From positions 64,513 to 128,512 of the forward strand of contig JBAZYN010000002.1 of assembly GCA_041659325.1 (NCBI GenBank): a stretch of DNA of 64,000 nt. The letters run 5' to 3'. Numbering within the stretch: position 1 is the stretch's first letter; each line of letters opens with the position of its first letter. The position numbers were made by a program, and so were the translations under genes. This document shows, piece by piece, positions 1 through 64,000 of the stretch. The notes below the pieces were generated by a model that did not search any database, had not been told where the DNA came from, and worked only from the letters and a program-made list of their open reading frames with translations. The DNA is from Candidatus Shapirobacteria bacterium. Lineage in GTDB: Bacteria; Patescibacteriota; Microgenomatia; UBA12405.

Positions 1-5
1 CTATT

Positions 6-344
6 TTGTTTCTTTATTATGTTCTTTCTACTGTCCCCCCGCAAAATGTAAATTACAAGATTACCAACCGGGGTTTGTATTTTGGAGAACTGAACTATAC
101 ATGGGATGTTTTGGAAAGGTTTTGGTTTAAAAACAGCCTGGATAGCGAGATGATGTTTATTGAAACAAAACTTCGGTTTCCAAGGCAAATATCGTTTGTG
201 ATTAACCCTGCCGACAAAGAAAAGCTCTTGGACATTATGAAAAGAAAAATTCCTTTAACGGAGAATCCCCCCTCGGCGATGGATAAAACTGTAAAGTGGT
301 TTGGCAACCATCTACCGCTTGAGAAAAGGCAAAAAACACAATAG
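6..344 (+). CDS. hypothetical protein (possibly 3' part of a gene starting before the window)
   Basis: 112-aa ORF directly upstream of the tRNA pair; no recognisable motif. Confidence 0.3.
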   Translation: MFLYYVLSTVPPQNVNYKITNRGLYFGELNYTWDVLERFWFKNSLDSEMMFIETKLRFPRQISFVINPADKEKLLDIMKRKIPLTENPPSAMDKTVKWFGNHLPLEKRQKTQ

Positions 345-382
345 GGCAGGTTTATCTTTTTTTGGTATAATTCAGGCAATTT

Positions 383-459
383 GCGCCCGTAGCTTAATTG
401 GATAGAGCATTGGTTTGCGGAACCAACGGTTGGAGGTTCGAGCCCTCTCGGGCGCACCA
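383..459 (+). tRNA. tRNA-Arg (anticodon read as GCG)
   Basis: Cloverleaf. Acceptor GCGCCCG/CGGGCGC, anticodon stem TTGGT/ACCAA with loop TTGCGGA, T-arm GGAGG-TTCGAGC-CCTCT, discriminator A, encoded CCA. Confidence 0.7.
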
Positions 460-461
460 GA

Positions 462-546
462 GGAGGGTGGGCAGGACGGTAATGCGCTGGTTTCGAAAAC
501 CAGTTCCGGCAACGGATAACAGGTTCGACCCCTGTACCCTCCGCCA
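462..546 (+). tRNA. tRNA-Ser (anticodon CGA), type II with long variable arm
   Basis: Acceptor GGAGGGT/ACCCTCC, anticodon stem CTGGT/ACCAG with loop TTCGAAA, 15-nt variable hairpin TTCCGGCAACGGATA, T-arm ACAGG-TTCGACC-CCTGT, encoded CCA. Confidence 0.8.
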
Positions 547-700
547 CGTAAAATTTGCTTTGCAAATTAACGTGGCTTGAAACGTCAATTTTGTGAAACA
601 AAATTATACGTTTTGCCTATAATTCAAACGTTGCTTGAAACGTGAACGTAATATTCTACGAAGTAGAATAAACGTTCTTACGTTTCGCCAATTTCGCGAA
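539..700 (+). repeat. Repeat R copy A. Conserved sequence downstream of tRNA-Ser, starting in the tRNA 3' end (CTCCGCCACGTAAAATTTGCTTTGCAAATTAA) and followed by two ACGT-rich hairpins
   Basis: Near-identical 40 nt plus a homologous about 50-nt palindrome also present at 11319-11480, with compensatory changes in the stems. Confidence 0.7.
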
Positions 701-763
701 GGCGAAAAGTCTTTGAGATGTTGTTGTTGATTAAATTCCACCGGAATAAGTTAGAATTAGACT

Positions 764-1126
764 ATGAAAAGAACAAAAAGGTTTTTTAAATGTTTTGAAT
801 ATGCCCGGGACGGAATTGTTGAGGGTTTTCGGGAAAGGAACATGAAAATTCACGGATTAACTGCATTAAGCGTGATATTTTTTGGGATATTGTTTGATTT
901 GGTGGTATGGGAGTGGATAGTAATATTTTTGCTTTTTGGGATGGTAATGGGGGCCGAGCTTATCAACACCAGTATTGAGGATCTAGCAAATGTGATTAGA
1001 GACAAAGAGGGATTGGATTATCGGGCGACAAAGACAACCCGGGATTTGGCGGCGGGGGCAGTACTGGTTACGGCGATAATGTCGGCGATAATCGGGACAT
1101 TGATTTTTGGGTCGAAGTTATTCTGA
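764..1126 (+). CDS. dgkA: diacylglycerol kinase / undecaprenol kinase family membrane protein
   Basis: 120 aa, three TM segments, conserved ELINTSIE motif typical of the DgkA family. Confidence 0.7.
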   Translation: MKRTKRFFKCFEYARDGIVEGFRERNMKIHGLTALSVIFFGILFDLVVWEWIVIFLLFGMVMGAELINTSIEDLANVIRDKEGLDYRATKTTRDLAAGAVLVTAIMSAIIGTLIFGSKLF

Positions 1127-1644
1127 TGATTATGAAAGTGCTGCTTCATACCTGCTGTGCGGATTGTGCCTTGAAAATCATTGCCACCGTCGGTAATAAC
1201 GTAACCCTGTTTTACTACAACCCAAACATCCATCCGAGAGCAGAATATCAATCAAGATTGGCGGCGGTCAAAAAAATTGCTCTGGAAAATAAAATTAAAC
1301 TAATTGTCCCCGACTGGAAACCAGATGAGTATTTTGAAAGAGTAAAAAATGATGGGGATAGGTGTAAAAATTGCTGGTATTTGAGAATTATAAAAACGGC
1401 GGAATACGCCAAAGAAAATGGCTTTGAACAATTTTCTACAACACTTTTATCTAGTAAATATCAAAACAGAATAACAATCGAGAAAATGGCCAAAGAAATC
1501 GGAGGAGAAGGGGGGGTGGAGTTTTTGAAGATAGAAAATATTAACAGGGAAATGAAAACGTCGGGTTTTTATAAACAATTTTTTTGCGGGTGCTGTTATT
1601 CGCTAACCGAAAGGTTTGAGGAAAAATATGGAAAGACTAAATGA
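1126..1644 (+). CDS. queH: epoxyqueuosine reductase QueH-like (DUF208) protein
   Basis: N-terminal LLHTCCADCA motif (compare QueH LLH-CCAPCS) and additional Cys pairs (CKNC, CGCC). Confidence 0.5.
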   Translation: MIMKVLLHTCCADCALKIIATVGNNVTLFYYNPNIHPRAEYQSRLAAVKKIALENKIKLIVPDWKPDEYFERVKNDGDRCKNCWYLRIIKTAEYAKENGFEQFSTTLLSSKYQNRITIEKMAKEIGGEGGVEFLKIENINREMKTSGFYKQFFCGCCYSLTERFEEKYGKTK

Positions 1645-2311
1645 GTTTATTAAAAAATACAGGATAGAAATTTCCCCGCTATCGATGAGACTGTGCCGGG
1701 AGGGTATAGAGAGGATGAAAAAGAGCATTGACCCGGCACACGACGAAAAACACGTTGAAAATATTTTGGAAAACATTGATGGGTTTTTGGAATCGAAAGA
1801 GGTAAAAGTGGAAAGAATTAATTTTGAAATACTATTGGTGGCGATTTGCTGGCATGATGTGTGGAAATCAACCAGGATGCCGGACAGCATTGTATCTGTT
1901 TTGGTAAACCAAATATGGGACGGGTGGGGGTCGGCAAAAGTTTACAAAAGAGAGGTAAAACTGGGGAAAGAGGAGAACAAAAGGTTGAGAAAAGTATTTT
2001 GGATAATCGGAAACCACCCCAGGGACATGACGGTACACATGCCCTTTAGAACTTATTTGGAGACAAAAATTTTAAAAGATGCGGATAGACTCGAGAGGTG
2101 GAATCTAAAAAGGCATGTGGATTTTTTTGAAAAATTGGCCTTGGTTCGCGATGTGGAAAGCCAAAAGTGGGTGAGGTGGCTTATTAAATTTTTTAAAAAG
2201 AAGTATACTCTGTGGTCGGACTCTGATAAAAAATATTATTTTCGGTGGGCCAAAGATGAGTTTCGGAAAAGACGAGAAATGTATATTGTTGAATTAGAAC
2301 GGCAGGGATAA
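1628..2311 (+). CDS. HD-domain phosphohydrolase
   Basis: H...HD motif (CWHDVWK) and DADRLE. The ORF track start is TTG at 1616; ATG at 1628 follows an AGGA ribosome-binding site. Confidence 0.55.
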   Translation: MERLNEFIKKYRIEISPLSMRLCREGIERMKKSIDPAHDEKHVENILENIDGFLESKEVKVERINFEILLVAICWHDVWKSTRMPDSIVSVLVNQIWDGWGSAKVYKREVKLGKEENKRLRKVFWIIGNHPRDMTVHMPFRTYLETKILKDADRLERWNLKRHVDFFEKLALVRDVESQKWVRWLIKFFKKKYTLWSDSDKKYYFRWAKDEFRKRREMYIVELERQG

Positions 2312-2374
2312 AGAGCGGAATGTAATAACCCATAAAGTGTGGTTGACTTAAACAAAGTGTGCTAGAATCGGCAT

Positions 2375-2845
2375 ATGAATTTAGGGGAGAGATTAAGAAA
2401 GTTAAAAGAAGCAATCGGGGGGATTACCGTTCAGCCTGGTAGCATTAGAATCGATTGTGGCGGCGGATCAACAAGATCTATTGGGGCAAGTGGGTATGCT
2501 GCGGTTTCGAGAACGGTCGAACCCGGAGTGATAGGAGTGTCCGGAGCAACATGGGATACCAAAGCCGGAACGGCAGATCAGGTAGAACCCCCAATTACTA
2601 GAATCGCTGGACTTGATGAGACTTTTAATTTAATTGGGGGTGATATGGTATTAAACCAACCGGATTTAGATGGCAAAGGTAGAGTAAGGGGGACAAGCCC
2701 AATTATGACCTTTAGCGTGTTTGTTCCTACTGAGGCGATTAAAGTACAGGGAGGAGTAGTAACGCTGAGACAGGCAGCCGGCGGTGGCAAACAAACAAAA
2801 GGAGAAGAGAGAAAGAAAGGCCCCGGGATAGTGACGATCGAGTAA
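2375..2845 (+). CDS. hypothetical Gly-rich protein (first gene of GC-rich island)
   Basis: 156-aa ORF in a region of clearly elevated GC; no known motif. Confidence 0.35.
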   Translation: MNLGERLRKLKEAIGGITVQPGSIRIDCGGGSTRSIGASGYAAVSRTVEPGVIGVSGATWDTKAGTADQVEPPITRIAGLDETFNLIGGDMVLNQPDLDGKGRVRGTSPIMTFSVFVPTEAIKVQGGVVTLRQAAGGGKQTKGEERKKGPGIVTIE

Positions 2846-2915
2846 TGTGAACGTAACGGAATACGATGTTTTTTGATCTGGAGAAGAGATATACCGAAGA
2901 TTGTTCAGCCACCGG

Positions 2916-3629
2916 CTAATCCATAACGATTCGGGCGATGGCAGTTTCATTCGTGAGTACGGCGAATTGTTCACCGACTTCCTCGGCAGAGGCGGATAAG
3001 AAGCCGGCACGAGCACCGACTTCGAGAGCGAATCTTGTATCCCTAAAAAAATCAGCGTGAGCCTGGAGAAGGCCTGAACCGTTGCTGGAAGTGAGAAGAT
3101 TGACGCGAGCACCGAGACCCTGTGTCGTGAGCTCTAGCTGTACTCCCACAGAAAGATTACCTACGATAACCCGGGGATTTACAATGCCGTATTGACCTCG
3201 CGGAGTATCGGGGCTGGTCATTAGAACGCCGTTGGCCATAAATCTTTTTTGTACATTTTCGGCACCTGTCGCAGCTAATAAAAGTCCCATCTCTCCACGA
3301 GCTTTGAAGCCGGTGCCTTTTAGGGCATCAGCCGAAACTTCCAACAAGGTAAATGTATTGGTCTTTGTCGGATCATTTGGATCTGTAATGACAAAAGTAA
3401 ATAATTTGCCTCCAATGTCAATACCACCGGTGGTGAACTCAGCACCAAGTTTTGCCTGAACGGCCAGTTCATGGTGGTAAGGACGGACAACGGCTGGGGG
3501 AGCTTTTATTGGCGGGGGTAGGACTAATGCGGGGGCCCCGGGTGATGGGCCTCCTGACGGGGCGGCCGGTGGTTGGGCAGATTGATTTCCATTTGCCCAA
3601 TCTTTTATTCTTTCAGCGATGCTTGGCAC
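2916..3629 (-). CDS. hypothetical protein with Pro/Ala-rich N-terminus
   Basis: 237-aa ORF; an AT-rich divergent promoter region at 3630-3770 separates it from the + strand operon. Confidence 0.4.
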   Translation of the reverse strand: MPSIAERIKDWANGNQSAQPPAAPSGGPSPGAPALVLPPPIKAPPAVVRPYHHELAVQAKLGAEFTTGGIDIGGKLFTFVITDPNDPTKTNTFTLLEVSADALKGTGFKARGEMGLLLAATGAENVQKRFMANGVLMTSPDTPRGQYGIVNPRVIVGNLSVGVQLELTTQGLGARVNLLTSSNGSGLLQAHADFFRDTRFALEVGARAGFLSASAEEVGEQFAVLTNETAIARIVMD

Positions 3630-3770
3630 GTATTGTATTGACTGTACTTTTTAAGTGTGATACTATTTCGTACCTATTTGATACGTAGTTATGTTGATTT
3701 TAATATAAAAATTATATTTGTCAACGGCATACGTATATACAAATAATAAACGTATATATAATAGTATAAA

Positions 3771-4256
3771 ATGATCAAGGACCGTTTAACAAATGTTTAT
3801 TATAGGGAAAGGTCGCTAGGGATAAGCTTGGGCCTGGAGGCAAGAACAACAGTTTTGGGTCAAGAAATTGGTGGTAGAATTGGTCCGATACAACTGGCAA
3901 GGGAGAGTGTAAGTGCAGGGGCCGAGAAACCAGGCGGGAGTTTAGTTTTTAAAAGAGTTACAAAATTTCCGGAAGTTTTCCCCATATTGGATTTAACTAC
4001 TAATGATAGTGGGGTGAATGTTACATACCGACAGCCGAACCGGGTTTCCGTTTTGTCACTGGTTCCGGGAATACAAGGCGGAGACCCACTTAAATTTCAT
4101 ATCGCTCAAGGTGTGGGGGCCGGAGCAGTTGAAGGGGCAGTCGCGGGAAACAGAGTGTCGTTGAGTACAGTGTTTGATCAAACTAGCGGTGGAACACTAA
4201 GAATTGATATACCCAAGGGGGTAGAACCTGATTTTAATATTTTAGTTAGAGTTTAG
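3771..4256 (+). CDS. hypothetical protein
   Basis: 161-aa ORF, first of six contiguous non-overlapping + strand ORFs in the GC-rich island. Confidence 0.4.
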   Translation: MIKDRLTNVYYRERSLGISLGLEARTTVLGQEIGGRIGPIQLARESVSAGAEKPGGSLVFKRVTKFPEVFPILDLTTNDSGVNVTYRQPNRVSVLSLVPGIQGGDPLKFHIAQGVGAGAVEGAVAGNRVSLSTVFDQTSGGTLRIDIPKGVEPDFNILVRV

Positions 4257-4264
4257 ATAACCAT

Positions 4265-4780
4265 ATGCCAGGCTCAGCTGAACAATATCTACTAAGAGCG
4301 GGGGTGATCGGTAATAGAAATAGTGGGGGCGGGCAACCGGCAGAAACAAACGGCGGGCAACAACAACCGGCTAACGGTGATGTAACCATTAGTGTGAGCC
4401 GAGGGGTTGGGAACATAGCTGATCTTACAGGGGCAGCCAATATATTGAAGATTTTAAGAGATCTAGAAGGAGATCCCGACCATCCGGAAATTACTTCTGG
4501 GGTGGTTGCAGATGCGGCCCAAAGAGTAGCATTGGAGCTTGCACATCCGGAGATAGCAGCACTCACAAAGAGTGTTCTTGGTCCTAAAAACGGTTCGATT
4601 CCTATCCCCCAGAACTTATTGTGTATGCCACAAGTTAAGGAAACGGTAGAAGCCATACAAAATGCCCCAAGACCTCAAACGGCGGCGGTTGCCCCGCAGA
4701 AAAGAGGATCGCTGATTGGATCGGTTCTAGATATATTTAATCCCCTGCCCAGACGGAAAAACGATCCGGGCTGGCATTAA
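4265..4780 (+). CDS. hypothetical Gly/Gln-rich protein
   Basis: 171-aa ORF with tight spacing to its neighbours. Confidence 0.4.
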   Translation: MPGSAEQYLLRAGVIGNRNSGGGQPAETNGGQQQPANGDVTISVSRGVGNIADLTGAANILKILRDLEGDPDHPEITSGVVADAAQRVALELAHPEIAALTKSVLGPKNGSIPIPQNLLCMPQVKETVEAIQNAPRPQTAAVAPQKRGSLIGSVLDIFNPLPRRKNDPGWH

Positions 4781-4795
4781 CAATTTATAAAATAA

Positions 4796-5902
4796 ATGTC
4801 GTCAATTGAACAATTATTTAACAGTCCGGTTGTAATTGCAGGCGGAGTGGCCGCCAGTGCAGCAGTAGCGGCACAAATTGCCAGAGCGACAACGGATCGA
4901 GTTAATGAAGGCGAGGTTTACCTTAGACGAAATAATATAACCGGAAAATTTAGTGTTGACTTGGATCCGAGAAAAGTAGAGTCGGTTGTAATAGGAATGC
5001 AGGCGGTAGAAGTGATGGACATAATGGGTGACAACGGACAAAGAGCAACGATAGCAGTTGACCGCACTATGAGAGAAGTATTGGATGATCCCATACAGTT
5101 TGCAGCGTTTAGAAAAAGATACGGAGTTCCCGATGCTGATAAAAGAGGTGGTCGGTCGATAAAAACACGAATAGAGGAACATGTTCCGGTTCGCGAAAAT
5201 GTGCCGGTGGCAGCTACCGGCATAAGATTCAGGCTTCCCTGGATAGAATCAGTGGCAGTGGTCACTTTGGGACAAAAGTTTATCAATCCCGCTGAAGATG
5301 GAATGAGGGCATTAGTTGGAGGTAAAAATGGAGATGTAGAGGTTCAACCTGATGTGTTGGTAACATACGATGTTCCGGCGGCGAGATTACCATTGGCAAT
5401 ACAAAAGTTACCAAAACCAGTGCCTAGACAAGGTGACCCACCCGATCCCAGAAATAGTGGTCAGTACGCTCTAGACGAAGTCGGGAAGGCAGTAAGTGGC
5501 TTAACTAAAAGTGCCATAACGGCCGCTTTCGGTAAAATACAGTTTGAACAATTGACATCAGCAAAAGGCGGCGGTGTCGAAACGGTGCAGAAAGAGATTG
5601 TTGCAGCATTTTATGACAATTTTAGGGATAGTGGTTTAGCCGGTATAGCCAATGTGCAGAAAGTACAACTACAGAGCATCAGAACAGGGGAATATGGTTT
5701 GACTTTGACAAGATTGGCAGGTCAAGCTGCTGAAAAGGACCAGCTTGGGCCAGAATTATTTGGTCAAAAAACATTAATGCAAGCGATGACCGGAGGCAAG
5801 GGGTCGTCAGTCATTATTACAGATCCAGGGTTAAGTGGATTTACTGCTGCCCAGATAGCCGCCCGAAATAGTGCCGGTGGTCGAGCAGGGGGGGAGGCAT
5901 AA
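4796..5902 (+). CDS. hypothetical protein
   Basis: 368-aa ORF, Ala/Gly-rich, no recognisable domain. Confidence 0.45.
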   Translation: MSSIEQLFNSPVVIAGGVAASAAVAAQIARATTDRVNEGEVYLRRNNITGKFSVDLDPRKVESVVIGMQAVEVMDIMGDNGQRATIAVDRTMREVLDDPIQFAAFRKRYGVPDADKRGGRSIKTRIEEHVPVRENVPVAATGIRFRLPWIESVAVVTLGQKFINPAEDGMRALVGGKNGDVEVQPDVLVTYDVPAARLPLAIQKLPKPVPRQGDPPDPRNSGQYALDEVGKAVSGLTKSAITAAFGKIQFEQLTSAKGGGVETVQKEIVAAFYDNFRDSGLAGIANVQKVQLQSIRTGEYGLTLTRLAGQAAEKDQLGPELFGQKTLMQAMTGGKGSSVIITDPGLSGFTAAQIAARNSAGGRAGGEA

Positions 5903-5903
5903 T

Positions 5904-6515
5904 ATGGGAAGAATAATGGATGCACTTGGAAGATTGGGTGAAGCGAAAAAGGCGCAAGTAAAGGTAGAATTTGGGGATATCGATGCTTTACCGGAAAACC
6001 AGCGACGATGGAACGGGTTGGTGCTCCGGACGAGACTAGCCGCTGTCGATGTCCAAACAAAATTTCAACAGGGAGCATATGTAGTGAATCAATTTACGGG
6101 GGTGGCAAGACATCTTGATACCGTAACGTCATCAGTCGGAGCAGGAGTAATGACTGGTGACATTTTAACCCGGCTTGGCGCTGGAGGTATTGGTAGTACT
6201 TTGGGAGGAGGAGCGGGAGCCCTTTGTGCGGGGGCGTTGGTGGTGACTCTGTCAAAAGGGTCTGTCAAAGACGGTGAAGGTGTAGATAGTAGACCCGCTT
6301 TGGCGGGACGGGCAGTGTTGGGGGTGACATTAAGCGGTATAGCGGCAACCCAGGTTCCGATAGTTAGAGAGGCCGTAGTGGTCCCCGGCGATACTTTTCA
6401 AACGCTTGGTAATGCTGCCATCGTTGGCGTGGCGGTATCGACAGCCGCCCTTGTCTCGGAACTTGGACACATGATGACTGATGACTATTTTGATAAGCAA
6501 AAAGCAGAAAAATAA
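5904..6515 (+). CDS. hypothetical membrane protein with glycine-zipper segments
   Basis: ATG at 5904 (MGRIMD), GxxxG-rich hydrophobic stretches (GAGGIGSTLGGGAGALCAGALVV). Confidence 0.4.
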   Translation: MGRIMDALGRLGEAKKAQVKVEFGDIDALPENQRRWNGLVLRTRLAAVDVQTKFQQGAYVVNQFTGVARHLDTVTSSVGAGVMTGDILTRLGAGGIGSTLGGGAGALCAGALVVTLSKGSVKDGEGVDSRPALAGRAVLGVTLSGIAATQVPIVREAVVVPGDTFQTLGNAAIVGVAVSTAALVSELGHMMTDDYFDKQKAEK

Positions 6516-6552
6516 TAAATTATTATTTATTAACATTTAACAAAATATAATT

Positions 6553-6822
6553 ATGACTAATGTACCATCACGAAGAGAGAGGGAGGGGCTTACAAGTTTA
6601 CCTATAGTAGGGGGAATTGTTGGTGCACTCGTACGTATCGCGGACATGGTCACCACAAGAGGGATGGAGGGAGATATCAGTTATTCAACCGGGACTAGCT
6701 CGGGAATAGTACGGGCAGAGGGTGGAAGTGTAGATGTAAGTGGAATTACCGTGCGAGACGGTAGCGTTACGGGGCATGTTGTGGAAGAGCATGCACATGT
6801 GGAGATACATATAAGAAAATAA
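6553..6822 (+). CDS. hypothetical small protein
   Basis: 89-aa ORF within the island operon. Confidence 0.3.
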   Translation: MTNVPSRREREGLTSLPIVGGIVGALVRIADMVTTRGMEGDISYSTGTSSGIVRAEGGSVDVSGITVRDGSVTGHVVEEHAHVEIHIRK

Positions 6823-6873
6823 TCTGTTTATTAGAAAATAAGAAAATGACTGCTGAATCGGGGGGAGGCAACG

Positions 6874-7911
6874 ATGGCTACTAAATCAGAGACTGCGGCT
6901 GAGAGATATAGACAAAGACAACAAGCGGAGGCGGCACAAAAAAGTATGCCAACCGAGACTGTCGGCAGGGCGATGCAGATTGCTGAAGAGAATCCCGGGG
7001 CAGACGTATATGTCCGAAGAGATGAAGATGAGATGAGGGCGCAATTAAGGGCAGGAAGAAGGGGTGGCCGCATTAATACGGGACTATTTTCGGCACAGAG
7101 AGTAGGTCACACGGTACATACAGTTGAGGAACAAATTTCGATGGAAAGAGGTGGTAGACAAACGGAGGTATATGGACGCGGGGAAAGGGTAGAAATATCC
7201 GAAGGTACGGTAGGAAGAGGGACGAGAATTGGTGGAGTCGATAATAATACAGGTCTGGAGACGGGGCAGTGGCATAGCCGAGGGAGAGAGCGGGTAGCGA
7301 CTACATCGATAGTACGCACAGAGAATTCCGGGGGTAGCGTGGATAGACAGGGAGGGTTGACAGTCCAGACAGAGAGGCAGAATTTAGTTACACTCGGCCT
7401 AAGATTATTTTTTCCAAAGGCGTGTTTGCAATCAAGAACTTCTGTATCTAGTAGCGGAATTTATGAACCGACGGAACCGATAACTATAGATGCAAGAAAA
7501 GCATTGGTCCCCGAAGCGATAGGGACCTTTATAGGAAATATGGATGTAATTGCCGGATCAATCGGGGCGGGGGTGATCGGAAATGCTATTGGTGGGGTTA
7601 TTCCAAATTGCAGCGACTCCGTACAACTTGCCGGGGCGGTGACCGCAGCAGTGATTGGAGGTGGGGCGTTGGCAGCAATGGGCCATAGCTCCAATCTGAT
7701 AGATAACGGAGGGATGCGGCTGGCTTTGGGCGTAGGCTTGTCGGCGATAGGCTCGACGGTAATTCCGGGAATTGACAATATGGTCCGCGGCGGGAATTTT
7801 CTTGAATCAGCCGGAAATGCGGCGCTGGCCGGGATAGTGATTGGAGTGACGACAATGACTGTAAGAACTATTGAGGGAAAGGTAAAGCAGTTCCTCCCTG
7901 CTGAAAAATAA
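6874..7911 (+). CDS. hypothetical protein with C-terminal glycine-zipper membrane domain
   Basis: 345 aa; charged Arg/Glu-rich N-terminal half; the C-terminal 150 aa contain repeated GxxxGxxxG motifs. Confidence 0.45.
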   Translation: MATKSETAAERYRQRQQAEAAQKSMPTETVGRAMQIAEENPGADVYVRRDEDEMRAQLRAGRRGGRINTGLFSAQRVGHTVHTVEEQISMERGGRQTEVYGRGERVEISEGTVGRGTRIGGVDNNTGLETGQWHSRGRERVATTSIVRTENSGGSVDRQGGLTVQTERQNLVTLGLRLFFPKACLQSRTSVSSSGIYEPTEPITIDARKALVPEAIGTFIGNMDVIAGSIGAGVIGNAIGGVIPNCSDSVQLAGAVTAAVIGGGALAAMGHSSNLIDNGGMRLALGVGLSAIGSTVIPGIDNMVRGGNFLESAGNAALAGIVIGVTTMTVRTIEGKVKQFLPAEK

Positions 7912-7959
7912 AAAAAAGGTGTTTTGTGTTTTCGGATATTAGGAAGCCTAAACAAAATA

Positions 7960-7999
7960 TTAGCAATCACTTGACAAGACTGCTAATTGTTTTTAAAAT
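7960..7999 (+). promoter_or_regulatory. clpB promoter. -35 TTGACA (7971-7976), 17-nt spacer, -10 TAAAAT (7994-7999). Overlapped by a CIRCE-like inverted repeat TTAGCAATC-N9-GACTGCTAA (7960-7986)
   Basis: Read directly. The inverted repeat matches the HrcA CIRCE consensus TTAGCACTC-N9-GAGTGCTAA at 16 of 18 positions, and the ATG is 6 nt after the -10. Confidence 0.5.
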
Positions 8000-8005
8000 A
8001 GGGTT

Positions 8006-10453
8006 ATGGAACAACCCAAATTTACTCAACTGGCGGCCGAGACACTGCAGCGGGCAGTGGATGAGGCCAGAGCCAGGAAGAATCCGGAAGTTGATATCCC
8101 CCACCTGAAGTGGGCACTACAAAATATTGACGGACCGGCTAAAGAAATCCTAAAAGAGAGTCAGCCGGAAGATTTGGATCGGTTACCAAAAGTTGAAGGA
8201 GGAAATGAGCCACAAATATCCCGACTGTTGCAACAAAAACTTGGTGAAGCGGTAAGAGAAAGCCAAAAACGGGGCGATAGTTTTGTCAGCCAGGAAATGC
8301 TTTTGTGGGCAGTATTTGAGGATAGTAAAATAAGACAGGAAATAGAAAATTTACGAGGAGGAAAAACAGTGGATTCAGAAAGCAAAGAACAAAGCTATAA
8401 GGCATTGGAAAAATATACGACCGACCTGACGGCGCTGGCTCGAAGTGGAAAATTGGATCCGGTAATTGGGCGAGAAGAAGAAATCAGGCGGGTGATGCAG
8501 GTGCTTTCCAGACGAACGAAAAATAACCCGGTTTTGGTGGGAGATCCGGGGGTGGGAAAGACAGCAATAGTGGAAGGACTGGCAAACCGAATCGTGAGCG
8601 GGGATGTGCCGGAGTCGCTGAAAAACAAAAAAATACTTACCTTGGAGATTTCATCCCTTTTGGCGGGAGCAAAATATCGGGGAGAATTTGAAGAGAGGCT
8701 GAAATCGGTAATTGATGAAGTGGTAAAAAGTGAGGGCAAGGTGGTCTTGTTTATCGACGAACTGCATACGATTGTGGGGGCCGGAGGGGCAGAGGGGTCG
8801 GTAGATGCAAGTAATATGCTAAAGCCGGGACTAGCGAGGGGAACCTTGAGAGTTATCGGGGCAACAACTTTGAATGAATATAGAAAATATATTGAGAAAG
8901 ACTCGGCCCTCGAGCGGAGATTTCAGCCGGTAATGGTGGGTGAGCCAAATGTGGAAAACACGATTTCGATTTTGAGAGGGTTAAAAGAAAAATATGAGAT
9001 ACACCATGGGATCAAAATTACCGATGCAGCGCTGATTGCGGCGGCAAAGCTGTCTGACCGGTATATCCGGGACAGGTTTTTGCCCGACAAGGCAATTGAT
9101 CTGGTAGATGAGTCAGCATCGGCCCTAAGAATTCAAATGGAATCTTCCCCAGTAGAAATAGACAGCCTGGAAAGAAGGGTGCGGCAACTGGAAATTGAAG
9201 CCAAAGCGCTAAAAAAAGAAAAAAGTGAAGAATGTAAACTAAGACTGGATGAAGTGGAGAAGGAAATGGCTGAAGAAAAGGAGAAATTAACAAAACTAAG
9301 ATCTCTTTGGAGCAATCAAAAAGACATTTTGAAAAAAGTACAGGATCAAAAGGAAGAGCAGGACAAACTTAAATCGGACCTGGAACAGGCGGAAAGAAAT
9401 TTGGAGCTTGATAAGGCGGCAGAAATAAAATACGGCCGGATTCCGGAGGTGCAAAAGAAGCTGGCAGAGGCAGAAAAGAAATGGCAGTCTGTCGACAAAG
9501 AGGACCGGCTGGTAAAACAGGAAGTGGATGAGGATGATATTGCCAGAGTGGTATCAAAGTGGACCGGGATACCGGCTTCGAGAATGCTTAAGTCGGAAAC
9601 CGATAAACTGAAAAATCTGGAAAAATTAATCAGGGAGCGGGTAGTTGGCCAGGATGAGGCGGTAGAAGCGGTAGCCAATGCGGTAAGAAGATCGAGGCTA
9701 CATTTGGGAGAAAGTGATAAGCCGACGGCCACCTTTTTGTTTTTGGGCCCGACAGGGGTGGGAAAAACAGAAACAGCCAAGGCGTTGGCTGAACAATTGT
9801 TCAATGACGAAAAAGCACTGGTGCGGATTGATATGTCGGAATACAGCGAAGCACACACGGTGGCAAGGCTGATTGGGTCCCCTCCCGGCTATGTGGGGTA
9901 TGAGGAAGGCGGACAATTAACGGAGGCGGTGAGAAGAAAACCGTACACAGTTGTGCTATTGGATGAGATTGAAAAGGCCAATCCCCAAATATTTAGTATC
10001 TTTTTGCAGGTTTTTGATGACGGAAGGCTGACGGACGGCAAGGGACGGACGGTTGATTTTTCCAATACAGTAATTATCATGACTTCGAATTTACCGGAAG
10101 AGATGGTGGACAAAGTTTTCAGACCTGAGTTTTTGAATAGAATTGACAGAATTATAATCTTTAACAAGCTGTCGGAAAAACAACTGGAATTGATCGTGGA
10201 AATTCAAATTGCCAACCTAATAAAAAGGTTAAAAGAGCAAAATATCGTTTTGACAGTAACAGAAAAGGGCAAAAAATATTTGGCGAAAAATGGGTATGAC
10301 CCGGTTTTTGGGGCCAGACCTTTAAAGAGGTTAATACAAAACGAGTTGGTGGACCCAATCGCCATGCTGTTACTTGACAGCGAAGAGGGAGAAAGCATGG
10401 GGGTGGTGGCCGATGAAAAGGACGGAAAGTTAAGCGTAAAATTGATGGACTAA
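8006..10453 (+). CDS. clpB: ATP-dependent chaperone ClpB
   Basis: 815 aa; two AAA+ modules (GDPGVGKT, GPTGVGKT), long coiled-coil middle domain, ClpB/Hsp104 architecture. Confidence 0.95.
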   Translation: MEQPKFTQLAAETLQRAVDEARARKNPEVDIPHLKWALQNIDGPAKEILKESQPEDLDRLPKVEGGNEPQISRLLQQKLGEAVRESQKRGDSFVSQEMLLWAVFEDSKIRQEIENLRGGKTVDSESKEQSYKALEKYTTDLTALARSGKLDPVIGREEEIRRVMQVLSRRTKNNPVLVGDPGVGKTAIVEGLANRIVSGDVPESLKNKKILTLEISSLLAGAKYRGEFEERLKSVIDEVVKSEGKVVLFIDELHTIVGAGGAEGSVDASNMLKPGLARGTLRVIGATTLNEYRKYIEKDSALERRFQPVMVGEPNVENTISILRGLKEKYEIHHGIKITDAALIAAAKLSDRYIRDRFLPDKAIDLVDESASALRIQMESSPVEIDSLERRVRQLEIEAKALKKEKSEECKLRLDEVEKEMAEEKEKLTKLRSLWSNQKDILKKVQDQKEEQDKLKSDLEQAERNLELDKAAEIKYGRIPEVQKKLAEAEKKWQSVDKEDRLVKQEVDEDDIARVVSKWTGIPASRMLKSETDKLKNLEKLIRERVVGQDEAVEAVANAVRRSRLHLGESDKPTATFLFLGPTGVGKTETAKALAEQLFNDEKALVRIDMSEYSEAHTVARLIGSPPGYVGYEEGGQLTEAVRRKPYTVVLLDEIEKANPQIFSIFLQVFDDGRLTDGKGRTVDFSNTVIIMTSNLPEEMVDKVFRPEFLNRIDRIIIFNKLSEKQLELIVEIQIANLIKRLKEQNIVLTVTEKGKKYLAKNGYDPVFGARPLKRLIQNELVDPIAMLLLDSEEGESMGVVADEKDGKLSVKLMD

Positions 10454-10462
10454 GAGGTGGGG

Positions 10463-10468
10463 TATAAT
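10463..10468 (+). promoter_or_regulatory. -10 box TATAAT immediately upstream of tRNA-Arg
   Basis: GGTATAAT lies 9 nt before the tRNA 5' end. Confidence 0.4.
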
Positions 10469-10476
10469 AGAGCACC

Positions 10477-10550
10477 GTACCCGTAGCTTAACTGGATAGA
10501 GCACTCCCCTCCGAAGGGAGTGATTGGAGGTTCAAATCCTCTCGGGTACA
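10477..10550 (+). tRNA. tRNA-Arg (anticodon CCG)
   Basis: Acceptor GTACCCG/CGGGTAC, anticodon stem CTCCC/GGGAG with loop CTCCGAA, T-arm GGAGG-TTCAAAT-CCTCT, no encoded CCA; paralogous to the tRNA at 383. Confidence 0.8.
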
Positions 10551-10586
10551 CTCAAACAGTATAAAGTCTAAAAGTCTAAAAATATT

Positions 10587-11087
10587 ATGGAAGATCAAAT
10601 AACAATTATTAAAGATAACCTTTATTACGACGAGAGATCGGCGGGGGGCTTGGTCTACAAAATTGAAAACGGAAAGACTCTGTGGCTTTTGATAAAAACC
10701 ATAAGCGGGGCCAAAAAAAACGGGCAAAAAGCAATTCATAAGTTCCCAAAAGGCCATTTGCAGAGAGATGAGTTTTTAAAACAAGCGGCATTAAGAGAGG
10801 TGGAGGAAGAGGGACAGGTTAAGGCGAAAATTGTCTCGAAAATTGGCTCAAATAATTACATAATCTGGGACAAGCTCCGAAAGAAAAAAATTATAAAAAA
10901 GGTAACGTTTTTTTTGATGGAGTACGCGGGGCAAAGCAATCTCAAGCATTACGATACAGAAATGGTGCTGGATCGGGAGTGGCTACAGTATGATGATGCT
11001 TGTGAAAAATTGGCATATGATTCGGAAAAAGTTTTGCTGAAAAGAGCCAGGATAAAACTTGAGGAGTTACAGAAAAAAAGCAGGTGA
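10587..11087 (+). CDS. NUDIX hydrolase
   Basis: Nudix box GHLQRDEFLKQAALREVEEEGQV. Confidence 0.75.
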   Translation: MEDQITIIKDNLYYDERSAGGLVYKIENGKTLWLLIKTISGAKKNGQKAIHKFPKGHLQRDEFLKQAALREVEEEGQVKAKIVSKIGSNNYIIWDKLRKKKIIKKVTFFLMEYAGQSNLKHYDTEMVLDREWLQYDDACEKLAYDSEKVLLKRARIKLEELQKKSR

Positions 11088-11147
11088 GTTTGGGGGCTTT
11101 TCAATGGTATACTATGAAGTATTTTGACCAGTAATCAGGTATAAATC

Positions 11148-11160
11148 AGGAGAGGTCGGA
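11148..11160 (+). repeat. 13-nt direct duplicate (AGGAGAGGTCGGA) of the 5' end of tRNA-Ser(GGA), 89 nt upstream of the gene
   Basis: Exact repeat seen at 11148-11160 and 11238-11250. Confidence 0.6.
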
Positions 11161-11238
11161 CCCTCCTTCGCTCGAACGGAGCTTCGGACGGGCGAAGTAG
11201 TGGTATCCACGCCGCTGGGTCGATAAAATACAAAGTGA

Positions 11239-11326
11239 GGAGAGGTCGGATAGTGGTTCATTCCACAGACCTGGAAAGTCTGCGCTCCAAAAGGGCTCGC
11301 GGGTTCGAATCCCGCCCTCTCCGCCA
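11239..11326 (+). tRNA. tRNA-Ser (anticodon GGA), type II
   Basis: Acceptor GGAGAGG/CCTCTCC, anticodon stem CAGAC/GTCTG with loop CTGGAAA, long variable arm, T-arm GCGGG-TTCGAAT-CCCGC, encoded CCA. Confidence 0.8.
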
Positions 11327-11480
11327 CGTAAAATTTGCTTTGCAAATTAATGTGGCTGAGACGTGAACGTAATATTTTACGAAGTAAAATTAACGTTCTT
11401 ACGTCTCGCCTAATTAACTCAACGCTGCTGGAACGTAAATTTCGAAGAAATTGTACGTTACCGCCAATTTAAAATCGCAT
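11319..11480 (+). repeat. Repeat R copy B, downstream of tRNA-Ser(GGA)
   Basis: CTCCGCCACGTAAAATTTGCTTTGCAAATTAATGTGGCT followed by the palindrome GAGACGTGAACGTAATATTTTACGAAGTAAAATTAACGTTCTTACGTCTC; homologous to 539-700. Confidence 0.7.
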
Positions 11481-11530
11481 TTTACCATCCTGCTTCGACG
11501 GACAAGGTCCGCTAAAAAGGTAAGTAAGCT

Positions 11531-11731
11531 ATGAAATATTCAAGCAAACAGGATTTAGAATCGATAATTGAACGGATATGTGGCGGTAAATGTACTAGAC
11601 AGGATATAAAGTTGATGCTATTTGATATCAGAGAATTTTTAGCCAAAGACAGTCCTCTGGGTGATATTGCCGATTGTATCCATTCAACAAGAAACAGGGA
11701 AATGCTTTATCCAGAATTGGAAGTCATGTAG
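11531..11731 (+). CDS. hypothetical small protein
   Basis: 66-aa ORF. Confidence 0.25.
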   Translation: MKYSSKQDLESIIERICGGKCTRQDIKLMLFDIREFLAKDSPLGDIADCIHSTRNREMLYPELEVM

Positions 11732-11928
11732 ATAATTTTCTCTCTGTAGCAATAAATTCGGGAGTTATTGTAGTTAGACCCATTTACGATCCAATTCAAC
11801 TAATAACAGAACTAACCTTGACTTTAACTAAATTGGGCTTTACATATGATGTGAACATTATTAAATCGTATACTACTACCATCATCGAATTTATTTCCGA
11901 GTTCTTGGATGATACAAAAATAGATTAA
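11674..11928 (+). CDS. hypothetical small protein
   Basis: 84-aa ORF overlapping the previous one; at most one of the two is likely real. Confidence 0.2.
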   Translation: MYPFNKKQGNALSRIGSHVDNFLSVAINSGVIVVRPIYDPIQLITELTLTLTKLGFTYDVNIIKSYTTTIIEFISEFLDDTKID

Positions 11929-12016
11929 AAAATAATAAAGTTTTGGATTTCCAAAGATGAATTGGCAAAATTGAGTGAATTAGATTTTTTTAAAGATTTC
12001 ATTGATATAATAAGTT

Positions 12017-12796
12017 ATGGGAGTAGATGAAGAAGGTTCGGAAGTTTCTGACCCTCTGTTGTTGGTAAGAACAATGGAGGACAGTTGGGTCGACTGCGGA
12101 CGTAAAATCGACGACACGGGGTGGCAGAGAATAACAGAAATGGCACGATTAATTTACGGTGACGCTATGGCCGTTTCTGGAGTTGACACAGAAACTGCAG
12201 AAAGGTATGTTCGCATGGCTTATAGCGATAGAGACGATGTACCCAGCGAATGGTTTGGAAGTGAAGGAACAGATGACGAAAGGGTTGTAGAAGCCCAAGG
12301 AAAAATTATTTTAGCCTGTTTAGAAGAAGGAGGTAGGTATCCCCCCGAAGATAGACGACGTTTAGTACTTCAAAAAATGGCCCAAGATTTGTTTGAAAAT
12401 GATTTATTTTCGATTGGTGTAACCCCAAGTGGTAGTGAATATGTTGTCTCTTCCCCTATAAACCGAAGCGGGTTGACGGGTACGGGCGGAGAAACATGGG
12501 TTATTAGAAATATTGCCGGAAAAAATCATATTACGCCCAGCGCCAGATCAGGCATGATAGGAAGAGCATGTTTCAGCCCGGTGATTGTTGGTATTCCTGG
12601 GGCAGAAAAGAGACGTAATAGAAGTCTCCGAGGTCATTCTCCAGAAGATGTATCTTCGGGGGGGACAGGGCCTGGGATAATAATAAAATACACAGTGTAT
12701 GAACCAGAAAGATTACCCAGTTGTTCGATAGCGGTGGGAACACAAACCGATGAACGGTTAAGTCCTCTTCGATATTCTTTAAGATTCGACCAGTAG
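12017..12796 (+). CDS. hypothetical protein (GC-rich segment)
   Basis: 259-aa ORF in the second GC-elevated segment. Confidence 0.4.
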   Translation: MGVDEEGSEVSDPLLLVRTMEDSWVDCGRKIDDTGWQRITEMARLIYGDAMAVSGVDTETAERYVRMAYSDRDDVPSEWFGSEGTDDERVVEAQGKIILACLEEGGRYPPEDRRRLVLQKMAQDLFENDLFSIGVTPSGSEYVVSSPINRSGLTGTGGETWVIRNIAGKNHITPSARSGMIGRACFSPVIVGIPGAEKRRNRSLRGHSPEDVSSGGTGPGIIIKYTVYEPERLPSCSIAVGTQTDERLSPLRYSLRFDQ

Positions 12797-12854
12797 AAAA
12801 ATTTTCAAACGCACACCGCTTAATTTTTCTAATGTTACAATACCGATATCTACT

Positions 12855-14150
12855 ATGAGTTCTAAAGATCGACTTTTAATTGGGCAAGGTCCCGGACATC
12901 AAGACCAGCTTATCTCTATTACTGACCGACTCAGAGCAAGCATGACTAATGAAGAAGTTGTCTTTAGCCCGGCTTCTCAGGAGGTGATCAATAGTTTTGC
13001 CCAAGCGAATCAACAGCGTTTTCCTTCTATCTTAGATACTTGTATTGAAGCCTATGAGGCGTCTCTGGGAAGCCAACCTCCCGGGCATGAAAAATCCCAT
13101 ATTGTTGAAAATTTGAACCTAGCCCTCCAGATTTTTGGTCAATACCGCACCTCCGGAAATCCACTCACTAAAGTTGAAGAGTTAGAAGTCGCTCTGGCTA
13201 TCATCGGACATGATTTAGGTAGATACGCCGAACCATCTTTACCTAAAATTAACGAGAAGGATTTGGAAATACTCGGACCAATTTTTCTTGGTAGAAAATT
13301 TCTTCGCGACTTAAATATCCCGGATGAACTCGGCAATCGCATTCTTTATGATATAGCCTCTGCCTCAAATCCAAGGACTGAGCACCGCACAGCAAATATT
13401 GTCCATAGGTGTGATCGCATCCAGCTAGGTGGAGCTGTGATGATTCCTCGTCTGGTCGGACTTGGTATTGGTGAACTCGGGCCGGAAGGCTGTGATTTTA
13501 TCGTGCATCCACCAGAAGTGGCCGGGCAATTTCGGGATAATCTGCCTCATATTTACAAAGAGAGAACCTTGGCGTTACTTACTCGGTTGGAATTTTGGAT
13601 GAGAAATGTTTATCCACCTACTCGCCCGGAGGAATCTGTTAACGATGATCGAAGGAAACTAGAGACCGCCGTTCTGTTAATGCTTGGAATGCATGGCATG
13701 GATGATGTGTACAAAGAAGTATTTGCCCCGGAACTTGGCCTTGTTTCCGATCCTAAGCCATTTAAAAGACCTATTGATCCTGAATTATTCAAAGCGGCCA
13801 GGGAAGAACATACCGCCTTTATATCCCAGGTTAATCTTTCTTCTTATAGTGACCAAGGTTCATTAGAACTGGCTACGAGATTAATGGAAACCGAAAATGT
13901 CACTATTTTACCGGATTTCGCTGATCACTTTCGGGAGCGGTTGGAAAAAAGTTCTCCTGAAACTAACCGTAATCGTTGGTTGGTTATGCTTTACTCCCTT
14001 GAGACTCGACACCAAAAAAGGTTGGCTGATATTTCTCGTCTTCAACATAAGGAACAAGGGGGGGCTTTGGACCCTCTCGAGTCTTGGATCAGAGCAGAAC
14101 TCGTCGACCGAGAAGAAAAGTATTCTGCTATTTTCGAACCTTCAACTTAG
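12855..14150 (+). CDS. hypothetical protein, possible HD-domain hydrolase
   Basis: 431 aa; an H...HD...H...D pattern (AIIGHDLGR, HRCDRIQ) is suggestive only. Confidence 0.4.
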   Translation: MSSKDRLLIGQGPGHQDQLISITDRLRASMTNEEVVFSPASQEVINSFAQANQQRFPSILDTCIEAYEASLGSQPPGHEKSHIVENLNLALQIFGQYRTSGNPLTKVEELEVALAIIGHDLGRYAEPSLPKINEKDLEILGPIFLGRKFLRDLNIPDELGNRILYDIASASNPRTEHRTANIVHRCDRIQLGGAVMIPRLVGLGIGELGPEGCDFIVHPPEVAGQFRDNLPHIYKERTLALLTRLEFWMRNVYPPTRPEESVNDDRRKLETAVLLMLGMHGMDDVYKEVFAPELGLVSDPKPFKRPIDPELFKAAREEHTAFISQVNLSSYSDQGSLELATRLMETENVTILPDFADHFRERLEKSSPETNRNRWLVMLYSLETRHQKRLADISRLQHKEQGGALDPLESWIRAELVDREEKYSAIFEPST

Positions 14151-14201
14151 TAGTTGCCAACTATCCAAGGTTGTGAATTTAGGTGCCAAACGGCTTTGAG
14201 T

Positions 14202-14264
14202 CATAAAACAGGTTCTAACTGCGTGGTTCGATAAACTCATCATTATAATCAACAGTTCGCCGCC
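14202..14264 (+). repeat. S-repeat copy 1 (box A CATAAAACAGGTTCTAACTGCGT; degenerate or duplicated box B ...CAGTTCGCCGCC)
   Basis: Member of an 8-copy intergenic repeat family. Confidence 0.7.
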
Positions 14265-14576
14265 AAATTTCTATTTCCCCTTGTTGTTCCGTGTACCATA
14301 GGTTTCATGGTGGCGTATCAATGAATGGCACTCGAAGCTGGTAACAAACTTTCATTGGCTACATCGAGAAAGGTGACCGAAACCCTTCGGCCTAAACAGC
14401 GGCCAAAGTAGCCAAGGTTTTGGTAGTGTCAGAAGAGGAAGTATTTAAGTCGATCATATAGAGGCTCCTAACTATGGGGTATCCTCTACTCAATCGTCGT
14501 GATGTACTTCATTATATTGTTAATTATTCTGTAGTTCCGTATAATCTGATTGCTACCATATAGGGTAGCTTTTTTT

Positions 14577-17558
14577 ATGCCAAAATCATTTGACGATTTA
14601 TTAGATAAAGACCAAATTAAAGAGAGACTGGTAACTGTGGTGGATGCGGAATTGGCTGACAAGATCTCCGAGAAGTTTTGGAGACTGGATTCTTTTGCTA
14701 ACTTGATTTCAATTCCCTTTTTTTTAAACTTTTTGGTTGATTTTCTAAAGGAAACGAGGCTAAAGGGCACATTTAGTAAATATGACTTTTACGGATATCT
14801 ACTTAGAAAAGTGTCTGGTGGCGGTGAATTTTTAGATAAATTAACACAGCTCGCTTTGGTCGTGGAACTGCACCAGGTTAATGAGTTTGACCCGACTGGA
14901 TTTAGTGGAATACTAAACGGCCTTGGAATCAATTCGGAAGATTTAGAGCGGACTGGTTTAATAGAAAAAGACAAAAGGGATGAAAAAGATGTGATCGGTT
15001 TTTGCCACCATACAATTTCCGAATTTTTAGTAGCTAACTTTTTGTTCGGACAGGACGATTTTATCGATAAGTTGGAAAAATTTGCTTTGGTTAAAGATGA
15101 TAAAAATGTATTGGCGATTGCCTTTTCTTGGTATGGGGTAATTAGGTTCTTATTAGACAGCGACAAAAGCATTGAGGTCCGAAATTGGCTGTTAAAACTG
15201 GTGGAGGGCAATAAAGAGTTGGTTGATGATGGTTTTTGTAATGCGATTACTTCTGTTGAATCTAAAGATTTATCCCAAAAAGAGAAAAAATATATTTTTG
15301 ACCTGGTTTATGATACTTATCAGGGTAAAAAGGTATGGTTGCCAATTTGGACCAGAGTCGGGTTGCCTAATTTTTGCGGAAAAGACAGCTATGAGAAGCT
15401 CAAGGTTGATGTTCAAAATGGTAGTGGAACAGAAAGTGATGTCTTGGTGAGAAAAGGAACGGCAGTAGATATAGTTGCCAGATTAATGGAAAGCAATTCC
15501 CCTCTCATCGCCGGTAGTGAAAAAGAATGGTGGAAAGAAAAGTTGGTTGACCTCGCCAACGATGGTAATGACAATGGGGTGGTCCAGAGACACGCTTTGA
15601 CAGCGTTGGCAACTTATCATGACGTGGGTCTCATACCAAGACTGGGGAGATGTCTTAGCCACAAGGATAACCTGGTGAGGGAGGCGTTTATTCAATTTTG
15701 CTCGGAGACTAATCCTAACGATGAGACAACAATCAATCTGTTAGTGAAGGGAATTGTAGAGAAAGGAACGGATATTTACTCGCGACACGGATTTTACCAA
15801 ATTACATCAAAAGAAGGGGTAAAAGTATTTTTAAAACACCTGGTTAATAGTTCTCATTTCCTGAAAAAGTTCCTAGATAAGGAAAGTATTTTTAATAGTA
15901 AAGACAAAAACTCAGATGAGGTTATTGTTAAAAGAATCGAAGAGTTTACAGATACCGAGATTATTGGGCAACTTAAGCAAATTATTAAAAACTCCTTTGA
16001 ACAGGGTGAAATATATGATCAGGGACGGTCATATTTTCTCAAGAGACTAGCTTTAGTTACAGGAATAAATTACCCAGAGTATATTTTTGAACTGATTGAA
16101 AGGATTAGGGAAAGTGACGGGGATAAATGGGGATTAGCATACGATTATAGTGATCTTTTTTCTTGGCTGATAACCACAGAAAATGTAACGGAATTTTATA
16201 AACGGCTTAGTGGTATCAATGAACGTTGTAAAAGGCTCGCAGAAAAGGTGATATATGGCACTAGGTACGGAGACGAGGCTGTCTATAAGACAGCTGTCAA
16301 AAATAGACTGGTAACTAAGATAGAGGACCTTGAGGATCATGTACAGAACCGTGACAGAGATGGAGAAATTCTTAAAGAATTTCGACAGTTTTTGGGGACC
16401 GATAGTGACAAAAAATATTTTCCGTCAGTATTTGAGTATTTTGTCCAAAACCAGAAACTGATCACATCGAAATGGACGAAGCAAGAAAAGGAACGATTAA
16501 AAAAATTGGTAATAAATGAAGGGCTTGAGAAGATTGATCCTAAAAATATTGTAGTAAAAATTCAAAAGAGTGAAGGCGGTAGGGCTAATCAGTACAATAT
16601 TTCAAGAGTGGCGTCATATTTTGGAGACGTGGTAAGGACAGCAATAGTATTAGGATTAAACCTTAATAAATACAGACAAAAGATTATCAACTTTATCCCA
16701 TTTGCCTATTCCGACGATAGGCAGGCAATAAGTGAAGTTGTTGATCAAATAGAAGATAAAGATTTGGCGTGGGTCAACCAAGCCTATGCTGATAAAACTG
16801 GCGATATTAGGTATTTTTTACCGGACTCATATATATATTTAGTTCGAGACTATCGGGAGAAAGGTTGCGAACTTGGTTCAGCAAAAGAGATACTATTGTC
16901 TTTTGCTATAGACGGTGGATTGAGCAACCAGGACAGAAGGTATGCGGTTGAAACACTAGGGGAAATGGTGGACCAAAGTGATTTAGAGATCAAGGATGAA
17001 CTCGAAAAGGATTTAGGGTCAGAAGAAGTTAATAAAGTAGCAATGGATGTATTAATTGCAGTATTTAAAGATGATAGAGCGATAAAAGAAAGAATCGGAC
17101 AGATTAAGGCATGGTCAACAGAAGCAGAAAAATACGCAGTACCAGAATCGGGGGTTTGTCATTCAGTGTCTTCTGTTGAAGAAGAAATGGATGGAATGTC
17201 TTTAGCACAACCACTAATGAAAATGGGTGACGATCGGTACAAAAATGAATTTATCGGTCTTTTAAATTATTCAGTTGAAATATTAAAAGATGATGAGAAA
17301 AAGGAAGTTTTGTGGACCTATGTGAATTACTTATGGAGAACCGTTATTGGATATTTTAACGGATTAGAGAACAAAAACTTTGAGATTATCGGGGAATTGG
17401 AGGACTGGTTAGTCAAAAACAGAGACGTTGATAAGGTTAACTGGTTCGAAGGGAGATTGGTCACACTAAAGCAGTCCTACATAGAAGAAAGTAGTAAAAA
17501 AACCACTAGTAAAGCATTACGAATTATCACAGAAATATATGGCCATATTCATGACTGA
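14577..17558 (+). CDS. large HEAT/ARM-repeat protein with an N-terminal NACHT-like remnant (5'-truncated STAND NTPase?)
   Basis: FCHHTISEFLVANFL resembles the NACHT motif F-x-H-x-S-x-QEFLAA; an upstream PFFLNFL motif resembles the NACHT PLLL motif; there is no Walker A. The frame is closed by TGA at 14547. The ORF-track start is TTG at 14550, with ATG at 14577. Confidence 0.5.
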   Translation: MPKSFDDLLDKDQIKERLVTVVDAELADKISEKFWRLDSFANLISIPFFLNFLVDFLKETRLKGTFSKYDFYGYLLRKVSGGGEFLDKLTQLALVVELHQVNEFDPTGFSGILNGLGINSEDLERTGLIEKDKRDEKDVIGFCHHTISEFLVANFLFGQDDFIDKLEKFALVKDDKNVLAIAFSWYGVIRFLLDSDKSIEVRNWLLKLVEGNKELVDDGFCNAITSVESKDLSQKEKKYIFDLVYDTYQGKKVWLPIWTRVGLPNFCGKDSYEKLKVDVQNGSGTESDVLVRKGTAVDIVARLMESNSPLIAGSEKEWWKEKLVDLANDGNDNGVVQRHALTALATYHDVGLIPRLGRCLSHKDNLVREAFIQFCSETNPNDETTINLLVKGIVEKGTDIYSRHGFYQITSKEGVKVFLKHLVNSSHFLKKFLDKESIFNSKDKNSDEVIVKRIEEFTDTEIIGQLKQIIKNSFEQGEIYDQGRSYFLKRLALVTGINYPEYIFELIERIRESDGDKWGLAYDYSDLFSWLITTENVTEFYKRLSGINERCKRLAEKVIYGTRYGDEAVYKTAVKNRLVTKIEDLEDHVQNRDRDGEILKEFRQFLGTDSDKKYFPSVFEYFVQNQKLITSKWTKQEKERLKKLVINEGLEKIDPKNIVVKIQKSEGGRANQYNISRVASYFGDVVRTAIVLGLNLNKYRQKIINFIPFAYSDDRQAISEVVDQIEDKDLAWVNQAYADKTGDIRYFLPDSYIYLVRDYREKGCELGSAKEILLSFAIDGGLSNQDRRYAVETLGEMVDQSDLEIKDELEKDLGSEEVNKVAMDVLIAVFKDDRAIKERIGQIKAWSTEAEKYAVPESGVCHSVSSVEEEMDGMSLAQPLMKMGDDRYKNEFIGLLNYSVEILKDDEKKEVLWTYVNYLWRTVIGYFNGLENKNFEIIGELEDWLVKNRDVDKVNWFEGRLVTLKQSYIEESSKKTTSKALRIITEIYGHIHD

Positions 17559-18270
17559 CAAAGATGGCCACAATGCTGAATTGAGGTCTGACCGAGAGTA
17601 TCAACCTTATCCTTCTACCGCCAATGAGAAGAGTATAACTGAAGAGCATGTTTTGCGAGATGACCGCCCGATTCCAACACGACCTGTATGTAGAGTGGAG
17701 AGTGTCGACGAAATTTACGGCAAGGTTGTCGCGTTCAGTACCGGACAAGGCCAGGAAAATCCATTGACTGAAAGCGATAATCAGAGTGCAGAAACTGAGA
17801 ACGATACCATCAAAGGGGAGGAAGATCGTTGTATGGAGTTTAAATCTTCCCTAAGGTGGGATTACCACCAAAGTAAAGTGAACACAGAACTTGAGCTTGA
17901 GGTTATTATAGAGATGGCCGCTTTTCTAAATACTAAAGGAGGACAGGTTATAATTGGGGTGAATGATGAAGGGTGTATTCTAGGACTTGATAACGACTTT
18001 AAAACTTTAGGAAAAAAGCAAAATAGAGATGGTTTTGGGCTTCAATTGGATAATCTTATCAGTAATTTTTTGGGTGGCGGAGTTTATCCGTACATAACGC
18101 TGGAATTCCAACAAAAGAATGAAAAAGATATTTGTATAATAAGAGCCAAAAGATGTAACCATGAAGTTTATGTAGGAAAAGATAGGGATTTTTATATTAG
18201 ACGGTTTAAATCCAAGGTGAAATTAAATAGCGAAGAAGCACATCGATATATTAATGAAAATTGGAGGTAA
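17539..18270 (+). CDS. AlbA_2 (Schlafen-like) domain protein
   Basis: EFK...W and GG.VIIGVNDEG.ILG motifs characteristic of Pfam AlbA_2; overlaps the upstream gene by 20 nt. Confidence 0.55.
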   Translation: MAIFMTDKDGHNAELRSDREYQPYPSTANEKSITEEHVLRDDRPIPTRPVCRVESVDEIYGKVVAFSTGQGQENPLTESDNQSAETENDTIKGEEDRCMEFKSSLRWDYHQSKVNTELELEVIIEMAAFLNTKGGQVIIGVNDEGCILGLDNDFKTLGKKQNRDGFGLQLDNLISNFLGGGVYPYITLEFQQKNEKDICIIRAKRCNHEVYVGKDRDFYIRRFKSKVKLNSEEAHRYINENWR

Positions 18271-18282
18271 GTACCTATCTCC

Positions 18283-18651
18283 TTACTTCCCCCACTTTCT
18301 TGCTACTTCAAGTAGTTCCTCGCCTAACTTCTGAGCACTATCCCTGTACTCTTTTGCAATCCTTTCATCATTAACTGTCATAAGTAGGGCTTTTTTTAGA
18401 AAATTTCTGTGTTGACACCATGCATCTATAAATCTCCTTAATTTGGTTCCAACCTCGATATCGATGGCCTCGATTTGTGTAGCTCTAAACTTAATATGTT
18501 GTTCACTTGTTGCTCTTATCCTGAAACCCTTGTGCATACCCTCAATACAAAAAGAATTTACATCTTTTGCGGCTTGTATTTTTACAGCTCTTTTATGTTT
18601 TCTATTCTCAAAAAACTCATTAATCCAACCTTCACCGAATTTAGCAATCAA
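18283..18651 (-). CDS. hypothetical protein (possible additional N-terminal TM helix upstream with a non-ATG start)
   Basis: 122-aa ORF. The in-frame upstream sequence encodes a hydrophobic helix back to a TAG stop at about 18760, without an ATG. Confidence 0.35.
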   Translation of the reverse strand: MIAKFGEGWINEFFENRKHKRAVKIQAAKDVNSFCIEGMHKGFRIRATSEQHIKFRATQIEAIDIEVGTKLRRFIDAWCQHRNFLKKALLMTVNDERIAKEYRDSAQKLGEELLEVARKWGK

Positions 18652-18778
18652 GGCAATAATAACTCCTCCTATTGCACCAAGAATGGCCGTAATTTTTGGA
18701 TTAGATAACAGCTCGTTTAATATATGAATATTATAGACCTTACTTATATTGGGTTGTTGCTAGATTGTATGGTATAGA

Positions 18779-18815
18779 CATAAAATAGGTTCTAACTGTT
18801 CAACGGTTTATCGTC
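18779..18815 (+). repeat. S-repeat copy 2 (box A intact, box B degenerate)
   Basis: CATAAAATAGGTTCTAACTG...GGTTTATCG. Confidence 0.6.
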
Positions 18816-19738
18816 TATTTTTCGGGGGGACAAAGTTCATCAAACATGTTTGAAAGTTGGTGAATTTTCACTCCCTCTCCGGTATCGTACCAATCAATTT
18901 TCGGAGCATTATAGTTTGGAATTTCAAAACTATTTAGCTTGTCGAGGTCTTCTTGCTCAATCTGAAAATCAAACGATGCCAGGTTTTCATCGACATGGTT
19001 TTTAGTGCTTGATTTGACCAGTGGGAAAAACCCTTTTGATACTACCCAATTAAGAATGATTTGATTTTGACTTTTGCCGTATTTTTGAGAGAGCTCGACT
19101 AATAAAGGCCAATTTCTTGATGCCGTCATATTCCTTCGCAAGGGCTGGTAGATAACATTGAGAATGTTATTTTGTTGAGCATAACCAGTCACGCCAAGTT
19201 TTTCATTTTCCCGAACTTCGAAATTAAAAGCACCTTCATGAGCAAATAGCTTGTCACCTAGTGCCTCATGGTATGTTTTTAGAAACTCTGGGCTGGAATT
19301 TGTCAGGCTAGTGAACCTAGTCTTACCTTCACCGATAAGTTTATCAATCATCGTTTTTATAGCTTCCAACCCTAAACCCCTGACAAGACCCATCGTAAAC
19401 TGAACACTGTCAATATGGTCTGTCCCAAGTGTACTCAAGAAATCATCTACACGATTCTCCGCCTCCTCAATAGTGCTGGCATCCTTCTGATACACAGATA
19501 GGGTTACAAAAATGTTATTTCTATCGACACCTGACTTTTTAACAGCTTGTGACAATAAATCAACAGCCTTGCCTTGAGCATACATATAGACTGTTTCGAC
19601 ATAATTTACGCCTTTGTTAAGGGTATAAGATAATGCGTCAATCTGACCTGAATCATCGTTATTAACGTCAGCCTCCATAAAGCCACCAATTCCCCAAGTA
19701 CCAATTCCCATTTTTGAAAAGTCACTTTTTGTTATCAT
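18815..19738 (-). CDS. aldo/keto reductase
   Basis: 307 aa with AKR-family (TIM-barrel oxidoreductase) sequence pattern, including an N-terminal GIGTWGIGG motif. Confidence 0.75.
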   Translation of the reverse strand: MITKSDFSKMGIGTWGIGGFMEADVNNDDSGQIDALSYTLNKGVNYVETVYMYAQGKAVDLLSQAVKKSGVDRNNIFVTLSVYQKDASTIEEAENRVDDFLSTLGTDHIDSVQFTMGLVRGLGLEAIKTMIDKLIGEGKTRFTSLTNSSPEFLKTYHEALGDKLFAHEGAFNFEVRENEKLGVTGYAQQNNILNVIYQPLRRNMTASRNWPLLVELSQKYGKSQNQIILNWVVSKGFFPLVKSSTKNHVDENLASFDFQIEQEDLDKLNSFEIPNYNAPKIDWYDTGEGVKIHQLSNMFDELCPPEK

Positions 19739-19805
19739 ATAGAACGATTATACTAAGTTGTTGACGATACTAGGGCAAATGAATCTAAATTGTGATCCGA
19801 AAGGT

Positions 19806-19842
19806 TCATAAAATAGGTTCTAACTGCGTAAATGGTTGCCCG
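19806..19842 (+). repeat. S-repeat copy 3
   Basis: CATAAAATAGGTTCTAACTGCGT AA ATGGTTGCCCGG. Confidence 0.7.
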
Positions 19843-19961
19843 GTTGAGTTGATATTTTGTCTATGCGGAACCTAATGAAGGAGAAAAAGTCAGATATAGT
19901 TTGGTTTTGTAATCAATTACATAAGTATCTTGCTGTTTTTGGTTTATAATATGCGGGCAAG

Positions 19962-20660
19962 ATGGATTACCAAGAGGAATATATACATAAGCACCCTAGC
20001 TTACACCTAGAGCAGGCGCAGCTGAAAGCTAAACAAATATTGGATTTTTTAGGACCAATTAAAATTAATTCTTTATTAGATATTGGTTGCGGGTCTGGTG
20101 GAATAACAGAAATTTTAAAAGATTATCTTAAGCCTACTAAAGTGGTAGGCGTAGACATATCACAAACAATGATTCTGGCTGCCAGAGAGCGCGATAAAAT
20201 GAAACGGATAGAGTGGATATGCGAGGATATTCTTACATATCATTCCAAAACCAGATTTGACCTTGTGGTTGGTGTCGATATTCTAGAACACATAAGCGAT
20301 GACGTGGAATTACTAAAAATAATTCACCGACTGGGAAAAAAGGTGCTGATTAAAGTACCGATGGAGGATTCCTTTTTAGATAACCAAGTGATTCGGAAAC
20401 TAGGAATAAGTGACTCATGGAAAGAAAGCGAAAGAAAATATGGACATATTCACCACTACAATGAAAGACAACTACTAGAAATCTACAAGGGTGCTGGTTT
20501 TAGAATTATTAAATCGGGCTACATTCCCTTACCAAGAAGATCAAAGATGTTATACGAAGTCTTGAGAGTGTTATTCTTGCCGCTTGGATGGTTTTCAAAA
20601 AAAGCAGTAGCAAATTTTGTTGGTGGGTTTAAAATAGTATTAATGGAGCCGAGTAAATGA
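19962..20660 (+). CDS. class I SAM-dependent methyltransferase
   Basis: Motif I LDIGCGSGGIT. Confidence 0.75.
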   Translation: MDYQEEYIHKHPSLHLEQAQLKAKQILDFLGPIKINSLLDIGCGSGGITEILKDYLKPTKVVGVDISQTMILAARERDKMKRIEWICEDILTYHSKTRFDLVVGVDILEHISDDVELLKIIHRLGKKVLIKVPMEDSFLDNQVIRKLGISDSWKESERKYGHIHHYNERQLLEIYKGAGFRIIKSGYIPLPRRSKMLYEVLRVLFLPLGWFSKKAVANFVGGFKIVLMEPSK

Positions 20661-21157
20661 AGAATATAGAGCCTAAAGTTACAGAATTCTTCGTCTTCGA
20701 TGGTAGAAAGATTCAATTAAGTTGGTTTTTGGGTTTGCCAGATCCATCTCTAAAAGTTAGTCAGGTAAGTGCTTATTGTATCTATATAAAAAAGTTAATA
20801 CTGGTGAAAAATAAGAGGGGTTGGGGTATACCGGGCGGACATCCGGAAGATCATGAAACATGTGAACAGGCACTGAAAAGAGAGTTGTATGAGGAGGTAG
20901 GTATTGAAAAGAATTTTCAATCCAAACTAATAGGTTGGATGAAAGTAGAAGACCCGGGAAATCCAGGCCTTGAGGGAAAAGTTAGTATTCAGCTGAGATA
21001 TGTAATAATATTAGATGAACTACCAGCATTTACTCCTAACCCAGAAATCTTCGAACGGAGGCTGGTAGATATTAATGATTTTGACAAGTATGTCAGTTGG
21101 GCTTCTAGCCCGACCGGAAGAGCGCAAATCAGCGCGTTAATTTTAAATTTGATATGA
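20657..21157 (+). CDS. NUDIX hydrolase
   Basis: Nudix box GGHPEDHETCEQALKRELYEEVGI; 4-nt overlap with the upstream gene. Confidence 0.7.
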   Translation: MKNIEPKVTEFFVFDGRKIQLSWFLGLPDPSLKVSQVSAYCIYIKKLILVKNKRGWGIPGGHPEDHETCEQALKRELYEEVGIEKNFQSKLIGWMKVEDPGNPGLEGKVSIQLRYVIILDELPAFTPNPEIFERRLVDINDFDKYVSWASSPTGRAQISALILNLI

Positions 21158-22266
21158 AAATAGCTATTTATCAACCAAGAATTAGTTATTATGTTGGCGG
21201 CGGCGAAGTCGTACCTTTAGAGATGGCAAAGTATTTTGCTAAACATAATCACGAAGTAACCATTGTCACGGCCCGCCACCCGGAGGGTGATTCTGAATAT
21301 TTCAGAGATTTTTTAAAGTTAAATTCTGCCATCAAAACAGTGTACCTTGATATTCCTCGTGCCTTAAAATGGATTTATAACGAAAAACCAGGGACCAACC
21401 AATTGAGATGGGACTACGAAGCAGTACACGCGGGGAGATTGGCTCAATCTTATTTTGAAAAAAATGATTTTGATATATTAAACGTACATTACCGCGTGGA
21501 TATTCTGGCTGCCAATATTCGTTATCCGACAGTTATGTTTTTACATGGTGTGCCGGCTGAAGCAGAATATTTTGATAAGGTTTGGTATTCATTTCCAAAC
21601 GTAAAATATATATCCGTTTCAAAGTACATTGGGGAAAAGTGGTCAAACTTGGTAGGAGGATTGGAATACGATGTCTTTACCAACGGTGTTGATACTTCTT
21701 ATTTCCATCCGATAGATATCATCAAAGATATAGATGTTCTATATTTCGGAAGATTAGTTCCGGTCAAAGGAGTAAGTTATCTGATTGAGGCGATAAAAAT
21801 CTTGGTTGGCAAAAACTATTCACCCAAGGTTGTCATTGCCGGAAAAGGTAACCAGAGAGAAGAGCTAGAAGAACAAATGAAGAAACTGCAATTATTAAAG
21901 TATATTGATTTTGTAGGATACGTACCACAGAATCAGGTTCTTGAGCTGTATAACCGCTCTAAATTACTGGCGGCTCCGTCTTTTGATAGAGAAGGCGTAT
22001 TAACAACAATGCTAGAGGCTGCTGCTTGCGGAGTACCGACAGTAACTACAAATAGCTGTAGTATGCCTGAGTTCATAACCCACACCGTGAACGGATTGTT
22101 AGCGGAACCACAAGACTCGATGTCTTTAGCATCAGAAATAGAGAAGATACTAAGTAATACAAGCTTTGCCAAAAGATTGGGTAAAGAAGCAAGAAAGAAA
22201 GCCGAGGCTTGGAATTGGGAAAACAAATCCAGAGAATTAGAGAAATATTTTGAAAATGCTAGGTGA
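21154..22266 (+). CDS. glycosyltransferase family 1 (GT4-like)
   Basis: C-terminal EGVLTTMLEAAACGVPTV motif and Rossmann GT-B pattern. Confidence 0.8.
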   Translation: MKIAIYQPRISYYVGGGEVVPLEMAKYFAKHNHEVTIVTARHPEGDSEYFRDFLKLNSAIKTVYLDIPRALKWIYNEKPGTNQLRWDYEAVHAGRLAQSYFEKNDFDILNVHYRVDILAANIRYPTVMFLHGVPAEAEYFDKVWYSFPNVKYISVSKYIGEKWSNLVGGLEYDVFTNGVDTSYFHPIDIIKDIDVLYFGRLVPVKGVSYLIEAIKILVGKNYSPKVVIAGKGNQREELEEQMKKLQLLKYIDFVGYVPQNQVLELYNRSKLLAAPSFDREGVLTTMLEAAACGVPTVTTNSCSMPEFITHTVNGLLAEPQDSMSLASEIEKILSNTSFAKRLGKEARKKAEAWNWENKSRELEKYFENAR

Positions 22267-23131
22267 CAAGTTTTCATCATTAGTTTATTCCGGAGGGGTA
22301 ACGTTAAAAATCGTTTTTGATAATGGAGATTTAAGGGAACGGGTGCTAGGCAATTCATTTATACAAAAATATATCCCTGGGTTAAAAATTCTTACAGGTG
22401 AGGCAGCTGATGCGGCTATACACTTTGTGGATAAGGATATTTTTTTTCAATTCGATAGTTATCCAAAAATAATTATTGGAGCAAGGGACTTGTCGGAAAA
22501 AGATATCATTTCTCTAGTTGAATTAGCACTTGAGCGAGCCAGACAAGAAAGATGTGTATATTGTATTCATTCGGCGGCGGCGGTATTCAAAAACCGAGTA
22601 GTAGTCTTTTGGGGCGGAGCGTCAGGTATGGGTAAAACAAGACTGGCTCAAGAGTTGACTAAACAGGGAGGAGATTTTTACTCTGATGAAAAAACGCTGA
22701 TAGATCTAAATACAATGGAAGCGATGGGGGGTATTGCTTTTCAATTTCTTGACAAAGCATACTGGAGAGAGAAAAGAACAAGCATTAACTCTGATTCCTA
22801 TTATAAGGTTGAGTGCAACTTTGCCACTCCCCTCCCTCTGGGATTATTTGTCTATGGTTTTGCAATTGACGGCGCAATAGAAAGTGCCGAGAAGTGGACC
22901 GCAGAAAAATTTGAATGGCACCTGTACGAAGAGTTGGGGAGGAAGATCAGAGCCATATCCAGGAGAGTAAAGAATGGCAGTGTGTCCGTGCCATCTTTGG
23001 ATACTCAAAAAAACGCTGATAGACGGATCCAATACGTGCGGAGACTGACAACAAACATTCCGTGCTACTCTATTCAGGGATCAGACGAAAGTATAATAAA
23101 ATACATTAAAAAGCTAGAATTATGGAAATAA
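22250..23131 (+). CDS. P-loop kinase related to the HPr kinase/phosphorylase C-terminal domain
   Basis: VVVFWGGASGMGKTRLAQELTKQGGDFYSDEKTLID parallels the HprK pattern G.SG.GKS..ALEL..RG..LVADD. Confidence 0.45.
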   Translation: MKMLGDKFSSLVYSGGVTLKIVFDNGDLRERVLGNSFIQKYIPGLKILTGEAADAAIHFVDKDIFFQFDSYPKIIIGARDLSEKDIISLVELALERARQERCVYCIHSAAAVFKNRVVVFWGGASGMGKTRLAQELTKQGGDFYSDEKTLIDLNTMEAMGGIAFQFLDKAYWREKRTSINSDSYYKVECNFATPLPLGLFVYGFAIDGAIESAEKWTAEKFEWHLYEELGRKIRAISRRVKNGSVSVPSLDTQKNADRRIQYVRRLTTNIPCYSIQGSDESIIKYIKKLELWK

Positions 23132-23766
23132 GACCCGATGATTTTTCTAACCGGTTTAGTGATATGAAAAGATTCTGTGAACCGTCTTTATCGCCAGAGG
23201 AGATAGGGAATTGTATTGGGATGGTCTTGTTTAAACCGGATGCCACCAAGTCACTTCTTGATTTGCCTATTATGGAATATATTGAAAGAGAACTGGAAGA
23301 ATCCACGGGGCAAACAGTAGGGCTGTTTGCTTTTTGCCTGAAAAAAGTAAAGCCAGGGGAGGTGCGGAAGCTATATCCAGAAGAAAGAAATGAACAATAT
23401 TTAAAATATATCCAAGATCATTTTAGTGGTGGCGATGTCTACGTGGTGCTGGTAGCGGCGAGAAATGCGCCCGAATCATTGAATAGAATTAAAGGTAGTA
23501 TTAGGACTGGCAGCGGGATAAGGGGAAATTTTTGCCAGAATGCTCCTATTGGTGAAGAAAGCATGGACGACTGGAAGGCCGGTAAGTTAGATCCCGATAC
23601 GACTAGAAGAATTGGCATAGAACTTTTTGCTGCTAATTTGGTGCATGTCCCAGACGACAGAGAAGGCACTATTAGGGCAATAGAATTATTGTATCCTCCT
23701 AAAGAAATTGATAAAATGAGGGCATCCATTCCGATATTTGCTAAATGGTTGGAATATGAACAGTAA
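23122..23766 (+). CDS. nucleoside diphosphate kinase-like protein (divergent)
   Basis: LFKPDA near the N-terminus and NLVHVPDDREGTIRAIELLY resemble the NDK motifs IKPDG and N.IHGSD...A.REI..F. Confidence 0.4.
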   Translation: MEIRPDDFSNRFSDMKRFCEPSLSPEEIGNCIGMVLFKPDATKSLLDLPIMEYIERELEESTGQTVGLFAFCLKKVKPGEVRKLYPEERNEQYLKYIQDHFSGGDVYVVLVAARNAPESLNRIKGSIRTGSGIRGNFCQNAPIGEESMDDWKAGKLDPDTTRRIGIELFAANLVHVPDDREGTIRAIELLYPPKEIDKMRASIPIFAKWLEYEQ

Positions 23767-24253
23767 TACAAAAATAGTAACCGTGGTTAGAGCGGTGTTT
23801 AGGCTCGAAAACCAATACTTGGTGGTAGAACAAATAAATGCATCGGGTAATACTTATTTATTGTTTCCCGGGGGACATGCCGATCCAGGAGAATCACTAG
23901 TTACAGCGATCAAACGGGAAGTGGCGGAGGAACTAAATGTCGAAAAGTGTATTCCCAAAAAGATTATTTTTGTCAAAGAGACGCTAACTCCATTTGATCG
24001 AACTTTTGAGTATTTCTTTGAGTGTGAACCAAGTATGTATATTACAGATATAAGAGTTAAACAGAAAGAATATACTGGATATGAAGGTATTAAACGATGT
24101 CTATGGAAAAGTGCAATAGATTTGGAAACAGACAATAAATTTTTCCCTAAACACTTCTTTTCCAAGGATAATTATCAATATTTGGAGCTAAACATAGATC
24201 AATACAAAGATTTGTATGGTAATGATAGAAATATTAAAGCTTTATACATATGA
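23738..24253 (+). CDS. NUDIX hydrolase
   Basis: Nudix box GGHADPGESLVTAIKREVAEELNV. Confidence 0.7.
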   Translation: MLNGWNMNSNTKIVTVVRAVFRLENQYLVVEQINASGNTYLLFPGGHADPGESLVTAIKREVAEELNVEKCIPKKIIFVKETLTPFDRTFEYFFECEPSMYITDIRVKQKEYTGYEGIKRCLWKSAIDLETDNKFFPKHFFSKDNYQYLELNIDQYKDLYGNDRNIKALYI

Positions 24254-25827
24254 GAACCCAAGACGGTACTGACCAAATAATCAGAGATATTTGTCCTTTC
24301 AGTGATAATGAACAGGTAAAAGGATTGCTAAAAGACTTAGCCAGTGAATTCGGCTTCCCCAGAACAAAAAGGGTTTTAACTCTGTATTTTGATAACGATG
24401 TGCGATTAAGATGTGATGAAAATGATGTATTTTTGGGTCAAAAGATAAAAGCGAAATCAATGGAAACATATAGAGAAGCCAAAATGAAGTCGAAGTATAT
24501 TGGCTTGGTCATTGGTATGTTGTCGACAATGGGGCTAAAAAAAGCGGCTATAAGCAACGTAATAGAGATGACTTTTGTAGATGAGGAGAATTTTAAATTG
24601 GTTTACCTGGGTGACACTTTAATTTCCAAACATCAATTTGAGATTTCGTTATTGGGGATAGCTAAATATAAATCTAAAGTTTTAGACAAAATACTAAAAA
24701 ACAAATTGGGGTATTCGGACTTGGTGGAGAAGACAGCAAATATTGCCACAGAACAGATTATCGATGAAATGGGGGTGTTAAATGACAAAATTATTAGTTT
24801 CTGCAAAGAAACAAACTTGAGTCTTGGTCAAACAACCAACACCTCCTATTATTATCAGATATGCTCTGTTTCAAATGATTACTCCGGACTAGCGGAATTT
24901 TTTAAATTAATTACTGGCCATGAAATATGTGATCCGAATCCGTCTCCAGTAAATTTTATCCAAAGGCTACCTTCTGTTTCTGTAATAATTCCCGCTTATA
25001 ATCTGAGTGAGTCAGTCTTGAAAACCCTAAAGTCCCTTGAAAGACAGGACCATGAAATTAACTACGAAGTAATAATTGTAGACGATTGTTCGAAAAAACC
25101 AATTACAGAACAATTAATTCAAGTCCAGGGTGAATTGTTGCATCGACCGATAATAATTAGAAAAGAAAAAAATACCGGTAGTGCTCAAGCGAGGAATGTG
25201 GGTGCTTCTGTGGCTTCAAATGACATCCTATTGTTCGTTGACGGGGATGTGGTGTTGACTCCAAACTATTTATATGAACACCTAATCAGACATAAATTGT
25301 TCAACAAGTCCGTCCTGGTAAGCTTTAAAGAAAACGTAAATTTCGATGACCCAAGAATATCTTATGAGGCCATCCAGCAAGGTGTGCTTTTGCCAAATTA
25401 TCAAAACGATCTACGAGTGACTAAATACATTGATAAGGACACTATGGGCTATTACCCCAGTAATTATATGGAGAGAGGAGACATTTTTTCAATATTATCT
25501 GAGACTAATTATTTTAAAACTTTAAGCTATGGCAGGAGAATAGGTAACTACGATTTACCATCGATGGTAATTGGCCACAACTTTTCTATACCCAACAGCT
25601 TCTTTCGGGCAATAGGTGGTTTTGATAATAAGCTAATTGGATATGGGCTAGAAGATACTTTTTTGGGTATGGTAGCCGTCGCTGCAGGCGCGTTTATAGT
25701 ACCGGTATTGGCTTGTGGCGTGTATCATATCGATCACCCAACCAGACGAGGTGATTTAAATAAGTTAAGACAGGAATTCAGAGAAAATTCTGAAATTATC
25801 GAAAACTTTTTATCTACAAGTGAATAA
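24250..25827 (+). CDS. two-domain protein: unknown N-terminal domain plus C-terminal family 2 glycosyltransferase
   Basis: VSVIIPAYN...YEVIIVDDCS...LFVDGD (GT-A DxD) in the C-terminal half. Confidence 0.7.
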   Translation: MRTQDGTDQIIRDICPFSDNEQVKGLLKDLASEFGFPRTKRVLTLYFDNDVRLRCDENDVFLGQKIKAKSMETYREAKMKSKYIGLVIGMLSTMGLKKAAISNVIEMTFVDEENFKLVYLGDTLISKHQFEISLLGIAKYKSKVLDKILKNKLGYSDLVEKTANIATEQIIDEMGVLNDKIISFCKETNLSLGQTTNTSYYYQICSVSNDYSGLAEFFKLITGHEICDPNPSPVNFIQRLPSVSVIIPAYNLSESVLKTLKSLERQDHEINYEVIIVDDCSKKPITEQLIQVQGELLHRPIIIRKEKNTGSAQARNVGASVASNDILLFVDGDVVLTPNYLYEHLIRHKLFNKSVLVSFKENVNFDDPRISYEAIQQGVLLPNYQNDLRVTKYIDKDTMGYYPSNYMERGDIFSILSETNYFKTLSYGRRIGNYDLPSMVIGHNFSIPNSFFRAIGGFDNKLIGYGLEDTFLGMVAVAAGAFIVPVLACGVYHIDHPTRRGDLNKLRQEFRENSEIIENFLSTSE

Positions 25828-26516
25828 TGAATACACTGTTTTTGGATTTTGCGGAAACTTTGGGCTATCGTAATATTTCAGAATTTGAGAGTGATTTAAA
25901 GATAATAAGCAAATATGCAGAACTTGATCCCGGATTAATTAGCAAAAAATATAAAGGCTATCTAAGGATCAGCCAATTTTACGATAGGTCTTTGAGCTTT
26001 AAGGACTTTAAAGCCGAACTGGAATTTACAACTAAACACTTTAGTCGCTTTTTGACTAAAGAGTTAGACATTCCTAATGGGGAATTTATAGGTGAAAAAA
26101 TTGCAACTGATAAGTACCAAACACTTACCCATAGTTTTTTCCCTGAAGTAGGTGATGCTCTGACGCATTATGCGAAAGATAGTCAAATTTACATCCTATC
26201 GGATGGTAGACCGAGTAGGCGGAATACTTTGGATTTGCTAGGTTTAAACCAATTTTGTAAAGGGTATTTTATCTCCGACGAGGTCGGTTTTGTCAAAAGT
26301 GATACTGGTTTTTATAACAAAGTATTACAAAAAATAGGCATAAAAGGTAAGGTCTATTTTATAGATGATGCAATAGATAACCTTAATGCATTTTGTAAGG
26401 TATTGAGAGTCGAATGTATATTAATGGACAGAAAACATCTTCTAGATAAAAAGGGGTTAAAATATTTGGTGTTGGATAGCTTGCCATCACTGCTATATCT
26501 AAATGAAAGAAACTAG
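25827..26516 (+). CDS. HAD-superfamily hydrolase-like protein
   Basis: C-terminal VYFIDDAIDNL resembles HAD motif IV; weak. Confidence 0.4.
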   Translation: MNTLFLDFAETLGYRNISEFESDLKIISKYAELDPGLISKKYKGYLRISQFYDRSLSFKDFKAELEFTTKHFSRFLTKELDIPNGEFIGEKIATDKYQTLTHSFFPEVGDALTHYAKDSQIYILSDGRPSRRNTLDLLGLNQFCKGYFISDEVGFVKSDTGFYNKVLQKIGIKGKVYFIDDAIDNLNAFCKVLRVECILMDRKHLLDKKGLKYLVLDSLPSLLYLNERN

Positions 26517-27039
26517 TTCCGGTCAACCGGAGATGGTTGAGTGGAGAGGGAAAAGATATTTATATCAATGGATAGAGGGTGGGAATGAACATTTGTTTGA
26601 ACCCCGAACTTTAGTCCATATTATATGTTTTGACAACTTTGGTAATGTTTTGATACAACACGAGAACGATGAATGGCGGTTTCCCGGAGGAGGAAGTGAG
26701 GAAAATGAATCACTCGAGGCTACAGTAACCAGAGAAGCCATAGAGGAAACTGGTATTGTGCCCGCAGAGATTCAGCTACTCGGTGCTTTTAAGGTCCAAA
26801 AATTGTCAGCAGTGGAAAGCCCATATTTTCAACTATGCGCATTTTGTAGAGCAGGTGAGAGACGGGAACGAATACCTTCCTCAGAAAATGCGGAGATCGA
26901 TGAGGTAAGGTTCGTGTCACCTGTGGAAATTCCAGAATATATCAAATGGGGGAAGCACGGAGCAGAGATGTTTGATACTGCATGGTCACATTTTAGGTCA
27001 CTGCCGGAAATGACTAAAGAAATAGTTGGGCCACATTAG
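26503..27039 (+). CDS. NUDIX hydrolase
   Basis: Nudix box GGGSEENESLEATVTREAIEETGI. Confidence 0.7.
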   Translation: MKETSSGQPEMVEWRGKRYLYQWIEGGNEHLFEPRTLVHIICFDNFGNVLIQHENDEWRFPGGGSEENESLEATVTREAIEETGIVPAEIQLLGAFKVQKLSAVESPYFQLCAFCRAGERRERIPSSENAEIDEVRFVSPVEIPEYIKWGKHGAEMFDTAWSHFRSLPEMTKEIVGPH

Positions 27040-27052
27040 CAGCTGACAGTTG

Positions 27053-27091
27053 TATAAAACAGGTTCTAACTTGCGTCAATGGTTGCTCGCC
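27053..27091 (+). repeat. S-repeat copy 4
   Basis: TATAAAACAGGTTCTAACTTGCGT CA ATGGTTGCTCGCC, 14 nt after the NUDIX stop. Confidence 0.7.
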
Positions 27092-27141
27092 TACGCTCGC
27101 TGAAGCACGCTTCGGCGGATAAATCTGCTTAATGCCGGACA

Positions 27142-27158
27142 TTGTATAATTGGCCATG
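27142..27158 (+). promoter_or_regulatory. TATAAT-TGGCC-ATG leaderless promoter/start motif (copy 1 of 3)
   Basis: TTGTATAATTGGCCATG; the same 15-mer occurs at 30779 and 34048, where the ATG is the gene start. Confidence 0.4.
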
Positions 27159-27231
27159 AATTATAGACGTTTTTTGAGACCCGGTAACAGAACATTAGTG
27201 AAGTTGTTTTATAAAAATAAAGTAGTCAAAA

Positions 27232-27513
27232 ATGATAAATAAGGAACAGATAGACTGGCTGAACAATAATCAAGGATTAGTTGCCGTAATTCTTTTTCTT
27301 ATGACATTGGTAATCGCCTGGATTTCAGGACTTTTCAAATGGCTTTTTGGGAGAAATGATAGAAAAAATCCATACATAAGTGTTGGTGGAGATATCAAGA
27401 CGGGAGGTAATATTTCAGTTGGCAACAAAACATTCAATCAAAAAGGGGGCAAAAATAGTAAGAATATTCAGGGCGAGAATATTACAGTAAACAAATATGG
27501 CAAAGATAAGTAA
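27232..27513 (+). CDS. hypothetical membrane-anchored protein with Gly/Asn-rich repeats
   Basis: One TM helix, then GGDIKTGGNISVGNK-type repeats; probably the N-terminal part of a gene frameshifted into the next ORF. Confidence 0.4.
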   Translation: MINKEQIDWLNNNQGLVAVILFLMTLVIAWISGLFKWLFGRNDRKNPYISVGGDIKTGGNISVGNKTFNQKGGKNSKNIQGENITVNKYGKDK

Positions 27514-28552
27514 CCAAAAATCAGGTGATGAGTCGACAAATCTACAAGCCGGTAGAGATATTACTGTTAATAACCACAAAGTTGCCCTCTTTTCGATTGA
27601 AGAGGTAGCCAAGCAACTTATGAGCTCTGTTTTTAACGAACTACCAGATCAAACAAAAAGACAAATAGAAAAAAATCAAAAATCATACTTTCGGACTCTT
27701 TCAGAAAACCTAGGAAAAATAATAAAACAAAATAATGATTTAAAAAAGATTATTGATTCTCCCGACTTTCAATATATTTCTAAAACTGCATCAATTTCTG
27801 CAAGCCGGTCGTCTTCTTTGGAATTACACAACAATTTGTCATCGTTAATTATTCAAAGAATAAACAACGACGATGATGACTTGAAAAGAATTGTTTTTAA
27901 TGAGGCAATTGCTACCATCGGCAAACTGACGACAAATCAACTAAAAATTATTACCCTGTGCTATTTATTGAACTATACATTAGACGGGAGAATAGTTTCT
28001 TGGGAAGCATATAATAATTATTTAGACTCACACATAAAGCCATTTTTGGATTTTAAGGATACAGAAATAGAATTTCAACACATTGAATATGCGGGGTGCG
28101 GAAGTATTGGAATTGGGAGTTCGGATATCCTGAATAGTTACCGAAAGCGGTACTCATTTTTGTTTTTAAATTTAATTGAGAAACGGCAAATTGACCGCCT
28201 TGGTCTTAAAGATGAAATCAAAAAGGAACTAGTTACTTTGGACCCGAAAGAAGACAAATATCTTATCAGATTTATAAATAAAATCGAGGTAGAAGCCTAT
28301 TTAAAAGAGATGAAAATTGACAAGGAGCTTGCAAAAAAATTAGTAACTATTTATGAGGGTCATATAAAAAATAGCATAGAAATAAAAAAGAAAATAGTCG
28401 ACGAAACAAACACCGGCAAAGAATTGTTAGAGTTGTGGGAGAAATCAAATCTCAAACACTTATTTTTGACATCTGTCGGAATTGCAATCGGGGCTAGTTA
28501 TTTTGAACAAATAATTGGCGAAAAAATAGATATTGGTATGTGGATAAATTAA
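27497..28552 (+). CDS. hypothetical protein (probable continuation of the 27232 gene after a frameshift)
   Basis: The N-terminus continues the same repeat type (QAGRDITVNNHK); overlaps the upstream ORF by 17 nt within an A-rich run. Confidence 0.45.
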   Translation: MAKISNQKSGDESTNLQAGRDITVNNHKVALFSIEEVAKQLMSSVFNELPDQTKRQIEKNQKSYFRTLSENLGKIIKQNNDLKKIIDSPDFQYISKTASISASRSSSLELHNNLSSLIIQRINNDDDDLKRIVFNEAIATIGKLTTNQLKIITLCYLLNYTLDGRIVSWEAYNNYLDSHIKPFLDFKDTEIEFQHIEYAGCGSIGIGSSDILNSYRKRYSFLFLNLIEKRQIDRLGLKDEIKKELVTLDPKEDKYLIRFINKIEVEAYLKEMKIDKELAKKLVTIYEGHIKNSIEIKKKIVDETNTGKELLELWEKSNLKHLFLTSVGIAIGASYFEQIIGEKIDIGMWIN

Positions 28553-28585
28553 AATTGAAGAATCTGCCGTAAAAATTATACCGTC

Positions 28586-28954
28586 TTAAGGCTTGACTTC
28601 CATAAAAACAATATGGCCCGCCCGGTCGTTTTCGTTGATGGAAATCTCATTGTCGGAAGCATTAAACATTTCCAGAGTAATAGTGCCCTCAAACCCCGGG
28701 TCGATAAACATGCTTCCCAGGTGGGTCATCATTCCCTGTTTTGATATTTTGGCGCAACCATCGTAAAACCCAGCGATATGGGCAGGTAATGAAACTTTCT
28801 CTTTTGAATTTGTTATCCGGAACTCTTTGGGTTTAAGAACAAATGTTTCTGAAAAATGAATTTTTATAGATGCTTCTTTGACTTGCGGGGTCGGCTGAAT
28901 CTTTAATTCTCCACTATCCAGTAATTTATTAATTTGGTTGCCGCTTAGTATCAT
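28586..28954 (-). CDS. dCTP deaminase / dUTPase-fold protein (short)
   Basis: N-terminus MILSGNQINKLLDSGELKIQP and FIDPGFEGTITLEMFN match Dcd/dUTPase family motifs; only 122 aa. Confidence 0.55.
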   Translation of the reverse strand: MILSGNQINKLLDSGELKIQPTPQVKEASIKIHFSETFVLKPKEFRITNSKEKVSLPAHIAGFYDGCAKISKQGMMTHLGSMFIDPGFEGTITLEMFNASDNEISINENDRAGHIVFMEVKP

Positions 28955-28992
28955 GTGGATTTATTATAAATCCAAACTTACGATATATTGTT

Positions 28993-29051
28993 AATATAAT
29001 AGGTTCTAACAGCGTAGTTTCGCTGACTAACAGCAAGTCATTGGTTTGCTG
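28993..29051 (+). repeat. S-repeat copy 5 (long-spacer form)
   Basis: AATATAATAGGTTCTAACAGCGT, 22-nt spacer, CATTGGTTTGCTGC; abuts the ATG at 29063. Confidence 0.65.
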
Positions 29052-29062
29052 CAGTAAGACAA

Positions 29063-29764
29063 ATGATAAAACTTAACCAAGAAAATAAAAAATATTGGCA
29101 AAAATATAAGACAGGAGAAATTCCTTCCGTGCCAAATTTACCGCCAACAACCTTACTAGATAATATCCATGGGCCAATTTTAGATATAGGCACGGGTGAC
29201 GGAGCCTTGGCGGAACAACTTGCAGTACAGGGCCATGAGGTTGAAGCGATAGATCTTGCCGAGAACATAGTCCGGGCGAATATGACAAGAAACTCAAAAG
29301 TTCGATATTCGCTTCAAGATATTACTCAGGGAACAAATTTTGATGGGGCATATTTTGATTTGGCAATATTTCGATTCACATTAACTAACATTCACAAAGA
29401 ATCGTGGAGAGAATTGGGAGTGGAGATTAATAGAATATTGAAACCGACAGGGAAAGTGTGGATTCTTGAACCTTTGGTTTCAGAAAGCTACCGACGAAGA
29501 TATCTTTTAGCATCCAAATTTATTGACGAGCCTCATTGTGTATATGTTTTTAAGGATAAGGAACTTGCTGAAAAAATTAACACTGAGGCTAAATTAAAAC
29601 AAGCACTGGCTAATGATTTGGTAAGCAGAATAGTGAAACACTATACGATTGATGAGTTAAAAAGTATTTTCAACACTTTAAAACTTAACGACCATAGGGT
29701 GATAGAAATTATATCCCCTTCCGGATTTATTATTAAAACATTTGAAGGGGTGTTTTCAAAATAA
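29063..29764 (+). CDS. class I SAM-dependent methyltransferase
   Basis: Motif I ILDIGTGDGALAEQL. Confidence 0.7.
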   Translation: MIKLNQENKKYWQKYKTGEIPSVPNLPPTTLLDNIHGPILDIGTGDGALAEQLAVQGHEVEAIDLAENIVRANMTRNSKVRYSLQDITQGTNFDGAYFDLAIFRFTLTNIHKESWRELGVEINRILKPTGKVWILEPLVSESYRRRYLLASKFIDEPHCVYVFKDKELAEKINTEAKLKQALANDLVSRIVKHYTIDELKSIFNTLKLNDHRVIEIISPSGFIIKTFEGVFSK

Positions 29765-29819
29765 AATAGGTTCTAATTATGTAGTTCGGCAGGCTCACTA
29801 CAAGTCAATGGTTCGCCGC
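29761..29819 (+). repeat. S-repeat copy 6 (long-spacer form)
   Basis: ATAAAATAGGTTCTAATTATGT, 23 nt, CAATGGTTCGCCGC; the stop codon of the upstream gene lies inside box A. Confidence 0.7.
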
Positions 29820-29854
29820 TCAATCAACCCCCCGGGGTCTTAGGGATTTTTTAG

Positions 29855-30697
29855 TTAACTTATTCTAATCAATATGGCGCCGACAGTTGCAGAGATAACC
29901 GCGATTATCTTTGTAACGAGATTCTCACGTTCGTTCAATAAAAAATGCTCACCTATTAATGTAATCACGAGGAAGCTCTCAATTATCACCAACACTTTAC
30001 TGGCTTCTCCCAAGGATAACCCCTGATTCATTGCCAGATTTGCTAGTCCGCCCAGGGCACAACCTACAAATACCATCTTAAAATTACCTTTGGCCAGTGT
30101 ACCAATCCTTTTGATTGAATTTGGCATAATCAGTAAATTTATTACCATTGGTATAAAAAAAATAAAAAACGTCAGACTCTGAGAGTTGAATGAAGAAAAT
30201 AAAAATTTGTATAAAATAATAACCGTTGCATAAAATATTGTGGCCCCAAAAGCGTATGCCACACCTCGCATATCTTTTGGTTTCAAAAACTTTTTCATAA
30301 TAATAACTCCCGATATTACCGTCAATAAAGTTCCCATAATCTTAAACAAATTGGAAGATTCATGAAGGATAATAATCCCCAGTAGCATTACCCATACCAG
30401 CCTAAACTTTGTAATTGATCCACCCACTGATGGGGAAATATATTTTGAGGAAACAAAATTTAGCAAATTTTGTATCACAATCAGAATCCCTACCACCAAT
30501 ATGATCAGCCATGATTGAAACTGAGTGCCAAATCTTGGCTGAAGTAGCATAAAAGGCAAGCTAACCAGGGTCCCCACCGCGCTAAAAAAGAAAGAAAAAG
30601 CCCAAGCATCGTTATTATCTTTTTTGAGGATATGCCTTGTGATTAAATTAGACCCCGTGTAAAGTAAACCGGAAAGTAAAGCAAAAAAAAGCCACAT
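29855..30697 (-). CDS. EamA/DMT-family-like polytopic membrane protein
   Basis: About 10 predicted TM helices. The internal ATG at 30697 (MWLFFALLSG) is preferred, because the longer ORF overlaps the convergent + strand gene. Confidence 0.45.
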   Translation of the reverse strand: MWLFFALLSGLLYTGSNLITRHILKKDNNDAWAFSFFFSAVGTLVSLPFMLLQPRFGTQFQSWLIILVVGILIVIQNLLNFVSSKYISPSVGGSITKFRLVWVMLLGIIILHESSNLFKIMGTLLTVISGVIIMKKFLKPKDMRGVAYAFGATIFYATVIILYKFLFSSFNSQSLTFFIFFIPMVINLLIMPNSIKRIGTLAKGNFKMVFVGCALGGLANLAMNQGLSLGEASKVLVIIESFLVITLIGEHFLLNERENLVTKIIAVISATVGAILIRIS

Positions 30698-30785
30698 AAT
30701 TAAGTTAATTGTACACCTCGCTTTTAACAAAAAAAGGTTCGAGCATCGTTTCACACTTTTCGCCCGTGTTGTCGGCAAGGTATAA

Positions 30786-31427
30786 TTGGCCATGGATGAC
30801 ACCATTGTTGTAAATGTCGTTTTCAATATTGAGAATCCGTTGCATGATGACATAGTGGAAATTTCACTTGAAATCAGAGATAAGTATGGTTCAGACTGGT
30901 TTGTAGATGACCAACGATATTTTCTTCACCATCCACTTTACCTATTTGCCGCTCCCAAAAAGAATGAGCGAAAAATTATTGAAATCTCAAAAAAATTTCT
31001 GAAAAGTTTGAGTAAAGTTGACGTGACCATTGAGAATTTGTTTTTCAATCAATCAGGATTAGTTATGATTAAGTTCAATGACAATAAACAGATATATGAT
31101 TATCATTGCCAGTCCCTGGATTTGTTCAATCCCCTACGGGAGGGGTTGGTAAGAGAAAAATACCGAAATCAAAGTTTTGTCCAAACATTGGAGAAGGATG
31201 AACAGAAAAAGTTAAAAGAATATGGCCATATCTATGTTCTTGATCGCTATGAACCACATGTGACAATAGCCCGGATTAGGGATTTAGACGTATGTCAACA
31301 AATCGTAAATGAATATCGAGAACGATTGGTCGGAAAGCAATCCAGTATTAACAAACTACAAGTTCACGAAGCGGTGTTTGGACCGGAAGGGAAAAGTGTT
31401 TTAATAGTCGATGAAGCCATAAAATAG
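30786..31427 (+). CDS. hypothetical protein, possible 2H-phosphoesterase-like
   Basis: Single HVTI (H-x-T-x) motif; leaderless start within GGTATAATTGGCCATGG. Confidence 0.35.
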   Translation: MAMDDTIVVNVVFNIENPLHDDIVEISLEIRDKYGSDWFVDDQRYFLHHPLYLFAAPKKNERKIIEISKKFLKSLSKVDVTIENLFFNQSGLVMIKFNDNKQIYDYHCQSLDLFNPLREGLVREKYRNQSFVQTLEKDEQKKLKEYGHIYVLDRYEPHVTIARIRDLDVCQQIVNEYRERLVGKQSSINKLQVHEAVFGPEGKSVLIVDEAIK

Positions 31428-32383
31428 GCTCTGACTACATCAGCCAAATCGGGTTCCTTAATGTTTAGATCTTCAACCGGAAGATGTGAGTAAATTTCGA
31501 TGGCTTTTTGTTTAGCGAGTTCCTTTGGAACTTGGATAATAGCTCGAGGGTAGTTTAGTTCTTTTACTTCCCCGATCAGCTCGAGCTCTTTTCTTGAAAC
31601 TTGTTTTTCTAAGGTAATTTCAAAAGTTTTATGATAAGTATATTTTTTAACCAGATCTTTTAGACAGCCATCAAAAACAATCTGGCCTTTATTGATCATA
31701 ATCACCCGTTTACACAGGGCTTTAACATCTTCCATATAGTGAGAAGTCAGGATAATAGTTGATTTAAATTCCTGATTAAAATCTTTTACAAAACTACGAA
31801 TACGTTCCTGCATAACGACATCCAACCCAATAGTGGGTTCATCTAAAAATAAAACTTCAGGAGAATGAATCAGAGCGGCGATCAATTCGGCTTTCATTCT
31901 TTCACCCAATGACAATTTTCGAACCGGGATGTCCATGAGGTGGCGAAACTCGAGCATATCTAATAAACGATTTAGTGTCTTGTTAAAAGAATCAGAAGGA
32001 ACCTGATAGATTTCTTTATTAAGCTGAAAAGTTTCTTGGGCAGGAAGATCCCACCAAAGTTGATTTTTCTGACCCATAACTAAACTCATCCTTTTTAAGT
32101 AATCCCGTTTTCTTTCCCAGGGGGTGTAGCCCAAGATTGAGATTTGTCCTGATGTTGGATAAAGTAAACCGCTTAAGACTTTAAGGGTGGTGGTTTTGCC
32201 GGCCCCATTGGGACCAATAAAACCAACCAACTCACCTTTTTCAATTTCGAATGAAACATCTTTAACGGCCTCGACCGAAACTGTTTTTTTCTTGATAAAG
32301 GACTTTAATGAGCCAATTAAACCGGGTTCCTTTTTGTCGGTTCGATAGGTTTTGACTAAATGATTTACTTTAATAGTTGGCAT
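31364..32383 (-). CDS. ABC transporter ATP-binding protein
   Basis: Walker A GPNGAGKTT, signature LSLGERMK, Walker B LFLDEPT. Confidence 0.85.
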   Translation of the reverse strand: MPTIKVNHLVKTYRTDKKEPGLIGSLKSFIKKKTVSVEAVKDVSFEIEKGELVGFIGPNGAGKTTTLKVLSGLLYPTSGQISILGYTPWERKRDYLKRMSLVMGQKNQLWWDLPAQETFQLNKEIYQVPSDSFNKTLNRLLDMLEFRHLMDIPVRKLSLGERMKAELIAALIHSPEVLFLDEPTIGLDVVMQERIRSFVKDFNQEFKSTIILTSHYMEDVKALCKRVIMINKGQIVFDGCLKDLVKKYTYHKTFEITLEKQVSRKELELIGEVKELNYPRAIIQVPKELAKQKAIEIYSHLPVEDLNIKEPDLADVVRAYFMASSTIKTLFPSGPNTAS

Positions 32384-32385
32384 AG

Positions 32386-33237
32386 TTATGAGCTGGCACT
32401 AGTATAACGTTTAAGCGACCAAAACCAGAACCACCGCGTGAAACAGAAAAAGATTATTCCAACAACGATGGCATAGAAAAATTTAAGAGTAGATTGTTGG
32501 CCCATGATAGCTTCGGCAGGAAAAGTGGTAAACAAAATTATGGGTATAAGTGAAGAAAAGACGTATTCCAAATTTTTTGGATAAGCACTACCAGGAAATT
32601 TGGAAACTTCAGCCAAATCGGGTACCGCATAAAATAAATTGTCAGCAAGAATAAAGTGAATACTTAGAGAGGCGGCAAAGAACCAAATGGAATAATAAAG
32701 GGATAAACTAACAGCGGTGAGGATAAAATATTTTATAACATCAAAAGGTGATGGAGCAACATTCATAGCGGTCAAGGCATAGATAACAACAATGAAACCT
32801 TCAATCACCCCGCACATAGCATTGAGAATAACCCGGCGGAAAGAAACGAAGAATTGACTGTCTAGTGGTTTAATAAGCACATAATCAAGGTCACCTTTGT
32901 GAACATCATTTACCACCTGTTTCATGTTGCGATAAAAGAAAAAGTAAGCCAGACCGTTATTAATCATCCAGGAACCAATAAGTAACAACATTTGGCTTTT
33001 GTCCCAGCCGCCAAAACCGCCAGTAACTGAGTTTAAGACTAAGATTAAAACCAGAGAATAATTGACCCATCCAACACTGGAAACTAAGTTACTAATAAAG
33101 TCCAAACGATAGGCCATGTCTCTTTGGATCGAGTGTTTGGCTAATGAAAGAAATATTTTTAGGTGGGTTTTACCGTCTTTTAAAAACTGCTTAATCATAG
33201 CCCGACTCCGGAAAACTTTTTTATACCTGCTTGCCAA
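32386..33237 (-). CDS. ABC-2 family transporter permease
   Basis: Six TM helices, adjacent to the ABC ATPase. Confidence 0.55.
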   Translation of the reverse strand: MASRYKKVFRSRAMIKQFLKDGKTHLKIFLSLAKHSIQRDMAYRLDFISNLVSSVGWVNYSLVLILVLNSVTGGFGGWDKSQMLLLIGSWMINNGLAYFFFYRNMKQVVNDVHKGDLDYVLIKPLDSQFFVSFRRVILNAMCGVIEGFIVVIYALTAMNVAPSPFDVIKYFILTAVSLSLYYSIWFFAASLSIHFILADNLFYAVPDLAEVSKFPGSAYPKNLEYVFSSLIPIILFTTFPAEAIMGQQSTLKFFYAIVVGIIFFCFTRWFWFWSLKRYTSASS

Positions 33238-33986
33238 TTTAGGTTATAAAGAAAAAACAGAATAATGGTCCAAAGTAGTTGAATGCCCAGTCCAATTAAG
33301 ATATCGGGGAGAGCATATTTTCCAATTAATACCTGGACTGGAAAATAGATAGTGTATTTAAGTGGAGTAAAGTCAATGATCTGACGAACAACTAATGGAA
33401 AAAATGTTAAAGGGAAAGCGGAACCGGTAAAGAGAATTCTAATCATATCCGATAAGTTGCTTATGCCAGTTGTCTCAGTAAGATGAAAAGCCAGTGTTCC
33501 AATTAATATCGACATGGTAAAACTGAGAAAATAAGAGCCGATGACAGCAACAAGACCTAATAAGATAGTTAAGATATCCGGGGCTAGTTTAATATCAACT
33601 TTGGCGATCAATAGAATTAATATGAGAGGAACAGCAAAAACCAATAACTTAACGGTGTGCCAGGCTATCTCCCAAGATAAACGATAAGCAAAATAATTAA
33701 AAGGTTTGATTACAAAATTAGATAATTCGCCATCTTTTATATCATCAGTAACATTGACTTGGACCCGGGAACTAATAAGGGTAACTATCACGGTAACAAT
33801 ATAGTAGCCGAGTAATTCCTGATAAGTGAATCCTCTAACTTTTCCACCGGAAGCATAATATTTACTCCAGATAGCAATCATGACCAGAGGAGTAGAAGTG
33901 TTGATGAAAGCGTATGTAAAAATTCTAGCCCGATAAATCAGTGCTCTTTGAAGTGTGCTAGTAAAAATTAACCAATAGCATTTCAT
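33195..33986 (-). CDS. ABC-2 family transporter permease
   Basis: Polytopic membrane protein in the same operon. Confidence 0.55.
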   Translation of the reverse strand: MKCYWLIFTSTLQRALIYRARIFTYAFINTSTPLVMIAIWSKYYASGGKVRGFTYQELLGYYIVTVIVTLISSRVQVNVTDDIKDGELSNFVIKPFNYFAYRLSWEIAWHTVKLLVFAVPLILILLIAKVDIKLAPDILTILLGLVAVIGSYFLSFTMSILIGTLAFHLTETTGISNLSDMIRILFTGSAFPLTFFPLVVRQIIDFTPLKYTIYFPVQVLIGKYALPDILIGLGIQLLWTIILFFLYNLNWQAGIKKFSGVGL

Positions 33987-34061
33987 GACGAGTGAAGTAT
34001 ATCACCGTAAAAATGTGTTTACGGGTTGGATGATAAGTAGACCGACAAGATATAATTAGCC

Positions 34062-34589
34062 ATGGTTGAAACTCATCCGTTTGGAAGCTTTGTGCCTAAG
34101 AATTGTCAGTTTTTGTTTTTGGGAACTTTTACAGCCAAAGTAGATGACCCATCATATGATTGGTTTTTTACATCGAAAAGAAACCAATTTTGGATAATAA
34201 TGACAGAAGTTTACGGGATCAAATTGACAAACAAAAAAGAAAAGGAAAATCTATTTACAGAGCTAAAAATGGCGATAACTGACATTATTCTTCAATGTGA
34301 GCGAAGCGAAAATACGAACGCTGATAATAATTTGATCAATATGGTTTTTAATGTAAAAGTTATAAATAAGATTATTACGGAAAACAATATAGAAACGATC
34401 TTTTTTTCCAGTCGGATGGCGGAAAAATTGTTTAAGAATAATTTCAAAGAAATAAAAATAAAGTTCCCTCAAATTAATTTTGTGACATTGCCTTCATCTT
34501 CTCCAAGATATGCAGCGATGACAAAATTAGAAAAAATCAGATATTACAAGGAGTTGCTACCAAAGTTGAACTCATTAAATAGGTTTTAA
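34062..34589 (+). CDS. hypothetical protein, possibly uracil-DNA glycosylase superfamily
   Basis: C-terminal LPSSSPRYA resembles UDG motif B (HPSP..); weak; leaderless start in GATATAATTAGCCATGG. Confidence 0.3.
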   Translation: MVETHPFGSFVPKNCQFLFLGTFTAKVDDPSYDWFFTSKRNQFWIIMTEVYGIKLTNKKEKENLFTELKMAITDIILQCERSENTNADNNLINMVFNVKVINKIITENNIETIFFSSRMAEKLFKNNFKEIKIKFPQINFVTLPSSSPRYAAMTKLEKIRYYKELLPKLNSLNRF

Positions 34590-34632
34590 TTACGTAATTC
34601 AACAGGTTCACTATAAATCGATGGTTCGCCAC
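34573..34632 (+). repeat. S-repeat copy 7 (long-spacer form)
   Basis: CATTAAATAGGTTTTAATTACGT, 25 nt, ATGGTTCGCCAC; the upstream gene's stop lies inside box A. Confidence 0.7.
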
Positions 34633-34649
34633 ACTGATATAATAATCTA

Positions 34650-35087
34650 ATGATAATTCATTTCGTATGTTTGGGAAATATTTACAGAAGTCGATTGGCT
34701 GAGGCATATCTTAACTCAAAAAAATTACCCAATGTCTCAGTTATCTCCTCAGGCATAAGCGCGTCCGAAAATAATAATCGACCAATTTCTTGGTTAACGC
34801 AGAGACTTTATGAAGTCTATAAACTAGTGCCCTTTCAAAAATCTAATTGGGCGCAAACCTCAAAGGTTTTACTTGACTCGGCTGACCTAACCATATTTTT
34901 TGATAATAAGTACTACCAATATTGTGTTGAAAATTTTGGATTTAATTCGGATAATTTTGAAATTTGGGAGATTGCTGACCTTGATGGAAACATAAAAGAA
35001 CATTTAGAAAAAATTAAAATAACAGAAGACTCGTTTAGGGTGATAAAGGAAAGAGTAGATAATTTGATTGAGCGGAGAAAGTTCTAG
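34650..35087 (+). CDS. low-molecular-weight protein tyrosine phosphatase / ArsC-family protein
   Basis: N-terminal CLGNIYRS P-loop (C-x5-R-S). Confidence 0.7.
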   Translation: MIIHFVCLGNIYRSRLAEAYLNSKKLPNVSVISSGISASENNNRPISWLTQRLYEVYKLVPFQKSNWAQTSKVLLDSADLTIFFDNKYYQYCVENFGFNSDNFEIWEIADLDGNIKEHLEKIKITEDSFRVIKERVDNLIERRKF

Positions 35088-35126
35088 CTGTAGAAAAGAA
35101 GAGGATCTGTTGGTTTTAGTATAATA

Positions 35127-35657
35127 ATGGCGATGATCGTATTTATTAATGGTTCTTTTGGGGTTGGTAAATCATCGGTTGCCGAACTTCTGGCAAAAAA
35201 GATCCCCAACAGTCTCTTGTATGATGCGGAAGAGGTGGGGTATATGCTCCGAAAGATAGGCAAACCAATGGGCTTTCCTGAAGATTTTCAAGATTTACCG
35301 GCCTGGCGAATACTTACGGTAAAAACAGCTGAACTCCTTAAGCAAGAGTACAACAAAAATTTAATAATGCCTCTGTGTGTTTGGAATGAAATGTACATTG
35401 ATGAAATTGTTTCTGGCTTAAAAGCTATAGACAAATATGTTTATCATTTCTGCCTGGTGGCCGACAGGGAAACCATCCTAAAAAGGCATAGCAATAGAAA
35501 TGATTCTTTGGAAGTGACTAAGTGGGTACACGAGAGAGTGGATAAATGTTTAAAATCTCATCGGTCACCAAAGTTTGAGGTTAAAGTTCAAACTGAAAAT
35601 AAATCGGCAGAGGAGGTGGCAGAGGAGATAGTTTCACTTTTGGGAAGCAAAAAATAG
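35127..35657 (+). CDS. P-loop kinase (TmrB / chloramphenicol phosphotransferase-like)
   Basis: Walker A GSFGVGKSSVA close to the N-terminus, about 175 aa. Confidence 0.55.
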   Translation: MAMIVFINGSFGVGKSSVAELLAKKIPNSLLYDAEEVGYMLRKIGKPMGFPEDFQDLPAWRILTVKTAELLKQEYNKNLIMPLCVWNEMYIDEIVSGLKAIDKYVYHFCLVADRETILKRHSNRNDSLEVTKWVHERVDKCLKSHRSPKFEVKVQTENKSAEEVAEEIVSLLGSKK

Positions 35658-35725
35658 ATTCATATATTATCAGGGCTGTGGTAACTTTCGGTGAGGCTTC
35701 AAAATTGATTGTTTAATTTGATACA

Positions 35726-37036
35726 ATGGCTTTTGAGGATATGAAGAAATTGGTGTTGATAATTTTGAGCGTGCTATCTGTACTGGTTGCTAACTCCGTA
35801 CATGCGGTTGATCACCCACAGGGTAATTTTGTTTTGGCGGGGGGCAAAATCCGGATGACGGACGAGGCTGACCCGTTTGAAAGAATCGATAAGACTTTTT
35901 TTGCATCAATCATTGTCCCGGTAAAAGACGGAGAAATTAATTTTTTTAATACCAGACCAATCGATTTGGAGAGCGGTAGTCAGCACTTTGTCGGCAAAAT
36001 GGAGCTTAGTTTGAAGGGGAACTATGACAAGGAAACCGGTGTCATCAGTGCAAATTTCACTCAAAGCAATGAAAACTCCTATGAAAGAAAAACAGGTAAC
36101 GGAATACGGGTGGGTAGTGGTACTTCTGTTTTTGTGGGCACGGCCAAGGGAACAGTTATCGATAATCAGGTAGTACTGTCTTTTGAGGGAAAACTATCGG
36201 GCGAGTCCGTCTCTGAGGCAAATGACAAGCATGTGGATAATAATTCTTCTAATAATGTTCCTTGGGTAAAGAAAGTAGAGTTTGGAACTAGTGAATGGGT
36301 GGTACAGGCGGAAGAGGAAAAACAGGAGGCTGGAGAACCGCCCAGAGATTCGGGAATAAGAATGTCTGATGTATCAGGCCAGGTAGAAATCGCCTGCCCT
36401 CCCGACCTTGAGGCATGGGATGTACTGAAAATGGGCAGGGTTCTATATGTTGATTGTCATATTAAAACAGGAGAAAACAGCAAGGCGGTAATATCTTTCC
36501 CTGATATGACCACTTTTGAAATGAAGCCGGAGTCAGAAATAGTTTTGGACACTCCTCCGGAAAAAGATTCTAAATTAAAACTTTTGGCCGGGAATATATG
36601 GGCGAATGTTAAAAAAATGGTGAAAGACGGGACGATGGAGGTCCATATGGGTCAGGCGGTGGCGGGAATTAAGGGGACGACTTTTGTGCTGGAAGAAAGA
36701 GAAAATATGTCAACTCTGAAGGTGATTGAGGGGGGGGTGGCTTTTAAGTCTAAAGTCACAAATGATGAAAAATCGGTCAATCCGGGGGAAATGCTGTCGG
36801 CTACCAGTGCCGGGCTTGGAGAAATAAAGACATTTGATGTGGCAAGTGAAAGTGCTTTGTGGGAAAGTAACAAGCCGACAGCGGAGACAAACAAGAACAC
36901 TGACATTGGATCGACTTTGACTGAAAATACAGTTGATAAATCCGACGGGAAAAACTACACTCTACCGATAGCCGGTCTGGTAGTTTTCGGAATAGGTGGG
37001 TTTGTATTTCTTAAAAGAAAGCAATCTCGGTTATAG
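35726..37036 (+). CDS. secreted FecR-like domain protein with C-terminal membrane anchor
   Basis: Signal peptide; C-terminus LPIAGLVVFGIGGFVFLKRKQSRL (LPxAG-like motif, hydrophobic stretch, basic tail). Confidence 0.45.
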   Translation: MAFEDMKKLVLIILSVLSVLVANSVHAVDHPQGNFVLAGGKIRMTDEADPFERIDKTFFASIIVPVKDGEINFFNTRPIDLESGSQHFVGKMELSLKGNYDKETGVISANFTQSNENSYERKTGNGIRVGSGTSVFVGTAKGTVIDNQVVLSFEGKLSGESVSEANDKHVDNNSSNNVPWVKKVEFGTSEWVVQAEEEKQEAGEPPRDSGIRMSDVSGQVEIACPPDLEAWDVLKMGRVLYVDCHIKTGENSKAVISFPDMTTFEMKPESEIVLDTPPEKDSKLKLLAGNIWANVKKMVKDGTMEVHMGQAVAGIKGTTFVLEERENMSTLKVIEGGVAFKSKVTNDEKSVNPGEMLSATSAGLGEIKTFDVASESALWESNKPTAETNKNTDIGSTLTENTVDKSDGKNYTLPIAGLVVFGIGGFVFLKRKQSRL

Positions 37037-37077
37037 GGCTAAAAGGGGGCAAACAGAGTAGTTTTGACTGGTATAAT

Positions 37078-37947
37078 TTGAATGTGTCGTCAATATTTTT
37101 TGCTTGGGTTGCCGCTATCGCTTATGGTTTTTATTCTATTGTCGCCAAGTTAATCGGTGAATATAAACTTAAAAACACTTATCAATTCTCATTTTTTGTC
37201 ACCTTTTTTAGTGGTGTTGTTATGGCGATTGTATCTTATATCTACGGCGGAAGAATCCCTTCTAACTGGACCTATATTCTACTTGCCGCTATGTTCCTGG
37301 CGCTCGGAAATGCTCTTTACTTGTCCGCACTAAAAGTTTTAGATATTTCGGTTATGTCTCCACTCTTCAATTTACGGGTTGACAGTACAGCTCTGCTTGG
37401 GTTTCTCGTTTTGGGAGAGACTTTTTCATTGAAATCATTGAGTATAATCATTGTTATTTTTATTGCAGGATTTTTTTCTTCAATGGATGAAAAGTTTTCC
37501 ATTAAGTCATTTTTTGCTAAAAATATTGGTTTGGGCCTCTTTTTTATGTTGGTTCTTTCCATCCAATCGATATTTATTAACCGCGCCATAGACCAAACCA
37601 CTTATTGGACGGCGATACTTTGGATAAGCATTATGGCTGTCATTTTTTCCTTTGTCTTTCTTTATCCAAAATTCAAACATGACTTACGACGGACTAAAAC
37701 TAAAGATTACTTGGGAGTAGGGGTGTTGGCCATTATTGGTGGAGTTGGCGATCTTGCCGCTTTCAAAGCTTATGAAAGCAATGTCGGGTTGTCTTCGGTG
37801 ATTATTTCCCTACCGATTTCTATGATTATTGTTTTTATTCTTTCGATTTGGAAACCAACACTTTTAGAAAAACACTCCTTAAAAGTTTATTTCGTTCGGT
37901 TTGTTGCGGCTGGAACCATGATTTGGGGAGCGTTGCAACTCGGATAA
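37078..37947 (+). CDS. EamA/DMT family transporter
   Basis: 10 TM helices, duplicated EamA-like halves; the start TTG/GTG follows TATAAT immediately. Confidence 0.55.
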   Translation: MNVSSIFFAWVAAIAYGFYSIVAKLIGEYKLKNTYQFSFFVTFFSGVVMAIVSYIYGGRIPSNWTYILLAAMFLALGNALYLSALKVLDISVMSPLFNLRVDSTALLGFLVLGETFSLKSLSIIIVIFIAGFFSSMDEKFSIKSFFAKNIGLGLFFMLVLSIQSIFINRAIDQTTYWTAILWISIMAVIFSFVFLYPKFKHDLRRTKTKDYLGVGVLAIIGGVGDLAAFKAYESNVGLSSVIISLPISMIIVFILSIWKPTLLEKHSLKVYFVRFVAAGTMIWGALQLG

Positions 37948-37951
37948 AGTT

Positions 37952-37988
37952 CGTTAAAATAGGTTTAACTGCGTGAATGGTTCGCCGC
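37952..37988 (+). repeat. S-repeat copy 8 (short-spacer form)
   Basis: CGTTAAAATAGGTTTAACTGCGT GA ATGGTTCGCCGC, 5 nt after the EamA stop. Confidence 0.7.
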
Positions 37989-38020
37989 ACGAATTAAATG
38001 GTTTGATAAAATCAAGTATT

Positions 38021-38689
38021 ATGGAATTAAAAAACAAAACAGCGATTGTAACCGGAGGAAATTCCGGGTTAGGGTTACAGATAGTAAAAGAATTAAAAAA
38101 AAAGAAATGTCGGGTAATTGTAGTAGGAAGGAAGAATTCTGACTTAATTTGTGATTTGCGGGACTATAAACAAATTAAAGCACTAGAAAAAAAGATAGAT
38201 AAGGTCGATATATTGATTAACTGCGCCGGAATAGGCGCTCACCAAAAGCTCGAGGAGCATGATCCGGAAAATGTTGAAGATATCATCAAAACTAACTTAC
38301 TTGGAACCATATATATGACTCAACTAATTTTGCCGAAAATGATTTCACAAAACTCAGGAACGATATTAAATGTGTCGTCGACATCAGGGCTAATGACCGG
38401 TGGATACGGGAGCGAATCGGTTTATATGGCGAGTAAATACGGAGTAAGCGGTTTTAGTGAAGGGTTAAAAAAAGAAATGGAAGCAGAGAAAAATAATATT
38501 AAAGTAATCGGGTTTTATCCGGGGGGAATGAAGACTGAATTTTTTTCAAAAAACGGACAAGAGAAAGATACTTCAAGCTTTATGGATCCAAATGAAATTG
38601 CAAAAATAATTGTTTTTATATTGGAAAGACCTGATTCAATAAATATTGACCATATTGTGATAAATAGAAATAAAAATATTGTTAAATAG
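38021..38689 (+). CDS. short-chain dehydrogenase/reductase (SDR)
   Basis: TAIVTGGNSGLG cofactor motif and YMASK catalytic motif. The start is moved to ATG 38021, because the annotated 37973 start lies inside S-repeat box B. Confidence 0.8.
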   Translation: MELKNKTAIVTGGNSGLGLQIVKELKKKKCRVIVVGRKNSDLICDLRDYKQIKALEKKIDKVDILINCAGIGAHQKLEEHDPENVEDIIKTNLLGTIYMTQLILPKMISQNSGTILNVSSTSGLMTGGYGSESVYMASKYGVSGFSEGLKKEMEAEKNNIKVIGFYPGGMKTEFFSKNGQEKDTSSFMDPNEIAKIIVFILERPDSINIDHIVINRNKNIVK

Positions 38690-38869
38690 TGTTATTAGGA
38701 CAGAAAAATCCCGGACTCACCTGCTTTGGTCAACGTCGTGACGATTAAATTTATCGTTTCTTTGCTGTAAAATGTGAATATGGAAATTAAAAGAATTACC
38801 AAAGTAGATGGCAGTTGGATTTAATTGCCCGGGAATTGGTAGAATTAATCTTCTCGGTCTTGGCCGGGT

Positions 38870-40045
38870 ATGTTAGAAATTATTTCCGCGATGGACTATA
38901 AAGAAGAAGCATTAAAACAACATTTGAAGTTTGGGGGCAAAATTGAAATTAGAAGCAAGTTTCCGGAGATAAAAACCAAGGATGATTTGGCAGTCGCATA
39001 TACCCCGGGGGTGGCGGCAGTGTCTTCTTTTTTGGCGGCAAACCCAAGTGAGGCAGGTAAATATTCGATAAAGGGTAATACTATCGCAGTGATATCGGAT
39101 GGTTCGGCGGTATTGGGATTGGGTAATATCGGGCCTTTGGGGGCTTTGCCGGTAATGGAGGGCAAGGCGCTGTTGTTTAAAGAGTTTGGTGAGGTAGACG
39201 CATATCCGATTGTTTTGGCAACTCAGGATGTAGAAGAAATTATTAAGACAATAAAAGCAATTGCTCCGACTTTTGGAGGCATAAATCTGGAGGATATTTC
39301 TTCGCCGCGGTGTTTTGAGATTGAGGAAAGGCTAATAGCGGAATTGGACATTCCGGTTTTCCATGATGATCAGCACGGAACGGCCATTGTAGTTTTGGCG
39401 GCACTAATTAACAGCTTAAAACTGGTTGGAAAACAACCGGAACATATTAAAGTAATTATTGCCGGGGCGGGAGCAGCAGGAATGGCAACCACAAAACTTT
39501 TGGTTAAATACGGTATTAAAAATATAATTTTGGTCGACTCTAAGGGGGCGATAGCCAAGAACCGAAGTGATTTAAACGAGGAAAAAATGAAAATGCTGGA
39601 AATGACTAATCCGGAAAATGTTGAAGGCAGCCTGGAGGAGGTATTAAAAAATGCGGATGTATTTATCGGGGTAAGTACCGGCGGAATAATGAAGCCGGAG
39701 TTTATTGGAACGATGGCGGATAAACCAATAATTTTTGCGATGGCAAATCCAATTCCGGAAATAATGCCGGATGAGGCAGTTAAAAACGGAGCGTTTATTG
39801 TCGGGACCGGTAGAAGTGACTTTCCCAATCAAATAAATAATGTACTGGTTTTCCCGGGACTGTTTCGGGGAGTGCTGGATAATAGAATTAAACTAATTAG
39901 CGATGAACTGAAAATTGCGACAGCAAAAGTACTGGCAGATTATTTGCGCAAAGACGAATTGGCAGTGGACAGAATACTCCCCAGTGTTTTGGACAAAAAA
40001 GTGAGCATGGCCATCGCCCAAAGAGTGGCTGATTTCAAGGGATAG
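38870..40045 (+). CDS. NAD(P)-dependent malic enzyme (short form)
   Basis: AYTPGVA, GAGAAG dinucleotide motif, about 390 aa as in small malic enzymes. Confidence 0.85.
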
Positions 40046-40092
40046 CGGTTTTTGAGTTTTTGACTTTTGGGATGAGGGGGATAAAATAAGGT

Positions 40093-40230
40093 GATGGAAG
40101 AAAATAAAAAAACCAGAATGATAGTGGTGGCGTTTTTACTGGTGATAGTGGTGGTGTCAAGCTTGGTGATGTTTAGCCTTTATAAGGCACAAGCGGCCAA
40201 GGCAGGACCAACAAAGACTATTACCCGCTA
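40093..40230 (+). CDS. possible small membrane protein (46 aa)
   Basis: ATG after an AAGGTG ribosome-binding site, single TM helix; not in the ORF track (<60 aa). Confidence 0.25.
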
Positions 40231-40267
40231 ACTTTTATAATTTAGTGTTAGTAATTAAACAAATTGA

Positions 40268-40802
40268 TATGAAAAAAGTAACTGTTTTGGGTTTGGTTAT
40301 ATTGTCGGTAGCAGCCCTTTCTGGCTGTACCCCGGGAAAAACGGTTAATGAAAAAATCGGTGAAGAAATGGCGGAAAGAGCATTCGAGGCACAAACAGGG
40401 GCAAAGGTGGATATTGATTCGCAGGGCGAGGATATTACCATAAAAACAGAAGAAGGGCAAACACAGTATTCAGCCGGAGGGCAGGCTAAGTTACCTGATA
40501 ATTTTCCCAAAGAATTGATTGTAAGTAATGATGCCAAAATTATTATGTCCTCTTCGTCGGGACAAAGTAGCACTGTTTCTTATATCACAGATGACGAGCA
40601 GGCGGTAATTGCGGAAAAATATATTGGAGGGCTAACGGGGCAGGGATGGGAAAAAGAAAGCGAGGTTAATATAAGCGGGGCAATTATGCTTGGCTTTAAC
40701 AAAGAGAAGATGAACGTGGCAGTTAATATCGGCGAAAATAGTACGAAGGAACAAGCAGGGAAAAGCTTTGTTAATGTCGTTTTTACGGTAGAGGAAGAAT
40801 AA
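40268..40802 (+). CDS. hypothetical lipoprotein
   Basis: Signal peptide with lipobox LSGC. Confidence 0.45.
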
Positions 40803-40832
40803 TTTTGATCGAAAAGAGAAGATAGGAGGTAA

Positions 40833-41480
40833 TTAGTCGAAGTGAGAGCCGTCGCAAAAGGGCTTATTTTTTGATTTACCGCAACGACAAAGGGTGACCC
40901 GATTGCGGATTTCATAAGTGGAACCATCAGAAGATTCGATGGGGACTCCCCCCTTGATGCAAAGCGGACCACCACTGGAAATTCCGATGGAAGGTTTTAA
41001 TTTTGGTTCGATCGATTTGTTGTTTTGTCGGTCACAGGCAACCAGGCGGCCGGAGGGGCAACAACAAGCTTCTTTGATGGCGGTTTTTTTGGATTCCGGG
41101 TCATCGGAATTTTCGGTTAGATTCCAGGTACCACTAGCCCGATCACAAAAACCCGCACCGGCGCATAGAGAAGCGGTATCTTTTAATATTAAATCCGGGC
41201 CGGTAATTTGATTGGCTTGATTGTCATACTTCTCTTTGGCCTCAGGGTTTTCGGTGCCGTCAAATTTGGTGCTATGATGAGAACCATCACAAAAAGGTTT
41301 ATTTTGGGACTGTCCACAGCGGCAAAGGGCATATGTTTCCCCGGTGGGAATAATTTTTCCTTTTTTGGTTTTTAGAGGAATTCCATCTTGGTCGTATTCA
41401 ACAATATCTTGATTTAATGGTAAATGGTCGGAGACTAAGTAAGGGCCATTTTTGGTGATTTTTATTTTTGCCATAAGCAA
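40833..41480 (-). CDS. CDGSH iron-sulfur domain protein
   Basis: Two CxC...CDGSH motifs (CRCGQSQNKPFCDGSH, CRCGKSKNKPFCDGSH). Confidence 0.7.
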   Translation of the reverse strand: MLMAKIKITKNGPYLVSDHLPLNQDIVEYDQDGIPLKTKKGKIIPTGETYALCRCGQSQNKPFCDGSHHSTKFDGTENPEAKEKYDNQANQITGPDLILKDTASLCAGAGFCDRASGTWNLTENSDDPESKKTAIKEACCCPSGRLVACDRQNNKSIEPKLKPSIGISSGGPLCIKGGVPIESSDGSTYEIRNRVTLCRCGKSKNKPFCDGSHFD

Positions 41481-41512
41481 TTATAGCTCTTGGTTGCAGT
41501 TTTAAAATCTAG

Positions 41513-41529
41513 TGCTACACTATGTAGTA
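41513..41529 (+). promoter_or_regulatory. operator palindrome GCTACACTATGTAGTAT (CopY/BlaI-type box) upstream of the repressor gene
   Basis: TACA...TGTA inverted repeat, identical to a second copy at 42885-42901. Confidence 0.55.
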
Positions 41530-41551
41530 TATGAAACAAAAGGGGGCAGAA

Positions 41552-41905
41552 ATGCTTGGTTCACTGCAAACCAAAGTAATGGATGTTTTGTGGGGAGCAG
41601 AAAAACCGTTAAAACCGGCAGAGGTTTTAGGTAAATTGGGAAATGGCTATGCCTACACTACAGTGATGACAATTTTAAAAAGATTGGCCGATAAGGGAAT
41701 TGTGGTGCGGAAAATGACGGGAAAAGTATATTTCTACTCGCCGTGTTCGTGCAAAGAAAAATTTATTAAAAAAAACCTATCGGGGATTATCGGAGGGCTG
41801 GTGAATTCTTACGGTGAAGCGGCAATTGCAAATTTTGTGGACGTGGTAAAAAACAACAAAGAAGATGTGGTTTTGTTAAAAAAATATCTTGAGTCTCAAG
41901 AATGA
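41552..41905 (+). CDS. BlaI/MecI/CopY-family transcriptional repressor
   Basis: Winged-helix N-terminus (VMDVLW...EV...TTVMTILKRLADKG); ATG at 41552 preceded by an AAGGGGG ribosome-binding site. Confidence 0.7.
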   Translation: MLGSLQTKVMDVLWGAEKPLKPAEVLGKLGNGYAYTTVMTILKRLADKGIVVRKMTGKVYFYSPCSCKEKFIKKNLSGIIGGLVNSYGEAAIANFVDVVKNNKEDVVLLKKYLESQE

Positions 41906-42855
41906 ATTACAAGAGATTAAACCTTATTTCCAATGTTTACTTTTTTTTGATTTTGTTTTCGGGGTTGCTGTATACGGCATTATTGATTACTGCCTCGCAA
42001 AAAATTGTTCCGGCACTAATAATGCAGATAATATTTTTCTTGGATGCCATTAAATTCGACAATAATGTTGTGGGGTTAATCACCTCCCGACTGTTTTTGC
42101 TGAATGTTGTCCCCGGGATTTTTTTAATAGGGCTGATGGTACGATTCGGCAAAACATTAATAAAGTCTTTAAAGAGTATTTCGTCTAATCACTTATTGTT
42201 TAAAGGTTTAGAAATAATTGAGTCAACCGAACAGTTTTTTAAATTCAAATCAGACGATGGTCTTGTTTTTACTTGCGGGTTTTTAAAACCAAAAATTTTT
42301 GTTTCTTCAGGCCTTTTTAAAACTCACAGCCAGGAAGAAATTACTGCCATAGTTCAACACGAAGTAAATCATAAAAATAACCTACACCCCTTTAAAATTT
42401 TTACGGCTAATTTTGTTAAATCTATTTTGCCGATAATTCCTTTAAAAAATTGGTTGATTGATAATTATTTGACTTTGGTTGAGGTGTCTTCCGACTTGTT
42501 TTCTGAAAATAAAATAAATAACAAGTTACCGTTGGTTTCGGCTTTATTGAAATTTCAAAACCGAAATTTTGAGCCAGCTGCGGCAGGAGTCAGCTATTTT
42601 AACAGCCAAAGTGAAAGAATTAAAATATTGGTTGGCCAAAAAAAACAGTTTATAAAGATTCCGATGGCCTATTATTCTCTTGTTTTGGTGGTTATGTTGT
42701 CGGGAGTATTAATGGTAAAAAACTCAAATATCTTTTTTGATTGCCAGCATTTGCTTAAATGTGTGGAGATACTGATGACTTCCAATAACCAGCCTCTTCT
42801 TAGCGTAGTAAGCCCCCAAAACAACACCTTTTCGCCTTCGGATCACTGTCAATAA
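41902..42855 (+). CDS. BlaR1-like M56-family membrane metalloprotease/sensor
   Basis: TM protein with HEVNHK (HExxH) zinc motif; overlaps the repressor gene by 4 nt. Confidence 0.6.
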   Translation: MNYKRLNLISNVYFFLILFSGLLYTALLITASQKIVPALIMQIIFFLDAIKFDNNVVGLITSRLFLLNVVPGIFLIGLMVRFGKTLIKSLKSISSNHLLFKGLEIIESTEQFFKFKSDDGLVFTCGFLKPKIFVSSGLFKTHSQEEITAIVQHEVNHKNNLHPFKIFTANFVKSILPIIPLKNWLIDNYLTLVEVSSDLFSENKINNKLPLVSALLKFQNRNFEPAAAGVSYFNSQSERIKILVGQKKQFIKIPMAYYSLVLVVMLSGVLMVKNSNIFFDCQHLLKCVEILMTSNNQPLLSVVSPQNNTFSPSDHCQ

Positions 42856-42864
42856 ACTTACCCC

Positions 42865-42901
42865 TTGACAGTATTTTTAGTACATACTACACTATGTAGT
42901 A
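42865..42901 (+). promoter_or_regulatory. promoter (-35 TTGACA at 42865-42870) with a second CopY/BlaI-type operator TACTACACTATGTAGTA over the -10 region
   Basis: Read directly; the ATG at 42901 follows immediately. Confidence 0.55.
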
Positions 42902-44433
42902 TGTTAAAATCAAAAACTTCGTTGCAAACCTCCACATACTACGTTCAGGGGATGCATTGCGCCTCCTGTGAGATATTGATTGAAAAGAAAATCATCAAAG
43001 AAGATTCGGTGGAGGCAGTTGACGCTTCCCTTTCTGAGGGAGCGGTGGTTATTAAGCATCGTGCCAATAGCAAAATTACACCGGAATACCTGAATAAAAT
43101 ATTTAAGGAGGATGGATATTGTTTTTCGTCGATACCTTTTAAAAAATCAAAGCGAGCGGCGGCTGACGGCGAATGTGTTGTTCCAAATGAAACCACCACC
43201 AATTCCTATACTCCAATAGTTATTGCGGCAGCTTTTATAATTGGTTATATACTCTTGTCTAAAACTGGTTTTTCTTCTCTGATTTCAGTTAATGGGCAAT
43301 CTTCTTTGCCCGTCTTTTTTTTGTTTGGACTATTGGCCGGAATCTCTAGCTGTGCGGCTTTGGTGGGTGGTATAATTTTGTCTTTAAGTAAGCAATGGCT
43401 CTCGATATATAGCCAAAATGATTCAACTTTAAAAAAGGCTGAGCCTCATTTTCTTTTTAATTTTGGCCGAGTTGTGGGTTATGGTGCTTTTGGGGGGATT
43501 TTGGGGGCAGCCGGTAATTTTTTTCGGTTATCACCAGTGTTTTCGGCCATGCTGGTTATCGCAGTTTCTTTGGTGATGGTTTTGTTGGGACTACAAATGA
43601 TCGGGGTTAAGGCCTTGCAGCGTTTTCAAATCCGCCTGCCAAAATCTTTAACAGGAAAGTTGTCGGATGAGTCGAACTTTCGTGGCCGCTTCGGGCCTTT
43701 TTTAATGGGGGCATTAACTTTCTTTTTACCGTGTGGATTTACAATTACTACCCAAGCTTTGGCATTGGCTTCCGGTAACCCACTTCAGGGAGCACTTATT
43801 ATGGGGATATTTGCTTTGGGTACAGTACCTGGTCTATTGGCAATAGGTCTAAGCAGTGTTAAGTTCTGTAGTAATCCTAAATCAGCCAGGCAGTTTTCTT
43901 TGATTGCCGGAATGCTGGTTCTCTTTTTTGCGGCTTTTAATATCAACACTCAGCTTTCGGTTTTGGGGGTATCTAATGTAGATGATCTTATTTCTAGCCC
44001 CTCAACTACCCAGGTGGGTAAATCTTTGGGTGAATTACCTCCTTTGGTTAACGGCACCCAGGTCGTCAAAATTGATGCTTCATCAAGCGGTTATACCCCC
44101 AACCGCATCCGCCTTCGAGCTAATACCCCCACCCGATGGGAGGTTTCAACAAACAATATCAGCGGCTGTACTAACGCTATTATTTCCCGCGGATTGTTTG
44201 ATGGGCAAATTGATTTGGTTGACGGCCAGGTTTCAACCAAAGAATTTACTTCTCCTAAGCCCGGGGTTTATAAATTCAGCTGCTGGATGGGGATGGTGAC
44301 CGGCACGGTGGAGGTGGTGGATGCATCCGGATCAACCGGAACCGATGTTAATACTCAACCGGTGGGCTCCGGGGCCAAGGGTTGCGGGTGTGGTGGTGGA
44401 TCTGCTGGTAACAGCACTTGTGGAGGAAGATAA
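42901..44433 (+). CDS. multidomain copper-handling membrane protein: HMA domain, CcdA/DsbD-like TM core, C-terminal cupredoxin-like domain and Cys/Gly tail
   Basis: MHCASCE metal-binding motif; about 8 TM helices with a CcdA-like pattern; the C-terminal approximately 100-aa domain (...C..G...F.P..PG.YKFSCWMG) is homologous to ORF 48110; tail GCGCGGGSAGNSTCGG. Confidence 0.55.
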   Translation: MLKSKTSLQTSTYYVQGMHCASCEILIEKKIIKEDSVEAVDASLSEGAVVIKHRANSKITPEYLNKIFKEDGYCFSSIPFKKSKRAAADGECVVPNETTTNSYTPIVIAAAFIIGYILLSKTGFSSLISVNGQSSLPVFFLFGLLAGISSCAALVGGIILSLSKQWLSIYSQNDSTLKKAEPHFLFNFGRVVGYGAFGGILGAAGNFFRLSPVFSAMLVIAVSLVMVLLGLQMIGVKALQRFQIRLPKSLTGKLSDESNFRGRFGPFLMGALTFFLPCGFTITTQALALASGNPLQGALIMGIFALGTVPGLLAIGLSSVKFCSNPKSARQFSLIAGMLVLFFAAFNINTQLSVLGVSNVDDLISSPSTTQVGKSLGELPPLVNGTQVVKIDASSSGYTPNRIRLRANTPTRWEVSTNNISGCTNAIISRGLFDGQIDLVDGQVSTKEFTSPKPGVYKFSCWMGMVTGTVEVVDASGSTGTDVNTQPVGSGAKGCGCGGGSAGNSTCGGR

Positions 44434-44461
44434 TTATTATTAAATTAATTACAAAAAACAT

Positions 44462-44680
44462 ATGATAAATGAAAACATTACCCTTAGCGTTCCCGATATG
44501 CATTGCGATTCCTGCCCCAAGTTGATAAAAATAACCCTGATGGAAATGGAAGGGGTTGAGGAAGTTTCTGCTTCACTTGATAGTAAAACTGTAGTGGTAA
44601 GTTTCGATCCACGAAAAACGTCTACTGAAGCACTTATTAGTTCCATTAAGGAAATAGGCTATACGGCCAGTCTTAAATAA
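44462..44680 (+). CDS. copZ: copper chaperone CopZ (HMA domain)
   Basis: 72 aa, MHCDSC metal-binding motif. Confidence 0.8.
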
Positions 44681-44681
44681 A

Positions 44682-47600
44682 ATGATGCCGAAAATAAAAT
44701 CAAAGCAGGTGATTTTATCGGTTCCCGGTATGCATTGCCCAACGTGCCCTAAATTGATTGCTTTGGGACTGAAAGATCAAAAGGGGGTTAATTCGGTAAC
44801 CGCTTCACTGGAAAAAAAACAAGTAATTGTCGATTTCGACCCTGCAAAAATTGAAATAACTGATTTGGTGGCTAATATAAAGGAATCGGGATATACGGCA
44901 ATTCCCCAGGGGAGCGAACCAGTTCCTGTTAAAAGTAGCGGACCATCAGAATTGCCCACGGAAGCTATGAACGGACCCCAAAAGGTGGATACACCGGCTA
45001 CCGTCTCTAATACTCAAGTGGCTCTGTTAAGTTTGAGTGGTATGCACTGTTCCAGCTGTGCCGGATTAATAGAAAGGTCGCTTAAAAAAGTCCCGGGGGT
45101 AAGTGAGACCAATGTTAATTTTGCCTCAGAAAAAGCCCGAATTGTTTATAACCCTTCCATTACTAAAGTCGAGGATTTAATCAAAGGGGTGGAATCGGCT
45201 GGTTATCATGCGTCACTTCCCGGGGAAAAAGAAACGAATCAAAAAGAAAAACGAGCTCATGAAATCCGGTATTGGCTTAAAAAATTAGTAATGGGTTTTA
45301 TTCTAAGTATTCCTATGATTTTATTTATGGCCTATGATTTTACTAATGCAATTCCTCTAAAGTCGGTAATCATGCCTTATGCCGGGATAATTTCGCTGGT
45401 ATTGACAACCCCCGTTCTTTTTTATGTTGGGGCTAATTTTTTTGCCGGGTTTTGGTCGGCGCTAAAGATGCGGACCTTCTCCATGGATTCCCTGATTGCG
45501 ATAGGTACCGGTACTGCTTTTGTTTATAGTATCTATGAATTCGTTAAATACCTGGTTGAAACCGGATCGGCTGTCGGACTTAATGGTACCAAGATTCCAA
45601 ACCTTTACTTTGAAGTGGCCGCATTCTTGGTCACGTTTGTGGCTCTGGGTAAATTCCTGGAAGCCAAAGCCAAAGGAAAAACCTCGGAAGCGATTGAAAA
45701 ACTAATGGGATTGGCGCCAAAAACAGCCCGGGTAATGCGCAACGGCCAACCAATCGACATTCCTGTCGAACAGGTAGTTGTGGGCGACACAATTGTGGTT
45801 CGTCCGGGGGAAAGGATTCCGGTTGACGGTGAGGTTATAAGCGGCTATTCTGCCGTGGATGAATCCATACTGACCGGGGAGTCCCTGCCGGTTGAAAAAC
45901 AAATTGGGTCTAAGGTTTACACAGCTTCGATTAATAAAACCGGTTCTTTCGAATTTAAAACTACCAAGGTCGGGGCCGATACAGCCTTAAGCCAGATAGT
46001 AAAACTAATCGAGGATGCTCAGGGCTCCAAGGCCCCAATCCAGGGTTTTGCTGATAAAATTTCCTCTATTTTTGTACCCACGGTGATCATCATTGCTTTT
46101 TTGACTTTTGTCACCTGGTACTTTTTACTCGGAGCTTCGCTGACTTTTTCACTTCTGGCTTTTGTGGCCGTCATCGTTATTGCCTGCCCTTGTGCCCTTG
46201 GATTGGCCACTCCAACATCTATTATGGTGGGGACAGGTAAAGGGGCCGAATACGGAGTTCTTATCAAGGGGGGTGAGCCTTTGGAAATGGCTGAAAAAAT
46301 AAAAGCGATTGTTTTTGACAAAACCGGGACTTTGACAAAAGGAAAACCCGAGGTGACCGACTTTATTAACTACCTGCCTACCGGTCAAGCAGGCCTCCCG
46401 GGTGATCAGTCGGTACTCTCAATTTTGTACTCGATTGAACAAAAATCAGAGCATCCTTTGGCAGAAGCTATTGTCCGTTATGGACAAAACAACGGAGCAA
46501 TAAATTTTGCCGTTGATGATTTTTTGGCAATTCCCGGGCATGGAGTCAGGGCGATAGTTAACGGTCAAGTTTATTTTGTGGGAAACCGGAAACTACTTGA
46601 AGTCAACAGGATTCCGCTGACCTCCGGCTATGATATGGAGCGACTGGAGAACGACGGTAAAACGGCAATGGTAATTGCCAACAAAGAAAGAGTGCTTGGA
46701 TTAATTGCGGTGGCTGATCAGGTTAAGGAGTCTTCTGCCTCAGTGGTCTCTAAATTGGCCAATATGGGCATAGAAGTTTATATGATTACGGGGGATAACC
46801 GCCGGACTGCTGAGGCTATCGCCCGACAGGTGGGAATTACTAAAGTTTTGGCAGAGGTTTTGCCTCAGAATAAGGCAGAAGAGGTCAAAAAACTTCAAGA
46901 CAAGGGCCTTAAGGTGGCCATGGTGGGAGATGGGATAAATGACGCTCCGGCTCTTATTCAGGCAGATTTGGGGATGGCAATGGCAAGTGGGGCTGATATC
47001 GCCATGGAGTCGGGTGGTATTGTGATTATGTCTAATGACTTAAACGGAGTTTTAACGGCTATAAGCTTATCCCGTGAAACCGTCGGGAAAATTCGCCAAA
47101 ATATGTTTTTCGCCCTCTTTTATAATGTTTTGGGTATACCGATTGCGGCGCGGGCATTGGCTTTTATGGGACTAATTCTTAAACCTGAACTAGCCGGATT
47201 GGCCATGGCTTTGTCCTCGGTGTCGGTAGTTACCAATTCTTTGACTCTGAAATTTTTCAAGCCCGGTAAATTCAATTGGATTTCCCGTTTGGCGCCCTTT
47301 GTTATGGTGATAGTTTTTGTGGGTGTTTTTATTGAATTTGCCAGATTTTCTTCCCAAATGGGAGGGACGCAAGTAGAGGCCAGATCCGGATTGGCGGCAT
47401 ATGTTCAGGAACAACCGGAAGTTAGAACAATAATAAACCGCGTGCTTATCGAAAATTCTTCAAAGATTGCGTTTGACGGAAATTTCCCAAAACTGTTTTT
47501 GGGGGTAGATGTGTTAGCCGAATCGATTAGACTCTCTGAAGGTTCATCGGATATTTCGGGAGAAGGGAGCGTGGTTTTGGGGGCTAAAGAGGCGGCAATG

Positions 47601-48104
47601 ATGAAGGAAGAAGGTCTTATTAAAGGCATCGGCTCTGAAATACCCGATTTCTTTGGACTACCAAAAATAAAAGTCGTTGGCATATTAGCACCGACCGGAA
47701 CCATTTTGGATGAATACCATATTTTTAACAAAGCCAACTTTGATGGTTTGACAAAAGCCAATAATGATCTATTGGTTGCCGAAACCCCCTTGGAAGACCT
47801 AAAACTTTTCTATTTTTATGATGGAAATAATATTCCCCAATCCTTGAATACACTAATTAACCCGGCCAAGACTACCTATATTATTGATGGGGTTGAGTAC
47901 CTTTCGACCTACGTTGGCTATGATGAGGCCAGAATGATGATGGCAGAGAAACTAATTCAAAAAAAGTTTGACATTATTAAGGGGTTCTTTGGCAACAATA
48001 TTATCATTGCCGGACTGCCAAAAAAGACACTGACCAGTCTGGACATGATGCACTTTGTACCAAAAATCTTTAAAAATAATTATCAAACTCTAATTAACAA
48101 ATAA
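44682..48104 (+). CDS. copA: copper-translocating P-type ATPase with two N-terminal HMA domains and an about 275-aa C-terminal extension
   Basis: MHCPTC and MHCSSC motifs, CPC in TM6, DKTGT, GDGIND; the core ends at about aa 860 ([13 protein letters not shown]), followed by an extra domain of unknown function. Confidence 0.9.
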
Positions 48105-48109
48105 AAAAT

Positions 48110-48478
48110 ATGAAAATTACTTATATATTCTTTTTGTTAGCGGCGATTGCTATCGGCGGATTTGTTTTGTCTCACTCTTTTGAGAAAGCAGAGTCGGTTG
48201 GTCCTGTCCAAGTAGTAAAAGCCACCTACGGCCCACCGTTTGGGTTTGTCCCTATCCAGATGACGGTTAAGGCGGGTCAGCCCGTCAGGTTGGAGGTAGA
48301 AGCGACCGAGGACGGTCGGGGCTGTATGGGCAGCATTACTATACCAAGACTAAACAACCAAATTCAGTCATTTAAAAAAGGCCAGGTTAATGTTTTTGAA
48401 TTCACTCCTCAAACCCCCGGAACATATCCCGTCACTTGTGCTATGGGTATCCCCCATGGGGACATAATAGTCAGATAA
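48110..48478 (+). CDS. secreted cupredoxin-like small protein
   Basis: Signal-anchor N-terminus; shares a C..G......F.P..PG.Y...C.MG pattern with the C-terminus of ORF 42901. Confidence 0.45.
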   Translation: MKITYIFFLLAAIAIGGFVLSHSFEKAESVGPVQVVKATYGPPFGFVPIQMTVKAGQPVRLEVEATEDGRGCMGSITIPRLNNQIQSFKKGQVNVFEFTPQTPGTYPVTCAMGIPHGDIIVR

Positions 48479-48488
48479 GATTGGCTGA

Positions 48489-48572
48489 AGAATTGCAGGG
48501 ATGGCGATGTCTTTGAGTAGTGTTTCGGTGGTAAGTAATTCGCTGAGACTGAAGTGGAAAAATTTGGATTAA
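48489..48572 (+). pseudogene. orphan fragment encoding a P-type ATPase C-terminus (RIAGMAMSLSSVSVVSNSLRLKWKNLD*)
   Basis: 27 codons strongly similar to CopA TM8 ([21 protein letters not shown]), preceded by an in-frame TGA. Confidence 0.55.
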
Positions 48573-48629
48573 AACCTATAGGGACTTTGAGGTAAAATGA
48601 GATTAATTAGCTTGTTTATTATGATTTCA

Positions 48630-49322
48630 CTAATCAAATCTGGCGTTTTGTTTTAACTCCCGAACTTGGCTGACAATGTCGGGAATGAGGGCTCTGGCTA
48701 TCGACTCAAGATGATCCCCCCTACCTATATTGTGGAAATTTTCATTTTTTATCCAAGACGGATGGGAGGCTTGTTGAGGGACAACAGTATCATCCGGAGA
48801 ATTGTAAGCACTAATTTTTTCAGGTAAGTGAAGGGCTTCTATGACCTCTTGAGTGAGATTTTTAGTTAAAAATCTGGCAACTTGTTCAAAACCGGGGCTT
48901 GTAGTGGTTAGATGGGATAAGTCCAGGCTATTTAAATCAGGGTTTAATAAACCAGAAACTGAATAACCGTGGCGGATTTTGTGGTGGTATTCCGGCGTGA
49001 GCAAGTAAGCCATCATCAAGGCCGCGCCGGCGCTTACTGCAACGACTAGGGGTTGTTTTCCTCCGTCGATGGCTTCTTGAACGACGATATCCAGACGTCT
49101 GGCTTTTTCATCCAAATCTTCATCAGTCCTCCACCGAGGATCAAAAACTTTGACATCAAAAACCTTGTCCATGGTATTGACAATAGTATTGACAATGCCC
49201 TCGGGAAGGTCTTCTAATCCATCTTATCCACGTATAAGAATTACTTCTACCTGGTTTCTGTCGGCTTCCCGATTTTCCTGACCAAATAATCTTGACGGAT
49301 CAAAGCCAATAAATTCAGGCAT
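48630..49322 (-). pseudogene. alpha/beta hydrolase (YdeN/RBBP9-like) interrupted by an in-frame TAA
   Basis: The ATG at 49322 opens MPEFIGF...VEVILIRG, then TAA (top-strand 49224-49226) falls at the HG[YW]GG-motif position, then the frame continues into VAVSAGAAL (GxSxG-like). Confidence 0.5.
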
Positions 49323-49370
49323 ATGAGATTGTAACAGGAAAAGTGGGATTAGATGAAAAAATAGAGATGT

Positions 49371-50006
49371 TTATTTATTGATTTTTCGTGCAATAATAGC
49401 CTCGACAAAATGTACCGTTTCCTCCAGTTTTCCGTCGTAGTTTATAACCATTTGATCTATATATTCACCCCTGACAGACATCCAGGTTTCCCAGTCTACC
49501 CTAAGCCTGTCTATAAGCTGACGGCGACCGCCTTGGTCTCTGGCGGCTCTACGGCGCATTAGAGTCCATAGGTCAGGAGTCCCGATAAAAACTTTGGTCA
49601 TACGGGGAATGATTACTTTAGCCAGATCGGGAGCATGCTTCTCGAGCATAGCTCCATAATTAGCGGCGGCGACAGGATCAACTCTTAAAATCATATTGCC
49701 ACCGTTCGCAACCTGTTCAATTTGACTGCGCCTAAGACCTTTTCGGTCACCATAGTATTGGGCATATTCGACAAAGTCCCCTTCTTCTATCCCCTGGAGA
49801 AATTGGTCACGAGTCTCAAAAAAATAATCAATACCATCAACCTCGGTTAGATTGCCAGAAGAATCCCGACGAGGTGGTCTGGTGGTACTGGTGACTAAAA
49901 ATTTATATTCAGGATTTCTACGACGAAATCCGTCAACAACAGCATCTTTGCCTACCCCGGAGGGCCCGGTGATTATTAGCAAGTGGCCTTCGGGTGTACG
50001 ATTCAT
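49371..50006 (-). CDS. gmk: guanylate kinase
   Basis: P-loop GPSGVGK and TTRPPR...DG.DYFF motif; GC clearly higher than its neighbours. Confidence 0.85.
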   Translation of the reverse strand: MNRTPEGHLLIITGPSGVGKDAVVDGFRRRNPEYKFLVTSTTRPPRRDSSGNLTEVDGIDYFFETRDQFLQGIEEGDFVEYAQYYGDRKGLRRSQIEQVANGGNMILRVDPVAAANYGAMLEKHAPDLAKVIIPRMTKVFIGTPDLWTLMRRRAARDQGGRRQLIDRLRVDWETWMSVRGEYIDQMVINYDGKLEETVHFVEAIIARKINK

Positions 50007-50053
50007 TGGTCGATTATATTACAAAAAAAAGATTGTGGGGGTAAAATGAGGTA

Positions 50054-50695
50054 ATGAAGAAAATTATGGGAATAGGTTTAATCTTGGTCATTGGAATAAT
50101 GGCCGGGGGATGTTTGCAAAAAGAGACAGGTACGGCAGAGGGGGCAAAAAACGTACCCAAACCTCAGGAGAGAAGCGGAAATTGCACGGAAGAAGCGGTG
50201 GAAATTGAAGGATATGGAGACAAGGGCAAGAGGCTTAATAATTGTTTTGTAGAATACCCCGGCGAGCCATCTCGAGAAGATAAAAGTTATTATATAGTGG
50301 AGGATATTTGCGGACAGTTTACCAGGGAATTTGTGGAGAATAAGTTGGGAAAAACGATAACCAGAATCGAGCCGTCAGATATTGGCGGACTTTATAATTG
50401 TCGGTATTTTCTAAACGAAAGCGATGAGTATGTGGTGATATCCCTGGAATATTTAACAATTGAAAACCAAAAGAAGGGCCATGAATCAATGGGGAGAAAG
50501 ACAGAGACGAGCGAAAAAATTCCGATGAGAAACTTGTTGGTATGGCAGGAGGATGGAGCGCTCAACAGTCTTTATTTGGTACTGGGTGATGAGAAGTTTA
50601 TCTCTATCGGCAGATCTCCCGACTCGGGGTTGACGGCAGATGAGCTGATTGGTTTAGCAGCAGAGATAGCATTAGAGATAAAAAATTATAAATAA
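50054..50695 (+). CDS. hypothetical lipoprotein
   Basis: Signal peptide with lipobox AGGC. Confidence 0.4.
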   Translation: MKKIMGIGLILVIGIMAGGCLQKETGTAEGAKNVPKPQERSGNCTEEAVEIEGYGDKGKRLNNCFVEYPGEPSREDKSYYIVEDICGQFTREFVENKLGKTITRIEPSDIGGLYNCRYFLNESDEYVVISLEYLTIENQKKGHESMGRKTETSEKIPMRNLLVWQEDGALNSLYLVLGDEKFISIGRSPDSGLTADELIGLAAEIALEIKNYK

Positions 50696-50897
50696 AGAGA
50701 CGGATAGCTTTTAGACAAAAGCTAGTCGAGTTTCAAGGATTGTTTGGGTTGATGCCAAAAGCTGGCTGATTTTCCATATATATTTCAGGCACGGATTTGA
50801 TACATTGCAATTGGACGGAATAATTATATGCTTGCTTTTACATAGATTTTTTTGAGAGAAATTAGATTAACAATTTAAAAAATAAAACAAGAAAAAA

Positions 50898-52175
50898 ATG
50901 AAATTTTTGTTCATTTCGAAGGAGGCATTAATCTCGGATATTGCCTGGCAAATTATCAAGGAAGGGCACGAAGCGAAGTATTTTATTGAAGAAAAGAGCG
51001 AGCAGGAAATCGGGGACGGGTTTGTACCAAAGACCAACAACTGGGAAAAAGAGGTTAAGTGGGCGGATGTAATTGTCTTTGATGACGTTTTGGGACAGGG
51101 GAAGATTGCTCATGAACTGAGAGAGCGGGGTAAAAAAGTAATCGGGGGAACGCATTATACAGACAGACTGGAGGATGACCGCTCGTTTGGACAGGAAGAA
51201 TTAAAAAGGCACAAGGTAAACATTCTTCCCTACCAGGATTTTTTTAGCTTTGATGAGGCGATTGATTATGTACAGAAAAATCCTGACGAGTATGTGATTA
51301 AGCCATGCGGAGAGGCAGCAAACATTAAGCGGTTACTGTTTGTGGGGATGGAGAAGGATGGCGGCGATGTAGTGAGAGTACTGCAATCATATAAAAAAGT
51401 ATGGTCAGAAGAAATAAAACAATTTCAGCTACAAAAGAGGGTGACAGGGGTAGAGGTGGCGGTTGGGGCTTTTTTTAACGGCCACAAGTTTATTAAACCA
51501 ATAAATATAAATTTTGAACACAAGAAATTGTTTCCGGGGAATATCGGACCGGCAACAGGAGAGATGGGAACCAGTATGTTTTGGAGTGATGGGAACAAAC
51601 TTTTTGATAACACCTTGCTAAAAATGGAACCAACATTGGCAAAAGAAGGTTATGTAGGATATATCGATTTAAACTGTATAGTAAACGGAAACGGGATCTA
51701 CCCGCTGGAATTTACATCAAGATTCGGATATCCGACTATCAGCATTCAATATGATTCGATGATTACGCCAATCGGCCAATTTTTCTATGATTTGGCAAAC
51801 GGCAAAGACATTGATTTGAAGGTGAGAAAAGGATTTCAGGTGGGGGTAAGAGTAGTGGTCCCCCCTTATCCATTTAGAGACAAAAAAACCTTTAATTCTT
51901 ATTCCAAAAAAGCAACTATTGTCTTTAAAAAAATGGATCACTATGAGGGGATTCACATCGAGGACGTAAAAATAGTTAAAGGGGAATGGGTGGTGACGGG
52001 AGGCTCGGGAGTGGCGCTGATCGTGGTGGGGACGGGGTTGACGATGAGAGATGCCCAGAGGCAGGCATATGGAAGAATCGATAACATCCTAATACCAAAT
52101 ATGTATTATCGAAAAGATATCGGAGACCGATGGTACGAAGAAGGCGATAAGCTTTTGATGTGGGGAGTGATATAA
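50898..52175 (+). CDS. phosphoribosylamine-glycine ligase-like ATP-grasp protein
   Basis: GPATGEMG (compare PurD GPNTGGMG), ATP-grasp layout, N-terminal ALISDIAWQI resembles PurD ALAWKL. Confidence 0.5.
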   Translation: MKFLFISKEALISDIAWQIIKEGHEAKYFIEEKSEQEIGDGFVPKTNNWEKEVKWADVIVFDDVLGQGKIAHELRERGKKVIGGTHYTDRLEDDRSFGQEELKRHKVNILPYQDFFSFDEAIDYVQKNPDEYVIKPCGEAANIKRLLFVGMEKDGGDVVRVLQSYKKVWSEEIKQFQLQKRVTGVEVAVGAFFNGHKFIKPININFEHKKLFPGNIGPATGEMGTSMFWSDGNKLFDNTLLKMEPTLAKEGYVGYIDLNCIVNGNGIYPLEFTSRFGYPTISIQYDSMITPIGQFFYDLANGKDIDLKVRKGFQVGVRVVVPPYPFRDKKTFNSYSKKATIVFKKMDHYEGIHIEDVKIVKGEWVVTGGSGVALIVVGTGLTMRDAQRQAYGRIDNILIPNMYYRKDIGDRWYEEGDKLLMWGVI

Positions 52176-52194
52176 AAAACCGACTGTTAAACCA

Positions 52195-52225
52195 AAAAGC
52201 CCCGTCTTGGACGGGGCTTTTTTAG
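52195..52225. terminator. bidirectional rho-independent terminator
   Basis: AAAAAGCCCCGTC-TTGG-ACGGGGCTTTTTT between convergent genes. Confidence 0.75.
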
Positions 52226-52266
52226 TTCAATTCTAATCCTTATGTTAGAGCCGGGGTCGAAACTGG

Positions 52267-54312
52267 CTATCTGACGACCACAGTTTTTCTGATTACAGCA
52301 GCGGCGTAGTCAAAGATAGTGGTAGCAGGGACCCGATAGTTTTTGATGGAGGCCTGATCACCGACTTCAACCATGACGACATAGGTGCTACCAATTTCGG
52401 CGGTGGTCGGGATTGTCCAGGTACGACTGTTTATAGAGCCTGCTTTGCCCAAATCACCGGCGTTTTCTGCAGTGACGTTGCTTTTGTAGACTTCGATTTC
52501 TACCGGCTTGTAGCGATCGTAACAACTCATAGCATAGACTCCGTCACCATCGGTGGCGCCCCAGACTTTGTAGGTAACACCCTTTAGCAGTCTTGGCCTG
52601 ACATCAAAGTCAAAGTCAATCTTTCTGGTGTTGTTGGTAACCAGCATTGACCTTTGGCCCCCCTTGGAACAAGCGACCGGGTTGGTCGGGAGGTTGTACA
52701 TGTGATGAGCCTCATTGGGCCTGGAATCAAGATCGTAGTTATTGTCGGAGACTAAGCCGGCGCTATCGGTAATGATGACGTGGGCGCTCCAGGCAGCTGA
52801 GCTAGCATTTTTGAAAGGAATGCTTAAGCTCGAAACGACCATGTCTTGGGTAGGAACAATAGTACCGATCTGGGTCCAGTATTGATTGGACATCTTTTTG
52901 ACCGGATATAGTTTACTGCCATCATGATTGGCACAGCCGTAACCGATGGCTACAGCCAAAGAGTCGATGGCATCCTGCCTGTAGTAATTAAAACGGTAGG
53001 TTAATGGCGCATGAGTAGAAACACCATTAGCCTTGAGGGTAATGGTTTCACCGGGGGCCGGATTCTCGTTGCTAACGGTAAAATCGGTAACCCTAACGAG
53101 ACGGTCACAGGAGCTACAGCAGCCTGCCCCTATCGGTAAGTAACTACACTTGACATCGCCACCGTTTGACATGTCCGGCTCTCTATATGACATAGTGCAT
53201 TTACAGTCTTCACAAACCGGATACTTTGGCGGCGGGGGCGTGGGAGTCTTTGTCGGAGTTATGGTGGTCCTGGGAATGGTGGGAGTAACGGTGGTGGGAG
53301 AACACACACAGGCCGGATAATCAGGACAGCTTCGATTTCGACATCGCATGGTACCAGTAACGGTATCGGTGTAACAATGACCAGTGGAACATTGGGCATC
53401 GTAACTACAAGATGCGTTACAACTTAATTTGGTAGTCGGAGGTGTGGGAGTCTTTGTCGGGGTGATGGTTGTAGGACAGCTACAAGCGGTGTAATCCGGA
53501 CAACTTCGATTACGACATCGCTTGGTGCCGGTGATGGTGTCGGTATAACAGTAGCCAGTGGAGCATTGGGCATCGGAACTACAAGACTGATTACAGCCAA
53601 CCTGACACTGACAGTCTGCGTAATCCGGACAATTTCGATTTCGACAAACCATAGCACCAACGATTGGATCGATAGCACAATAGCCGGTGGAACATTGGGC
53701 GTCGGCACTACAAGATGCGCTGCAACTTAATTTGGTGGTGGGAGGAGTAGGAGTGGAGGTAACGGTGGTGGTACCACTACAAGTGGCGCTGTCCCACTTA
53801 CAACCTTTTTTGGCACAACTCCAGCCATTACCACTGGCATCAACCTGATAAACTCCACATTTGACACTTGAAGTAAGACTGTATTTTCCGGGACCATAAC
53901 TTTTGGTGGTAGTGGCACAGCCGACACCCTGCTGGGCGTCTGCCTGACACTGCTCTTTGGTTTTGCCCGGATAATATTCCTGCTTACAGTTGGCGATAGC
54001 AAGATTGACGGTACCACCAGTAACAGTAAAGCTGTCACAATTACCGGTGATGGTAACTCCACTTGTAGAAGTATTACATTGACACTTACCGCTTATCCAG
54101 GCGCAACCGCTACCGGCATGGGACCAACAGTTGGACTCAGAGGTGGCACCATCACAAGTCGTCGAAACACAACCCGCGGCGAGATTACGGGTGTCTTGAT
54201 TTGATTGAGACAGTTTTGTGGCGATGGGGATGGCCAGAGCCATGATAACCAGACCAATTATTAGCGGGATTTGTGTTAAACCAAATTGATTGAATAGATT
54301 TTTTATCTTCAT
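52267..54312 (-). CDS. large Cys- and Thr-rich surface/secreted protein with three approximately 45-aa cysteine-knot-like repeats and TPTPPTTK linkers
   Basis: N-terminal signal-anchor; repeats CSxDAQCSTGYCxxDxxxGxxRCRNRSCPDYxxCxC three times; C-terminal beta-rich approximately 330-aa domain. Confidence 0.55.
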   Translation of the reverse strand: MKIKNLFNQFGLTQIPLIIGLVIMALAIPIATKLSQSNQDTRNLAAGCVSTTCDGATSESNCWSHAGSGCAWISGKCQCNTSTSGVTITGNCDSFTVTGGTVNLAIANCKQEYYPGKTKEQCQADAQQGVGCATTTKSYGPGKYSLTSSVKCGVYQVDASGNGWSCAKKGCKWDSATCSGTTTVTSTPTPPTTKLSCSASCSADAQCSTGYCAIDPIVGAMVCRNRNCPDYADCQCQVGCNQSCSSDAQCSTGYCYTDTITGTKRCRNRSCPDYTACSCPTTITPTKTPTPPTTKLSCNASCSYDAQCSTGHCYTDTVTGTMRCRNRSCPDYPACVCSPTTVTPTIPRTTITPTKTPTPPPPKYPVCEDCKCTMSYREPDMSNGGDVKCSYLPIGAGCCSSCDRLVRVTDFTVSNENPAPGETITLKANGVSTHAPLTYRFNYYRQDAIDSLAVAIGYGCANHDGSKLYPVKKMSNQYWTQIGTIVPTQDMVVSSLSIPFKNASSAAWSAHVIITDSAGLVSDNNYDLDSRPNEAHHMYNLPTNPVACSKGGQRSMLVTNNTRKIDFDFDVRPRLLKGVTYKVWGATDGDGVYAMSCYDRYKPVEIEVYKSNVTAENAGDLGKAGSINSRTWTIPTTAEIGSTYVVMVEVGDQASIKNYRVPATTIFDYAAAVIRKTVVVR

Positions 54313-54472
54313 AGTTTAATACTATGACGATTTGATATTTAGTGTCAAGGACTTGGATTGGCGAATAATGCTGAGATATCAAAAAAATTGAAAGCGACCG
54401 TTTTTTGATTTTGTTAGTGGACAATTTAGTGATTATATATGATGCCTTATGAGATATAATTATTATTAATAT

Positions 54473-54664
54473 ATGAGATCGATAGTAAACATATCAATGC
54501 CAAAACAGTTGGTTGAGGCGGTCGAGGAAGGAGTAGCCCAGGGGGGATATGCTAGCAAAAGTGAATTTTTCAGGATGCTTGTAAAGCAGTGGCTAAAAAG
54601 AAGGTCAAGACAGGGGAGCAGTAAATACTCGGCCGGGATAAAGGTAAGAAGTTTAAGGGGGTAG
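54473..54664 (+). CDS. ribbon-helix-helix (CopG-family) small DNA-binding protein
   Basis: 63 aa, beta-strand then two helices, typical of ribbon-helix-helix antitoxin/regulator proteins. Confidence 0.4.
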   Translation: MRSIVNISMPKQLVEAVEEGVAQGGYASKSEFFRMLVKQWLKRRSRQGSSKYSAGIKVRSLRG

Positions 54665-55348
54665 GTGAAAATCTATTGGAGAAAATAGTGATTTTATGGG
54701 TTTATAGCTTTTGCGGTGGATGGGGCAGATGCCTAATTTCTGCAAAGAAGAAAAATGAGCGGCGGTGCCATAACCTTTGTTTTGACCAAAACCATAACCG
54801 GGGTAACTTTGATCGTATTGGTCCATTTTTTGGTCGCGGACAACTTTGGCACAGATTGAGGCGGCGGCGACAGAAAAGCAGGAAGAGTCGGCTTTGACAA
54901 TTGATTTAATCCCTCTCCGCTCGTTAAACTCGGGGTTTCTCCCTTTGACAAGGGAGAGGTTGTTGAATTGATAATTTCCGTCGACCAGACAGAAATCGAA
55001 TTGGCCGCGAAAATGGTCAAGGATGTACAAAATTAAACCTTTGATGGTAGGAGCGATTCCCCTTTCGTCGATTTTTGAAGATGAAGCGGAAACAACCTGA
55101 AAGGTGAAATTGTTTTGTTGAAAATATGAAAATATTTTTTGTCTATTTTTATTGGTAACTTTTTTGGAATCACGGACACCGAGCTTGATAAATTCATCTG
55201 GGTTGAACTTTTCAAGATCCAGGAGAAAGGCGCCAATAGTGACAGGACCAGCCCAAGGACCACGGCCAACTTCGTCAATACCTAAAAGATAGCGGACCCC
55301 GGAAGGGAGGAGTGAGCGCTCGTAACTAAAATCCGGATTAACGACCAT
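54653..55348 (-). CDS. rnhB: ribonuclease HII
   Basis: GIDEVGRGPWAGPV active-site motif. Confidence 0.85.
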   Translation of the reverse strand: MVVNPDFSYERSLLPSGVRYLLGIDEVGRGPWAGPVTIGAFLLDLEKFNPDEFIKLGVRDSKKVTNKNRQKIFSYFQQNNFTFQVVSASSSKIDERGIAPTIKGLILYILDHFRGQFDFCLVDGNYQFNNLSLVKGRNPEFNERRGIKSIVKADSSCFSVAAASICAKVVRDQKMDQYDQSYPGYGFGQNKGYGTAAHFSSLQKLGICPIHRKSYKPIKSLFSPIDFHLPP

Positions 55349-55357
55349 TAGGATAGT

Positions 55358-56410
55358 TTAGCGGGTAATGACTCCCCGATTGTTATTTTCGAAGGTAACG
55401 GAATTGGTGACCTGAACAAAACGGGCTTTTTGATGGAGTTCGTCGATATTGAAGGCGCCACTATAACTAAGACCGGAACGAACCCCCTTGTCAATTTGGC
55501 CAAGAATGGCAGCCACGGGGCCACGGTATTCAACACAGCCCTCGATACCCTCGACAAAGTCGACATAGTCGGCTGATTTTTCGGCAGGATTTTTTCCCAT
55601 TTGGCGGATTTTTTCGGCACGGGAGGTGGAACCGTTGTATTCCTTGTATTTTTTGCCGTCGGAGTCGATAACAGAACCAGGGCATTCGTCGGTACCGGCT
55701 AAAAGCTTACCGGCAGTAACGGCATTGGCACCAGCCGCCAGGGCCTTAACGATATCTCCGGAGTTTTTTATACCACCATCGGCAATTATGGGCCTACCAA
55801 ATTCACGACCGGCCCGAGCGGCCTCCAAAACGGCGGTAATTTGGGGCATACCAGAACCGGTAGCAATACGGGTGGTGCAGATCGACCCGGTACCTATACC
55901 GACTCTGACCGAGTCGGCGCCGGCGATAAAAAGATCTTTGGCCCCTTCGTAAGTAGCGATAGCGCCGGCGATAATTTCCAGATCCGGATACTTTGATTTG
56001 ACAGTTTGGATAAATTCAAGGCATGATTCCTGGTGGGCATGAGCAACATCAATGGTGATAACTTTGGCACCAACAGAAACAAGAGCGGATACCCTATCTA
56101 GCTCTCCGGGCTTGATACCAACCGCAGGGATAACGATAAAACCAGCATCAATAATTTGTTTTATTTCCTTTGATTGAATTTCCGGCGGAGCGAAGCGGGG
56201 ATAAAAACTAGTACCACCAAACTCGGCCATGGCGAGAGCCATATTGACTCCGGTAATACAATCCATATTAATAGAGATAACCGGAAAGTTAATTTCTATT
56301 TTGGGGGTGAGGTGAGTTTTTAGGGACACCTGACTGCGGGATTTGACGGCAGATCTTTGGGGGGTCAACAAGACATCGGCAAAGGTTAAAGCTTGAGGTA
56401 TTTTTTGCAC
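55358..56410 (-). CDS. IMP dehydrogenase / GMP reductase family protein (no CBS pair)
   Basis: [11 protein letters not shown] catalytic-Cys loop, 350 aa TIM barrel. Confidence 0.8.
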
Positions 56411-56456
56411 GCCAGGTAAGAGTGTAACATATAGGTCTACCTGTTAGAATAAGACT

Positions 56457-58382
56457 GTGAAAACGCATAGCGGAGTGAGATGGAATCTTGATGATATATT
56501 GCCAAGAGACAAGTTTGATGAGCTTGAGAGGGAAATCGAAGAAGCACTAAAGAAAATCGACGAGTATGTGGCGGAATTGTCAAACGGGATGAGCTTGGAA
56601 AAATTTCGGGAAATAACGGAATATTGCGAGACCCTCAGCCAAAAATTATCCAGATTGATAACTTTGCCGGAGCTGATTGAGTCAACCGATCAAAAGGACC
56701 GAAAGGCTAAAATATTAAAAAGCAGAGCTAATAATATCTCCCTAAAATACACGGATAGGGTAAGGAAAATTTATCATTGGGTAAAAGGGTTTAACGGCGG
56801 ACTGGATGAAGTAAACGCCCAAAGGCTGTTTGCCGGGGTACCTGATTTGAAATATGTTTTGGATTATTCAAGAAAAGCGGCAAAACATAGTTTGTCTGAG
56901 AAGGAAGAAAGCATTGTTGACAACAAGGATGTGAGCGGTGTTGAAGCGCTGGCGGATCTGCGAACGATAATAGAGACGGAGTTTAAATACAGTCTAAAAG
57001 TCTTAAAGTCGAAAAGTCTTAAAGTCGAAAAGCCATGCCTGCCCACCCCGGCGGGTAAACCGGCAGGCAGGTCTGATAGTCTTTTGCCTGAGGCGGATCA
57101 GCCGATGGTTGAGAAAGTTATAGAAACACAGGCGGAGCTGACGGCTTTGTTCCACTCGCCAAAAGCAGAGTTAAGAGAGGCGGCATACCGGGCACTTTTA
57201 GAGAAACATGAAGAAAATCTGGATAAATTTTTTTTGATTTATCAGGCAGTGGCGAAAGACTGGGATTACGAGGCAAAAATCAGGGGATATGCCTCCCCGC
57301 TTTCGATGAGAAATTTTGGCAACCAAGTTAGTGACAAATCGGTTGAGGTGCTGCTGAGAGTGGTGGCAAAAAACAAAGGGGTTTTTAAAAACTATTTTGA
57401 GTATAAGGCCAAAAAACTTGGGGTTAAAAAATTAAGCAGGTTTGATTTGTATGCACCCATCAGTAAAAAGTCTGAAAGCCATGCCTGCCGGCAGGCAGGT
57501 CTGAAAGTCTTAAAGTCTAAAAGTCTTAAAGTAATAAGTTTTGAGGAAGCGGAGAAAATGGTCTTGGGGGCGTTTGAGGAGTTTAGCCCAAGATTTGCTG
57601 ATTTTGGAAGAAAAATTATTGAAGAAAATCATATTGATTCGCACCCGAGAGTGGGAAAAAGAAGCGGAGCTTTTTGTGCTAACGTCGGACCGGCGGTTAC
57701 TCCGTATGTAATGCTGAACCATACCGGAAGATTTAGAGATGTGACGACTTTGGCACACGAATTGGGCCATGGAATTCACAGCCTTTATGCCAACTCCCAC
57801 TATCCGTCTAGCCAACACGCCGGATTGACATTGGCAGAGACAGCGTCGACTTTTGGAGAGATGATTTTGTTTGAAAAAATGTTTAAAGAAACTAAGGGTA
57901 AGCAAGAGAAAGAGGAGATGTTGGTTGAAAAAATAGCGGATTCTTATGCAACTATAATGAGGCAGTCATATTTTATTGATTTTGAAATAAAGGCACACGA
58001 GACAGTTCAGGAAGGGATAAGTGCCGACGAATTGTCGAAGCTCTGGCTGAGTACCTTAGAGGATCAATTTGGCGAAAGTGTTTTTGTGGACAAAGTTTTT
58101 GGAAGTGAGTGGTCCTATATCCCCCATATCGTCGAAACTCCCTTTTATTGCTACGCATATAGCTTCGGAGAGCTTTTGTCGTACTCACTTTTTTCAAGAT
58201 ATAAAAAAGAGGGAAAAAGTTTTGTGCCAAAAATAGAAAAAATATTGACAGCCGGCGGGTCGGAGGATCCGGGATTGATTTTGAAAAATGTCGGGATTGA
58301 TATCGAGTCGGAGCAGTTTTGGCAGGAAGGGTTTGAACTTATAAAAGAGTGGAGTAGCCGATTAAGTGATAATGACTTCTGA
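56457..58382 (+). CDS. pepF: oligoendopeptidase F (M3 family) carrying two in-frame repeat-element insertions
   Basis: HELGHGIH zinc motif; approximately 50 extra aa encoded by repeat elements at 56991-57076 and 57466-57538. Confidence 0.85.
   Translation: MKTHSGVRWNLDDILPRDKFDELEREIEEALKKIDEYVAELSNGMSLEKFREITEYCETLSQKLSRLITLPELIESTDQKDRKAKILKSRANNISLKYTDRVRKIYHWVKGFNGGLDEVNAQRLFAGVPDLKYVLDYSRKAAKHSLSEKEESIVDNKDVSGVEALADLRTIIETEFKYSLKVLKSKSLKVEKPCLPTPAGKPAGRSDSLLPEADQPMVEKVIETQAELTALFHSPKAELREAAYRALLEKHEENLDKFFLIYQAVAKDWDYEAKIRGYASPLSMRNFGNQVSDKSVEVLLRVVAKNKGVFKNYFEYKAKKLGVKKLSRFDLYAPISKKSESHACRQAGLKVLKSKSLKVISFEEAEKMVLGAFEEFSPRFADFGRKIIEENHIDSHPRVGKRSGAFCANVGPAVTPYVMLNHTGRFRDVTTLAHELGHGIHSLYANSHYPSSQHAGLTLAETASTFGEMILFEKMFKETKGKQEKEEMLVEKIADSYATIMRQSYFIDFEIKAHETVQEGISADELSKLWLSTLEDQFGESVFVDKVFGSEWSYIPHIVETPFYCYAYSFGELLSYSLFSRYKKEGKSFVPKIEKILTAGGSEDPGLILKNVGIDIESEQFWQEGFELIKEWSSRLSDNDF
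56991..57076 (+). repeat. composite repeat element: (AAAGTCTT/AAAGTCG)n 8-nt tandem plus GC-rich palindrome CCATGCCTGCC...GGCAGGCAGGTCTG
   Basis: Related copies at 57466-57538, 62491-62515 (palindrome) and 10563-10581 (tandem only). Confidence 0.75.
57466..57538 (+). repeat. composite repeat element, second copy in pepF (palindrome then tandem)
   Basis: ATGCCTGCCGGCAGGCAGGTCTG followed by AAAGTCTTAAAGTCTAAAAGTCTTAAAGT. Confidence 0.75.
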
Positions 58383-59556
58383 TAATTTTTCGCCGACAAG
58401 AGATCAGGTGCGGGCGATTGAAGTAATATTGGAGTGGTGGAGAAAAAAGGGGGCGGATTTTGTAACTCTGGGCGGATATGCGGGAACAGGGAAAACTACA
58501 CTGGTGGCTGAAATCAGAAACAGGATAAGGAAAGAAAGACCCAACGAAAAAGTGGCATTTTGTGCTTTTACCGGAAAGGCGGCGATGGTATTGAGACAAA
58601 AACTAGCCGAGCACATCACACAGCTTAAAGGTGACAGCGTGGGCACTATCCACTCGCTGATATACTGCCCTATAATTGACGAAAAAAGAGGGATTATTGG
58701 GTGGACGAAAAGAGAAAAACTGGAAACTGATTTGATAGTGGTGGATGAGGCAAGCATGGTAAATGAAAAAATCTGGGAGGATTTAAAATCATATCGATTA
58801 CCGATTTTGGCTGTGGGAGATCATGGACAATTGCCGCCAATTGAGGGACATTTTAACCTGATGGACAGACCTATTTTGAAACTCCAACAAATACATAGAC
58901 AAGCGGAAAATAATCCGATTATTAAGTTATCGATGATGGCGAGATTGGAGGGGAAAATTCCGACCAAAATCTATAGCCCCAAAGTAAAGAAAATGGACAG
59001 GTATCGAAGCGATACCGGCTACCTAATTGAAGAAGAGCTTGATAACTATAATGATGAGCTGATGGTCCTGGTGGGATACAACCAAAGCCGGATTAAGCTA
59101 AACAAAGCCATTAGGGAGAAAAAGATGTTTGAAAGCCAGGATCCGCAAGCAGGAGACAAAGTAATATGTTTGAGAAATAACTGGCAGAAAAATATTTTTA
59201 ACGGGATGACAGGAAAGATAAAATCCATAAAGCCAAAGTATGATAATAAGGGTCAAAAAAAATGGTACCAGGCGGAAATTGTAATGGAGGATGAGAGCGT
59301 ATTTGAAGGATTGATTGCGGCAGACCAATTCGATAATCCGGTTTCCAGAAACTATGAGGGGAAACCGATCGAGGAGGAAGTTGATTTGTTTGACTTTGGC
59401 TACGCGCTGACGGTGCACAAAGCCCAAGGCGGATCGGCAAAAAAAGTGCTTTTATTCGAGGAAAGATTTGCCAAAATGGATGACGAAGAATGGAGGAGAT
59501 GGTTGTATACGGGGGTGACCAGGGCAGAAGAGGAGTTAACGATTGTTGGGGTCTGA
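58366..59556 (+). CDS. RecD-like ATP-dependent DNA helicase
   Basis: Walker A GYAGTGKTT, VVDEASM Walker B, C-terminal GYALTVHKAQG. Confidence 0.75.
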   Translation: MIMTSDNFSPTRDQVRAIEVILEWWRKKGADFVTLGGYAGTGKTTLVAEIRNRIRKERPNEKVAFCAFTGKAAMVLRQKLAEHITQLKGDSVGTIHSLIYCPIIDEKRGIIGWTKREKLETDLIVVDEASMVNEKIWEDLKSYRLPILAVGDHGQLPPIEGHFNLMDRPILKLQQIHRQAENNPIIKLSMMARLEGKIPTKIYSPKVKKMDRYRSDTGYLIEEELDNYNDELMVLVGYNQSRIKLNKAIREKKMFESQDPQAGDKVICLRNNWQKNIFNGMTGKIKSIKPKYDNKGQKKWYQAEIVMEDESVFEGLIAADQFDNPVSRNYEGKPIEEEVDLFDFGYALTVHKAQGGSAKKVLLFEERFAKMDDEEWRRWLYTGVTRAEEELTIVGV

Positions 59557-59823
59557 TATAACAAATTACGAATATCGCCTATTTTTCGTGAGGATAAGGA
59601 AGGATGGGAGTTAGGGTAATAGGACGAGGAACAGAAGGGTTGGTGCCAAACGAGTGAGCGGAAAATGGGAGGAGGTTGGAGCGGCCAAAATGACACCGTC
59701 GGTTTCAGATTGGGCTGATAATAATTGATTAAATTGATCGAGAAATTCGACTGTGTCTACCCACGATTTTGATATTGGCCAACAAATGGATTTGTTCGAT
59801 ACACAGATTCTCTTTGGCCGGAT

Positions 59824-60813
59824 CTAGGGAACAAGCCGGGAGACAATAAAATAGATTAAACCAGAGAGAAGAGCGGATGCCGGCATGGTTAGAAACCAAG
59901 CAATAACAATTTTTCGAGCCATAGTCCAGTGAACGGCAGTTTTCCGACGGGCAGCACCAACACCCATAATAGCGCCGGAAACTGCCTGAGTGGTAGAGAC
60001 CGGAAAGCCAATCAGGGCGGTCGAGAACAAAACCAGGGTGCTAGCTGCCTCGGAACAAAAACCCTGATAGGGTTTGAGCTTGGTAATGCCTTTGGACATA
60101 GTTTTGACAATTTTCCAACCACCGAAGAGGGTTCCCAGTGACAATAGACCATAGCAGGCAAGCATAACCCAAAGCGGAACAGAAAAACTACTGATTAGTC
60201 CGGCGTTAAATAATAAAATTGTGACAATCCCCATCGCTTTTTGGCCATCATTGGCGCCATGGCTAACCGAAGTAGTAAAGGAGGATATGAGCTGAAGTGA
60301 ACGAAATATACGATTGGCCTTTTTGGGGTGAGTAGAAACAAAAATCCGAGAGACCAGACGGATTAAAAGAAAAGCCACTATGAACGTTATCACCGGCGAA
60401 CCTATCATAGGAACCAAAACCTTATCGAGAATCGAGTTGAACTTAACGCCGGCGGAGCCGGCAGATACTAAACCAGCTCCGATCAGGGATCCAACCAAAA
60501 CATGGGACTCCGAAATCGGGAGAGCAAAAAACCAGGTAGAAATGTCCCAAAGGAGACCTCCCAAAAGAACAGAAAAAAGAAATTTGTCGTTTATCAGATT
60601 CGGATCAACAATACCGCGGCCAATCGTTTGAGCAACAGCAGTTCCGAACAATAGCCCGGTAAAATTACCGACGGCTGAAAAAAGCACCGCCAGACGAGGG
60701 GATAGAACCCGGGTAGCAATTATCGTAGAAATTGAATAGGCGGCGTCAGAAAGACCATTCCAAAAAGCAAAAAAGAAAGCCAAAATAATAGCCAGGACAA
60801 AGAATACAGACAT
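59824..60813 (-). CDS. pitA: inorganic phosphate transporter, PiT family
   Basis: GANDGQKAMG signature, polytopic. Confidence 0.85.
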   Translation of the reverse strand: MSVFFVLAIILAFFFAFWNGLSDAAYSISTIIATRVLSPRLAVLFSAVGNFTGLLFGTAVAQTIGRGIVDPNLINDKFLFSVLLGGLLWDISTWFFALPISESHVLVGSLIGAGLVSAGSAGVKFNSILDKVLVPMIGSPVITFIVAFLLIRLVSRIFVSTHPKKANRIFRSLQLISSFTTSVSHGANDGQKAMGIVTILLFNAGLISSFSVPLWVMLACYGLLSLGTLFGGWKIVKTMSKGITKLKPYQGFCSEAASTLVLFSTALIGFPVSTTQAVSGAIMGVGAARRKTAVHWTMARKIVIAWFLTMPASALLSGLIYFIVSRLVP

Positions 60814-60816
60814 AAT

Positions 60817-61446
60817 TTAAATATTTTTGGTGATGACTTGATGAATAGCCAGGGCGGCATCTTCTGATTTGTCAATAGCTTCTTCTAAAAGGCTATATAT
60901 TTCCCGAAGCTTTATAATGGTTTTCAGATCGTTTTCCCGAAGAAAAAGATCGGCCGAAACCCGGTCGTAAAGTTGGTCACCGGTATTTTCGAGACGGTGA
61001 ATTTCAATACAACATTGATCGATTTCCGATCCGGCCATCTTACGAATTCGAAAAGCAGCTTTTTTAATTTGGCTTAGCTGACAAACAAGTATATGGACAA
61101 ATTTTCCTATTTCGGGTGGGATTTCGGTGATGCGGTAAAGGTAGAGGCGATTGACGACCGAATACATTCTATCCAGAATATCATCAAACACTGAAAACAG
61201 AGTAGTCAAATCCTCCTGATCAATGGGAGTAATAAAGGTTTGATTAAGCTTCTGGTAAAAGCGATGGACAATCTGATCCCCGTGATGCTCTATCTTTTTC
61301 ATCTGTTTTAGAGATAAGCCTACGTCGCAGTAATCGGTGGTTAATTTTTGCAAGCAATCAGCCCCAACGACGACATTGTCCACCTGTTCTTCAAGATAGG
61401 TGAAAAATATTTTTTCTTTTGGGAGGAGCCAGTCCTTTAGATTCAT
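60817..61446 (-). CDS. PhoU-like phosphate transport regulator (DUF47/TIGR00153)
   Basis: Helical approximately 209-aa protein immediately upstream of pitA in the same orientation. Confidence 0.7.
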   Translation of the reverse strand: MNLKDWLLPKEKIFFTYLEEQVDNVVVGADCLQKLTTDYCDVGLSLKQMKKIEHHGDQIVHRFYQKLNQTFITPIDQEDLTTLFSVFDDILDRMYSVVNRLYLYRITEIPPEIGKFVHILVCQLSQIKKAAFRIRKMAGSEIDQCCIEIHRLENTGDQLYDRVSADLFLRENDLKTIIKLREIYSLLEEAIDKSEDAALAIHQVITKNI

Positions 61447-61601
61447 AAAAATTTAACCTTTAGAAAGTTTTAGCAATTGTAGCATGAAGGTATCTGGCTA
61501 TTTTGGACGAGTAAATTAAGAAAAAACTTTTCGGCCTGATTGATAAATTATATTTGTAGAATAATTTGATAGTCAAAAATATTCCGGGAAAAGTACTTAG
61601 A

Positions 61602-62387
61602 CTAAAAGATGGGTAGATAGATTTCGAAAAACTGTTTTTTGTGGTCGGAATTAACATGACGATAGATTTCGAAATCGGGAATATTTTTATTGACTTTTAT
61701 TTTATTAAGACGGCAATATTTTTCGAGCTCTTTCCAAAAAAGCGACAGTAACTCACCGGCTCCATTGTGAGTGAAGGTAATAACTTTACCGGGGTTAAAC
61801 TTCGTAGATCTGACGACATTTTTGAAGCTTGGATTGACAGACATTCCCGGAGCAGCTAAAACGGCAATTTTAATTAAGGACTTTTTGGGCTGATAGGTGG
61901 GATCGTCAAAAATGGCGAGGGTAGTGAAAATTTTACCTTTTTTACTAAACATTCCAGATAATTCCTGACAATATTTGCCGATGTTTACATAGGGACCAGT
62001 TTTCTCTATGTAATAAACATTAAAAGGTTGGAGATTTTTTATCTCCGGTTTGATCAGGGTATTGTTTAGAGCAAGATTGGCCATAAATTTTTCCAGATTC
62101 TTTAGATTGAATTGAAGATTGTTGATTTGATTTTTGATTGAGTCTTTTTTTTCTTCAAAAAGATTTTTTAGATTATTTTTGTGACTAATTTCCCGCAGAC
62201 TAACGCCTAGGGTAGTTAACAACAACACCATTTGGTACTCCAACACCTGAGATTCGGAATAGTAACGATAACCTTCGGTGGAAACTCTAACGGGTTTAAT
62301 TATACCTAAGTGGTCATACCAGAGGATGGTTCTTTTGGTGGTGCCGGCCAGTTTGGCAAGCTGGCCGGCGGTAATGAGAGTATTCAT
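61602..62387 (-). CDS. MerR-family transcriptional regulator with GyrI-like effector domain
   Basis: N-terminal HTH (QLAKLAGTTKRTILWYDHLGII) and coiled-coil; C-terminal approximately 150-aa domain. Confidence 0.7.
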   Translation of the reverse strand: MNTLITAGQLAKLAGTTKRTILWYDHLGIIKPVRVSTEGYRYYSESQVLEYQMVLLLTTLGVSLREISHKNNLKNLFEEKKDSIKNQINNLQFNLKNLEKFMANLALNNTLIKPEIKNLQPFNVYYIEKTGPYVNIGKYCQELSGMFSKKGKIFTTLAIFDDPTYQPKKSLIKIAVLAAPGMSVNPSFKNVVRSTKFNPGKVITFTHNGAGELLSLFWKELEKYCRLNKIKVNKNIPDFEIYRHVNSDHKKQFFEIYLPIF

Positions 62388-62457
62388 AGATTACCTATTG
62401 ACTATGACGTTACGTAATAGGCTATTATAACCTATATTAAATTTAATTGTCAAATAA

Positions 62458-64000
62458 ATGAATACAAAATCCCTCTCGGCTACGCCGTTTCTCCCTGCCT
62501 GCCGGCAGGCATGGCCTTTGAGGAAAGGGAGACTTGAACAAAGATATATAACAATAAAAGGAGCGAGAGAGAATAACTTAAAAAATATAGATTTGGCCAT
62601 ACCGAGAAATAAAATTGTGTGTTTTGTGGGGGTATCGGGGTCGGGCAAATCGACGATTGCTTTTGATATCATTGCCCGAGAAGGGCAAAGGCAATATTTT
62701 GAGAGTTTGAGCAGTTTGGCGAGAAGATATCTTTCAAAAAGCAACCGGCCACAGGTAGACGAAATAAAAGGGATATCGCCGACGATTATTATTAGCCAGG
62801 ACAGAGTGTATCCCAGTCCGCGATCGACGGTGGGGACGGTGACAGAGGCCTATACCTACTTAAGATTGTTGTATTCGAGAGTCGGTCAACCTAGTTTTGA
62901 TTCGTCGTATTTCTCGTTTAATCATCCGTTGGGCGCCTGTCCAAGATGCAAGGGTTTAGGAAGGGCGATGGAGATTGATATCAATAGGCTAGTAGATGAG
63001 AATAAAAGCTTGAATGAGGGGGCGATATTGTATAGCAATTGGCGGGTGGGAAGTATGTGGTGGAAAATTATTAGGGCGACAAATTATTTTGAGATGGATA
63101 AAAAAGTAAAGGATTATACGACCCAAGAAAGGGAAAAGCTTCTCTATGCCAAAAAGCAGGTGGTGATTGATAAAAGCGGGATGGATAATGTGATTAATTG
63201 GACGTTTAAGGGAGTGGTGACTCACCTCTTGGGGAGGGGAACAAGTGTTTATCGAAAAGCAAATAGTGAAGAAGTTAAATATTTTAGATATGTTGACTGC
63301 CCGGAATGCCAGGGGTGGAGATTAAGAAAAGAATCCTTGGCAGTAAAGATAAACGGCTTAAATATTGGCGAAGTGGCGAATATGCCGATAAGCGAAGCAG
63401 TCAATTTTATTGAAAAAATTGATCATAGAAACGCAACGGTGATAAAACCGAGGTTGATAGAGCAACTTAGGTATTTGACAGACGCGGGAATTGGTTATCT
63501 GTCGCTTAACCGACAGACAAATACGTTGTCGGGAGGCGAAGCGCAGAGAGTTAAGCTAGCACGACAACTTGGAAGTGATTTGATCGAAACAATATATGTG
63601 TTAGACGAACCAACGGCGGGACTACACCCGAGAGATTTGGAAATGGTGGTGAAAAATTTGAGAAGATTAAGAGATGGTGGTAACACAGTAGTGGTGGTAG
63701 AACACGATAAAACAATTATCGAGGCGGCTGATTATATGGTGGAAGTAGGGCCAGGGGGAGGCAAGATGGGAGGAAAAATTGTGTTTGCAGGAACAAAAGA
63801 TGAGTTTTTGAGAAGTGAAACATTAACGGCACAATACTTAAACCCACCCCCAACCCCTCCCTTGATAAAGGAGGGGCGTAAACCAATAAATTATTTAAAA
63901 ATTGTTAATGCCAAAAGAAATAATTTAAAAAATATTAATGTTGACATACCACTGCGGATGATGGTGGGGTTGACGGGAGTATCGGGGGCAGGGAAAAGCT
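62458..64000 (+). CDS. uvrA: excinuclease ABC subunit A (5' partial, runs off the window) with a repeat-encoded N-terminal extension
   Basis: ITIKGARENNLKNIDLAIPRNKIVCFVGVSGSGKST matches the UvrA N-terminus; the first approximately 22 codons span the palindrome at 62491-62515. Confidence 0.85.
   Translation, partial: MNTKSLSATPFLPACRQAWPLRKGRLEQRYITIKGARENNLKNIDLAIPRNKIVCFVGVSGSGKSTIAFDIIAREGQRQYFESLSSLARRYLSKSNRPQVDEIKGISPTIIISQDRVYPSPRSTVGTVTEAYTYLRLLYSRVGQPSFDSSYFSFNHPLGACPRCKGLGRAMEIDINRLVDENKSLNEGAILYSNWRVGSMWWKIIRATNYFEMDKKVKDYTTQEREKLLYAKKQVVIDKSGMDNVINWTFKGVVTHLLGRGTSVYRKANSEEVKYFRYVDCPECQGWRLRKESLAVKINGLNIGEVANMPISEAVNFIEKIDHRNATVIKPRLIEQLRYLTDAGIGYLSLNRQTNTLSGGEAQRVKLARQLGSDLIETIYVLDEPTAGLHPRDLEMVVKNLRRLRDGGNTVVVVEHDKTIIEAADYMVEVGPGGGKMGGKIVFAGTKDEFLRSETLTAQYLNPPPTPPLIKEGRKPINYLKIVNAKRNNLKNINVDIPLRMMVGLTGVSGAGKS
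62491..62515 (+). repeat. GC-rich palindrome CTCCCTGCCTGCCGGCAGGCATGG inside the uvrA 5' coding region
   Basis: Same core (GCCTGCCGGCAGGC) as the pepF inserts. Confidence 0.7.

Follow-up and report, generated by a model that had tools for sequence, protein, structure and literature searches.

A nine-gene overlapping operon of Candidatus Shapirobacteria, built around a PEPCK/HprK-like protein, that probably makes a sugar-containing compound

What might be made by an operon that combines glycosyltransferases, NUDIX hydrolases, a methyltransferase, a kinase-like P-loop protein and further nucleotide- and phosphate-handling enzymes? This question is raised by a block of nine overlapping genes in a 64,000-nucleotide stretch of a Candidatus Shapirobacteria genome (hereafter the window, whose first letter is position 1). 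The genes, their conservation in other genomes and the possible pathways are described below.

Structure of the operon

All nine open reading frames were recovered on the forward strand, exactly where the first-pass annotation had placed them (Table 1). As it had claimed, all eight junctions overlap, by 4, 4, 17, 10, 29, 4, 1 and 14 nt, with the size at the junctions into genes 4 and 6 depending on the chosen start codon: public gene callers start these genes at ATG 22256 (291 aa) and ATG 23756 (165 aa), respectively, which reduces the gene 3/4 and gene 5/6 overlaps to 11 nt each. The block spans 7078 nt with zero intergenic bases, and neither promoter-like sites (26 vs 24.6 expected) nor terminator-like sites (7 vs 5.0 expected) are enriched within it. 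A TATAAT hexamer upstream of gene 1 may represent the -10 element of the operon; the consensus promoter scan, in which a -35 hexamer was also required, did not report it. Pfam domains were matched by eight of the nine genes, and the exception, gene 4 (K), has 51 database homologs and a confidently predicted fold (pLDDT 94), so that the genes are real rather than chance reading frames. The nine overlapping genes are confirmed as a real operon.

Table 1. Features of the nine-gene block (positions refer to the window).
Feature	Position	Strand	Description
TATAAT hexamer	19945..19950	+	12 nt upstream of gene 1 start; direct sequence read
Gene 1	19962..20660	+	Class I SAM-dependent methyltransferase; 232 aa; Pfam Methyltransf_23/25/12/11, E 1e-15 to 1e-17
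Gene 2	20657..21157	+	NUDIX hydrolase, cassette-wide conserved type; 166 aa; Pfam NUDIX 7e-13
Gene 3	21154..22266	+	GT4 (GT-B, retaining-type) glycosyltransferase; 370 aa; Pfam Glycos_transf_1 8.6e-41, Glyco_transf_4
Gene 4 (K)	22250..23131	+	PEPCK/HprK-superfamily P-loop phosphotransferase; 293 aa (291 aa from second start)
Gene 5	23122..23766	+	Divergent nucleoside-diphosphate-kinase-like protein; 214 aa; Pfam NDK 1.8e-5
Gene 6	23738..24253	+	Second NUDIX hydrolase; 171 aa (165 aa from second start); Pfam NUDIX 7.7e-10
Gene 7, N-terminal domain	24250..24966	+	Residues 1-239; degenerate CYTH/triphosphate-tunnel (TTM) fold with helical appendix
Gene 7, C-terminal domain	24967..25827	+	GT2 (GT-A) glycosyltransferase; Pfam Glycos_transf_2 3.8e-24, Glyco_transf_7C
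Gene 8	25827..26516	+	HAD-superfamily (type IA-like) hydrolase; 229 aa; Pfam Hydrolase 1.7e-6
Gene 9	26503..27039	+	Third NUDIX hydrolase; 178 aa; Pfam NUDIX 9e-16

Every domain assignment made at first pass holds: gene 1 as a class I methyltransferase, genes 2, 6 and 9 as NUDIX proteins, gene 3 as a GT4 (then named 'GT1' after the Pfam clan), gene 4 as an HprK-like protein with a P-loop, gene 5 as a diverged NDK, gene 7 as a GT2 preceded by an additional domain and gene 8 as HAD-like. The assignments of the P-loop and the NDK, singled out earlier as open to error, are both right. Catalytic motifs are intact in K, the GT4, the GT2, the NDK-like protein and the three NUDIX proteins. None of the nine proteins has a membrane segment or signal peptide, and no flippase or transporter is among them.

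The closest solved structures of gene 1, which has orthologs in cassettes L006, L007, L024, L025 and L027, are small-molecule methyltransferases (PH0226, phosphoethanolamine N-MT, ToxA, NodS). Gene 2, whose Nudix box GHPEDHETCEQALKRELYEEVGI is intact and whose PDB profile matches are generic only (MutT, Ap4A hydrolase, DIPP, RppH), belongs to a family that adjoins the GT4 in nearly all bacterial-type loci. Gene 6 has orthologs only in cassettes L006 and L007, and its box GHADPGESLVTAIKREVAEELNV keeps all catalytic Glu/Arg residues, the sole change being the terminal G to N; that of gene 9, GGSEENESLEATVTREAIEETGI, is intact, and L006 carries a related copy of gene 9 at the equivalent position. 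The Pfam NDK score of gene 5, 25.1 bits, lies slightly under the gathering score of 27; its family profile matches solved NDKs at 1.2e-18 with the catalytic-His segment aligned. In this family K38, Y85 and H175 are invariant, R134 and N172 nearly so, and these residues align with the Lys, Tyr, His, Arg and Asn of E. coli Ndk; K124 is likewise invariant. For gene 8, the earlier 'HAD-type phosphatase' stands as regards the HAD-like fold, including motifs II to IV. Motif I, however, reads D-F-A-E-T (D-L-G-N/D-T in relatives) and is missing the Asp+2 general acid, so gene 8 may not be a phosphatase.

In the GT4, G15-G16-x-E18 and E280-x7-E288 are invariant among 23 orthologs, and the best solved relatives are BshA, SPS, PglH, PglA, MshA, TarM and PimA/B, with MGlcDAG synthase also among the matches. 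Invariant residues of the GT2 are D278/D279, D331-x-D333, E468/D469 and H493; its best solved relatives are the chondroitin synthase K4CP (1e-31), TarS, TarP, GalT1 and ppGalNAc-T. The domain preceding it lacks the ExExK motif as well as conserved basic or acidic residues in the tunnel, in contrast to the CYTH/TTM enzymes YgiF, class IV adenylyl cyclase, Cet1 and Vtc4, and its helical appendix holds an invariant S-N-D-Y motif. From these enzymes, and from the non-catalytic Med18/Med20 fold, it further differs in its fusion to a GT2; no published description of this TTM-GT2 architecture was found.

S-repeat copies are present on both sides of the block (motif matches at 19813 and 27059). The suggestion that they make it a cassette did not survive, since the repeat occurs in at least seven intergenic gaps of the Shapirobacteria genome and is absent from every other cassette-carrying genome. 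Gene overlaps are frequent elsewhere in the window (e.g. 1126, 5871-5902, 17539-17558, 41902-41905 and 58366-58382), and a dCTP-deaminase-like gene lies within it 1.5 kb downstream of the block.

K and the conserved core of the cassette

K is the signature gene of the cassette and encodes a rare PEPCK/HPr-kinase-like enzyme. The P-loop and HprK likeness noted earlier is real, with the qualification that PEPCK is equally close: alignments with HprK span only 117-147 residues, compared to 230 with PEPCK, and the N-terminal half is similar to PEPCK and not to the HprK N-domain. The HprK C-domain fold, that of HPr kinase/phosphorylase and HprK-family RiPP kinases, is present, and the motif layout (His, ~14 residues, G-x-S-G-x-G-K-[ST], acidic pair) is shared with HprK, the lasso-peptide PsmK/PadeK type, Haft's HprK-related kinases A/B and ScmC. 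All curated HprK-type models score K far below threshold, and about a quarter of its homologs carry the precomputed Pfam label ScmC, which we take to be a family from radical-SAM peptide-modification cassettes. ATP-dependent PEPCK differs from K in length (~520-540 vs ~290 aa), sequence (~15% identity), substrate-binding elaborations, most of which are missing from K, and context, which is gluconeogenesis rather than glycosylation. Unlike in HprK and RiPP-kinase settings, no HPr/PTS context, precursor peptide, lasso or radical-SAM maturase accompanies K.

Across 33 loci, K co-occurs with NUDIX (33/33), GT4 (32/33) and GT2 (30/33) genes. The core of the cassette consists of K together with a NUDIX pyrophosphatase and two glycosyltransferases, a GT4 of the retaining type and a GT2 of the GT-A type. 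Many ultrasmall bacteria (CPR) and archaea (DPANN) carry this core as a unit, and the Shapirobacteria block is the Microgenomates version of the cassette. The search of other genomes for this gene order recovered all nine genes in identical order in Collierbacteria and eight of the nine in another Shapirobacteria genome, with unrelated flanks in both. Together with the eight overlapping junctions and the lack of an internal promoter or terminator excess, this conservation identifies the block as one unit. GT4 and K are translationally coupled, the GT4 stop overlapping or abutting the K start in 23/23 bacterial-type loci.

The accessory genes vary. All 23 bacterial-type loci include a nucleotide kinase, which belongs to an NDK-like, an NMPK-like or, in L038, a dTMP-kinase-like family; archaeal-type cassettes have neither a nucleotide kinase nor a HAD. 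The number of glycosyltransferases per locus ranges from two to three and that of NUDIX genes from one to three; L023 and L024 have a sugar-1-P nucleotidyltransferase next to the cassette. Gene 7-type and C3-type GT2 proteins, the latter with a marginally hydrophobic C-terminal helix, are not orthologous, so cassette variants may make different products. Fusions of GT2 to HAD(IIB) (L008, L021), of GT2 to NUDIX (L016) and of a SAM-fold domain to K (P0114/L038) indicate that the parts share one substrate and strengthen the single-pathway reading of the first-pass annotation. In line with that annotation, which saw no known nucleotide-sugar or cell-wall operon in the block, our analysis matched it to no known operon.

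A possible route to a small glycoside

We tentatively propose, with a probability of roughly 0.4, that the operon encodes an assembly line of soluble cytoplasmic enzymes that use nucleotide-sugars to build a small glycoside or a short oligosaccharide conjugate. K would phosphorylate the acceptor or the first glycosylated intermediate with ATP as donor, the two glycosyltransferases would add two sugars taken from NDP-sugars, the HAD hydrolase would strip phosphate off an intermediate and the methyltransferase would cap the product. Sucrose, mannosylglycerate, glucosylglycerate and mycothiol synthesis would provide the precedent for this order of kinase, glycosyl-phospho-acceptor synthase and phosphatase. 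The nucleotide enzymes may recycle a scarce pool in organisms incapable of de novo nucleotide synthesis, with the NDK-like protein turning NDP released by the glycosyltransferases back into NTP and the NUDIX proteins splitting NDP-sugars or NDP-linked by-products into NMP and sugar-phosphate. As for the degenerate TTM domain, it most probably binds a ligand or the acceptor without being catalytic.

GT-HAD-IIB fusions or pairs are a hallmark of two-step glycoside synthesis (SPS/SPP, MpgS/MpgP, OtsA/OtsB, GgpS/GgpP). As in these systems, GpgS/GpgP and MshA/MshA2, the cassette pairs, and often fuses, a glycosyltransferase with a HAD protein; its Cof-type HADs fall into the same HAD-IIB group (its HAD-IIB proteins match the Cof, SPP, MPGP and phosphoglycolate-phosphatase subfamilies), its GT4 is similar to SPS, MshA and BshA, and all proteins are soluble and cytoplasmic, with no export machinery. 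The proximity of the GT4 to enzymes with small-molecule acceptors (BshA, SPS and MshA, among others) and of the methyltransferase to small-molecule enzymes supports the glycoside route. The absence of membrane or export components and the presence in both bacteria and archaea, which differ in envelopes and lipids, favour a soluble product or universal acceptor, and a nucleotide kinase that is constant in presence yet variable in family fits generic nucleotide recycling.

Other features set the cassette apart from these systems or argue against the glycoside route. The fused glycosyltransferase is a GT2 rather than a GT20, GT55, GT78, GT81 or SPS-type GT4, and its nearest relatives are polymer- or protein-modifying GT-A enzymes, not GpgS/MpgS. 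The known two-step systems lack a second glycosyltransferase, a PEPCK/HprK-fold kinase, the one to three NUDIX proteins and a nucleotide kinase. Within the window the HAD resembles type IA and lacks Asp+2, and the proposed phosphatase step is not universal, as the archaeal cassettes have no HAD. Of all roles in the scheme, that of NUDIX is the least well defined, yet no other accessory enzyme is universal. Those relatives of K that have been characterised use proteins or peptides or, in the case of PEPCK, oxaloacetate as substrates, rather than sugars.

Alternative pathways

The last point leads to a different, though unlikely, scenario, in which K would be a Ser/Thr kinase acting on a cytoplasmic protein or small peptide, GT4 and GT2 would build a short glycan on or near the phosphosite, the methyltransferase would cap it, HAD and NUDIX would reverse or edit the modification and the degenerate TTM domain would recognise the target. 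The HprK C-domain fold and motifs of K, the ScmC labels and the relatives of the GT2 domain are consistent with it, and the tight coupling of GT4 to K would be in keeping with a modification complex. HprK/P and the lasso-peptide kinases have protein or peptide substrates; in lasso-peptide clusters, HprK-family kinases place a phosphate on the C-terminal Ser, and this phosphate subsequently receives hexoses, as in the pseudomycoidin cluster (PMC6993621). The glycosyl partner there is the nucleotidyltransferase-like PsmN, whereas K is accompanied by a classical GT4 and GT2. Moreover, no conserved precursor peptide, maturase, radical-SAM or candidate target gene adjoins the cassette in the 33 loci, the HprK alignment is short compared to that of PEPCK, and the recruitment of a nucleotide kinase, of HAD-IIB proteins that resemble sugar phosphatases and of one to three NUDIX proteins, as well as their fusion to GT2, would be left unexplained.

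Synthesis or decoration of an envelope precursor (glycolipid, teichoic-acid-like polymer, S-layer or pilus glycan) at the cytoplasmic membrane face, which would bear on an episymbiotic, attachment-dependent lifestyle, is distinctly improbable. Resemblance of the GT4 to PimA/PimB, MGlcDAG synthase, TarM and PglH and of the GT2 to TarS, TarP and K4CP, the marginally hydrophobic helix of the C3-type GT2 and a number of glycosyltransferases that varies between loci, as in glycan clusters, point in this direction. NUDIX could tune NDP-sugar levels, as Gmm/WcaH, the NUDIX NDP-sugar hydrolase of the colanic acid cluster, and such polysaccharide clusters likewise place GT2 and GT4 genes beside a donor-acting NUDIX. 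They differ, however, in that they include genes for nucleotide-sugar synthesis and for membrane-bound proteins of priming, flipping and polymerisation, and in having no K-fold kinase or NDK-like gene. No cassette locus contains a flippase, polymerase, priming phosphoglycosyltransferase, transporter or true membrane protein, the cassette is common to bacteria and archaea despite their unlike lipids and walls, and no role would be left for K or the nucleotide kinases.

The 'glycosylated nucleotide' idea of the first-pass annotation is very unlikely. NUDIX would convert NTP to NMP, the methyltransferase or another enzyme would modify the NMP, K, NMPK-like and NDK-like proteins would restore the NTP, the HAD nucleotidase would clean the pool and the glycosyltransferases would glycosylate the nucleotide or DNA/RNA, a logic similar to hydroxymethylcytosine glucosylation in T-even phages. 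It draws on the density of nucleotide enzymes (three NUDIX, NDK-like, NMPK- or dTMP-kinase-like in variants), the best, weak NCBIfam match of gene 8 to YjjG-type (noncanonical) pyrimidine nucleotidase (1.4e-5, far under its cutoff), the binding of triphosphates and RNA 5' ends by TTM folds elsewhere and the downstream dCTP-deaminase-like gene. That gene is not conserved together with the cassette, however, the TTM domain has lost its catalytic and charged tunnel residues, and enzymes of base modification (thymidylate-synthase-like, hydroxylase, deazapurine) are absent. K relatives were found neither on 2.9 million viral contigs nor among phage structures, and PADLOC returned no defence matches besides generic methyltransferase and NUDIX models.

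Although gene overlap is frequent in this compact genome, synteny and gene fusions effectively refute a mere packing of unrelated housekeeping genes, as the K-GT4-NUDIX-GT2 association is kept in 30 to 33 of 33 loci from two domains with unrelated flanks and components are fused in several genomes.

The cassette probably makes a sugar-containing compound.

Organisation of the operon and its conservation across genomes

The nine plus-strand open reading frames (ORFs) of the cassette were located exactly where the first-pass annotation had placed them (see table), with overlaps at all eight junctions (in order: 4, 4, 17, 10, 29, 4, 1 and 14 nt). In public gene calls, translation of gene 4 begins at ATG 22256 instead of the TTG used here, and that of gene 6 at ATG 23756, so that both overlaps become 11 nt. 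The block comprises 7078 nt with zero non-coding bases, has a GC content (0.379) near that of its surroundings in the window and contains promoter- or terminator-like consensus sites no more often than shuffled sequence. The proteins of genes 4 and 7 match, without a difference, database entries from a 335-kb contig of a Candidatus Shapirobacteria MAG (CPR/Patescibacteria, Microgenomates). A TATAAT hexamer is situated 12 nt upstream of gene 1. An Rfam scan of the window returned four tRNAs only, with no riboswitch upstream of the operon.

Features of the window and of related loci (positions within the window unless a locus, L0xx, is named)
Feature	Position	Strand	Description
Gene 1	19962-20660	+	methyltransferase (MT)
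Gene 2	20657-21157	+	NUDIX
Gene 3	21154-22266	+	GT4
Gene 4	22250-23131	+	kinase-like protein K
Gene 5	23122-23766	+	NDK-like
Gene 6	23738-24253	+	NUDIX
Gene 7	24250-25827	+	TTM domain fused to GT2
Gene 8	25827-26516	+	HAD-like
Gene 9	26503-27039	+	NUDIX
S-repeat copies	14208, 18785, 19813, 27059, 28999, 29766, 34579	+	
tRNA set 1	383-694		tRNA-Arg/tRNA-Ser
tRNA set 2	10477-11415		tRNA-Arg/tRNA-Ser
HEAT-repeat protein	14550-17558		1002 aa
Schlafen AlbA_2-domain protein	17539-18270		243 aa
Small ORF	27232-27513		93 aa
Vpar_1526	27497-28552		351 aa, precomputed label PF28206
dCTP-deaminase/dUTPase-like protein	28586-28954	-	122 aa
Tandem-repeat ORF	56457-58382		641 aa
Tandem block 1	56984-57041		8-nt unit
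Tandem block 2	57491-57548		8-nt unit
GT2-NUDIX fusion	L016:1934-3334	-	466 aa, cassette variant
BpsA_C-K fusion (P0114)	L038:1094-3013		
Vault-domain protein	L003:1-1747		PF11978
Vault-domain protein	L004:1-1764		PF11978

The S-repeat consists of a conserved core of ~24 nt (CATAAAATAGGTTCTAACTGCGTA), followed by ~40 nt that are less similar. Its motif was matched six times, with 0.69 matches expected; the copies are always on the plus strand and intergenic, often starting ~2-60 nt from a plus-strand stop codon. The earlier proposal that the repeat borders the cassette did not hold, as it occupies at least seven intergenic gaps and was seen in this genome only, being absent from the other fetched cassette loci save those of the same organism's second assembly. 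Its copies lie on either side of the operon simply because no intergenic gaps exist between the nine genes. The S-repeat therefore does not speak for a mobile cassette; a terminator, promoter or REP-like role is possible for it.

Several other features of the window were recorded. Conserved repeats of ~60 nt (D7/D8, 82-88% identity) lie downstream of each of the two tRNA sets (anticodons GCG, CGA; CCG, GGA), which look like a duplicated tRNA-plus-trailer module, with the copies ~10.7 kb apart. Just upstream of the cassette region, the gene for a Schlafen AlbA_2-domain protein overlaps the end of the HEAT-repeat gene, both proteins being unusual for a CPR genome. Downstream, the small ORF, whose product has a hydrophobic helix at its N-terminus and a tail rich in Gly, Asn and Lys, overlaps the start of the Vpar_1526 gene. 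The dCTP-deaminase/dUTPase-like protein was matched by the DCD profile in its C-terminal part only and may be a truncated or minimal dUTPase-fold protein; its gene does not accompany the cassette elsewhere. Blocks of 8-nt tandem units (GTCTTAAA/GTCGAAAA), ~500 nt apart, lie within a 641-aa ORF.

A scan for relatives of gene 4, with one genome per GTDB species, yielded 32 genomes, labelled as Collier-, Shapiro-, Ames-, Buchanan-, Lloyd-, Dojka- and Saccharibacteria, Paceibacterota, WWE3 and Pace- or Woesearchaeota, besides some deposited as Clostridia, Bacillales or Gammaproteobacteria. Together with loci from metagenome assemblies, 33 non-redundant loci were obtained, in which neighbours were counted up to 6 kb from the K gene. 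A NUDIX gene was present in all 33 loci, GT4 in 32 and GT2 in 30 (missing in L023 and in L014 and L032, whose contigs end near the cassette). The loci fall into a bacterial-type and an archaeal-type arrangement. A nucleotide kinase is encoded in 23/23 bacterial-type loci (NDK-like in 18, P-loop NMP-kinase-like in five) and in 0/10 archaeal-type loci; a HAD hydrolase is encoded in 19 of the 23 bacterial-type loci and in none of the archaeal type, where apparent matches were an artefact of fusion-protein splitting and mapped to the GT2 ORF itself. Class I methyltransferase genes were found in at least nine loci. In every bacterial-type locus, the stop codon of GT4 overlaps or abuts the start of K.

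The complete nine-gene order recurs in Candidatus Collierbacteria (L002/L006; 54-70% identity), and another Shapirobacteria genome (L007) retains eight of the nine genes with their order kept. The flanks are unlike in these genomes: an aldo-keto reductase gene and Vpar_1526 in the window, UvrA and Hsp70 genes in Collierbacteria, and different ones again in L007. Shared gene order with differing flanks indicates that the block behaves as a unit. Conservation in relatives, proposed as a test in the first-pass annotation, was therefore found, both for the full order and, in 30-33 of the 33 loci, for the core. This four-gene core (K, GT4, GT2 and NUDIX) is common to both domains of life.

Gene fusions point to one pathway for the components, independently of the other evidence. 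Two loci (L008, L021) encode GT2 and a Cof-type (HAD-IIB) phosphatase as a single protein, and a HAD-IIB gene adjoins a glycosyltransferase gene in ~12 further ones. A fusion of GT2 with the cassette NUDIX occurs in a genome deposited as Candidatus Saccharibacteria (L016); in the GT2 protein of the window and 25 homologs, the fused partner is a TTM-like domain. In L038, K is fused to a BpsA_C domain (branched-chain polyamine synthase-type, class I SAM/dcSAM fold) in the gene order [SAM-fold-K]-NUDIX-GT4-GT2-dTMP-kinase-like; a SAM-dependent aminopropyl or methyl transfer onto the substrate of K is one possibility. A sugar-1-phosphate nucleotidyltransferase gene adjoins the cassette in L023 and L024. 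On a Candidatus Buchananbacteria contig (L003, L004), a protein of ~1030-1040 aa with a major-vault-protein shoulder domain is encoded ~8 kb from the cassette.

Predicted activities of the encoded proteins

K, the gene 4 protein, shares with HprK/P a PEPCK-like C-terminal catalytic domain with a His, a P-loop (GxSGxGK[ST]) and an acidic pair downstream. However, the two are alignable over 117-147 residues only, and the N-terminal half of K aligns with PEPCK instead of the HprK N-terminal domain. No Pfam model, Hpr_kinase_C/N included, matched at E ≤ 0.01, and the NCBIfam scores were 26.6 bits for HprK_rel_B and 18.3 bits for HprK_rel_A (cutoff 200 each). HPr or PTS genes were absent from the inspected gene tables of the cassette loci. 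The two-domain PEPCK fold, with a metal-binding His and a kinase-1a P-loop, is as in ATP-PEPCK, but that enzyme has ~520-540 aa compared with the 293 aa of K, identity is 15% and PEPCK models gave no match to K. The precomputed label PF27840 (ScmC, a SynChlorMet cassette protein) is attached to 12 of the 52 members of the K family and absent from the entry of the window's own K (P0001). ScmC is encoded next to radical-SAM/SPASM peptide maturases. No radical-SAM protein occurred among the Pfam-annotated neighbours checked, and the cassette families were the sole recurrent neighbours in the 33 loci. No weight was given to a weak 2-phosphoglycerate kinase match (E 0.008) that gene 4 showed in the P-loop region only.

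The gene 3 product is a GT4 enzyme of the GT-B fold (Pfam E 8.6e-41) with invariant E280-x7-E288 (EX7E) and G15-G16-x-E18 motifs. Full-length PDB matches extended down to 2e-31, the nearest being BshA, SPS, PglH/PglA, MshA, TarM and PimA/B, with a resemblance to SPS, MshA and BshA no stronger than that to PglH or TarM. The GT4-conflict model (PF20706) scored far below the generic GT1 domain. The GT2 part of gene 7 (GT-A fold with DXD; Pfam E 3.8e-24) has invariant D331-x-D333, D278/D279, E468/D469 and H493 and is nearest to K4CP, TarS and TarP, GpgS reaching only 2e-6, far under the cutoff. Its N-terminal domain adopts the eight-stranded beta-tunnel (CYTH/TTM) fold, lacks the ExExK motif and gave no Pfam CYTH match; across the TTM strands of 22 homologs, no position reached 70% conserved charge. 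An active triphosphatase or cyclase was rejected for this domain, because the catalytic and charged residues are missing.

Gene 5 alone scored just under the Pfam threshold for NDK (25.1 bits; gathering score 27), whereas a profile of its family (13 members) retrieved solved NDKs, with 118 sequences at E ≤ 1 and a top E value of 1.2e-18. K38, Y85 and H175 do not vary and R134 and N172 hardly do; all five align with their counterparts in E. coli Ndk, and the catalytic-His segment KNVIHTADD aligns to KNVIHASDS. The family profile and the conserved Lys, Tyr, Arg, Asn and His of the active site thus bear out the original NDK-like call. At 214 aa with a ~40-aa insert before the His, gene 5 differs from the compact NDK domain of ~140-150 aa, and its NDK activity is a prediction from sequence. 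Genes 2, 6 and 9 are matched by Pfam NUDIX at E 1e-10 to 1e-16. The Nudix box GX5EX7REUXEEXGU is complete in genes 2 and 9, while gene 6 keeps every Glu and Arg and replaces the terminal G by N. Every NCBIfam equivalog match for the three proteins fell far under its cutoff, and PDB profile matches were scattered over MutT, Ap4A hydrolase, DIPP, RppH and ADPRase, pointing to no single substrate-specific subfamily.

Motif I of gene 8 reads D-F-A-E-T (D-L-G-N/D-T in relatives), with the nucleophile Asp present and the Asp+2 general acid absent; HAD motifs II (S/T), III (K) and IV (DD) are conserved in a six-member alignment. Phosphatase activity is hence plausible but not assured. Gene 1 encodes a class I SAM methyltransferase whose nearest solved structures are small-molecule methyltransferases.

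Proposed pathway and alternative explanations

No convincing membrane segment was seen in the nine proteins, and genes for a flippase, a transporter, a priming transferase, a precursor peptide or a maturase are absent from every locus. Given this lack of membrane parts and maturation genes, and the occurrence of the cassette behind both bacterial and archaeal envelopes, we consider it more likely that the product is soluble or the acceptor universal. Glycoside synthesis via a phosphorylated intermediate is marked by a HAD-IIB phosphatase that is paired or fused with a glycosyltransferase (SPS/SPP, MpgS/MpgP, OtsA/OtsB, GgpS/GgpP). Combined, these pointers led to a model in which K would phosphorylate an acceptor or the first glycosylated intermediate, GT4 and GT2 would add two sugars from NDP-sugars, the HAD protein would take off the phosphate and the methyltransferase would cap the product. 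By-products would be recycled by the NDK-like protein (NDP to NTP) and the NUDIX proteins (NDP-X to NMP + X-P). Such recycling would matter where de novo nucleotide synthesis is lacking, as is generally held for CPR and DPANN organisms. The model as a whole, which argues from analogy, was given a probability of roughly 0.4. It is weakened because GT2 resembles polymer- or protein-modifying enzymes, the HAD protein of the window is atypical, archaeal versions have no HAD protein, NUDIX is universal yet least defined in role and, to our knowledge, no sugar kinase has the PEPCK/HprK fold. The GT-HAD-IIB pairing of the known two-step synthase/phosphatase systems is found in relatives of the cassette, whereas the window's own HAD protein is type IA-like and archaeal-type loci have none; nor do the cassette GT2 and GT4 belong to the known glycosyl-phospho-acceptor synthase families (GT20, GT55, GT78, GT81, SPS).

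Phospho-glycosylation of a protein or peptide, which the relationship of K to HprK would suit, was judged unlikely. It has a precedent in a lasso peptide whose C-terminal Ser is phosphorylated by an HprK-family kinase before hexoses are added (PMC6993621), but no conserved target or maturase gene accompanies the cassette. A lasso peptide/RiPP cluster as such was rejected, with a precursor, cyclase or radical-SAM gene found in no locus. Less probable still is synthesis of an envelope glycoconjugate precursor, since membrane components are absent and the cassette is common to two domains of life. Modification of nucleotides or nucleic acids appears very improbable, given that there is no base-modifying enzyme, no phage relative and no defence-system match. 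K relatives were not found on viral contigs, BFVD returning giant-virus PEPCK only. A defence or conflict system was rejected on these viral searches and on PADLOC, which reported a generic methyltransferase plus NUDIX (PDC-S07) only and nothing for K, GT4, GT2, the NDK-like or the HAD protein. Chance packing of unrelated genes is effectively excluded.

Distribution and significance of the cassette

The cassette appears to be restricted to and common to CPR bacteria and DPANN archaea, although the deposited labels of some metagenome-assembled genomes (MAGs) say otherwise, and to have been exchanged between the two groups. MAGs carrying eight loci (L014, L017-L020, L022, L023, L026) were deposited as Clostridia, Clostridiales, Bacillales or Gammaproteobacteria. 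Locus L029 bears a Dojkabacteria label, yet has an archaeal-type arrangement that almost matches the one in L028, from Pacearchaeota. The taxonomy given for these bins and for L029 may be unreliable; if the Clostridia, Bacillales and Gammaproteobacteria labels were correct, the cassette would reach beyond CPR and DPANN.

We class the operon as a glycosyltransferase-centred biosynthetic cassette. Literature searches on ScmC/SynChlorMet and on CPR/DPANN in connection with Nudix, NDK, glycosyltransferase or HPr kinase turned up no account of it, and its composition is unlike that of any known operon or system. New features are the obligate coupling of a PEPCK/HprK-fold kinase to GT4, the dedicated NUDIX and NDK-like partners and the fusion of a degenerate TTM domain to GT2. 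As each protein comes from a known superfamily, this is not categorically new biology on present evidence. It is rather doubtful that the cassette represents an undescribed, episymbiont-specific system exchanged between CPR and DPANN, in which the first glycosyltransferase-coupled PEPCK/HprK-fold kinase makes a new phospho-glycoside metabolite or sets a new phospho-glycan mark on a universal macromolecule (protein or RNA) while dedicated NUDIX and NDK enzymes conserve nucleotides that the cells are unable to make.

CPR and DPANN organisms make up a large share of microbial diversity, yet no function is known for most of the genes specific to these lineages. With its four to nine genes, the cassette is compact, and at its centre stands a kinase family that is rare, structurally well defined and without a characterised member. 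Because its components are all soluble enzymes with intact catalytic motifs (save for the Asp+2 of gene 8), it is directly testable by expression and metabolomics. Knowledge of its product would bring to light either a class of metabolites or a macromolecular modification that is new, or else a way of sparing nucleotides in organisms that rely on hosts for them. The degenerate TTM domain fused to GT2 and the PEPCK/HprK superfamily branch formed by K, itself new, would thereby gain a function as well.

Follow-up and report, generated by a model that had tools for sequence, protein, structure and literature searches.

A CopA-type copper ATPase gene with a C-terminal extension predicted to lie outside the cell, and a neighbouring copA relic, in Candidatus Shapirobacteria

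The copper gene cluster and its copA

The copA gene described here is part of a tightly packed copper operon within a 64,000-nucleotide stretch of Candidatus Shapirobacteria DNA (the window, by which we mean the whole stretch analysed). The features of the locus are listed in Table 1. The operon opens with a repressor gene that is syntenic with loci L008–L011 and whose identical copy in a second, independently made assembly from this organism (L100, Logan SRR18595301; 99.978% identity across 18.4 kb) matches PF03965 (Penicillinase_R). The second gene overlaps the first by 4 nt and is syntenic in the Shapirobacteria loci; its product is probably BlaR1/M56-like, judging from an HEVNH motif and from its adjacency to the BlaI-like gene. 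The product of the third gene matches HMA (E = 3.7e-9), DsbD_2 (E = 3.1e-31) and Cupredoxin_1 (E = 7.1e-7), and this gene is found upstream of copA in nearly every locus that carries the extended copA described below and has that side visible. A gene for a small copper chaperone precedes copA. The gene that follows copA, described as cupredoxin-like in the initial annotation, indeed matches Cupredoxin_1, and the sole sequence relative of its 122-residue product in the PDB is CupA of Streptococcus pneumoniae (4F2E/2MRY; phmmer E = 1.8e-4). Both Cys residues, one Met and a His-Gly pair are aligned between the two proteins (C-x-M...H-G), with Ile at the position of the second Met.

Table 1. Features of the copper gene cluster, with positions in the window
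Feature	Position	Strand	Basis
BlaI/CopY-family repressor gene, first of the copper operon	41531..41905	+	ORF, synteny
BlaR1/M56-like membrane protein (putative), HEVNH motif	41902..42855	+	Motif, adjacency, synteny
Membrane protein with HMA, DsbD_2 (CcdA-like) and C-terminal cupredoxin-like domains and a Cys-rich tail	42865..44433	+	Pfam
CopZ-like HMA copper chaperone, 72 aa	44462..44680	+	Pfam HMA, E = 8.1e-18
copA	44682..48104	+	1140 aa ORF
CopA core, residues 1–859	44682..47258	+	Pfam, TIGR01511, P1B-1 motifs
Ninth transmembrane helix (predicted), residues 866–894	47277..47363	+	AlphaFold2 helix at extension residues 6–34
Linker, residues 895–921	47364..47444	+	AlphaFold2, part at low confidence
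Repeat 1 of the predicted extracytoplasmic domain, residues 922–1025	47445..47756	+	hhalign, conservation, AlphaFold2
Repeat 2 of the predicted extracytoplasmic domain, residues 1026–1140 and TAA stop	47757..48104	+	hhalign, conservation, AlphaFold2
CupA-like cupredoxin, 122 aa, N-terminal hydrophobic helix as anchor	48110..48478	+	Pfam Cupredoxin_1, E = 7.9e-10
Pseudogene relic, last 27 codons and natural TAA stop of a canonical copA	48489..48572	+	tblastn, translation

The copA reading frame is a single intact gene, and its predicted product is a Cu(I) exporter of the P1B-1 ATPase class (CopA). Its core comprises two N-terminal HMA domains, an eight-helix P1B-1 membrane domain and the cytoplasmic ATPase domains, and Pfam recovers two HMA matches, E1-E2_ATPase (E = 4.2e-60) and the HAD hydrolase domain (Hydrolase; E = 4.8e-41). 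The P1B-1 signature motifs are all present in the core, both those of P-type catalysis (TGES398, DKTGT546 and GDGIND749) and those of copper selectivity (CPC502 in M4, YN814 in M5 and MxxSS in M6, here MALSS842). The NCBIfam model TIGR01511 (ATPase-IB1_Cu) matches the core with 610 bits (curated cutoff 397), the match stopping at residue 857 (profile position 542 of 542), while the match to the CopA equivalog PRK10671 stops at residue 862 (profile position 837 of 838). The protein runs to residue 1140 and residues 860–1140 are therefore truly extra, so that the extension after the ATPase core reported in the initial annotation is real and amounts to 281 residues beyond the end of the CopA profiles. 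The stretch that had been taken as the end of the core is present, with slightly different coordinates (residues 845–859, nt 47214–47258). The last core helix (M6, eighth in the membrane) is complete in the resident copA itself, and this region matches the CopA chains of the PDB up to their C-termini. Running on past the eighth helix is a departure from the canonical architecture and no argument against the core being CopA. It is not a feature of all CopA orthologues, and neither is the downstream fragment: extension-less CopAs occur in related loci, where they stop 5–8 codons past the NSL.LK motif.

The C-terminal extension and its distribution

The extension consists of a ninth transmembrane helix and a domain of about 220 residues with an internal duplication, and it has no match in Pfam or NCBIfam. 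Helix 9 reaches a Kyte–Doolittle peak of 2.22 at residues 866–884, with a net flank charge of +3 before it and 0 after it. Because the C-terminus of CopA is cytoplasmic and one extra helix has been added, the residues past helix 9 should lie outside the cell; no hydrophobic segment was found in the extension sequence after the domain. The linker that joins helix 9 to the domain is modelled with pLDDT below 50 at extension residues 34–45, followed by short helices at residues 45–64. The domain itself is built from a module of about 100 residues in tandem, the two repeats being aligned by hhalign with a probability of 99.3 and E = 5e-20. Residues E970, M973, M974, E977, D1010 and H1013 of repeat 1 and E1082, M1086, D1121 and H1124 of repeat 2 (motif LDMMHFV) are 80–100% conserved in 95 diverse sequences and are candidate copper ligands; A971 of repeat 1 and A1083 and D1097 of repeat 2 are also conserved. 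The conserved Met residues of the domain could belong simply to its hydrophobic core.

Structure prediction, which the initial annotation had suggested, gave with AlphaFold2 a pLDDT of 90.2 for the extension with its helix, and a pLDDT of 97.3 with a pTM of 0.91 for the domain alone. In Foldseek searches against the PDB, the top 28–36 matches are all periplasmic domains of the MacB, LolC, LolE, YbbP or BceB type. The likeness is weak (best E = 6.6e-3, range to 2e-2; TM-scores 0.25–0.39), with Foldseek probabilities of up to 1.0 across about 110–190 aligned columns. The Pfam family MacB_PCD (PF12704) gave no match in any of 21 family members even at E ≤ 5, and none in the sequence of the window at E ≤ 0.01. 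An exhaustive HMMER profile search returned 199 representatives at E ≤ 1e-3 among 1.84 billion proteins, which is consistent with a small family separate from the MacB-type domains, and 20 clusters of the family were found among 5.8 billion sequences. The domain thus belongs to a small family previously without annotation or description, which is now defined and has a structure predicted at high confidence.

The core and the extension are joined in a single tblastn alignment in 78 related loci. The alignment contains no in-frame stop codon in 41/78 of these and only in-frame TGA in 33/78, as expected of lineages in which UGA has been recoded. These loci come from bacteria of the Candidate Phyla Radiation (CPR), and the named genomes among them are Shapirobacteria, Gracilibacteria, Peribacteria and Absconditabacteria/SR1. 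The fusion is therefore old and widespread, and not the local insertion that had been proposed for it. In six unfused loci the domain is encoded by a separate gene that has an N-terminal hydrophobic anchor and adjoins a canonical copA. Three of these loci (L036–L038) are labelled Woesearchaeota and Altiarchaeota (DPANN archaea) and three (L092–L094) are metagenome contigs; the latter have the gene order copA, domain and two cupredoxin genes, and the order in the window is likewise copA, domain, cupredoxin. Stand-alone proteins make up 80 of the 94 near-full-length family members. A cupredoxin gene downstream is found with the extension in a subgroup of the Shapirobacteria and in some of the unfused loci, but not elsewhere.

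The orphan copA fragment

The fragment begins 10 nt from the stop codon of the cupredoxin gene. Its 84 nt translate as RIAGMAMSLSSVSVVSNSLRLKWKNLD*, with an in-frame TGA directly upstream, and direct reading found no Shine–Dalgarno-like sequence at the normal distance from its internal ATGs. It contains no Rfam match and no terminator-like site. When a CopA tail was used as the tblastn query against the window with copA masked, the fragment was matched with E = 9.6e-6 and 16 of 22 residues identical, against E = 1.0 for the second-ranked match, and the best matches of the fragment are canonical CopA tails. This bears out the initial annotation, in which the fragment was read as a genuine CopA 3′ end, diverged at the nucleotide level from the resident tail; the two are 62% identical. 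Third codon positions match at 8/22 sites and are saturated relative to the resident gene, no exact in-register run is longer than 5 nt and no near-identical direct repeat (att-like) was found between the fragment and the end of the resident copA. The fragment would accordingly derive from no recent duplication of the resident tail. The stretch that it holds duplicates the last core helix of the resident protein and does not continue it. All pairs of copA tails in a 60-nt comparison are 53–67% identical, a range within which the fragment cannot be assigned to one copA lineage.

The fragment and its junction are identical in the independent assembly L100, and the fragment is therefore not an assembly artefact; it was found in no relative except this same strain. 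Synteny with relatives ends at the stop codon of the cupredoxin gene, just where the fragment lies. A look for a second ATPase in relatives, also suggested at the outset, was fruitful: the nearest relatives, L008 and L009, both have a second P-type ATPase gene right after the cupredoxin gene, at the position of the fragment. The tail of this second ATPase is of the CopB type, unlike the fragment. In L008, the corresponding end of the cluster also contains a further orphan CopA tail of canonical type. An intact source gene for the fragment was found in no relative. By its sequence, the fragment is a non-functional 3′ relic of another, canonical and extension-less copA, and it is unrelated to the origin of the extension.

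Origin, possible role and comparison with known systems

On balance, we consider it probable that the locus encodes an intact CopA that gained an outside domain by gene fusion and uses it at the exit side of the pump, and that the fragment is a separate relic. The domain occurs both fused to CopA and as a separate protein encoded beside a canonical copA, which makes gene fusion the likeliest origin. copA would have merged with its downstream neighbour by loss of a stop codon, and the membrane anchor of that neighbour would have become helix 9, carrying the chain from the cytoplasmic end of M6 to the outside. The source copA of the fragment may once have stood downstream in the same orientation, before a deletion or rearrangement at the cluster's variable end removed it. 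Loss of a second copA with only its tail left behind had been offered initially as the alternative to an insertion of about 1.2 kb, comprising the extension and the cupredoxin gene, into an ancestral copA whose displaced 3′ end would be the fragment. The fragment does lie just downstream of both putatively inserted features and in the same orientation. However, the resident copA has its full M6, so that nothing was displaced, the fusion is common to 78 loci across several phyla, and the extension and the cupredoxin gene are not one inserted unit, because the two differ in their distribution. The saturated third codon positions, the longest common run of 5 nt and the presence of the fragment at this position in no other lineage also speak against an insertion, which we regard as highly improbable although it was the reading favoured at first. 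Deletion of a second copA is the better explanation, owing to the natural canonical stop of the fragment, its position at the synteny breakpoint, the second ATPase of L008 and L009 and the orphan tail of L008. The fragment could instead be the tail of a resident canonical copA that was overwritten by an incoming copper-gene cassette, in a recombination anchored by homology at one end and illegitimate at the other, in which case its source gene was no third ATPase of the cluster. The window and L008 share the genes that flank the segment running from the BlaI-like gene to the cupredoxin gene, yet the segment itself is inverted between the two and therefore behaves as a movable block; past the cupredoxin gene, each relative has a different flank. 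Against overwriting, the orphan tails of the window and of L008 both lie at the cupredoxin end in the orientation of the cluster, which indicates that they travel with the cluster and not with the flank, and the homologues of the downstream 180-aa gene adjoin no copA in relatives. We rate this variant as rather unlikely, and retain the loss of a second, downstream copA.

A role of the domain at the exit side of the pump, where it would accept or steer Cu(I) before handing it over or letting it go, is possible, though we would stop short of calling it probable. Cu(I) leaving the membrane site might be handled via the Glu/Met/Met/Glu helix face and the Asp-x-x-His motif of both repeats, the other copper proteins of the operon working alongside, and the domain would then be a built-in counterpart of the hand-off from CopA to CusF in Escherichia coli. 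The MacB-type resemblance is weak and lacks sequence-level support, and we know of no MacB-type domain that binds metal. The CupA-like cupredoxin may moreover face the cytoplasm, as CupA of S. pneumoniae does (PMC7558416), and hence cannot be counted as an outside partner for the domain. Alternatively, the domain could bind no copper and serve as a mechanical coupling device, in which movements of the membrane helices in the pump cycle are passed on via helix 9 so that the domain pushes, releases or activates a partner protein or substrate outside the membrane, as in MacB/LolCDE/FtsX. In structure the domain resembles only periplasmic domains from ABC transporters of the mechanotransmission type (type VII), it is attached straight after M6, which is among the helices that shift in the course of a P-type ATPase cycle, and the stand-alone form always lies beside copA in the unfused loci examined. 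Yet the TM-scores are below 0.4 with E-values of at least 6.6e-3 and no Pfam MacB_PCD match, and a MacB-type domain is held between two membrane helices whereas the domain here hangs from one. The stand-alone homologues have no covalent bond to the pump and could transmit force only within a tight complex, and the conservation of Met, His, Asp and Glu is left unexplained; purely mechanical coupling thus seems to us unlikely. We give a similarly low rating to a copper-independent structural role in oligomerisation, envelope anchoring or contact with a host surface. CPR and DPANN organisms are often episymbionts, the family is limited to CPR-type bacteria and, among the named unfused loci, DPANN archaea, and no metal-binding fold was recognised with Pfam or Foldseek. 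The domain is nevertheless strictly tied to copA, by fusion or adjacency, inside copper operons, which makes a role without copper hard to explain, and both repeats contain the conserved polar and sulfur-bearing residues. Handling of Cu(I) at the exit side is accordingly the role that we put forward.

The release of Cu(I) by P1B pumps on the far side of the membrane and its hand-off to acceptors are poorly understood, the transient contact of CopA with CusF in E. coli being the only worked example. A pump with its own outside domain, together with the archaeal stand-alone version, would offer a stable and structurally tractable system for the exit step, and the fused and split gene forms are a clean example pointing to a functional partnership. 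The orphan fragment is of interest only because it marks a place where genes were lost and rearranged at the border of the copper cluster. A further-reaching idea, which we consider unlikely, is that P1B copper pumps of CPR bacteria and DPANN archaea depend on the outside domain as an obligatory partner, much as the Na,K-ATPase has its β subunit, and that the domain couples the conformational cycle of the pump to the capture and directed release of Cu(I) outside the membrane. If so, a MacB-like mechanotransmission principle would have been recruited by a P-type ATPase, and the domain would be the first extracytoplasmic functional domain known in the P1B class.

Residues 1–859 share the full architecture and the motifs of canonical CopA (Legionella pneumophila, 3RFU; Archaeoglobus fulgidus, 3J09). 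Known CopAs end a few residues past the last helix or have only cytoplasmic metal-binding domains added, whereas the protein here adds a ninth membrane helix and a predicted outside domain of about 220–245 residues; no description of an outside domain on any P1B-ATPase was found in the literature searched. The domains of MacB, LolC, LolE, YbbP and BceB are likewise mixed α/β modules positioned just after a membrane helix, and comparison by eye reveals a shared pattern of the type G..(E/L)A..L....GD.I......V.G(I/V). The MacB-type domain is located between TM1 and TM2 of an FtsX-type permease, which has four helices and works with an ABC ATPase; in contrast, no FtsX membrane domain follows the domain here, and its partner is a P-type and not an ABC pump. 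The β subunit of Na,K-ATPase and Cdc50 of the P4 flippases are single-pass partners with a sizeable domain on the outer side, a layout matched by the stand-alone archaeal form beside copA, although neither is related to the domain here in sequence or fold. To our knowledge, the P1B class has no such accessory subunit. CopA has eight membrane helices, and copper is passed to periplasmic CusF and not freely released (PMC7558416). In concept, this E. coli hand-off is like the one suggested here, the copper going to a dedicated acceptor at the outer face of the membrane (PMC7558416). CusF itself is a soluble five-stranded β-barrel with a Met2-His site, whereas the candidate acceptor here has an unrelated fold and is membrane-anchored or fused to the pump. 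Finally, CupA of S. pneumoniae resembles the 122-aa protein in being a membrane-anchored cupredoxin-like protein encoded with copA in a CopY/BlaI-regulated operon, but the Met that is replaced by Ile belongs to the low-affinity site of CupA, and the pneumococcal pump has a cupredoxin-like N-terminal domain where the CopA described here has ferredoxin-like HMA domains.

Architecture and predicted structure of the fused CopA

The copA gene of the window encodes a copper ATPase with two HMA domains (Pfam) and the full P1B-1 motif set (TGES398, CPC502, DKTGT546, GDGIND749, YN814 and MALSS842). The match to the NCBIfam copper-ATPase model TIGR01511 (610 bits, cutoff 397) extends to residue 857 and that to PRK10671, the model for E. 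coli-type CopA, to residue 862; Pfam recognizes no domain beyond the HAD hydrolase domain. The stretch at which the initial annotation ended the core corresponds to residues 845-859 (nt 47214-47258) and is followed by ~280 more residues, up to the TAA at 48102-48104; in related loci, canonical CopAs, which lack the extension, have their stop 5-8 codons past the same motif. The claim that the reading frame runs far past the normal end of CopA is thus borne out. The features are listed in the table.

Features of the copper operon, the fused CopA and their surroundings (window positions unless residues are stated)
Feature	Position	Strand	Remarks
CDGSH-type protein	40833-41480	-	215 aa
BlaI/CopY-like repressor	41531-41905		first gene of the operon
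BlaR-like membrane protein	41902-42855
HMA-DsbD_2-cupredoxin membrane protein	42865-44433
CopZ	44462-44680
Fused CopA	44682-48104	+	1140 aa
E1-E2_ATPase	CopA residues 344-522		Pfam
HAD hydrolase domain	CopA residues 540-762		Pfam
Repeat 1, conserved residues	E970, M973, M974, E977, D1010, H1013		95-sequence comparison
Repeat 2, conserved residues	E1082, M1086, D1121, H1124		95-sequence comparison
Cupredoxin	48110-48478		122 aa; Pfam Cupredoxin_1
CopA-type fragment	48489-48572		27 codons and stop

Structure prediction, which the initial annotation had proposed for the extension, gives a helix and a compact domain. The AlphaFold2 model of residues 861-1140, computed with the family alignment (pLDDT 90.2), contains a long helix (residues 866-894) joined by an ill-defined linker to a compact α/β domain; the domain alone, with a deeper 77-sequence alignment, is predicted with a pLDDT of 97.3 and a pTM of 0.91. 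The domain is an internal duplication, as residues 922-1025 and 1026-1132 match one another in a profile-profile alignment with a probability of 99.3 and E=5e-20. In a Foldseek search of the PDB, the top 28-36 places are occupied only by the periplasmic domains of MacB, LolC, LolE, YbbP, BceB-type proteins and haem exporters. Since these scores are weak (best E=6.6e-3, TM-scores 0.25-0.39) and the Pfam family MacB_PCD has no sequence-level match to the extension family, we regard the modelled domain as similar to parts of the MacB-type periplasmic domains and do not place it in that family. No Pfam or NCBIfam family was recovered for the extension, even when 21 members were scanned at permissive thresholds. 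When the family profile was searched against PDB sequences, the only matches were to the CopA last-helix part that some members carry; by sequence, the domain has no solved relative.

CopA spans the membrane with eight helices, and its C-terminus is in the cytoplasm (PMC7558416). The additional helix, helix 9, is strongly hydrophobic (Kyte-Doolittle 2.22), with a net charge of +3 before it and 0 after it. From this topology and charge bias, the extension domain should lie outside the membrane, and the same is expected for anchored stand-alone forms. Two elements are conserved in both repeats across 95 diverse sequences, a helix with the pattern G-x-x-E-A-x-M-M-x-x-E and the motif T-x-x-x-x-D-x-x-H. 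The Glu and Met residues on one helix face, together with the Asp and His residues, are plausible candidate copper ligands; the conserved Met residues might instead be structural. E. coli CopA is reported to pass Cu(I) to periplasmic CusF rather than to release it freely (PMC7558416). By analogy, a domain at the pump exit could serve as a built-in or tethered Cu(I) acceptor, or as a guide. This copper hand-off is our best guess, and a tentative one; the chief alternative, suggested by the fold resemblance, is a mechanical role like that of MacB.

In the literature that could be searched, no account of such a CopA or of such a fused outside domain was found. Neither the CopA core nor the pseudogene relic is unusual; what is new is that a P1B copper pump carries an additional helix and, beyond it, an undescribed, predicted extracytoplasmic domain that is absent from Pfam and NCBIfam.

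Distribution and origin of the extension

With the extension as query, only 20 of 5.8 billion protein clusters were matched, several of them starting with the last helix of CopA; among 1.84 billion representatives, an exhaustive HMMER profile search gave only 199 family members. The domain is near-complete in 94 of the latter (80 stand-alone, 14 fused). Scans of genome and metagenome contigs yielded ~90 loci, in 78 of which core and extension are covered by a single tblastn alignment. No in-frame stop is present in 41 of these fused loci, one is present in four, and the remaining 33 contain only in-frame TGA, at 2 to 73 per gene, as expected for UGA-recoded Gracilibacteria, Absconditabacteria and relatives. 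These 33 TGA-rich genes (among them those of L003, L004, L013, L021, L024, L026, L027 and L067) are otherwise continuous, with essentially no stops other than TGA, and many in-frame TGA codons in a continuous copA are the signature of lineages that use genetic code 25. Several first-search matches had seemed to be 165-aa stand-alone proteins because gene callers had split UGA-recoded copA genes.

Named genomes with the fusion belong to Candidatus Shapirobacteria, Peribacteria, Gracilibacteria and Absconditabacteria/SR1, and the closest relatives of the fused CopA are from Shapirobacteria, with 83% identity across the entire protein. The window thus most probably belongs to a genome of the Shapirobacteria (Patescibacteria/CPR). 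A fused CPR-type copA also occurs on four contigs (L028, L029, L031 and L032; GC fraction 0.40-0.42) labelled 'uncultured Pseudomonadales', a label that looks doubtful.

In six split loci, from Woesearchaeota (L036 and L037), Altiarchaeota (L038) and metagenome contigs (L092-L094), copA is canonical and ends in ...NSLLLKRSKL or similar before its stop. The domain is there a separate ~270-aa protein with its own N-terminal hydrophobic anchor, directly adjoining copA, and it thus also occurs as a separate partner protein next to archaeal copA. The gene order in L092-L094 (copA, domain gene, two cupredoxin genes) matches the order of core, extension and cupredoxin in the window. Given the gene orders in split and fused loci, the simplest history would be that copA fused with its downstream neighbour, the anchor helix of which became helix 9.

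The orphan CopA tail at the cluster edge

The fragment 3' of the cupredoxin gene encodes RIAGMAMSLSSVSVVSNSLRLKWKNLD and its stop, with an in-frame TGA directly before it. When the window was searched by tblastn with the CopA tail after masking of copA, the fragment was found at E=9.6e-6 with 16/22 identities (runner-up E=1.0). It is no chance match, and its description as a CopA 3' end with a natural stop stands. The stop lies six codons past LRLK, as in canonical CopAs, and the best matches are, by a small margin, canonical tails such as that of L093. A possible upstream continuation in another frame covers a few codons only (DWLK / LAEEL). The same organism was assembled independently as L100 (Logan SRR18595301), which is 99.978% identical to window 38630-57070, with four mismatches in 18.4 kb, and has an identical fragment, so the junction is no assembly artefact. 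Scans of its surroundings for Rfam families, promoters and terminators gave no match, and a reading of the fragment as an RNA element or terminator was therefore dropped.

The initial annotation favoured an insertion of ~1.2 kb that displaced the ancestral 3' end of copA, with deletion of a second copA as the alternative. Against a local insertion, the extension is a stable feature of a whole clade of CopA proteins, common to the 78 fused loci, and no local accident. The divergence from copA at the nucleotide level that the annotation had reported is confirmed: fragment and resident tail are 62% identical, with 16/22 first, 17/22 second and 8/22 third codon positions shared, and their longest common in-register run is 5 nt, which also rejects a recent copy of the resident tail. 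With first and second positions largely kept and third positions mostly changed, the fragment comes from a long-diverged copA, on which selection acted at the protein level during most of the divergence. The same comparison revealed no att-like repeat between the two tails. The evidence thus argues against a displaced 3' end; the fragment is more likely what remains of a further canonical copA, largely deleted, at the variable end of the cluster. The deletion alternative is upheld to that extent; the intact source gene was not found, and 60 nt are too short for lineage placement.

Relatives share the extension, as the annotation had considered, and the fragment is absent from every other relative examined. 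Synteny with the closest relatives spans 41518-48478 and ends at the cupredoxin stop codon. Beyond it, the nearest relatives, L008 (Shapirobacteria) and L009, do have a second ATPase at this position; it is CopB-like, with a tail (...ALLMSVSSIIVATNAVLLKRAEKSLITI) unlike the fragment, and was rejected as its source. L008 has another orphan CopA tail (13482-13754; 47 codons), clearly of canonical type. It directly adjoins what is left of the 3' end of a DsbA gene on the other strand, as if one deletion had taken the 5' portions of two genes transcribed divergently. Tested as orthologues over 60 nt, the window fragment and this relic are non-discriminating, all pairs being 53-67% identical. Both tails lie at the cupredoxin end and in the orientation of the cluster.

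The cluster from the BlaI-like to the cupredoxin gene (window 41518-48478, L008 4323-11370) is inverted relative to flanking genes common to both (window 38888-40048 and 50138-50695, inverted to L008 16384-17544 and 3651-4208, respectively). With the same flanks in opposite orientation, it behaves as a block that can be inverted or moved; no island signature is seen in the base composition around it. Homologues of the downstream 180-aa gene in relatives were not found next to any copA: one of the contigs with such a homologue is from the same organism (L100), and in the others the neighbours are unrelated. Overall, we consider this anatomy and evolutionary reading of the fused CopA and of the relic very likely to be correct.

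The copper operon

The copper genes of the window form a tightly packed operon (41531-48478). The gene directly upstream codes for two CDGSH-type iron-sulfur zinc-finger domains, with Pfam matches taken from the identical L100 gene. The HMA-DsbD_2-cupredoxin gene lies 5' of the fused copA in nearly all loci with that side visible. Its product has ~7 membrane helices, a cytoplasmic HMA domain, a CcdA/DsbD_2-like membrane domain with two conserved Cys residues and a C-terminal cupredoxin-like domain with C-W-M-G-M, followed by a Gly/Cys-rich tail (GCGCGGG...CGG); it could carry reducing power or copper over the membrane.

The downstream cupredoxin gene is found only in a subgroup of Shapirobacteria and in some split loci. 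The sole PDB sequence relative of its product is the copper chaperone CupA of Streptococcus pneumoniae (E=1.8e-4), with which the Cys and C-x-M...H-G copper-ligand positions align. CupA is thought to face the cytoplasm (PMC7558416), and for this reason the cupredoxin is not counted as an outside partner of the pump. The likeness to the pneumococcal cop operon extends to the first gene, as the window operon too starts with a CopY/BlaI-type repressor.

What the first reader, a model, noticed from the sequence alone, without database searches (positions are those of the whole stretch)
56991..57538. Selfish palindrome-plus-tandem repeat elements inserted in frame, twice, inside pepF
pepF carries two inserts absent from M3 oligoendopeptidases. 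The first, 56991-57076, has (AAAGTCTT)n followed by CCATGCCTGCC-caccccggcgggtaaa-CCGGCAGGCAGGTCTG. The second, 57466-57538, has ATGCCTGCCGGCAGGCAGGTCTG followed by (AAAGTCTT)n. Both keep the reading frame and add the peptides SLKVLKSKSLKVEKPCLPTPAGKPAGRSD and SESHACRQAGLKVLKSKSLKV. The same palindrome core occurs in frame at the uvrA N-terminus (62491-62515). The tandem part also occurs intergenically at 10563-10581. This is the behaviour described for Rickettsia palindromic elements, which are tolerated inside proteins. I have not seen it described for this kind of low-GC, Patescibacteria-like genome.
Basis: seen in the sequence. Interest (0 to 1): 0.7.

Follow-up and report, generated by a model that had tools for sequence, protein, structure and literature searches.

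The report
Nested mini-palindromes inside a peptidase gene
Two surface loops of a housekeeping peptidase gene hold nested copies of very short repeated DNA modules, and one of them, a 21-base palindrome, turns up letter for letter inside essential genes of bacteria from many phyla.

Summary
pepF (56457-58382) carries two in-frame inserts that about 118 orthologues lack. Both fall in the only internal low-confidence loops of a good structure model.

They are not one "palindrome-plus-tandem" element. They are nests of independent modules:
- Arrays of the octamer AAAGTCTN. The site-1 array is shared with a relative 74% identical in protein.
- A 21-nt near-palindrome, CCATGCCTGCCGGCAGGCAGG. It equals 7 codons and has no stop codon in any of the six frames. 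The relative lacks it. At site 1 it carries a further 18-nt hairpin in its centre.
- A decayed 30-nt double hairpin (the "GGSASGG" module).

The exact 20-base core of the palindrome occurs in at least 79 places in GTDB species genomes from many phyla, where about 1 is expected by chance. Flanks are unrelated. In DnaK it adds exactly 7 residues; GatA, LepA, Clp, GlmM and YbeY also carry it in frame. No target duplication is seen.

The closest known kind is REPs found inside genes (which include some Rickettsia RPEs). This palindrome lacks the GTAG or CGTC tag, and the window encodes no RAYT or GIY-YIG enzyme.

Best reading: selfish or neutral REP-like hairpin DNA tolerated in loops. The enzyme that moves it is unknown. 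Verdict: a new variant of a known kind.

The parts
56457..58382 (+). pepF, an M3 oligoendopeptidase F of 641 aa from the GTG start (the JGI gene call is 635 aa). HELGH active-site motif at residues 434-438.
   Evidence: Pfam PF01432, E = 2.8e-50. About 4200 homologues; typical length 583 aa. Matches solved PepF structures 3CE2 and 2QR4.
56991..57032 (+). Octamer array 1, (AGTCNNAA)x5.2, encoding SLKVLKSKSLKVEK (residues 179-192).
   Evidence: Tandem Repeats Finder: period 8 with 5.2 copies, or period 16 with 96% matches. An orthologous array is present in relative L001.
57033..57071 (+). Type-A palindrome, CCATGCCTGCC...GGCAGGCAGG, split by a nested insert. The whole 39-nt block is absent from the relative. 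Encodes PCLPTPAGKPAGR (residues 193-205).
   Evidence: The DNA alignment to L001 shows a clean 39-nt gap. Pattern search. Coordinates and reading frames.
57044..57061 (+). Nested 18-nt GC-rich hairpin, CACCCCGGCGGGTAAACC, sitting in the centre of the palindrome.
   Evidence: Comparison of the site-1 copy with the intact 21-mer at site 2. Other genomes also carry inserts at the same central position (L107, L079).
57072..57086 (+). Continuation of the octamer array to the right of the palindrome (TCTGATAGTCTTTTG).
   Evidence: Aligns to GTCTGAAAGTCTTCCG of L001.
57083..57112 (+). Decayed copy of the 30-nt double-hairpin module (consensus TCCGCCAAAGGCGGATCCGCCTCCGGCGGA). Encodes LPEADQPMVE.
   Evidence: GGCGGATCAGCC is shared with two sites in L001 pepF. 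Intact copies sit at the same loop in pepF of P0039 and P0059. Both L001 copies fold with z = -3.8 to -3.9.
57465..57478 (+). Short octamer remnant to the left of the second palindrome (AAAAAGTCTGAAAG).
57479..57499 (+). Intact 21-nt type-A palindrome, CCATGCCTGCCGGCAGGCAGG. With its flanks it encodes SHACRQAG (residues 341-348).
   Evidence: A 6-bp stem with a CCGG loop is predicted at -7.1 kcal/mol, z = -1.7.
57500..57533 (+). Octamer array 2, (GTCTNAAA)x4.2, encoding LKVLKSKSLKV. It matches array 1 at 28 of 30 bases and is read in the same frame.
   Evidence: Tandem Repeats Finder. Identity between the two arrays.
62494..62514 (-). Third type-A palindrome, in reverse orientation, upstream of or at the very start of uvrA. 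It is enclosed by an outer inverted repeat, TCTCCCT (62490-62496) and AGGGAGA (62526-62532).
   Evidence: (I3: 96% complementary to the site-2 copy). The same outer inverted repeat encloses hairpin modules in L001, at pepF site 2 and near position 13118. The start codon question is covered.
10563..10581 (+). Intergenic 2.4-copy octamer array (AAAGTCTA) between tRNA-Arg and the start of a NUDIX gene.

Best explanation
The two pepF inserts are nests of at least three kinds of very short, non-autonomous repeat modules. They accumulated stepwise in two permissive loops.

The modules:
1. Arrays of an 8-nt unit, AAAGTCTN. These are dispersed in this lineage at gene boundaries and inside genes. Only one reading frame per strand is free of stop codons, so they always encode KVLKSKSLKV or, in reverse, RLLDFKTF.
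2. A 21-nt GC-rich near-palindrome (type A). It equals the perfect 20-nt palindrome CCTGCCTGCCGGCAGGCAGG plus one A. It is inserted after a G, without target duplication.
3. A 30-nt double hairpin (the "GGSASGG" module).

What is shown:
- The order of events at site 1: the array is older and the palindrome is younger.
- The exact size of the palindrome insertion and the absence of target duplication.
- The palindrome and the double hairpin are multiples of 3 nt in length and have no stop codon in any of the six frames.
- Both pepF sites are low-confidence loops in the structure model.
- The palindrome lies inside local tandem repeats and in the loops of other hairpins more often than control positions do.

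What is inferred:
- The modules are selfish or neutral REP-like DNA hairpins.
- They are moved in trans by a hairpin-specific single-strand DNA enzyme encoded elsewhere, of the HUH/RAYT-like or GIY-YIG/Ssn-like type.
- They enter DNA that is transiently single-stranded.
- The arrays then change length by replication slippage.
- Copies survive inside genes only where they keep the frame and the protein fold tolerates a disordered loop.
For: Insertions are real and sit in loops:
- Alignments.
- PepF model: pLDDT 84, pTM 0.83. The only internal segments with pLDDT below 50 are residues 186-215 and 339-356, which are the inserts.
- Solved PepF 3CE2 shows a gap at exactly insert 2.

Stepwise nesting:
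- 39-nt gap in L001 inside a shared array.
- At site 2 the relative carries a different module.
- The site-1 loop independently carries the double hairpin in P0039 and P0059. P0069 carries a CGTC-type REP with a nested hairpin at a third site.

Dispersal of the palindrome:
- 79 exact copies of the 20-base core in the first 120 stretches of the GTDB scan, where about 1 is expected by my calculation. Flanks are unrelated. Several hosts are on long contigs (4.38 Mb Bacteroidales, 1.1 Mb Gottesmanbacteria, 671 kb Saccharibacteria) and some come from long-read assemblies.
- Decayed copies with point changes exist.
- The insert is exactly 7 residues in DnaK compared with solved structures, and 7 residues in the RadA ATPase domain. 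GatA, LepA, Clp, GlmM and YbeY carry the same 7-residue peptides in frame; I compared those only by eye.
- An empty and a filled copy of the same tRNA fragment in L180 differ by exactly 20 nt, with no duplication.

Target context: direct repeats of 8 nt or more span the insert in 16% of copies against 1.9% of controls. Inverted repeats do so in 5% against 0.7%. Position -2 is G in 63% of copies. The register is the same (AAAG^TCT) in 4 of 4 array contexts.

Dispersal of the arrays: 22 metagenome stretches, several from the relative's sample. They are in frame in TrmD and MiaA.

Reading frames.

Precedent: REPs inside genes, including uvrA, and RPE-4 and RPE-6 being short CGTC-tagged REPs (PMC3733652). 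Hairpin repeats conserved across phyla and tied to a small nuclease (PMC11893778).
Against: - No mobilising enzyme was identified. Pfam scans of about 66 window ORFs found no Y1 transposase, RAYT, GIY-YIG protein or other transposase.
- No gene family recurs near the palindrome in 76 loci.
- A motif search found small GIY-YIG genes in only 2 of 120 GTDB loci and one viral locus.
- The element has neither the GTAG nor the CGTC tag and does not match the published SRM motif.
- All but one of the exact GTDB copies come from metagenome-assembled genomes. The one isolate hit (Cupriavidus, 70% GC) looks like chance. There is no exact copy in PLSDB plasmids and no type-A copy in IMG/VR. Culture-independent confirmation is therefore the only kind available.
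- Identity of a 21-mer across phyla is not what vertically inherited REP/RAYT systems show.
- The copy number in the source genome could not be measured. The source contig is not in the searchable collections.
- The same register and orientation in all four array contexts is also compatible with descent of a composite unit.
Confidence: 0.6

Rival explanations
1. A single composite element (octamer array, palindrome, octamer array) transposes as one unit and landed twice in pepF.
For: The two arrays match at 28 of 30 bases and are read in the same frame. The palindrome sits at the same register and orientation (AAAG^TCT) in window sites 1 and 2, in L122 and in L133.
Against: The relative has the site-1 array without the palindrome. 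About 75 palindrome copies have no octamers nearby. Most arrays have no palindrome. The octamer contains a single G, so a rule of "insert after G" is enough to explain the constant register.
Confidence: 0.12
2. The inserts are kept because they help the host. Either the DNA or RNA hairpins act in regulation (pausing, processing, supercoiling sites), or the lysine-rich disordered loops give PepF a new surface property.
For: The site-1 array has persisted since the split from a relative 74% identical in protein. REPs are reported to bind gyrase and to act after transcription (PMC3733652). Borg tandem repeats are proposed to create useful disordered regions (PMC9879509, listed; I did not read it).
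Against: The same modules occur in both orientations and in several reading frames, in unrelated genes, in tRNA genes and between genes. About 118 of 120 PepF orthologues work without them. The model gives the inserts no structure.
Confidence: 0.1
3. The 8-nt arrays are contingency loci. Gain or loss of one unit shifts the reading frame and switches pepF on and off (phase variation).
For: The unit length is not a multiple of 3, and both arrays lie upstream of the catalytic HELGH motif.
Against: The units are imperfect (79-88% matches at period 8). The array is retained across deep divergence. Three independent assemblies of the relative encode an identical PepF. pepF is a housekeeping gene. 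The same arrays also sit in TrmD and MiaA.
Confidence: 0.05
4. Everything arose locally, by slippage plus template-switch formation of quasi-palindromes, with no mobility.
For: The palindrome is built from CCTG/CAGG tetranucleotide repeats, which are prone to form hairpins. It often has direct repeats on both flanks.
Against: An identical 20- or 21-mer at more than 100 unrelated sites in many phyla and in viral contigs cannot arise repeatedly from local sequence. Filled and empty site pairs show a clean insertion.
Confidence: 0.04
5. The palindrome is a sequencing or assembly artefact that enters metagenome assemblies at low-complexity sites.
For: Nearly all exact copies are in metagenome-assembled genomes. 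The length, 21 nt, equals a common smallest k-mer size used by assemblers. Many copies sit in repeats.
Against: It is present in assemblies made with IDBA-UD, MEGAHIT, SPAdes and CLC, and in long-read assemblies (MFD, 'tig' and polypolish records). Mutated copies and copies carrying nested inserts exist. Copies are placed in loops of conserved proteins. Type A is absent from IMG/VR, which is also built from metagenome assemblies.
Confidence: 0.03

Closest known systems
REPs found inside genes, in the GTAG- and CGTC-tagged REP superfamilies (Di Nocera, De Gregorio and Rocco 2013, PMC3733652)
   Same: These are 20-40 bp imperfect GC-rich palindromes. They are dispersed and often nested or grouped. 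Some lie in frame inside genes and add short peptides. uvrA and other repair genes are frequent hosts, and copies at N-termini may really lie outside the gene. Here the hosts include uvrA, and RadA in a relative's sample.
   Different: This palindrome has no GTAG or CGTC tag. No RAYT is encoded in the window. About half of the sampled copies lie in long ORFs, whereas REPs are mostly extragenic. The sequence is identical across phyla rather than specific to a species or genus.
Rickettsia palindromic elements (RPEs)
   Same: Repeats that can form palindromes are inserted in frame in housekeeping genes and tolerated.
   Different: From my own knowledge, classical RPE-1 type elements are about 100-150 bp and restricted to Rickettsia. 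Here the modules are 21, 30 and 18 nt plus 8-nt arrays, and the host is a Patescibacteria-like genome. According to PMC3733652, only the short RPE-4 and RPE-6 are REP-sized, and those carry the CGTC tag.
NTS/dRS3 and Ssn-related motifs (SRM) with the GIY-YIG single-strand nuclease SsnA (Chenal et al. 2025, PMC11893778)
   Same: These are short hairpin repeats whose sequence is conserved over very wide phylogenetic distances. They are recognised as single-stranded DNA. The 21-mer is found inserted in the loops of such hairpins: once the insert is removed, L046 and L121 read ATTCCC-N8-GGGAAT. In L180 a type-B copy lies 17 nt from a small GIY-YIG gene.
   Different: The 21-mer does not match the SRM search motif. 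There is no GIY-YIG gene in the window. No statistical association with GIY-YIG genes was found.
Mobile GC clusters, double-hairpin elements and PstI palindromes of fungal mitochondrial DNA (cited from my own knowledge; I did not check this here)
   Same: These are short GC-rich palindromes that spread in AT-rich compact genomes. Some are optional in-frame inserts in protein genes, for example yeast var1.
   Different: They are organellar, differ in sequence, and are restricted to a lineage.
Tandem repeats in Borg elements that create disordered protein regions (PMC9879509)
   Same: Tandem nucleotide repeats inside ORFs add disordered peptide segments.
   Different: According to that paper's abstract, Borg repeats arise independently at each site. 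Their unit lengths inside ORFs are multiples of 3 (my recollection; I did not read the paper). Here one 8-nt unit is shared between many loci and genomes, and the frame is kept only by the total length.

Membership tests
Rickettsia palindromic elements (RPE) | Length about 100-150 bp with long-range palindromic potential (classical RPE-1 to RPE-3 type; from my own knowledge) | tested here: not met
   The modules are 21 nt (39 nt with the nested insert), 30 nt, and 8-nt arrays of 32-42 nt.
Rickettsia palindromic elements (RPE) | In-frame insertion in ORFs with no stop codon, absent from orthologues | tested here: met
Rickettsia palindromic elements (RPE) | The inserted peptide lies on the protein surface, away from the catalytic core | tested here: inconclusive
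   The AlphaFold model places both inserts in segments with pLDDT below 50: the tip of a beta-hairpin and a loop. Solved PepF shows a gap at insert 2. I did not measure the distance to the active site, and there is no experimental structure.
Rickettsia palindromic elements (RPE) | Sequence membership in an RPE family, and restriction to Rickettsia | not tested
   No RPE consensus sequences were available to compare. The host here is Patescibacteria-like: the best pepF hits are Shapirobacteria and Microgenomates.
REP (repetitive extragenic palindromes; GTAG and CGTC superfamilies) | A 20-40 bp imperfect palindrome | tested here: met
   The element is 21 nt. It contains a 16-nt perfect palindrome, and the A/G mismatch just outside it is the same in all three window copies.
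REP (repetitive extragenic palindromes; GTAG and CGTC superfamilies) | A GTAG or CGTC tetranucleotide tag at one end | tested here: not met
   The consensus flanks are (G)C-CATG...CAGG-(A)(A). Neither tag is present.
REP (repetitive extragenic palindromes; GTAG and CGTC superfamilies) | A cognate RAYT (Y1 transposase) in the genome, often flanked by REPs | tested here: inconclusive
   None was found among about 66 window ORFs scanned with Pfam. No gene family recurs as a neighbour in 76 loci. The rest of the source genome could not be reached.
REP (repetitive extragenic palindromes; GTAG and CGTC superfamilies) | High copy number per genome, mostly extragenic | tested here: inconclusive
   There are 3 copies in the 64 kb window. 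There are 8 palindrome places (7 distinct loci; copies within 2 edits of type A, so type B is included) in 111 kb of loci from the relative's sample, but those loci were selected for carrying arrays. 42 of 79 GTDB copies lie in open frames of 150 aa or more.
Ssn-related motifs (SRM/NTS) | Match to HGTCWYN(0-2)YYVSBRHN(0-5)WNVSBRGN(0-2)RNCYNB | tested here: not met
   A regular-expression scan found no match in the window and none over the three palindromes.
Ssn-related motifs (SRM/NTS) | An ssnA-like single-domain GIY-YIG gene nearby or in the genome | tested here: inconclusive
   None in the window. 2 of 120 GTDB loci have one, 0.4-1.9 kb from the copy. In L180 one lies 17 nt from a type-B copy.
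MITE | Terminal inverted repeats, a fixed target-site duplication, and a length of about 50-500 bp | tested here: not met
   No duplication is seen in DnaK, in the L180 empty/filled pair or at pepF site 1. The length is 20-21 nt.
Phase-variable simple-sequence contingency locus | Near-perfect short tandem repeats whose copy number varies between strains and shifts the frame | tested here: not met
   The units match at only 79-88%. Three assemblies of the relative encode an identical PepF. No population read data were available.

The most novel reading that the evidence does not exclude
The 20/21-nt palindrome may be a pan-bacterial "nano-element": the smallest horizontally spreading mobile DNA described so far.

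On this reading it inserts after a G into transiently single-stranded DNA (hairpin loops, slipped tandem arrays, tRNA genes) without target duplication. It is driven by a conserved enzyme that has not been identified.

The 21-nt type A would be a derivative of the 20-nt perfect palindrome that is compatible with coding sequence. That would let it persist inside essential genes (DnaK, RadA, GatA, LepA, PepF) of compact genomes such as those of Patescibacteria.

It would be one of several such module families (the GGSASGG double hairpin, the octamer arrays) that nest in one another.
Probability: 0.3. Interest if true: 0.85.

Novelty: new variant of a known kind. Interest (0 to 1): 0.66.

Why it matters
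If the reading holds, it has four consequences.

- Selfish short palindromes that live inside genes, known so far from Rickettsia and some Proteobacteria, also exist in ultra-small Patescibacteria genomes.
- It identifies a module that explains recurrent 7-residue peptides (AMPAGRQ, LPAGRH, HACRQAG, PACRQAG) in conserved proteins of uncultured bacteria. That matters for annotation, for alignments and for phylogenomic marker genes.
- A 21-mer that is identical across phyla poses a concrete question: what moves it? Phylogenetic profiling can address this directly.
- The nesting pattern (hairpins inside the loops of other hairpins, and inside slipped repeats) points to a single-strand DNA targeting mechanism.

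Tried and rejected
1. Looking for a mobilising gene.
- Pfam scans of about 66 window ORFs found only housekeeping functions.
- All-against-all clustering of ORFs in 76 palindrome loci found no recurrent neighbour.
- Motif searches for GIY-YIG and HUH proteins gave 3 isolated GIY-YIG hits and no HUH hits.

2. Recovering the source contig for a genome-wide count.
- The exact PepF protein is not in the contig index.
- The metagenome scan did not return a 335 kb contig.

3. Literature searches for the literal sequences found nothing relevant.

4. Rfam found only the four tRNAs in the window.

5. A strict test that the flanks become an SRM once the palindrome is removed gave 0 of 79. By eye, several healed flanks match the looser dRS3 pattern.

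6. My first flank statistic, periodicity over 64 nt, was too stringent and showed little. I replaced it with a longest-common-substring test.

7. A search for long elements that use the half-sites as terminal repeats found that the solo half-sites are decayed full copies.

8. Plasmids contain no exact copy.

9. The octamer array and the double hairpin gave 0 hits in IMG/VR.
Full report
**Observation**

pepF is the ORF 56457-58382 on the + strand. It is an M3 peptidase (PF01432, E = 2.8e-50) with HELGH at residues 434-438.

- The 14-mer GCCTGCCGGCAGGC occurs twice; 0.03 is expected.
- The split copy at 57038-57067 is a third; 0.01 is expected.
- The octamer motif occurs 10 times; 1.04 is expected.
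- Tandem Repeats Finder ranks the arrays at 56991-57032 and 57499-57532 as the highest-scoring tandem repeats in the window.
- The window is 41% GC. The palindromes are the only GC-rich islands with 8-bp perfect stems.

**Are they insertions?**

Typical PepF orthologues are 583 aa; this one is 641 aa. In an alignment of 120 homologues, only the window protein and its nearest relative, P0002 (74% identity), have long insertions at the two sites.

An AlphaFold model (pLDDT 84, pTM 0.83) has only two internal segments with pLDDT below 50:
- Residues 186-215, at the tip of a beta-hairpin formed by strands 178-183 and 217-222.
- Residues 339-356, a loop before the helix that starts at residue 362.

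These segments are the inserts. The alignment to solved PepF 3CE2 opens a 17-residue gap at exactly insert 2.

**Anatomy**

I aligned the window pepF DNA against that of the relative (L001).

At site 1:
- The relative has the octamer array and a second motif, CCGCCAGAGGCGGATCAGCCTTTGGCTGA.
- It lacks a clean 39-nt block, 57033-57071. So the array is ancestral and the palindrome is a later insertion inside it.
- The 39 nt are the 21-mer CCATGCCTGCCGGCAGGCAGG (found intact at site 2, 57479-57499) plus an 18-nt hairpin nested in its centre.
- The stretch 57083-57112 is a decayed copy of a 30-nt double hairpin.

Intact copies of that double hairpin (TCCGCCAAAGGCGGATCCGCCTCCGGCGGA, peptide SAKGGSASGG) sit in the same loop of pepF in two other lineages, P0039 and P0059. 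P0069 carries a CGTC-type REP with a nested hairpin at a third site.

At site 2 the relative carries the double hairpin inside an outer inverted repeat, TCTCCCTT...AAGGGAGA. The window has the palindrome plus octamers there instead. The same outer inverted repeat encloses the window's uvrA copy.

The two window arrays match at 28 of 30 bases and are read in the same frame.

**Reading frames**

The 21-mer and the 30-mer are multiples of 3 nt in length and have no stop codon in any of the six frames. The octamer array is open in only one frame per strand. This explains why it encodes the same peptide everywhere: KVLKSKSLKV, or RLLDFKTF in reverse.

**uvrA**

The copy at 62494-62514 is in reverse orientation. 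Eight UvrA homologues (48-86% identical) all start 2 to 6 residues before the conserved I-x-I-x-GA motif. The window ORF from ATG 62458 would add 27 residues that none of them has. The next in-frame start, TTG 62518, sits 3 nt beyond the palindrome. "In frame at the N-terminus" is therefore unproven.

**Distribution of the palindrome**

Of the matches, 79 are the uninterrupted 20-mer. By my calculation about 1 is expected: 596 Gb, two strands, divided by 4^20.

Hosts include:
- Many Patescibacteria classes.
- Bacteroidota, including a 4.38 Mb long-read contig.
- Ignavibacteriota and Thermodesulfovibrionia.
- Omnitrophota, Margulisbacteria/Saganbacteria, Lindowbacteria and Elusimicrobia.
- Desulfobacterota and uncultured Gammaproteobacteria.

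Features of the copies:
- Flanks are unrelated. Only -1 C (86%) and -2 G (63%) are conserved, with +1 and +2 rich in A.
- 42 of 79 lie in open frames of 150 aa or more, in both orientations.
- In DnaK the insert is exactly AMPAGRQ, between D and GE of a conserved turn, when compared with solved structures. No residues are duplicated.
- GatA, LepA, a Clp ATPase, GlmM and YbeY carry the same kind of 7-residue peptide in frame; I compared these by eye only. RadA carries a 7-residue insert too.
- Direct repeats of 8 nt or more span the insert in 16% of copies against 1.9% of control positions. Inverted repeats do so in 5% against 0.7%.
- Several copies sit in the loops of dRS3/NTS-like hairpins.
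- Mutated and decayed copies exist. This argues for real, evolving DNA.

A perfect 20-nt palindrome, type B (CCTGCCTGCCGGCAGGCAGG), co-occurs with type A in the relative's sample. Type A is type B plus one A.

- Type B is found in 35 stretches of IMG/VR, mostly in GC-rich contigs.
- One copy forms the long variable arm of a tRNA-Met gene (L173).
- In L180, an empty and a filled copy of the same tRNA fragment differ by exactly 20 nt.
- Type A has no hit in IMG/VR and no exact hit in plasmids.

**Distribution of the arrays**

AAAGTCTTAAAGTCNAAAAGTC is found in 22 metagenome stretches with GC from 0.27 to 0.61. Several come from the sample that holds the relative.

- Most arrays are at gene boundaries, often as inverted pairs of arrays.
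- Some are in frame inside TrmD and MiaA.
- In 111 kb of loci from that sample there are about 20 array hits and 8 palindrome places. This set is biased, because the loci were selected for carrying arrays.
- In L133 the 21-mer sits in an array at the same register, AAAG^TCT, as in the window and in L122.

**Mechanism**

I found no transposase, RAYT or GIY-YIG gene in the window. No neighbouring gene recurs elsewhere. The element fails the GTAG/CGTC tag test and the SRM motif test.

What is shown is clean insertion of 20 or 21 nt, without duplication, after a G, with a preference for sequences that can loop out.

What is inferred is that a hairpin-specific single-strand DNA enzyme acts in trans. 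This is by analogy with REP/RAYT systems and with NTS/Ssn (PMC3733652; PMC11893778).

Why the sequence is identical across phyla remains unexplained.

**Comparison and verdict**

REPs inside genes are known. uvrA is a frequent host, and RPE-4 and RPE-6 are REP-sized CGTC-tagged elements (PMC3733652). So the kind of thing is not new.

What I could not find described:
- The untagged 21-mer and its identity across phyla.
- Its exact 7-codon behaviour inside essential genes.
- The nesting with octamer arrays and the double hairpin.
- The Patescibacteria-like host.

I rate it a new variant of a known kind, with interest 0.66.

Noticed in passing
window 14194-14225, 18771-18802, 19799-19830, 27045-27071, 28985-29052, 29757-29819, 34570-34632: A motif, ATAAAATAGGTTCTAAC(TGCGTA), recurs at 6-7 sites, apparently between ORFs. 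At three of them the similarity extends to about 60 nt. It may be a promoter or leader, or another dispersed repeat. Rfam finds nothing there.
   Followed up: no
window 511-694 and 11291-11415: Two different tRNA-Ser genes are each followed by the same roughly 120-nt pair of AT-rich hairpins (CCACGTAAAATTTGCTTTGCAAATTAACGTGG and TGAAACGTGAACGTAATATT...ACGTTTCGCC), at 82-88% identity. Each tRNA-Ser has a tRNA-Arg upstream, directly adjacent at the first locus.
   Followed up: no
window 52267-54312 (- strand): A 681-aa ORF with no Pfam match contains internal repeats of about 168 nt (53302-53772). It may be a repetitive surface protein.
   Followed up: no
L173 2239-2330 (IMG/VR contig): ARAGORN calls a 92-nt tRNA-Met gene. 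The 20-nt perfect palindrome (2284-2303) lies between the anticodon arm and the T arm, where it forms a long variable arm. L150 has a related but truncated copy.
   Followed up: partly
L180 494-860 (IMG/VR contig): A small Ssn-like GIY-YIG gene (552-816) is flanked by direct repeats of a tRNA 5' half. The upstream copy carries the 20-nt palindrome in its D-loop and the downstream copy does not. This gives a clean filled and empty pair. It is also the only close palindrome-to-GIY-YIG adjacency I saw.
   Followed up: partly
L136 around 6858 (metagenome contig Ga0247842_10002398): A RadA/Sms gene carries two modules in frame: IGGSASGRDGDG between the zinc finger and the ATPase domain, and PACRQAG inside the ATPase domain.
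   Followed up: partly
L148 (pepF of P0069), residues about 105-125: A third pepF loop carries a CGTC-type REP on the reverse strand (CGTCATTGCGAGGA...GCAATCTC) with a further hairpin (CCCGAAAACTTTCGGG) nested in its loop. It is translated as EIAASPESFRGPRNDE.
   Followed up: partly
L169, L176, L177 (IMG/VR contig 3300037242_000417, 29.5 kb): There are at least six type-B palindromes in one viral contig. Some sit in the loop of an outer hairpin, GGGTGCCCCATCCTYG...CRAGGGTGGGTC. In other copies of that hairpin the loop instead holds TCCGCCGCGGCGGA. This suggests the loop contents are interchangeable.
   Followed up: partly
L127, L134, L138, L145 (metagenome contigs): AAAGTCNN octamer arrays often occur as inverted pairs a few tens of nt apart between genes, including in genomes of 61% GC. 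They would form long hairpins with periodic mismatches.
   Followed up: no
L041 1633-1760 (Candidatus Zipacnadia MAG, 68% GC): The two palindrome halves alternate with a 17-nt spacer (CTACGAACGACGTTGGT) in a tandem array with a period of about 36 nt.
   Followed up: no
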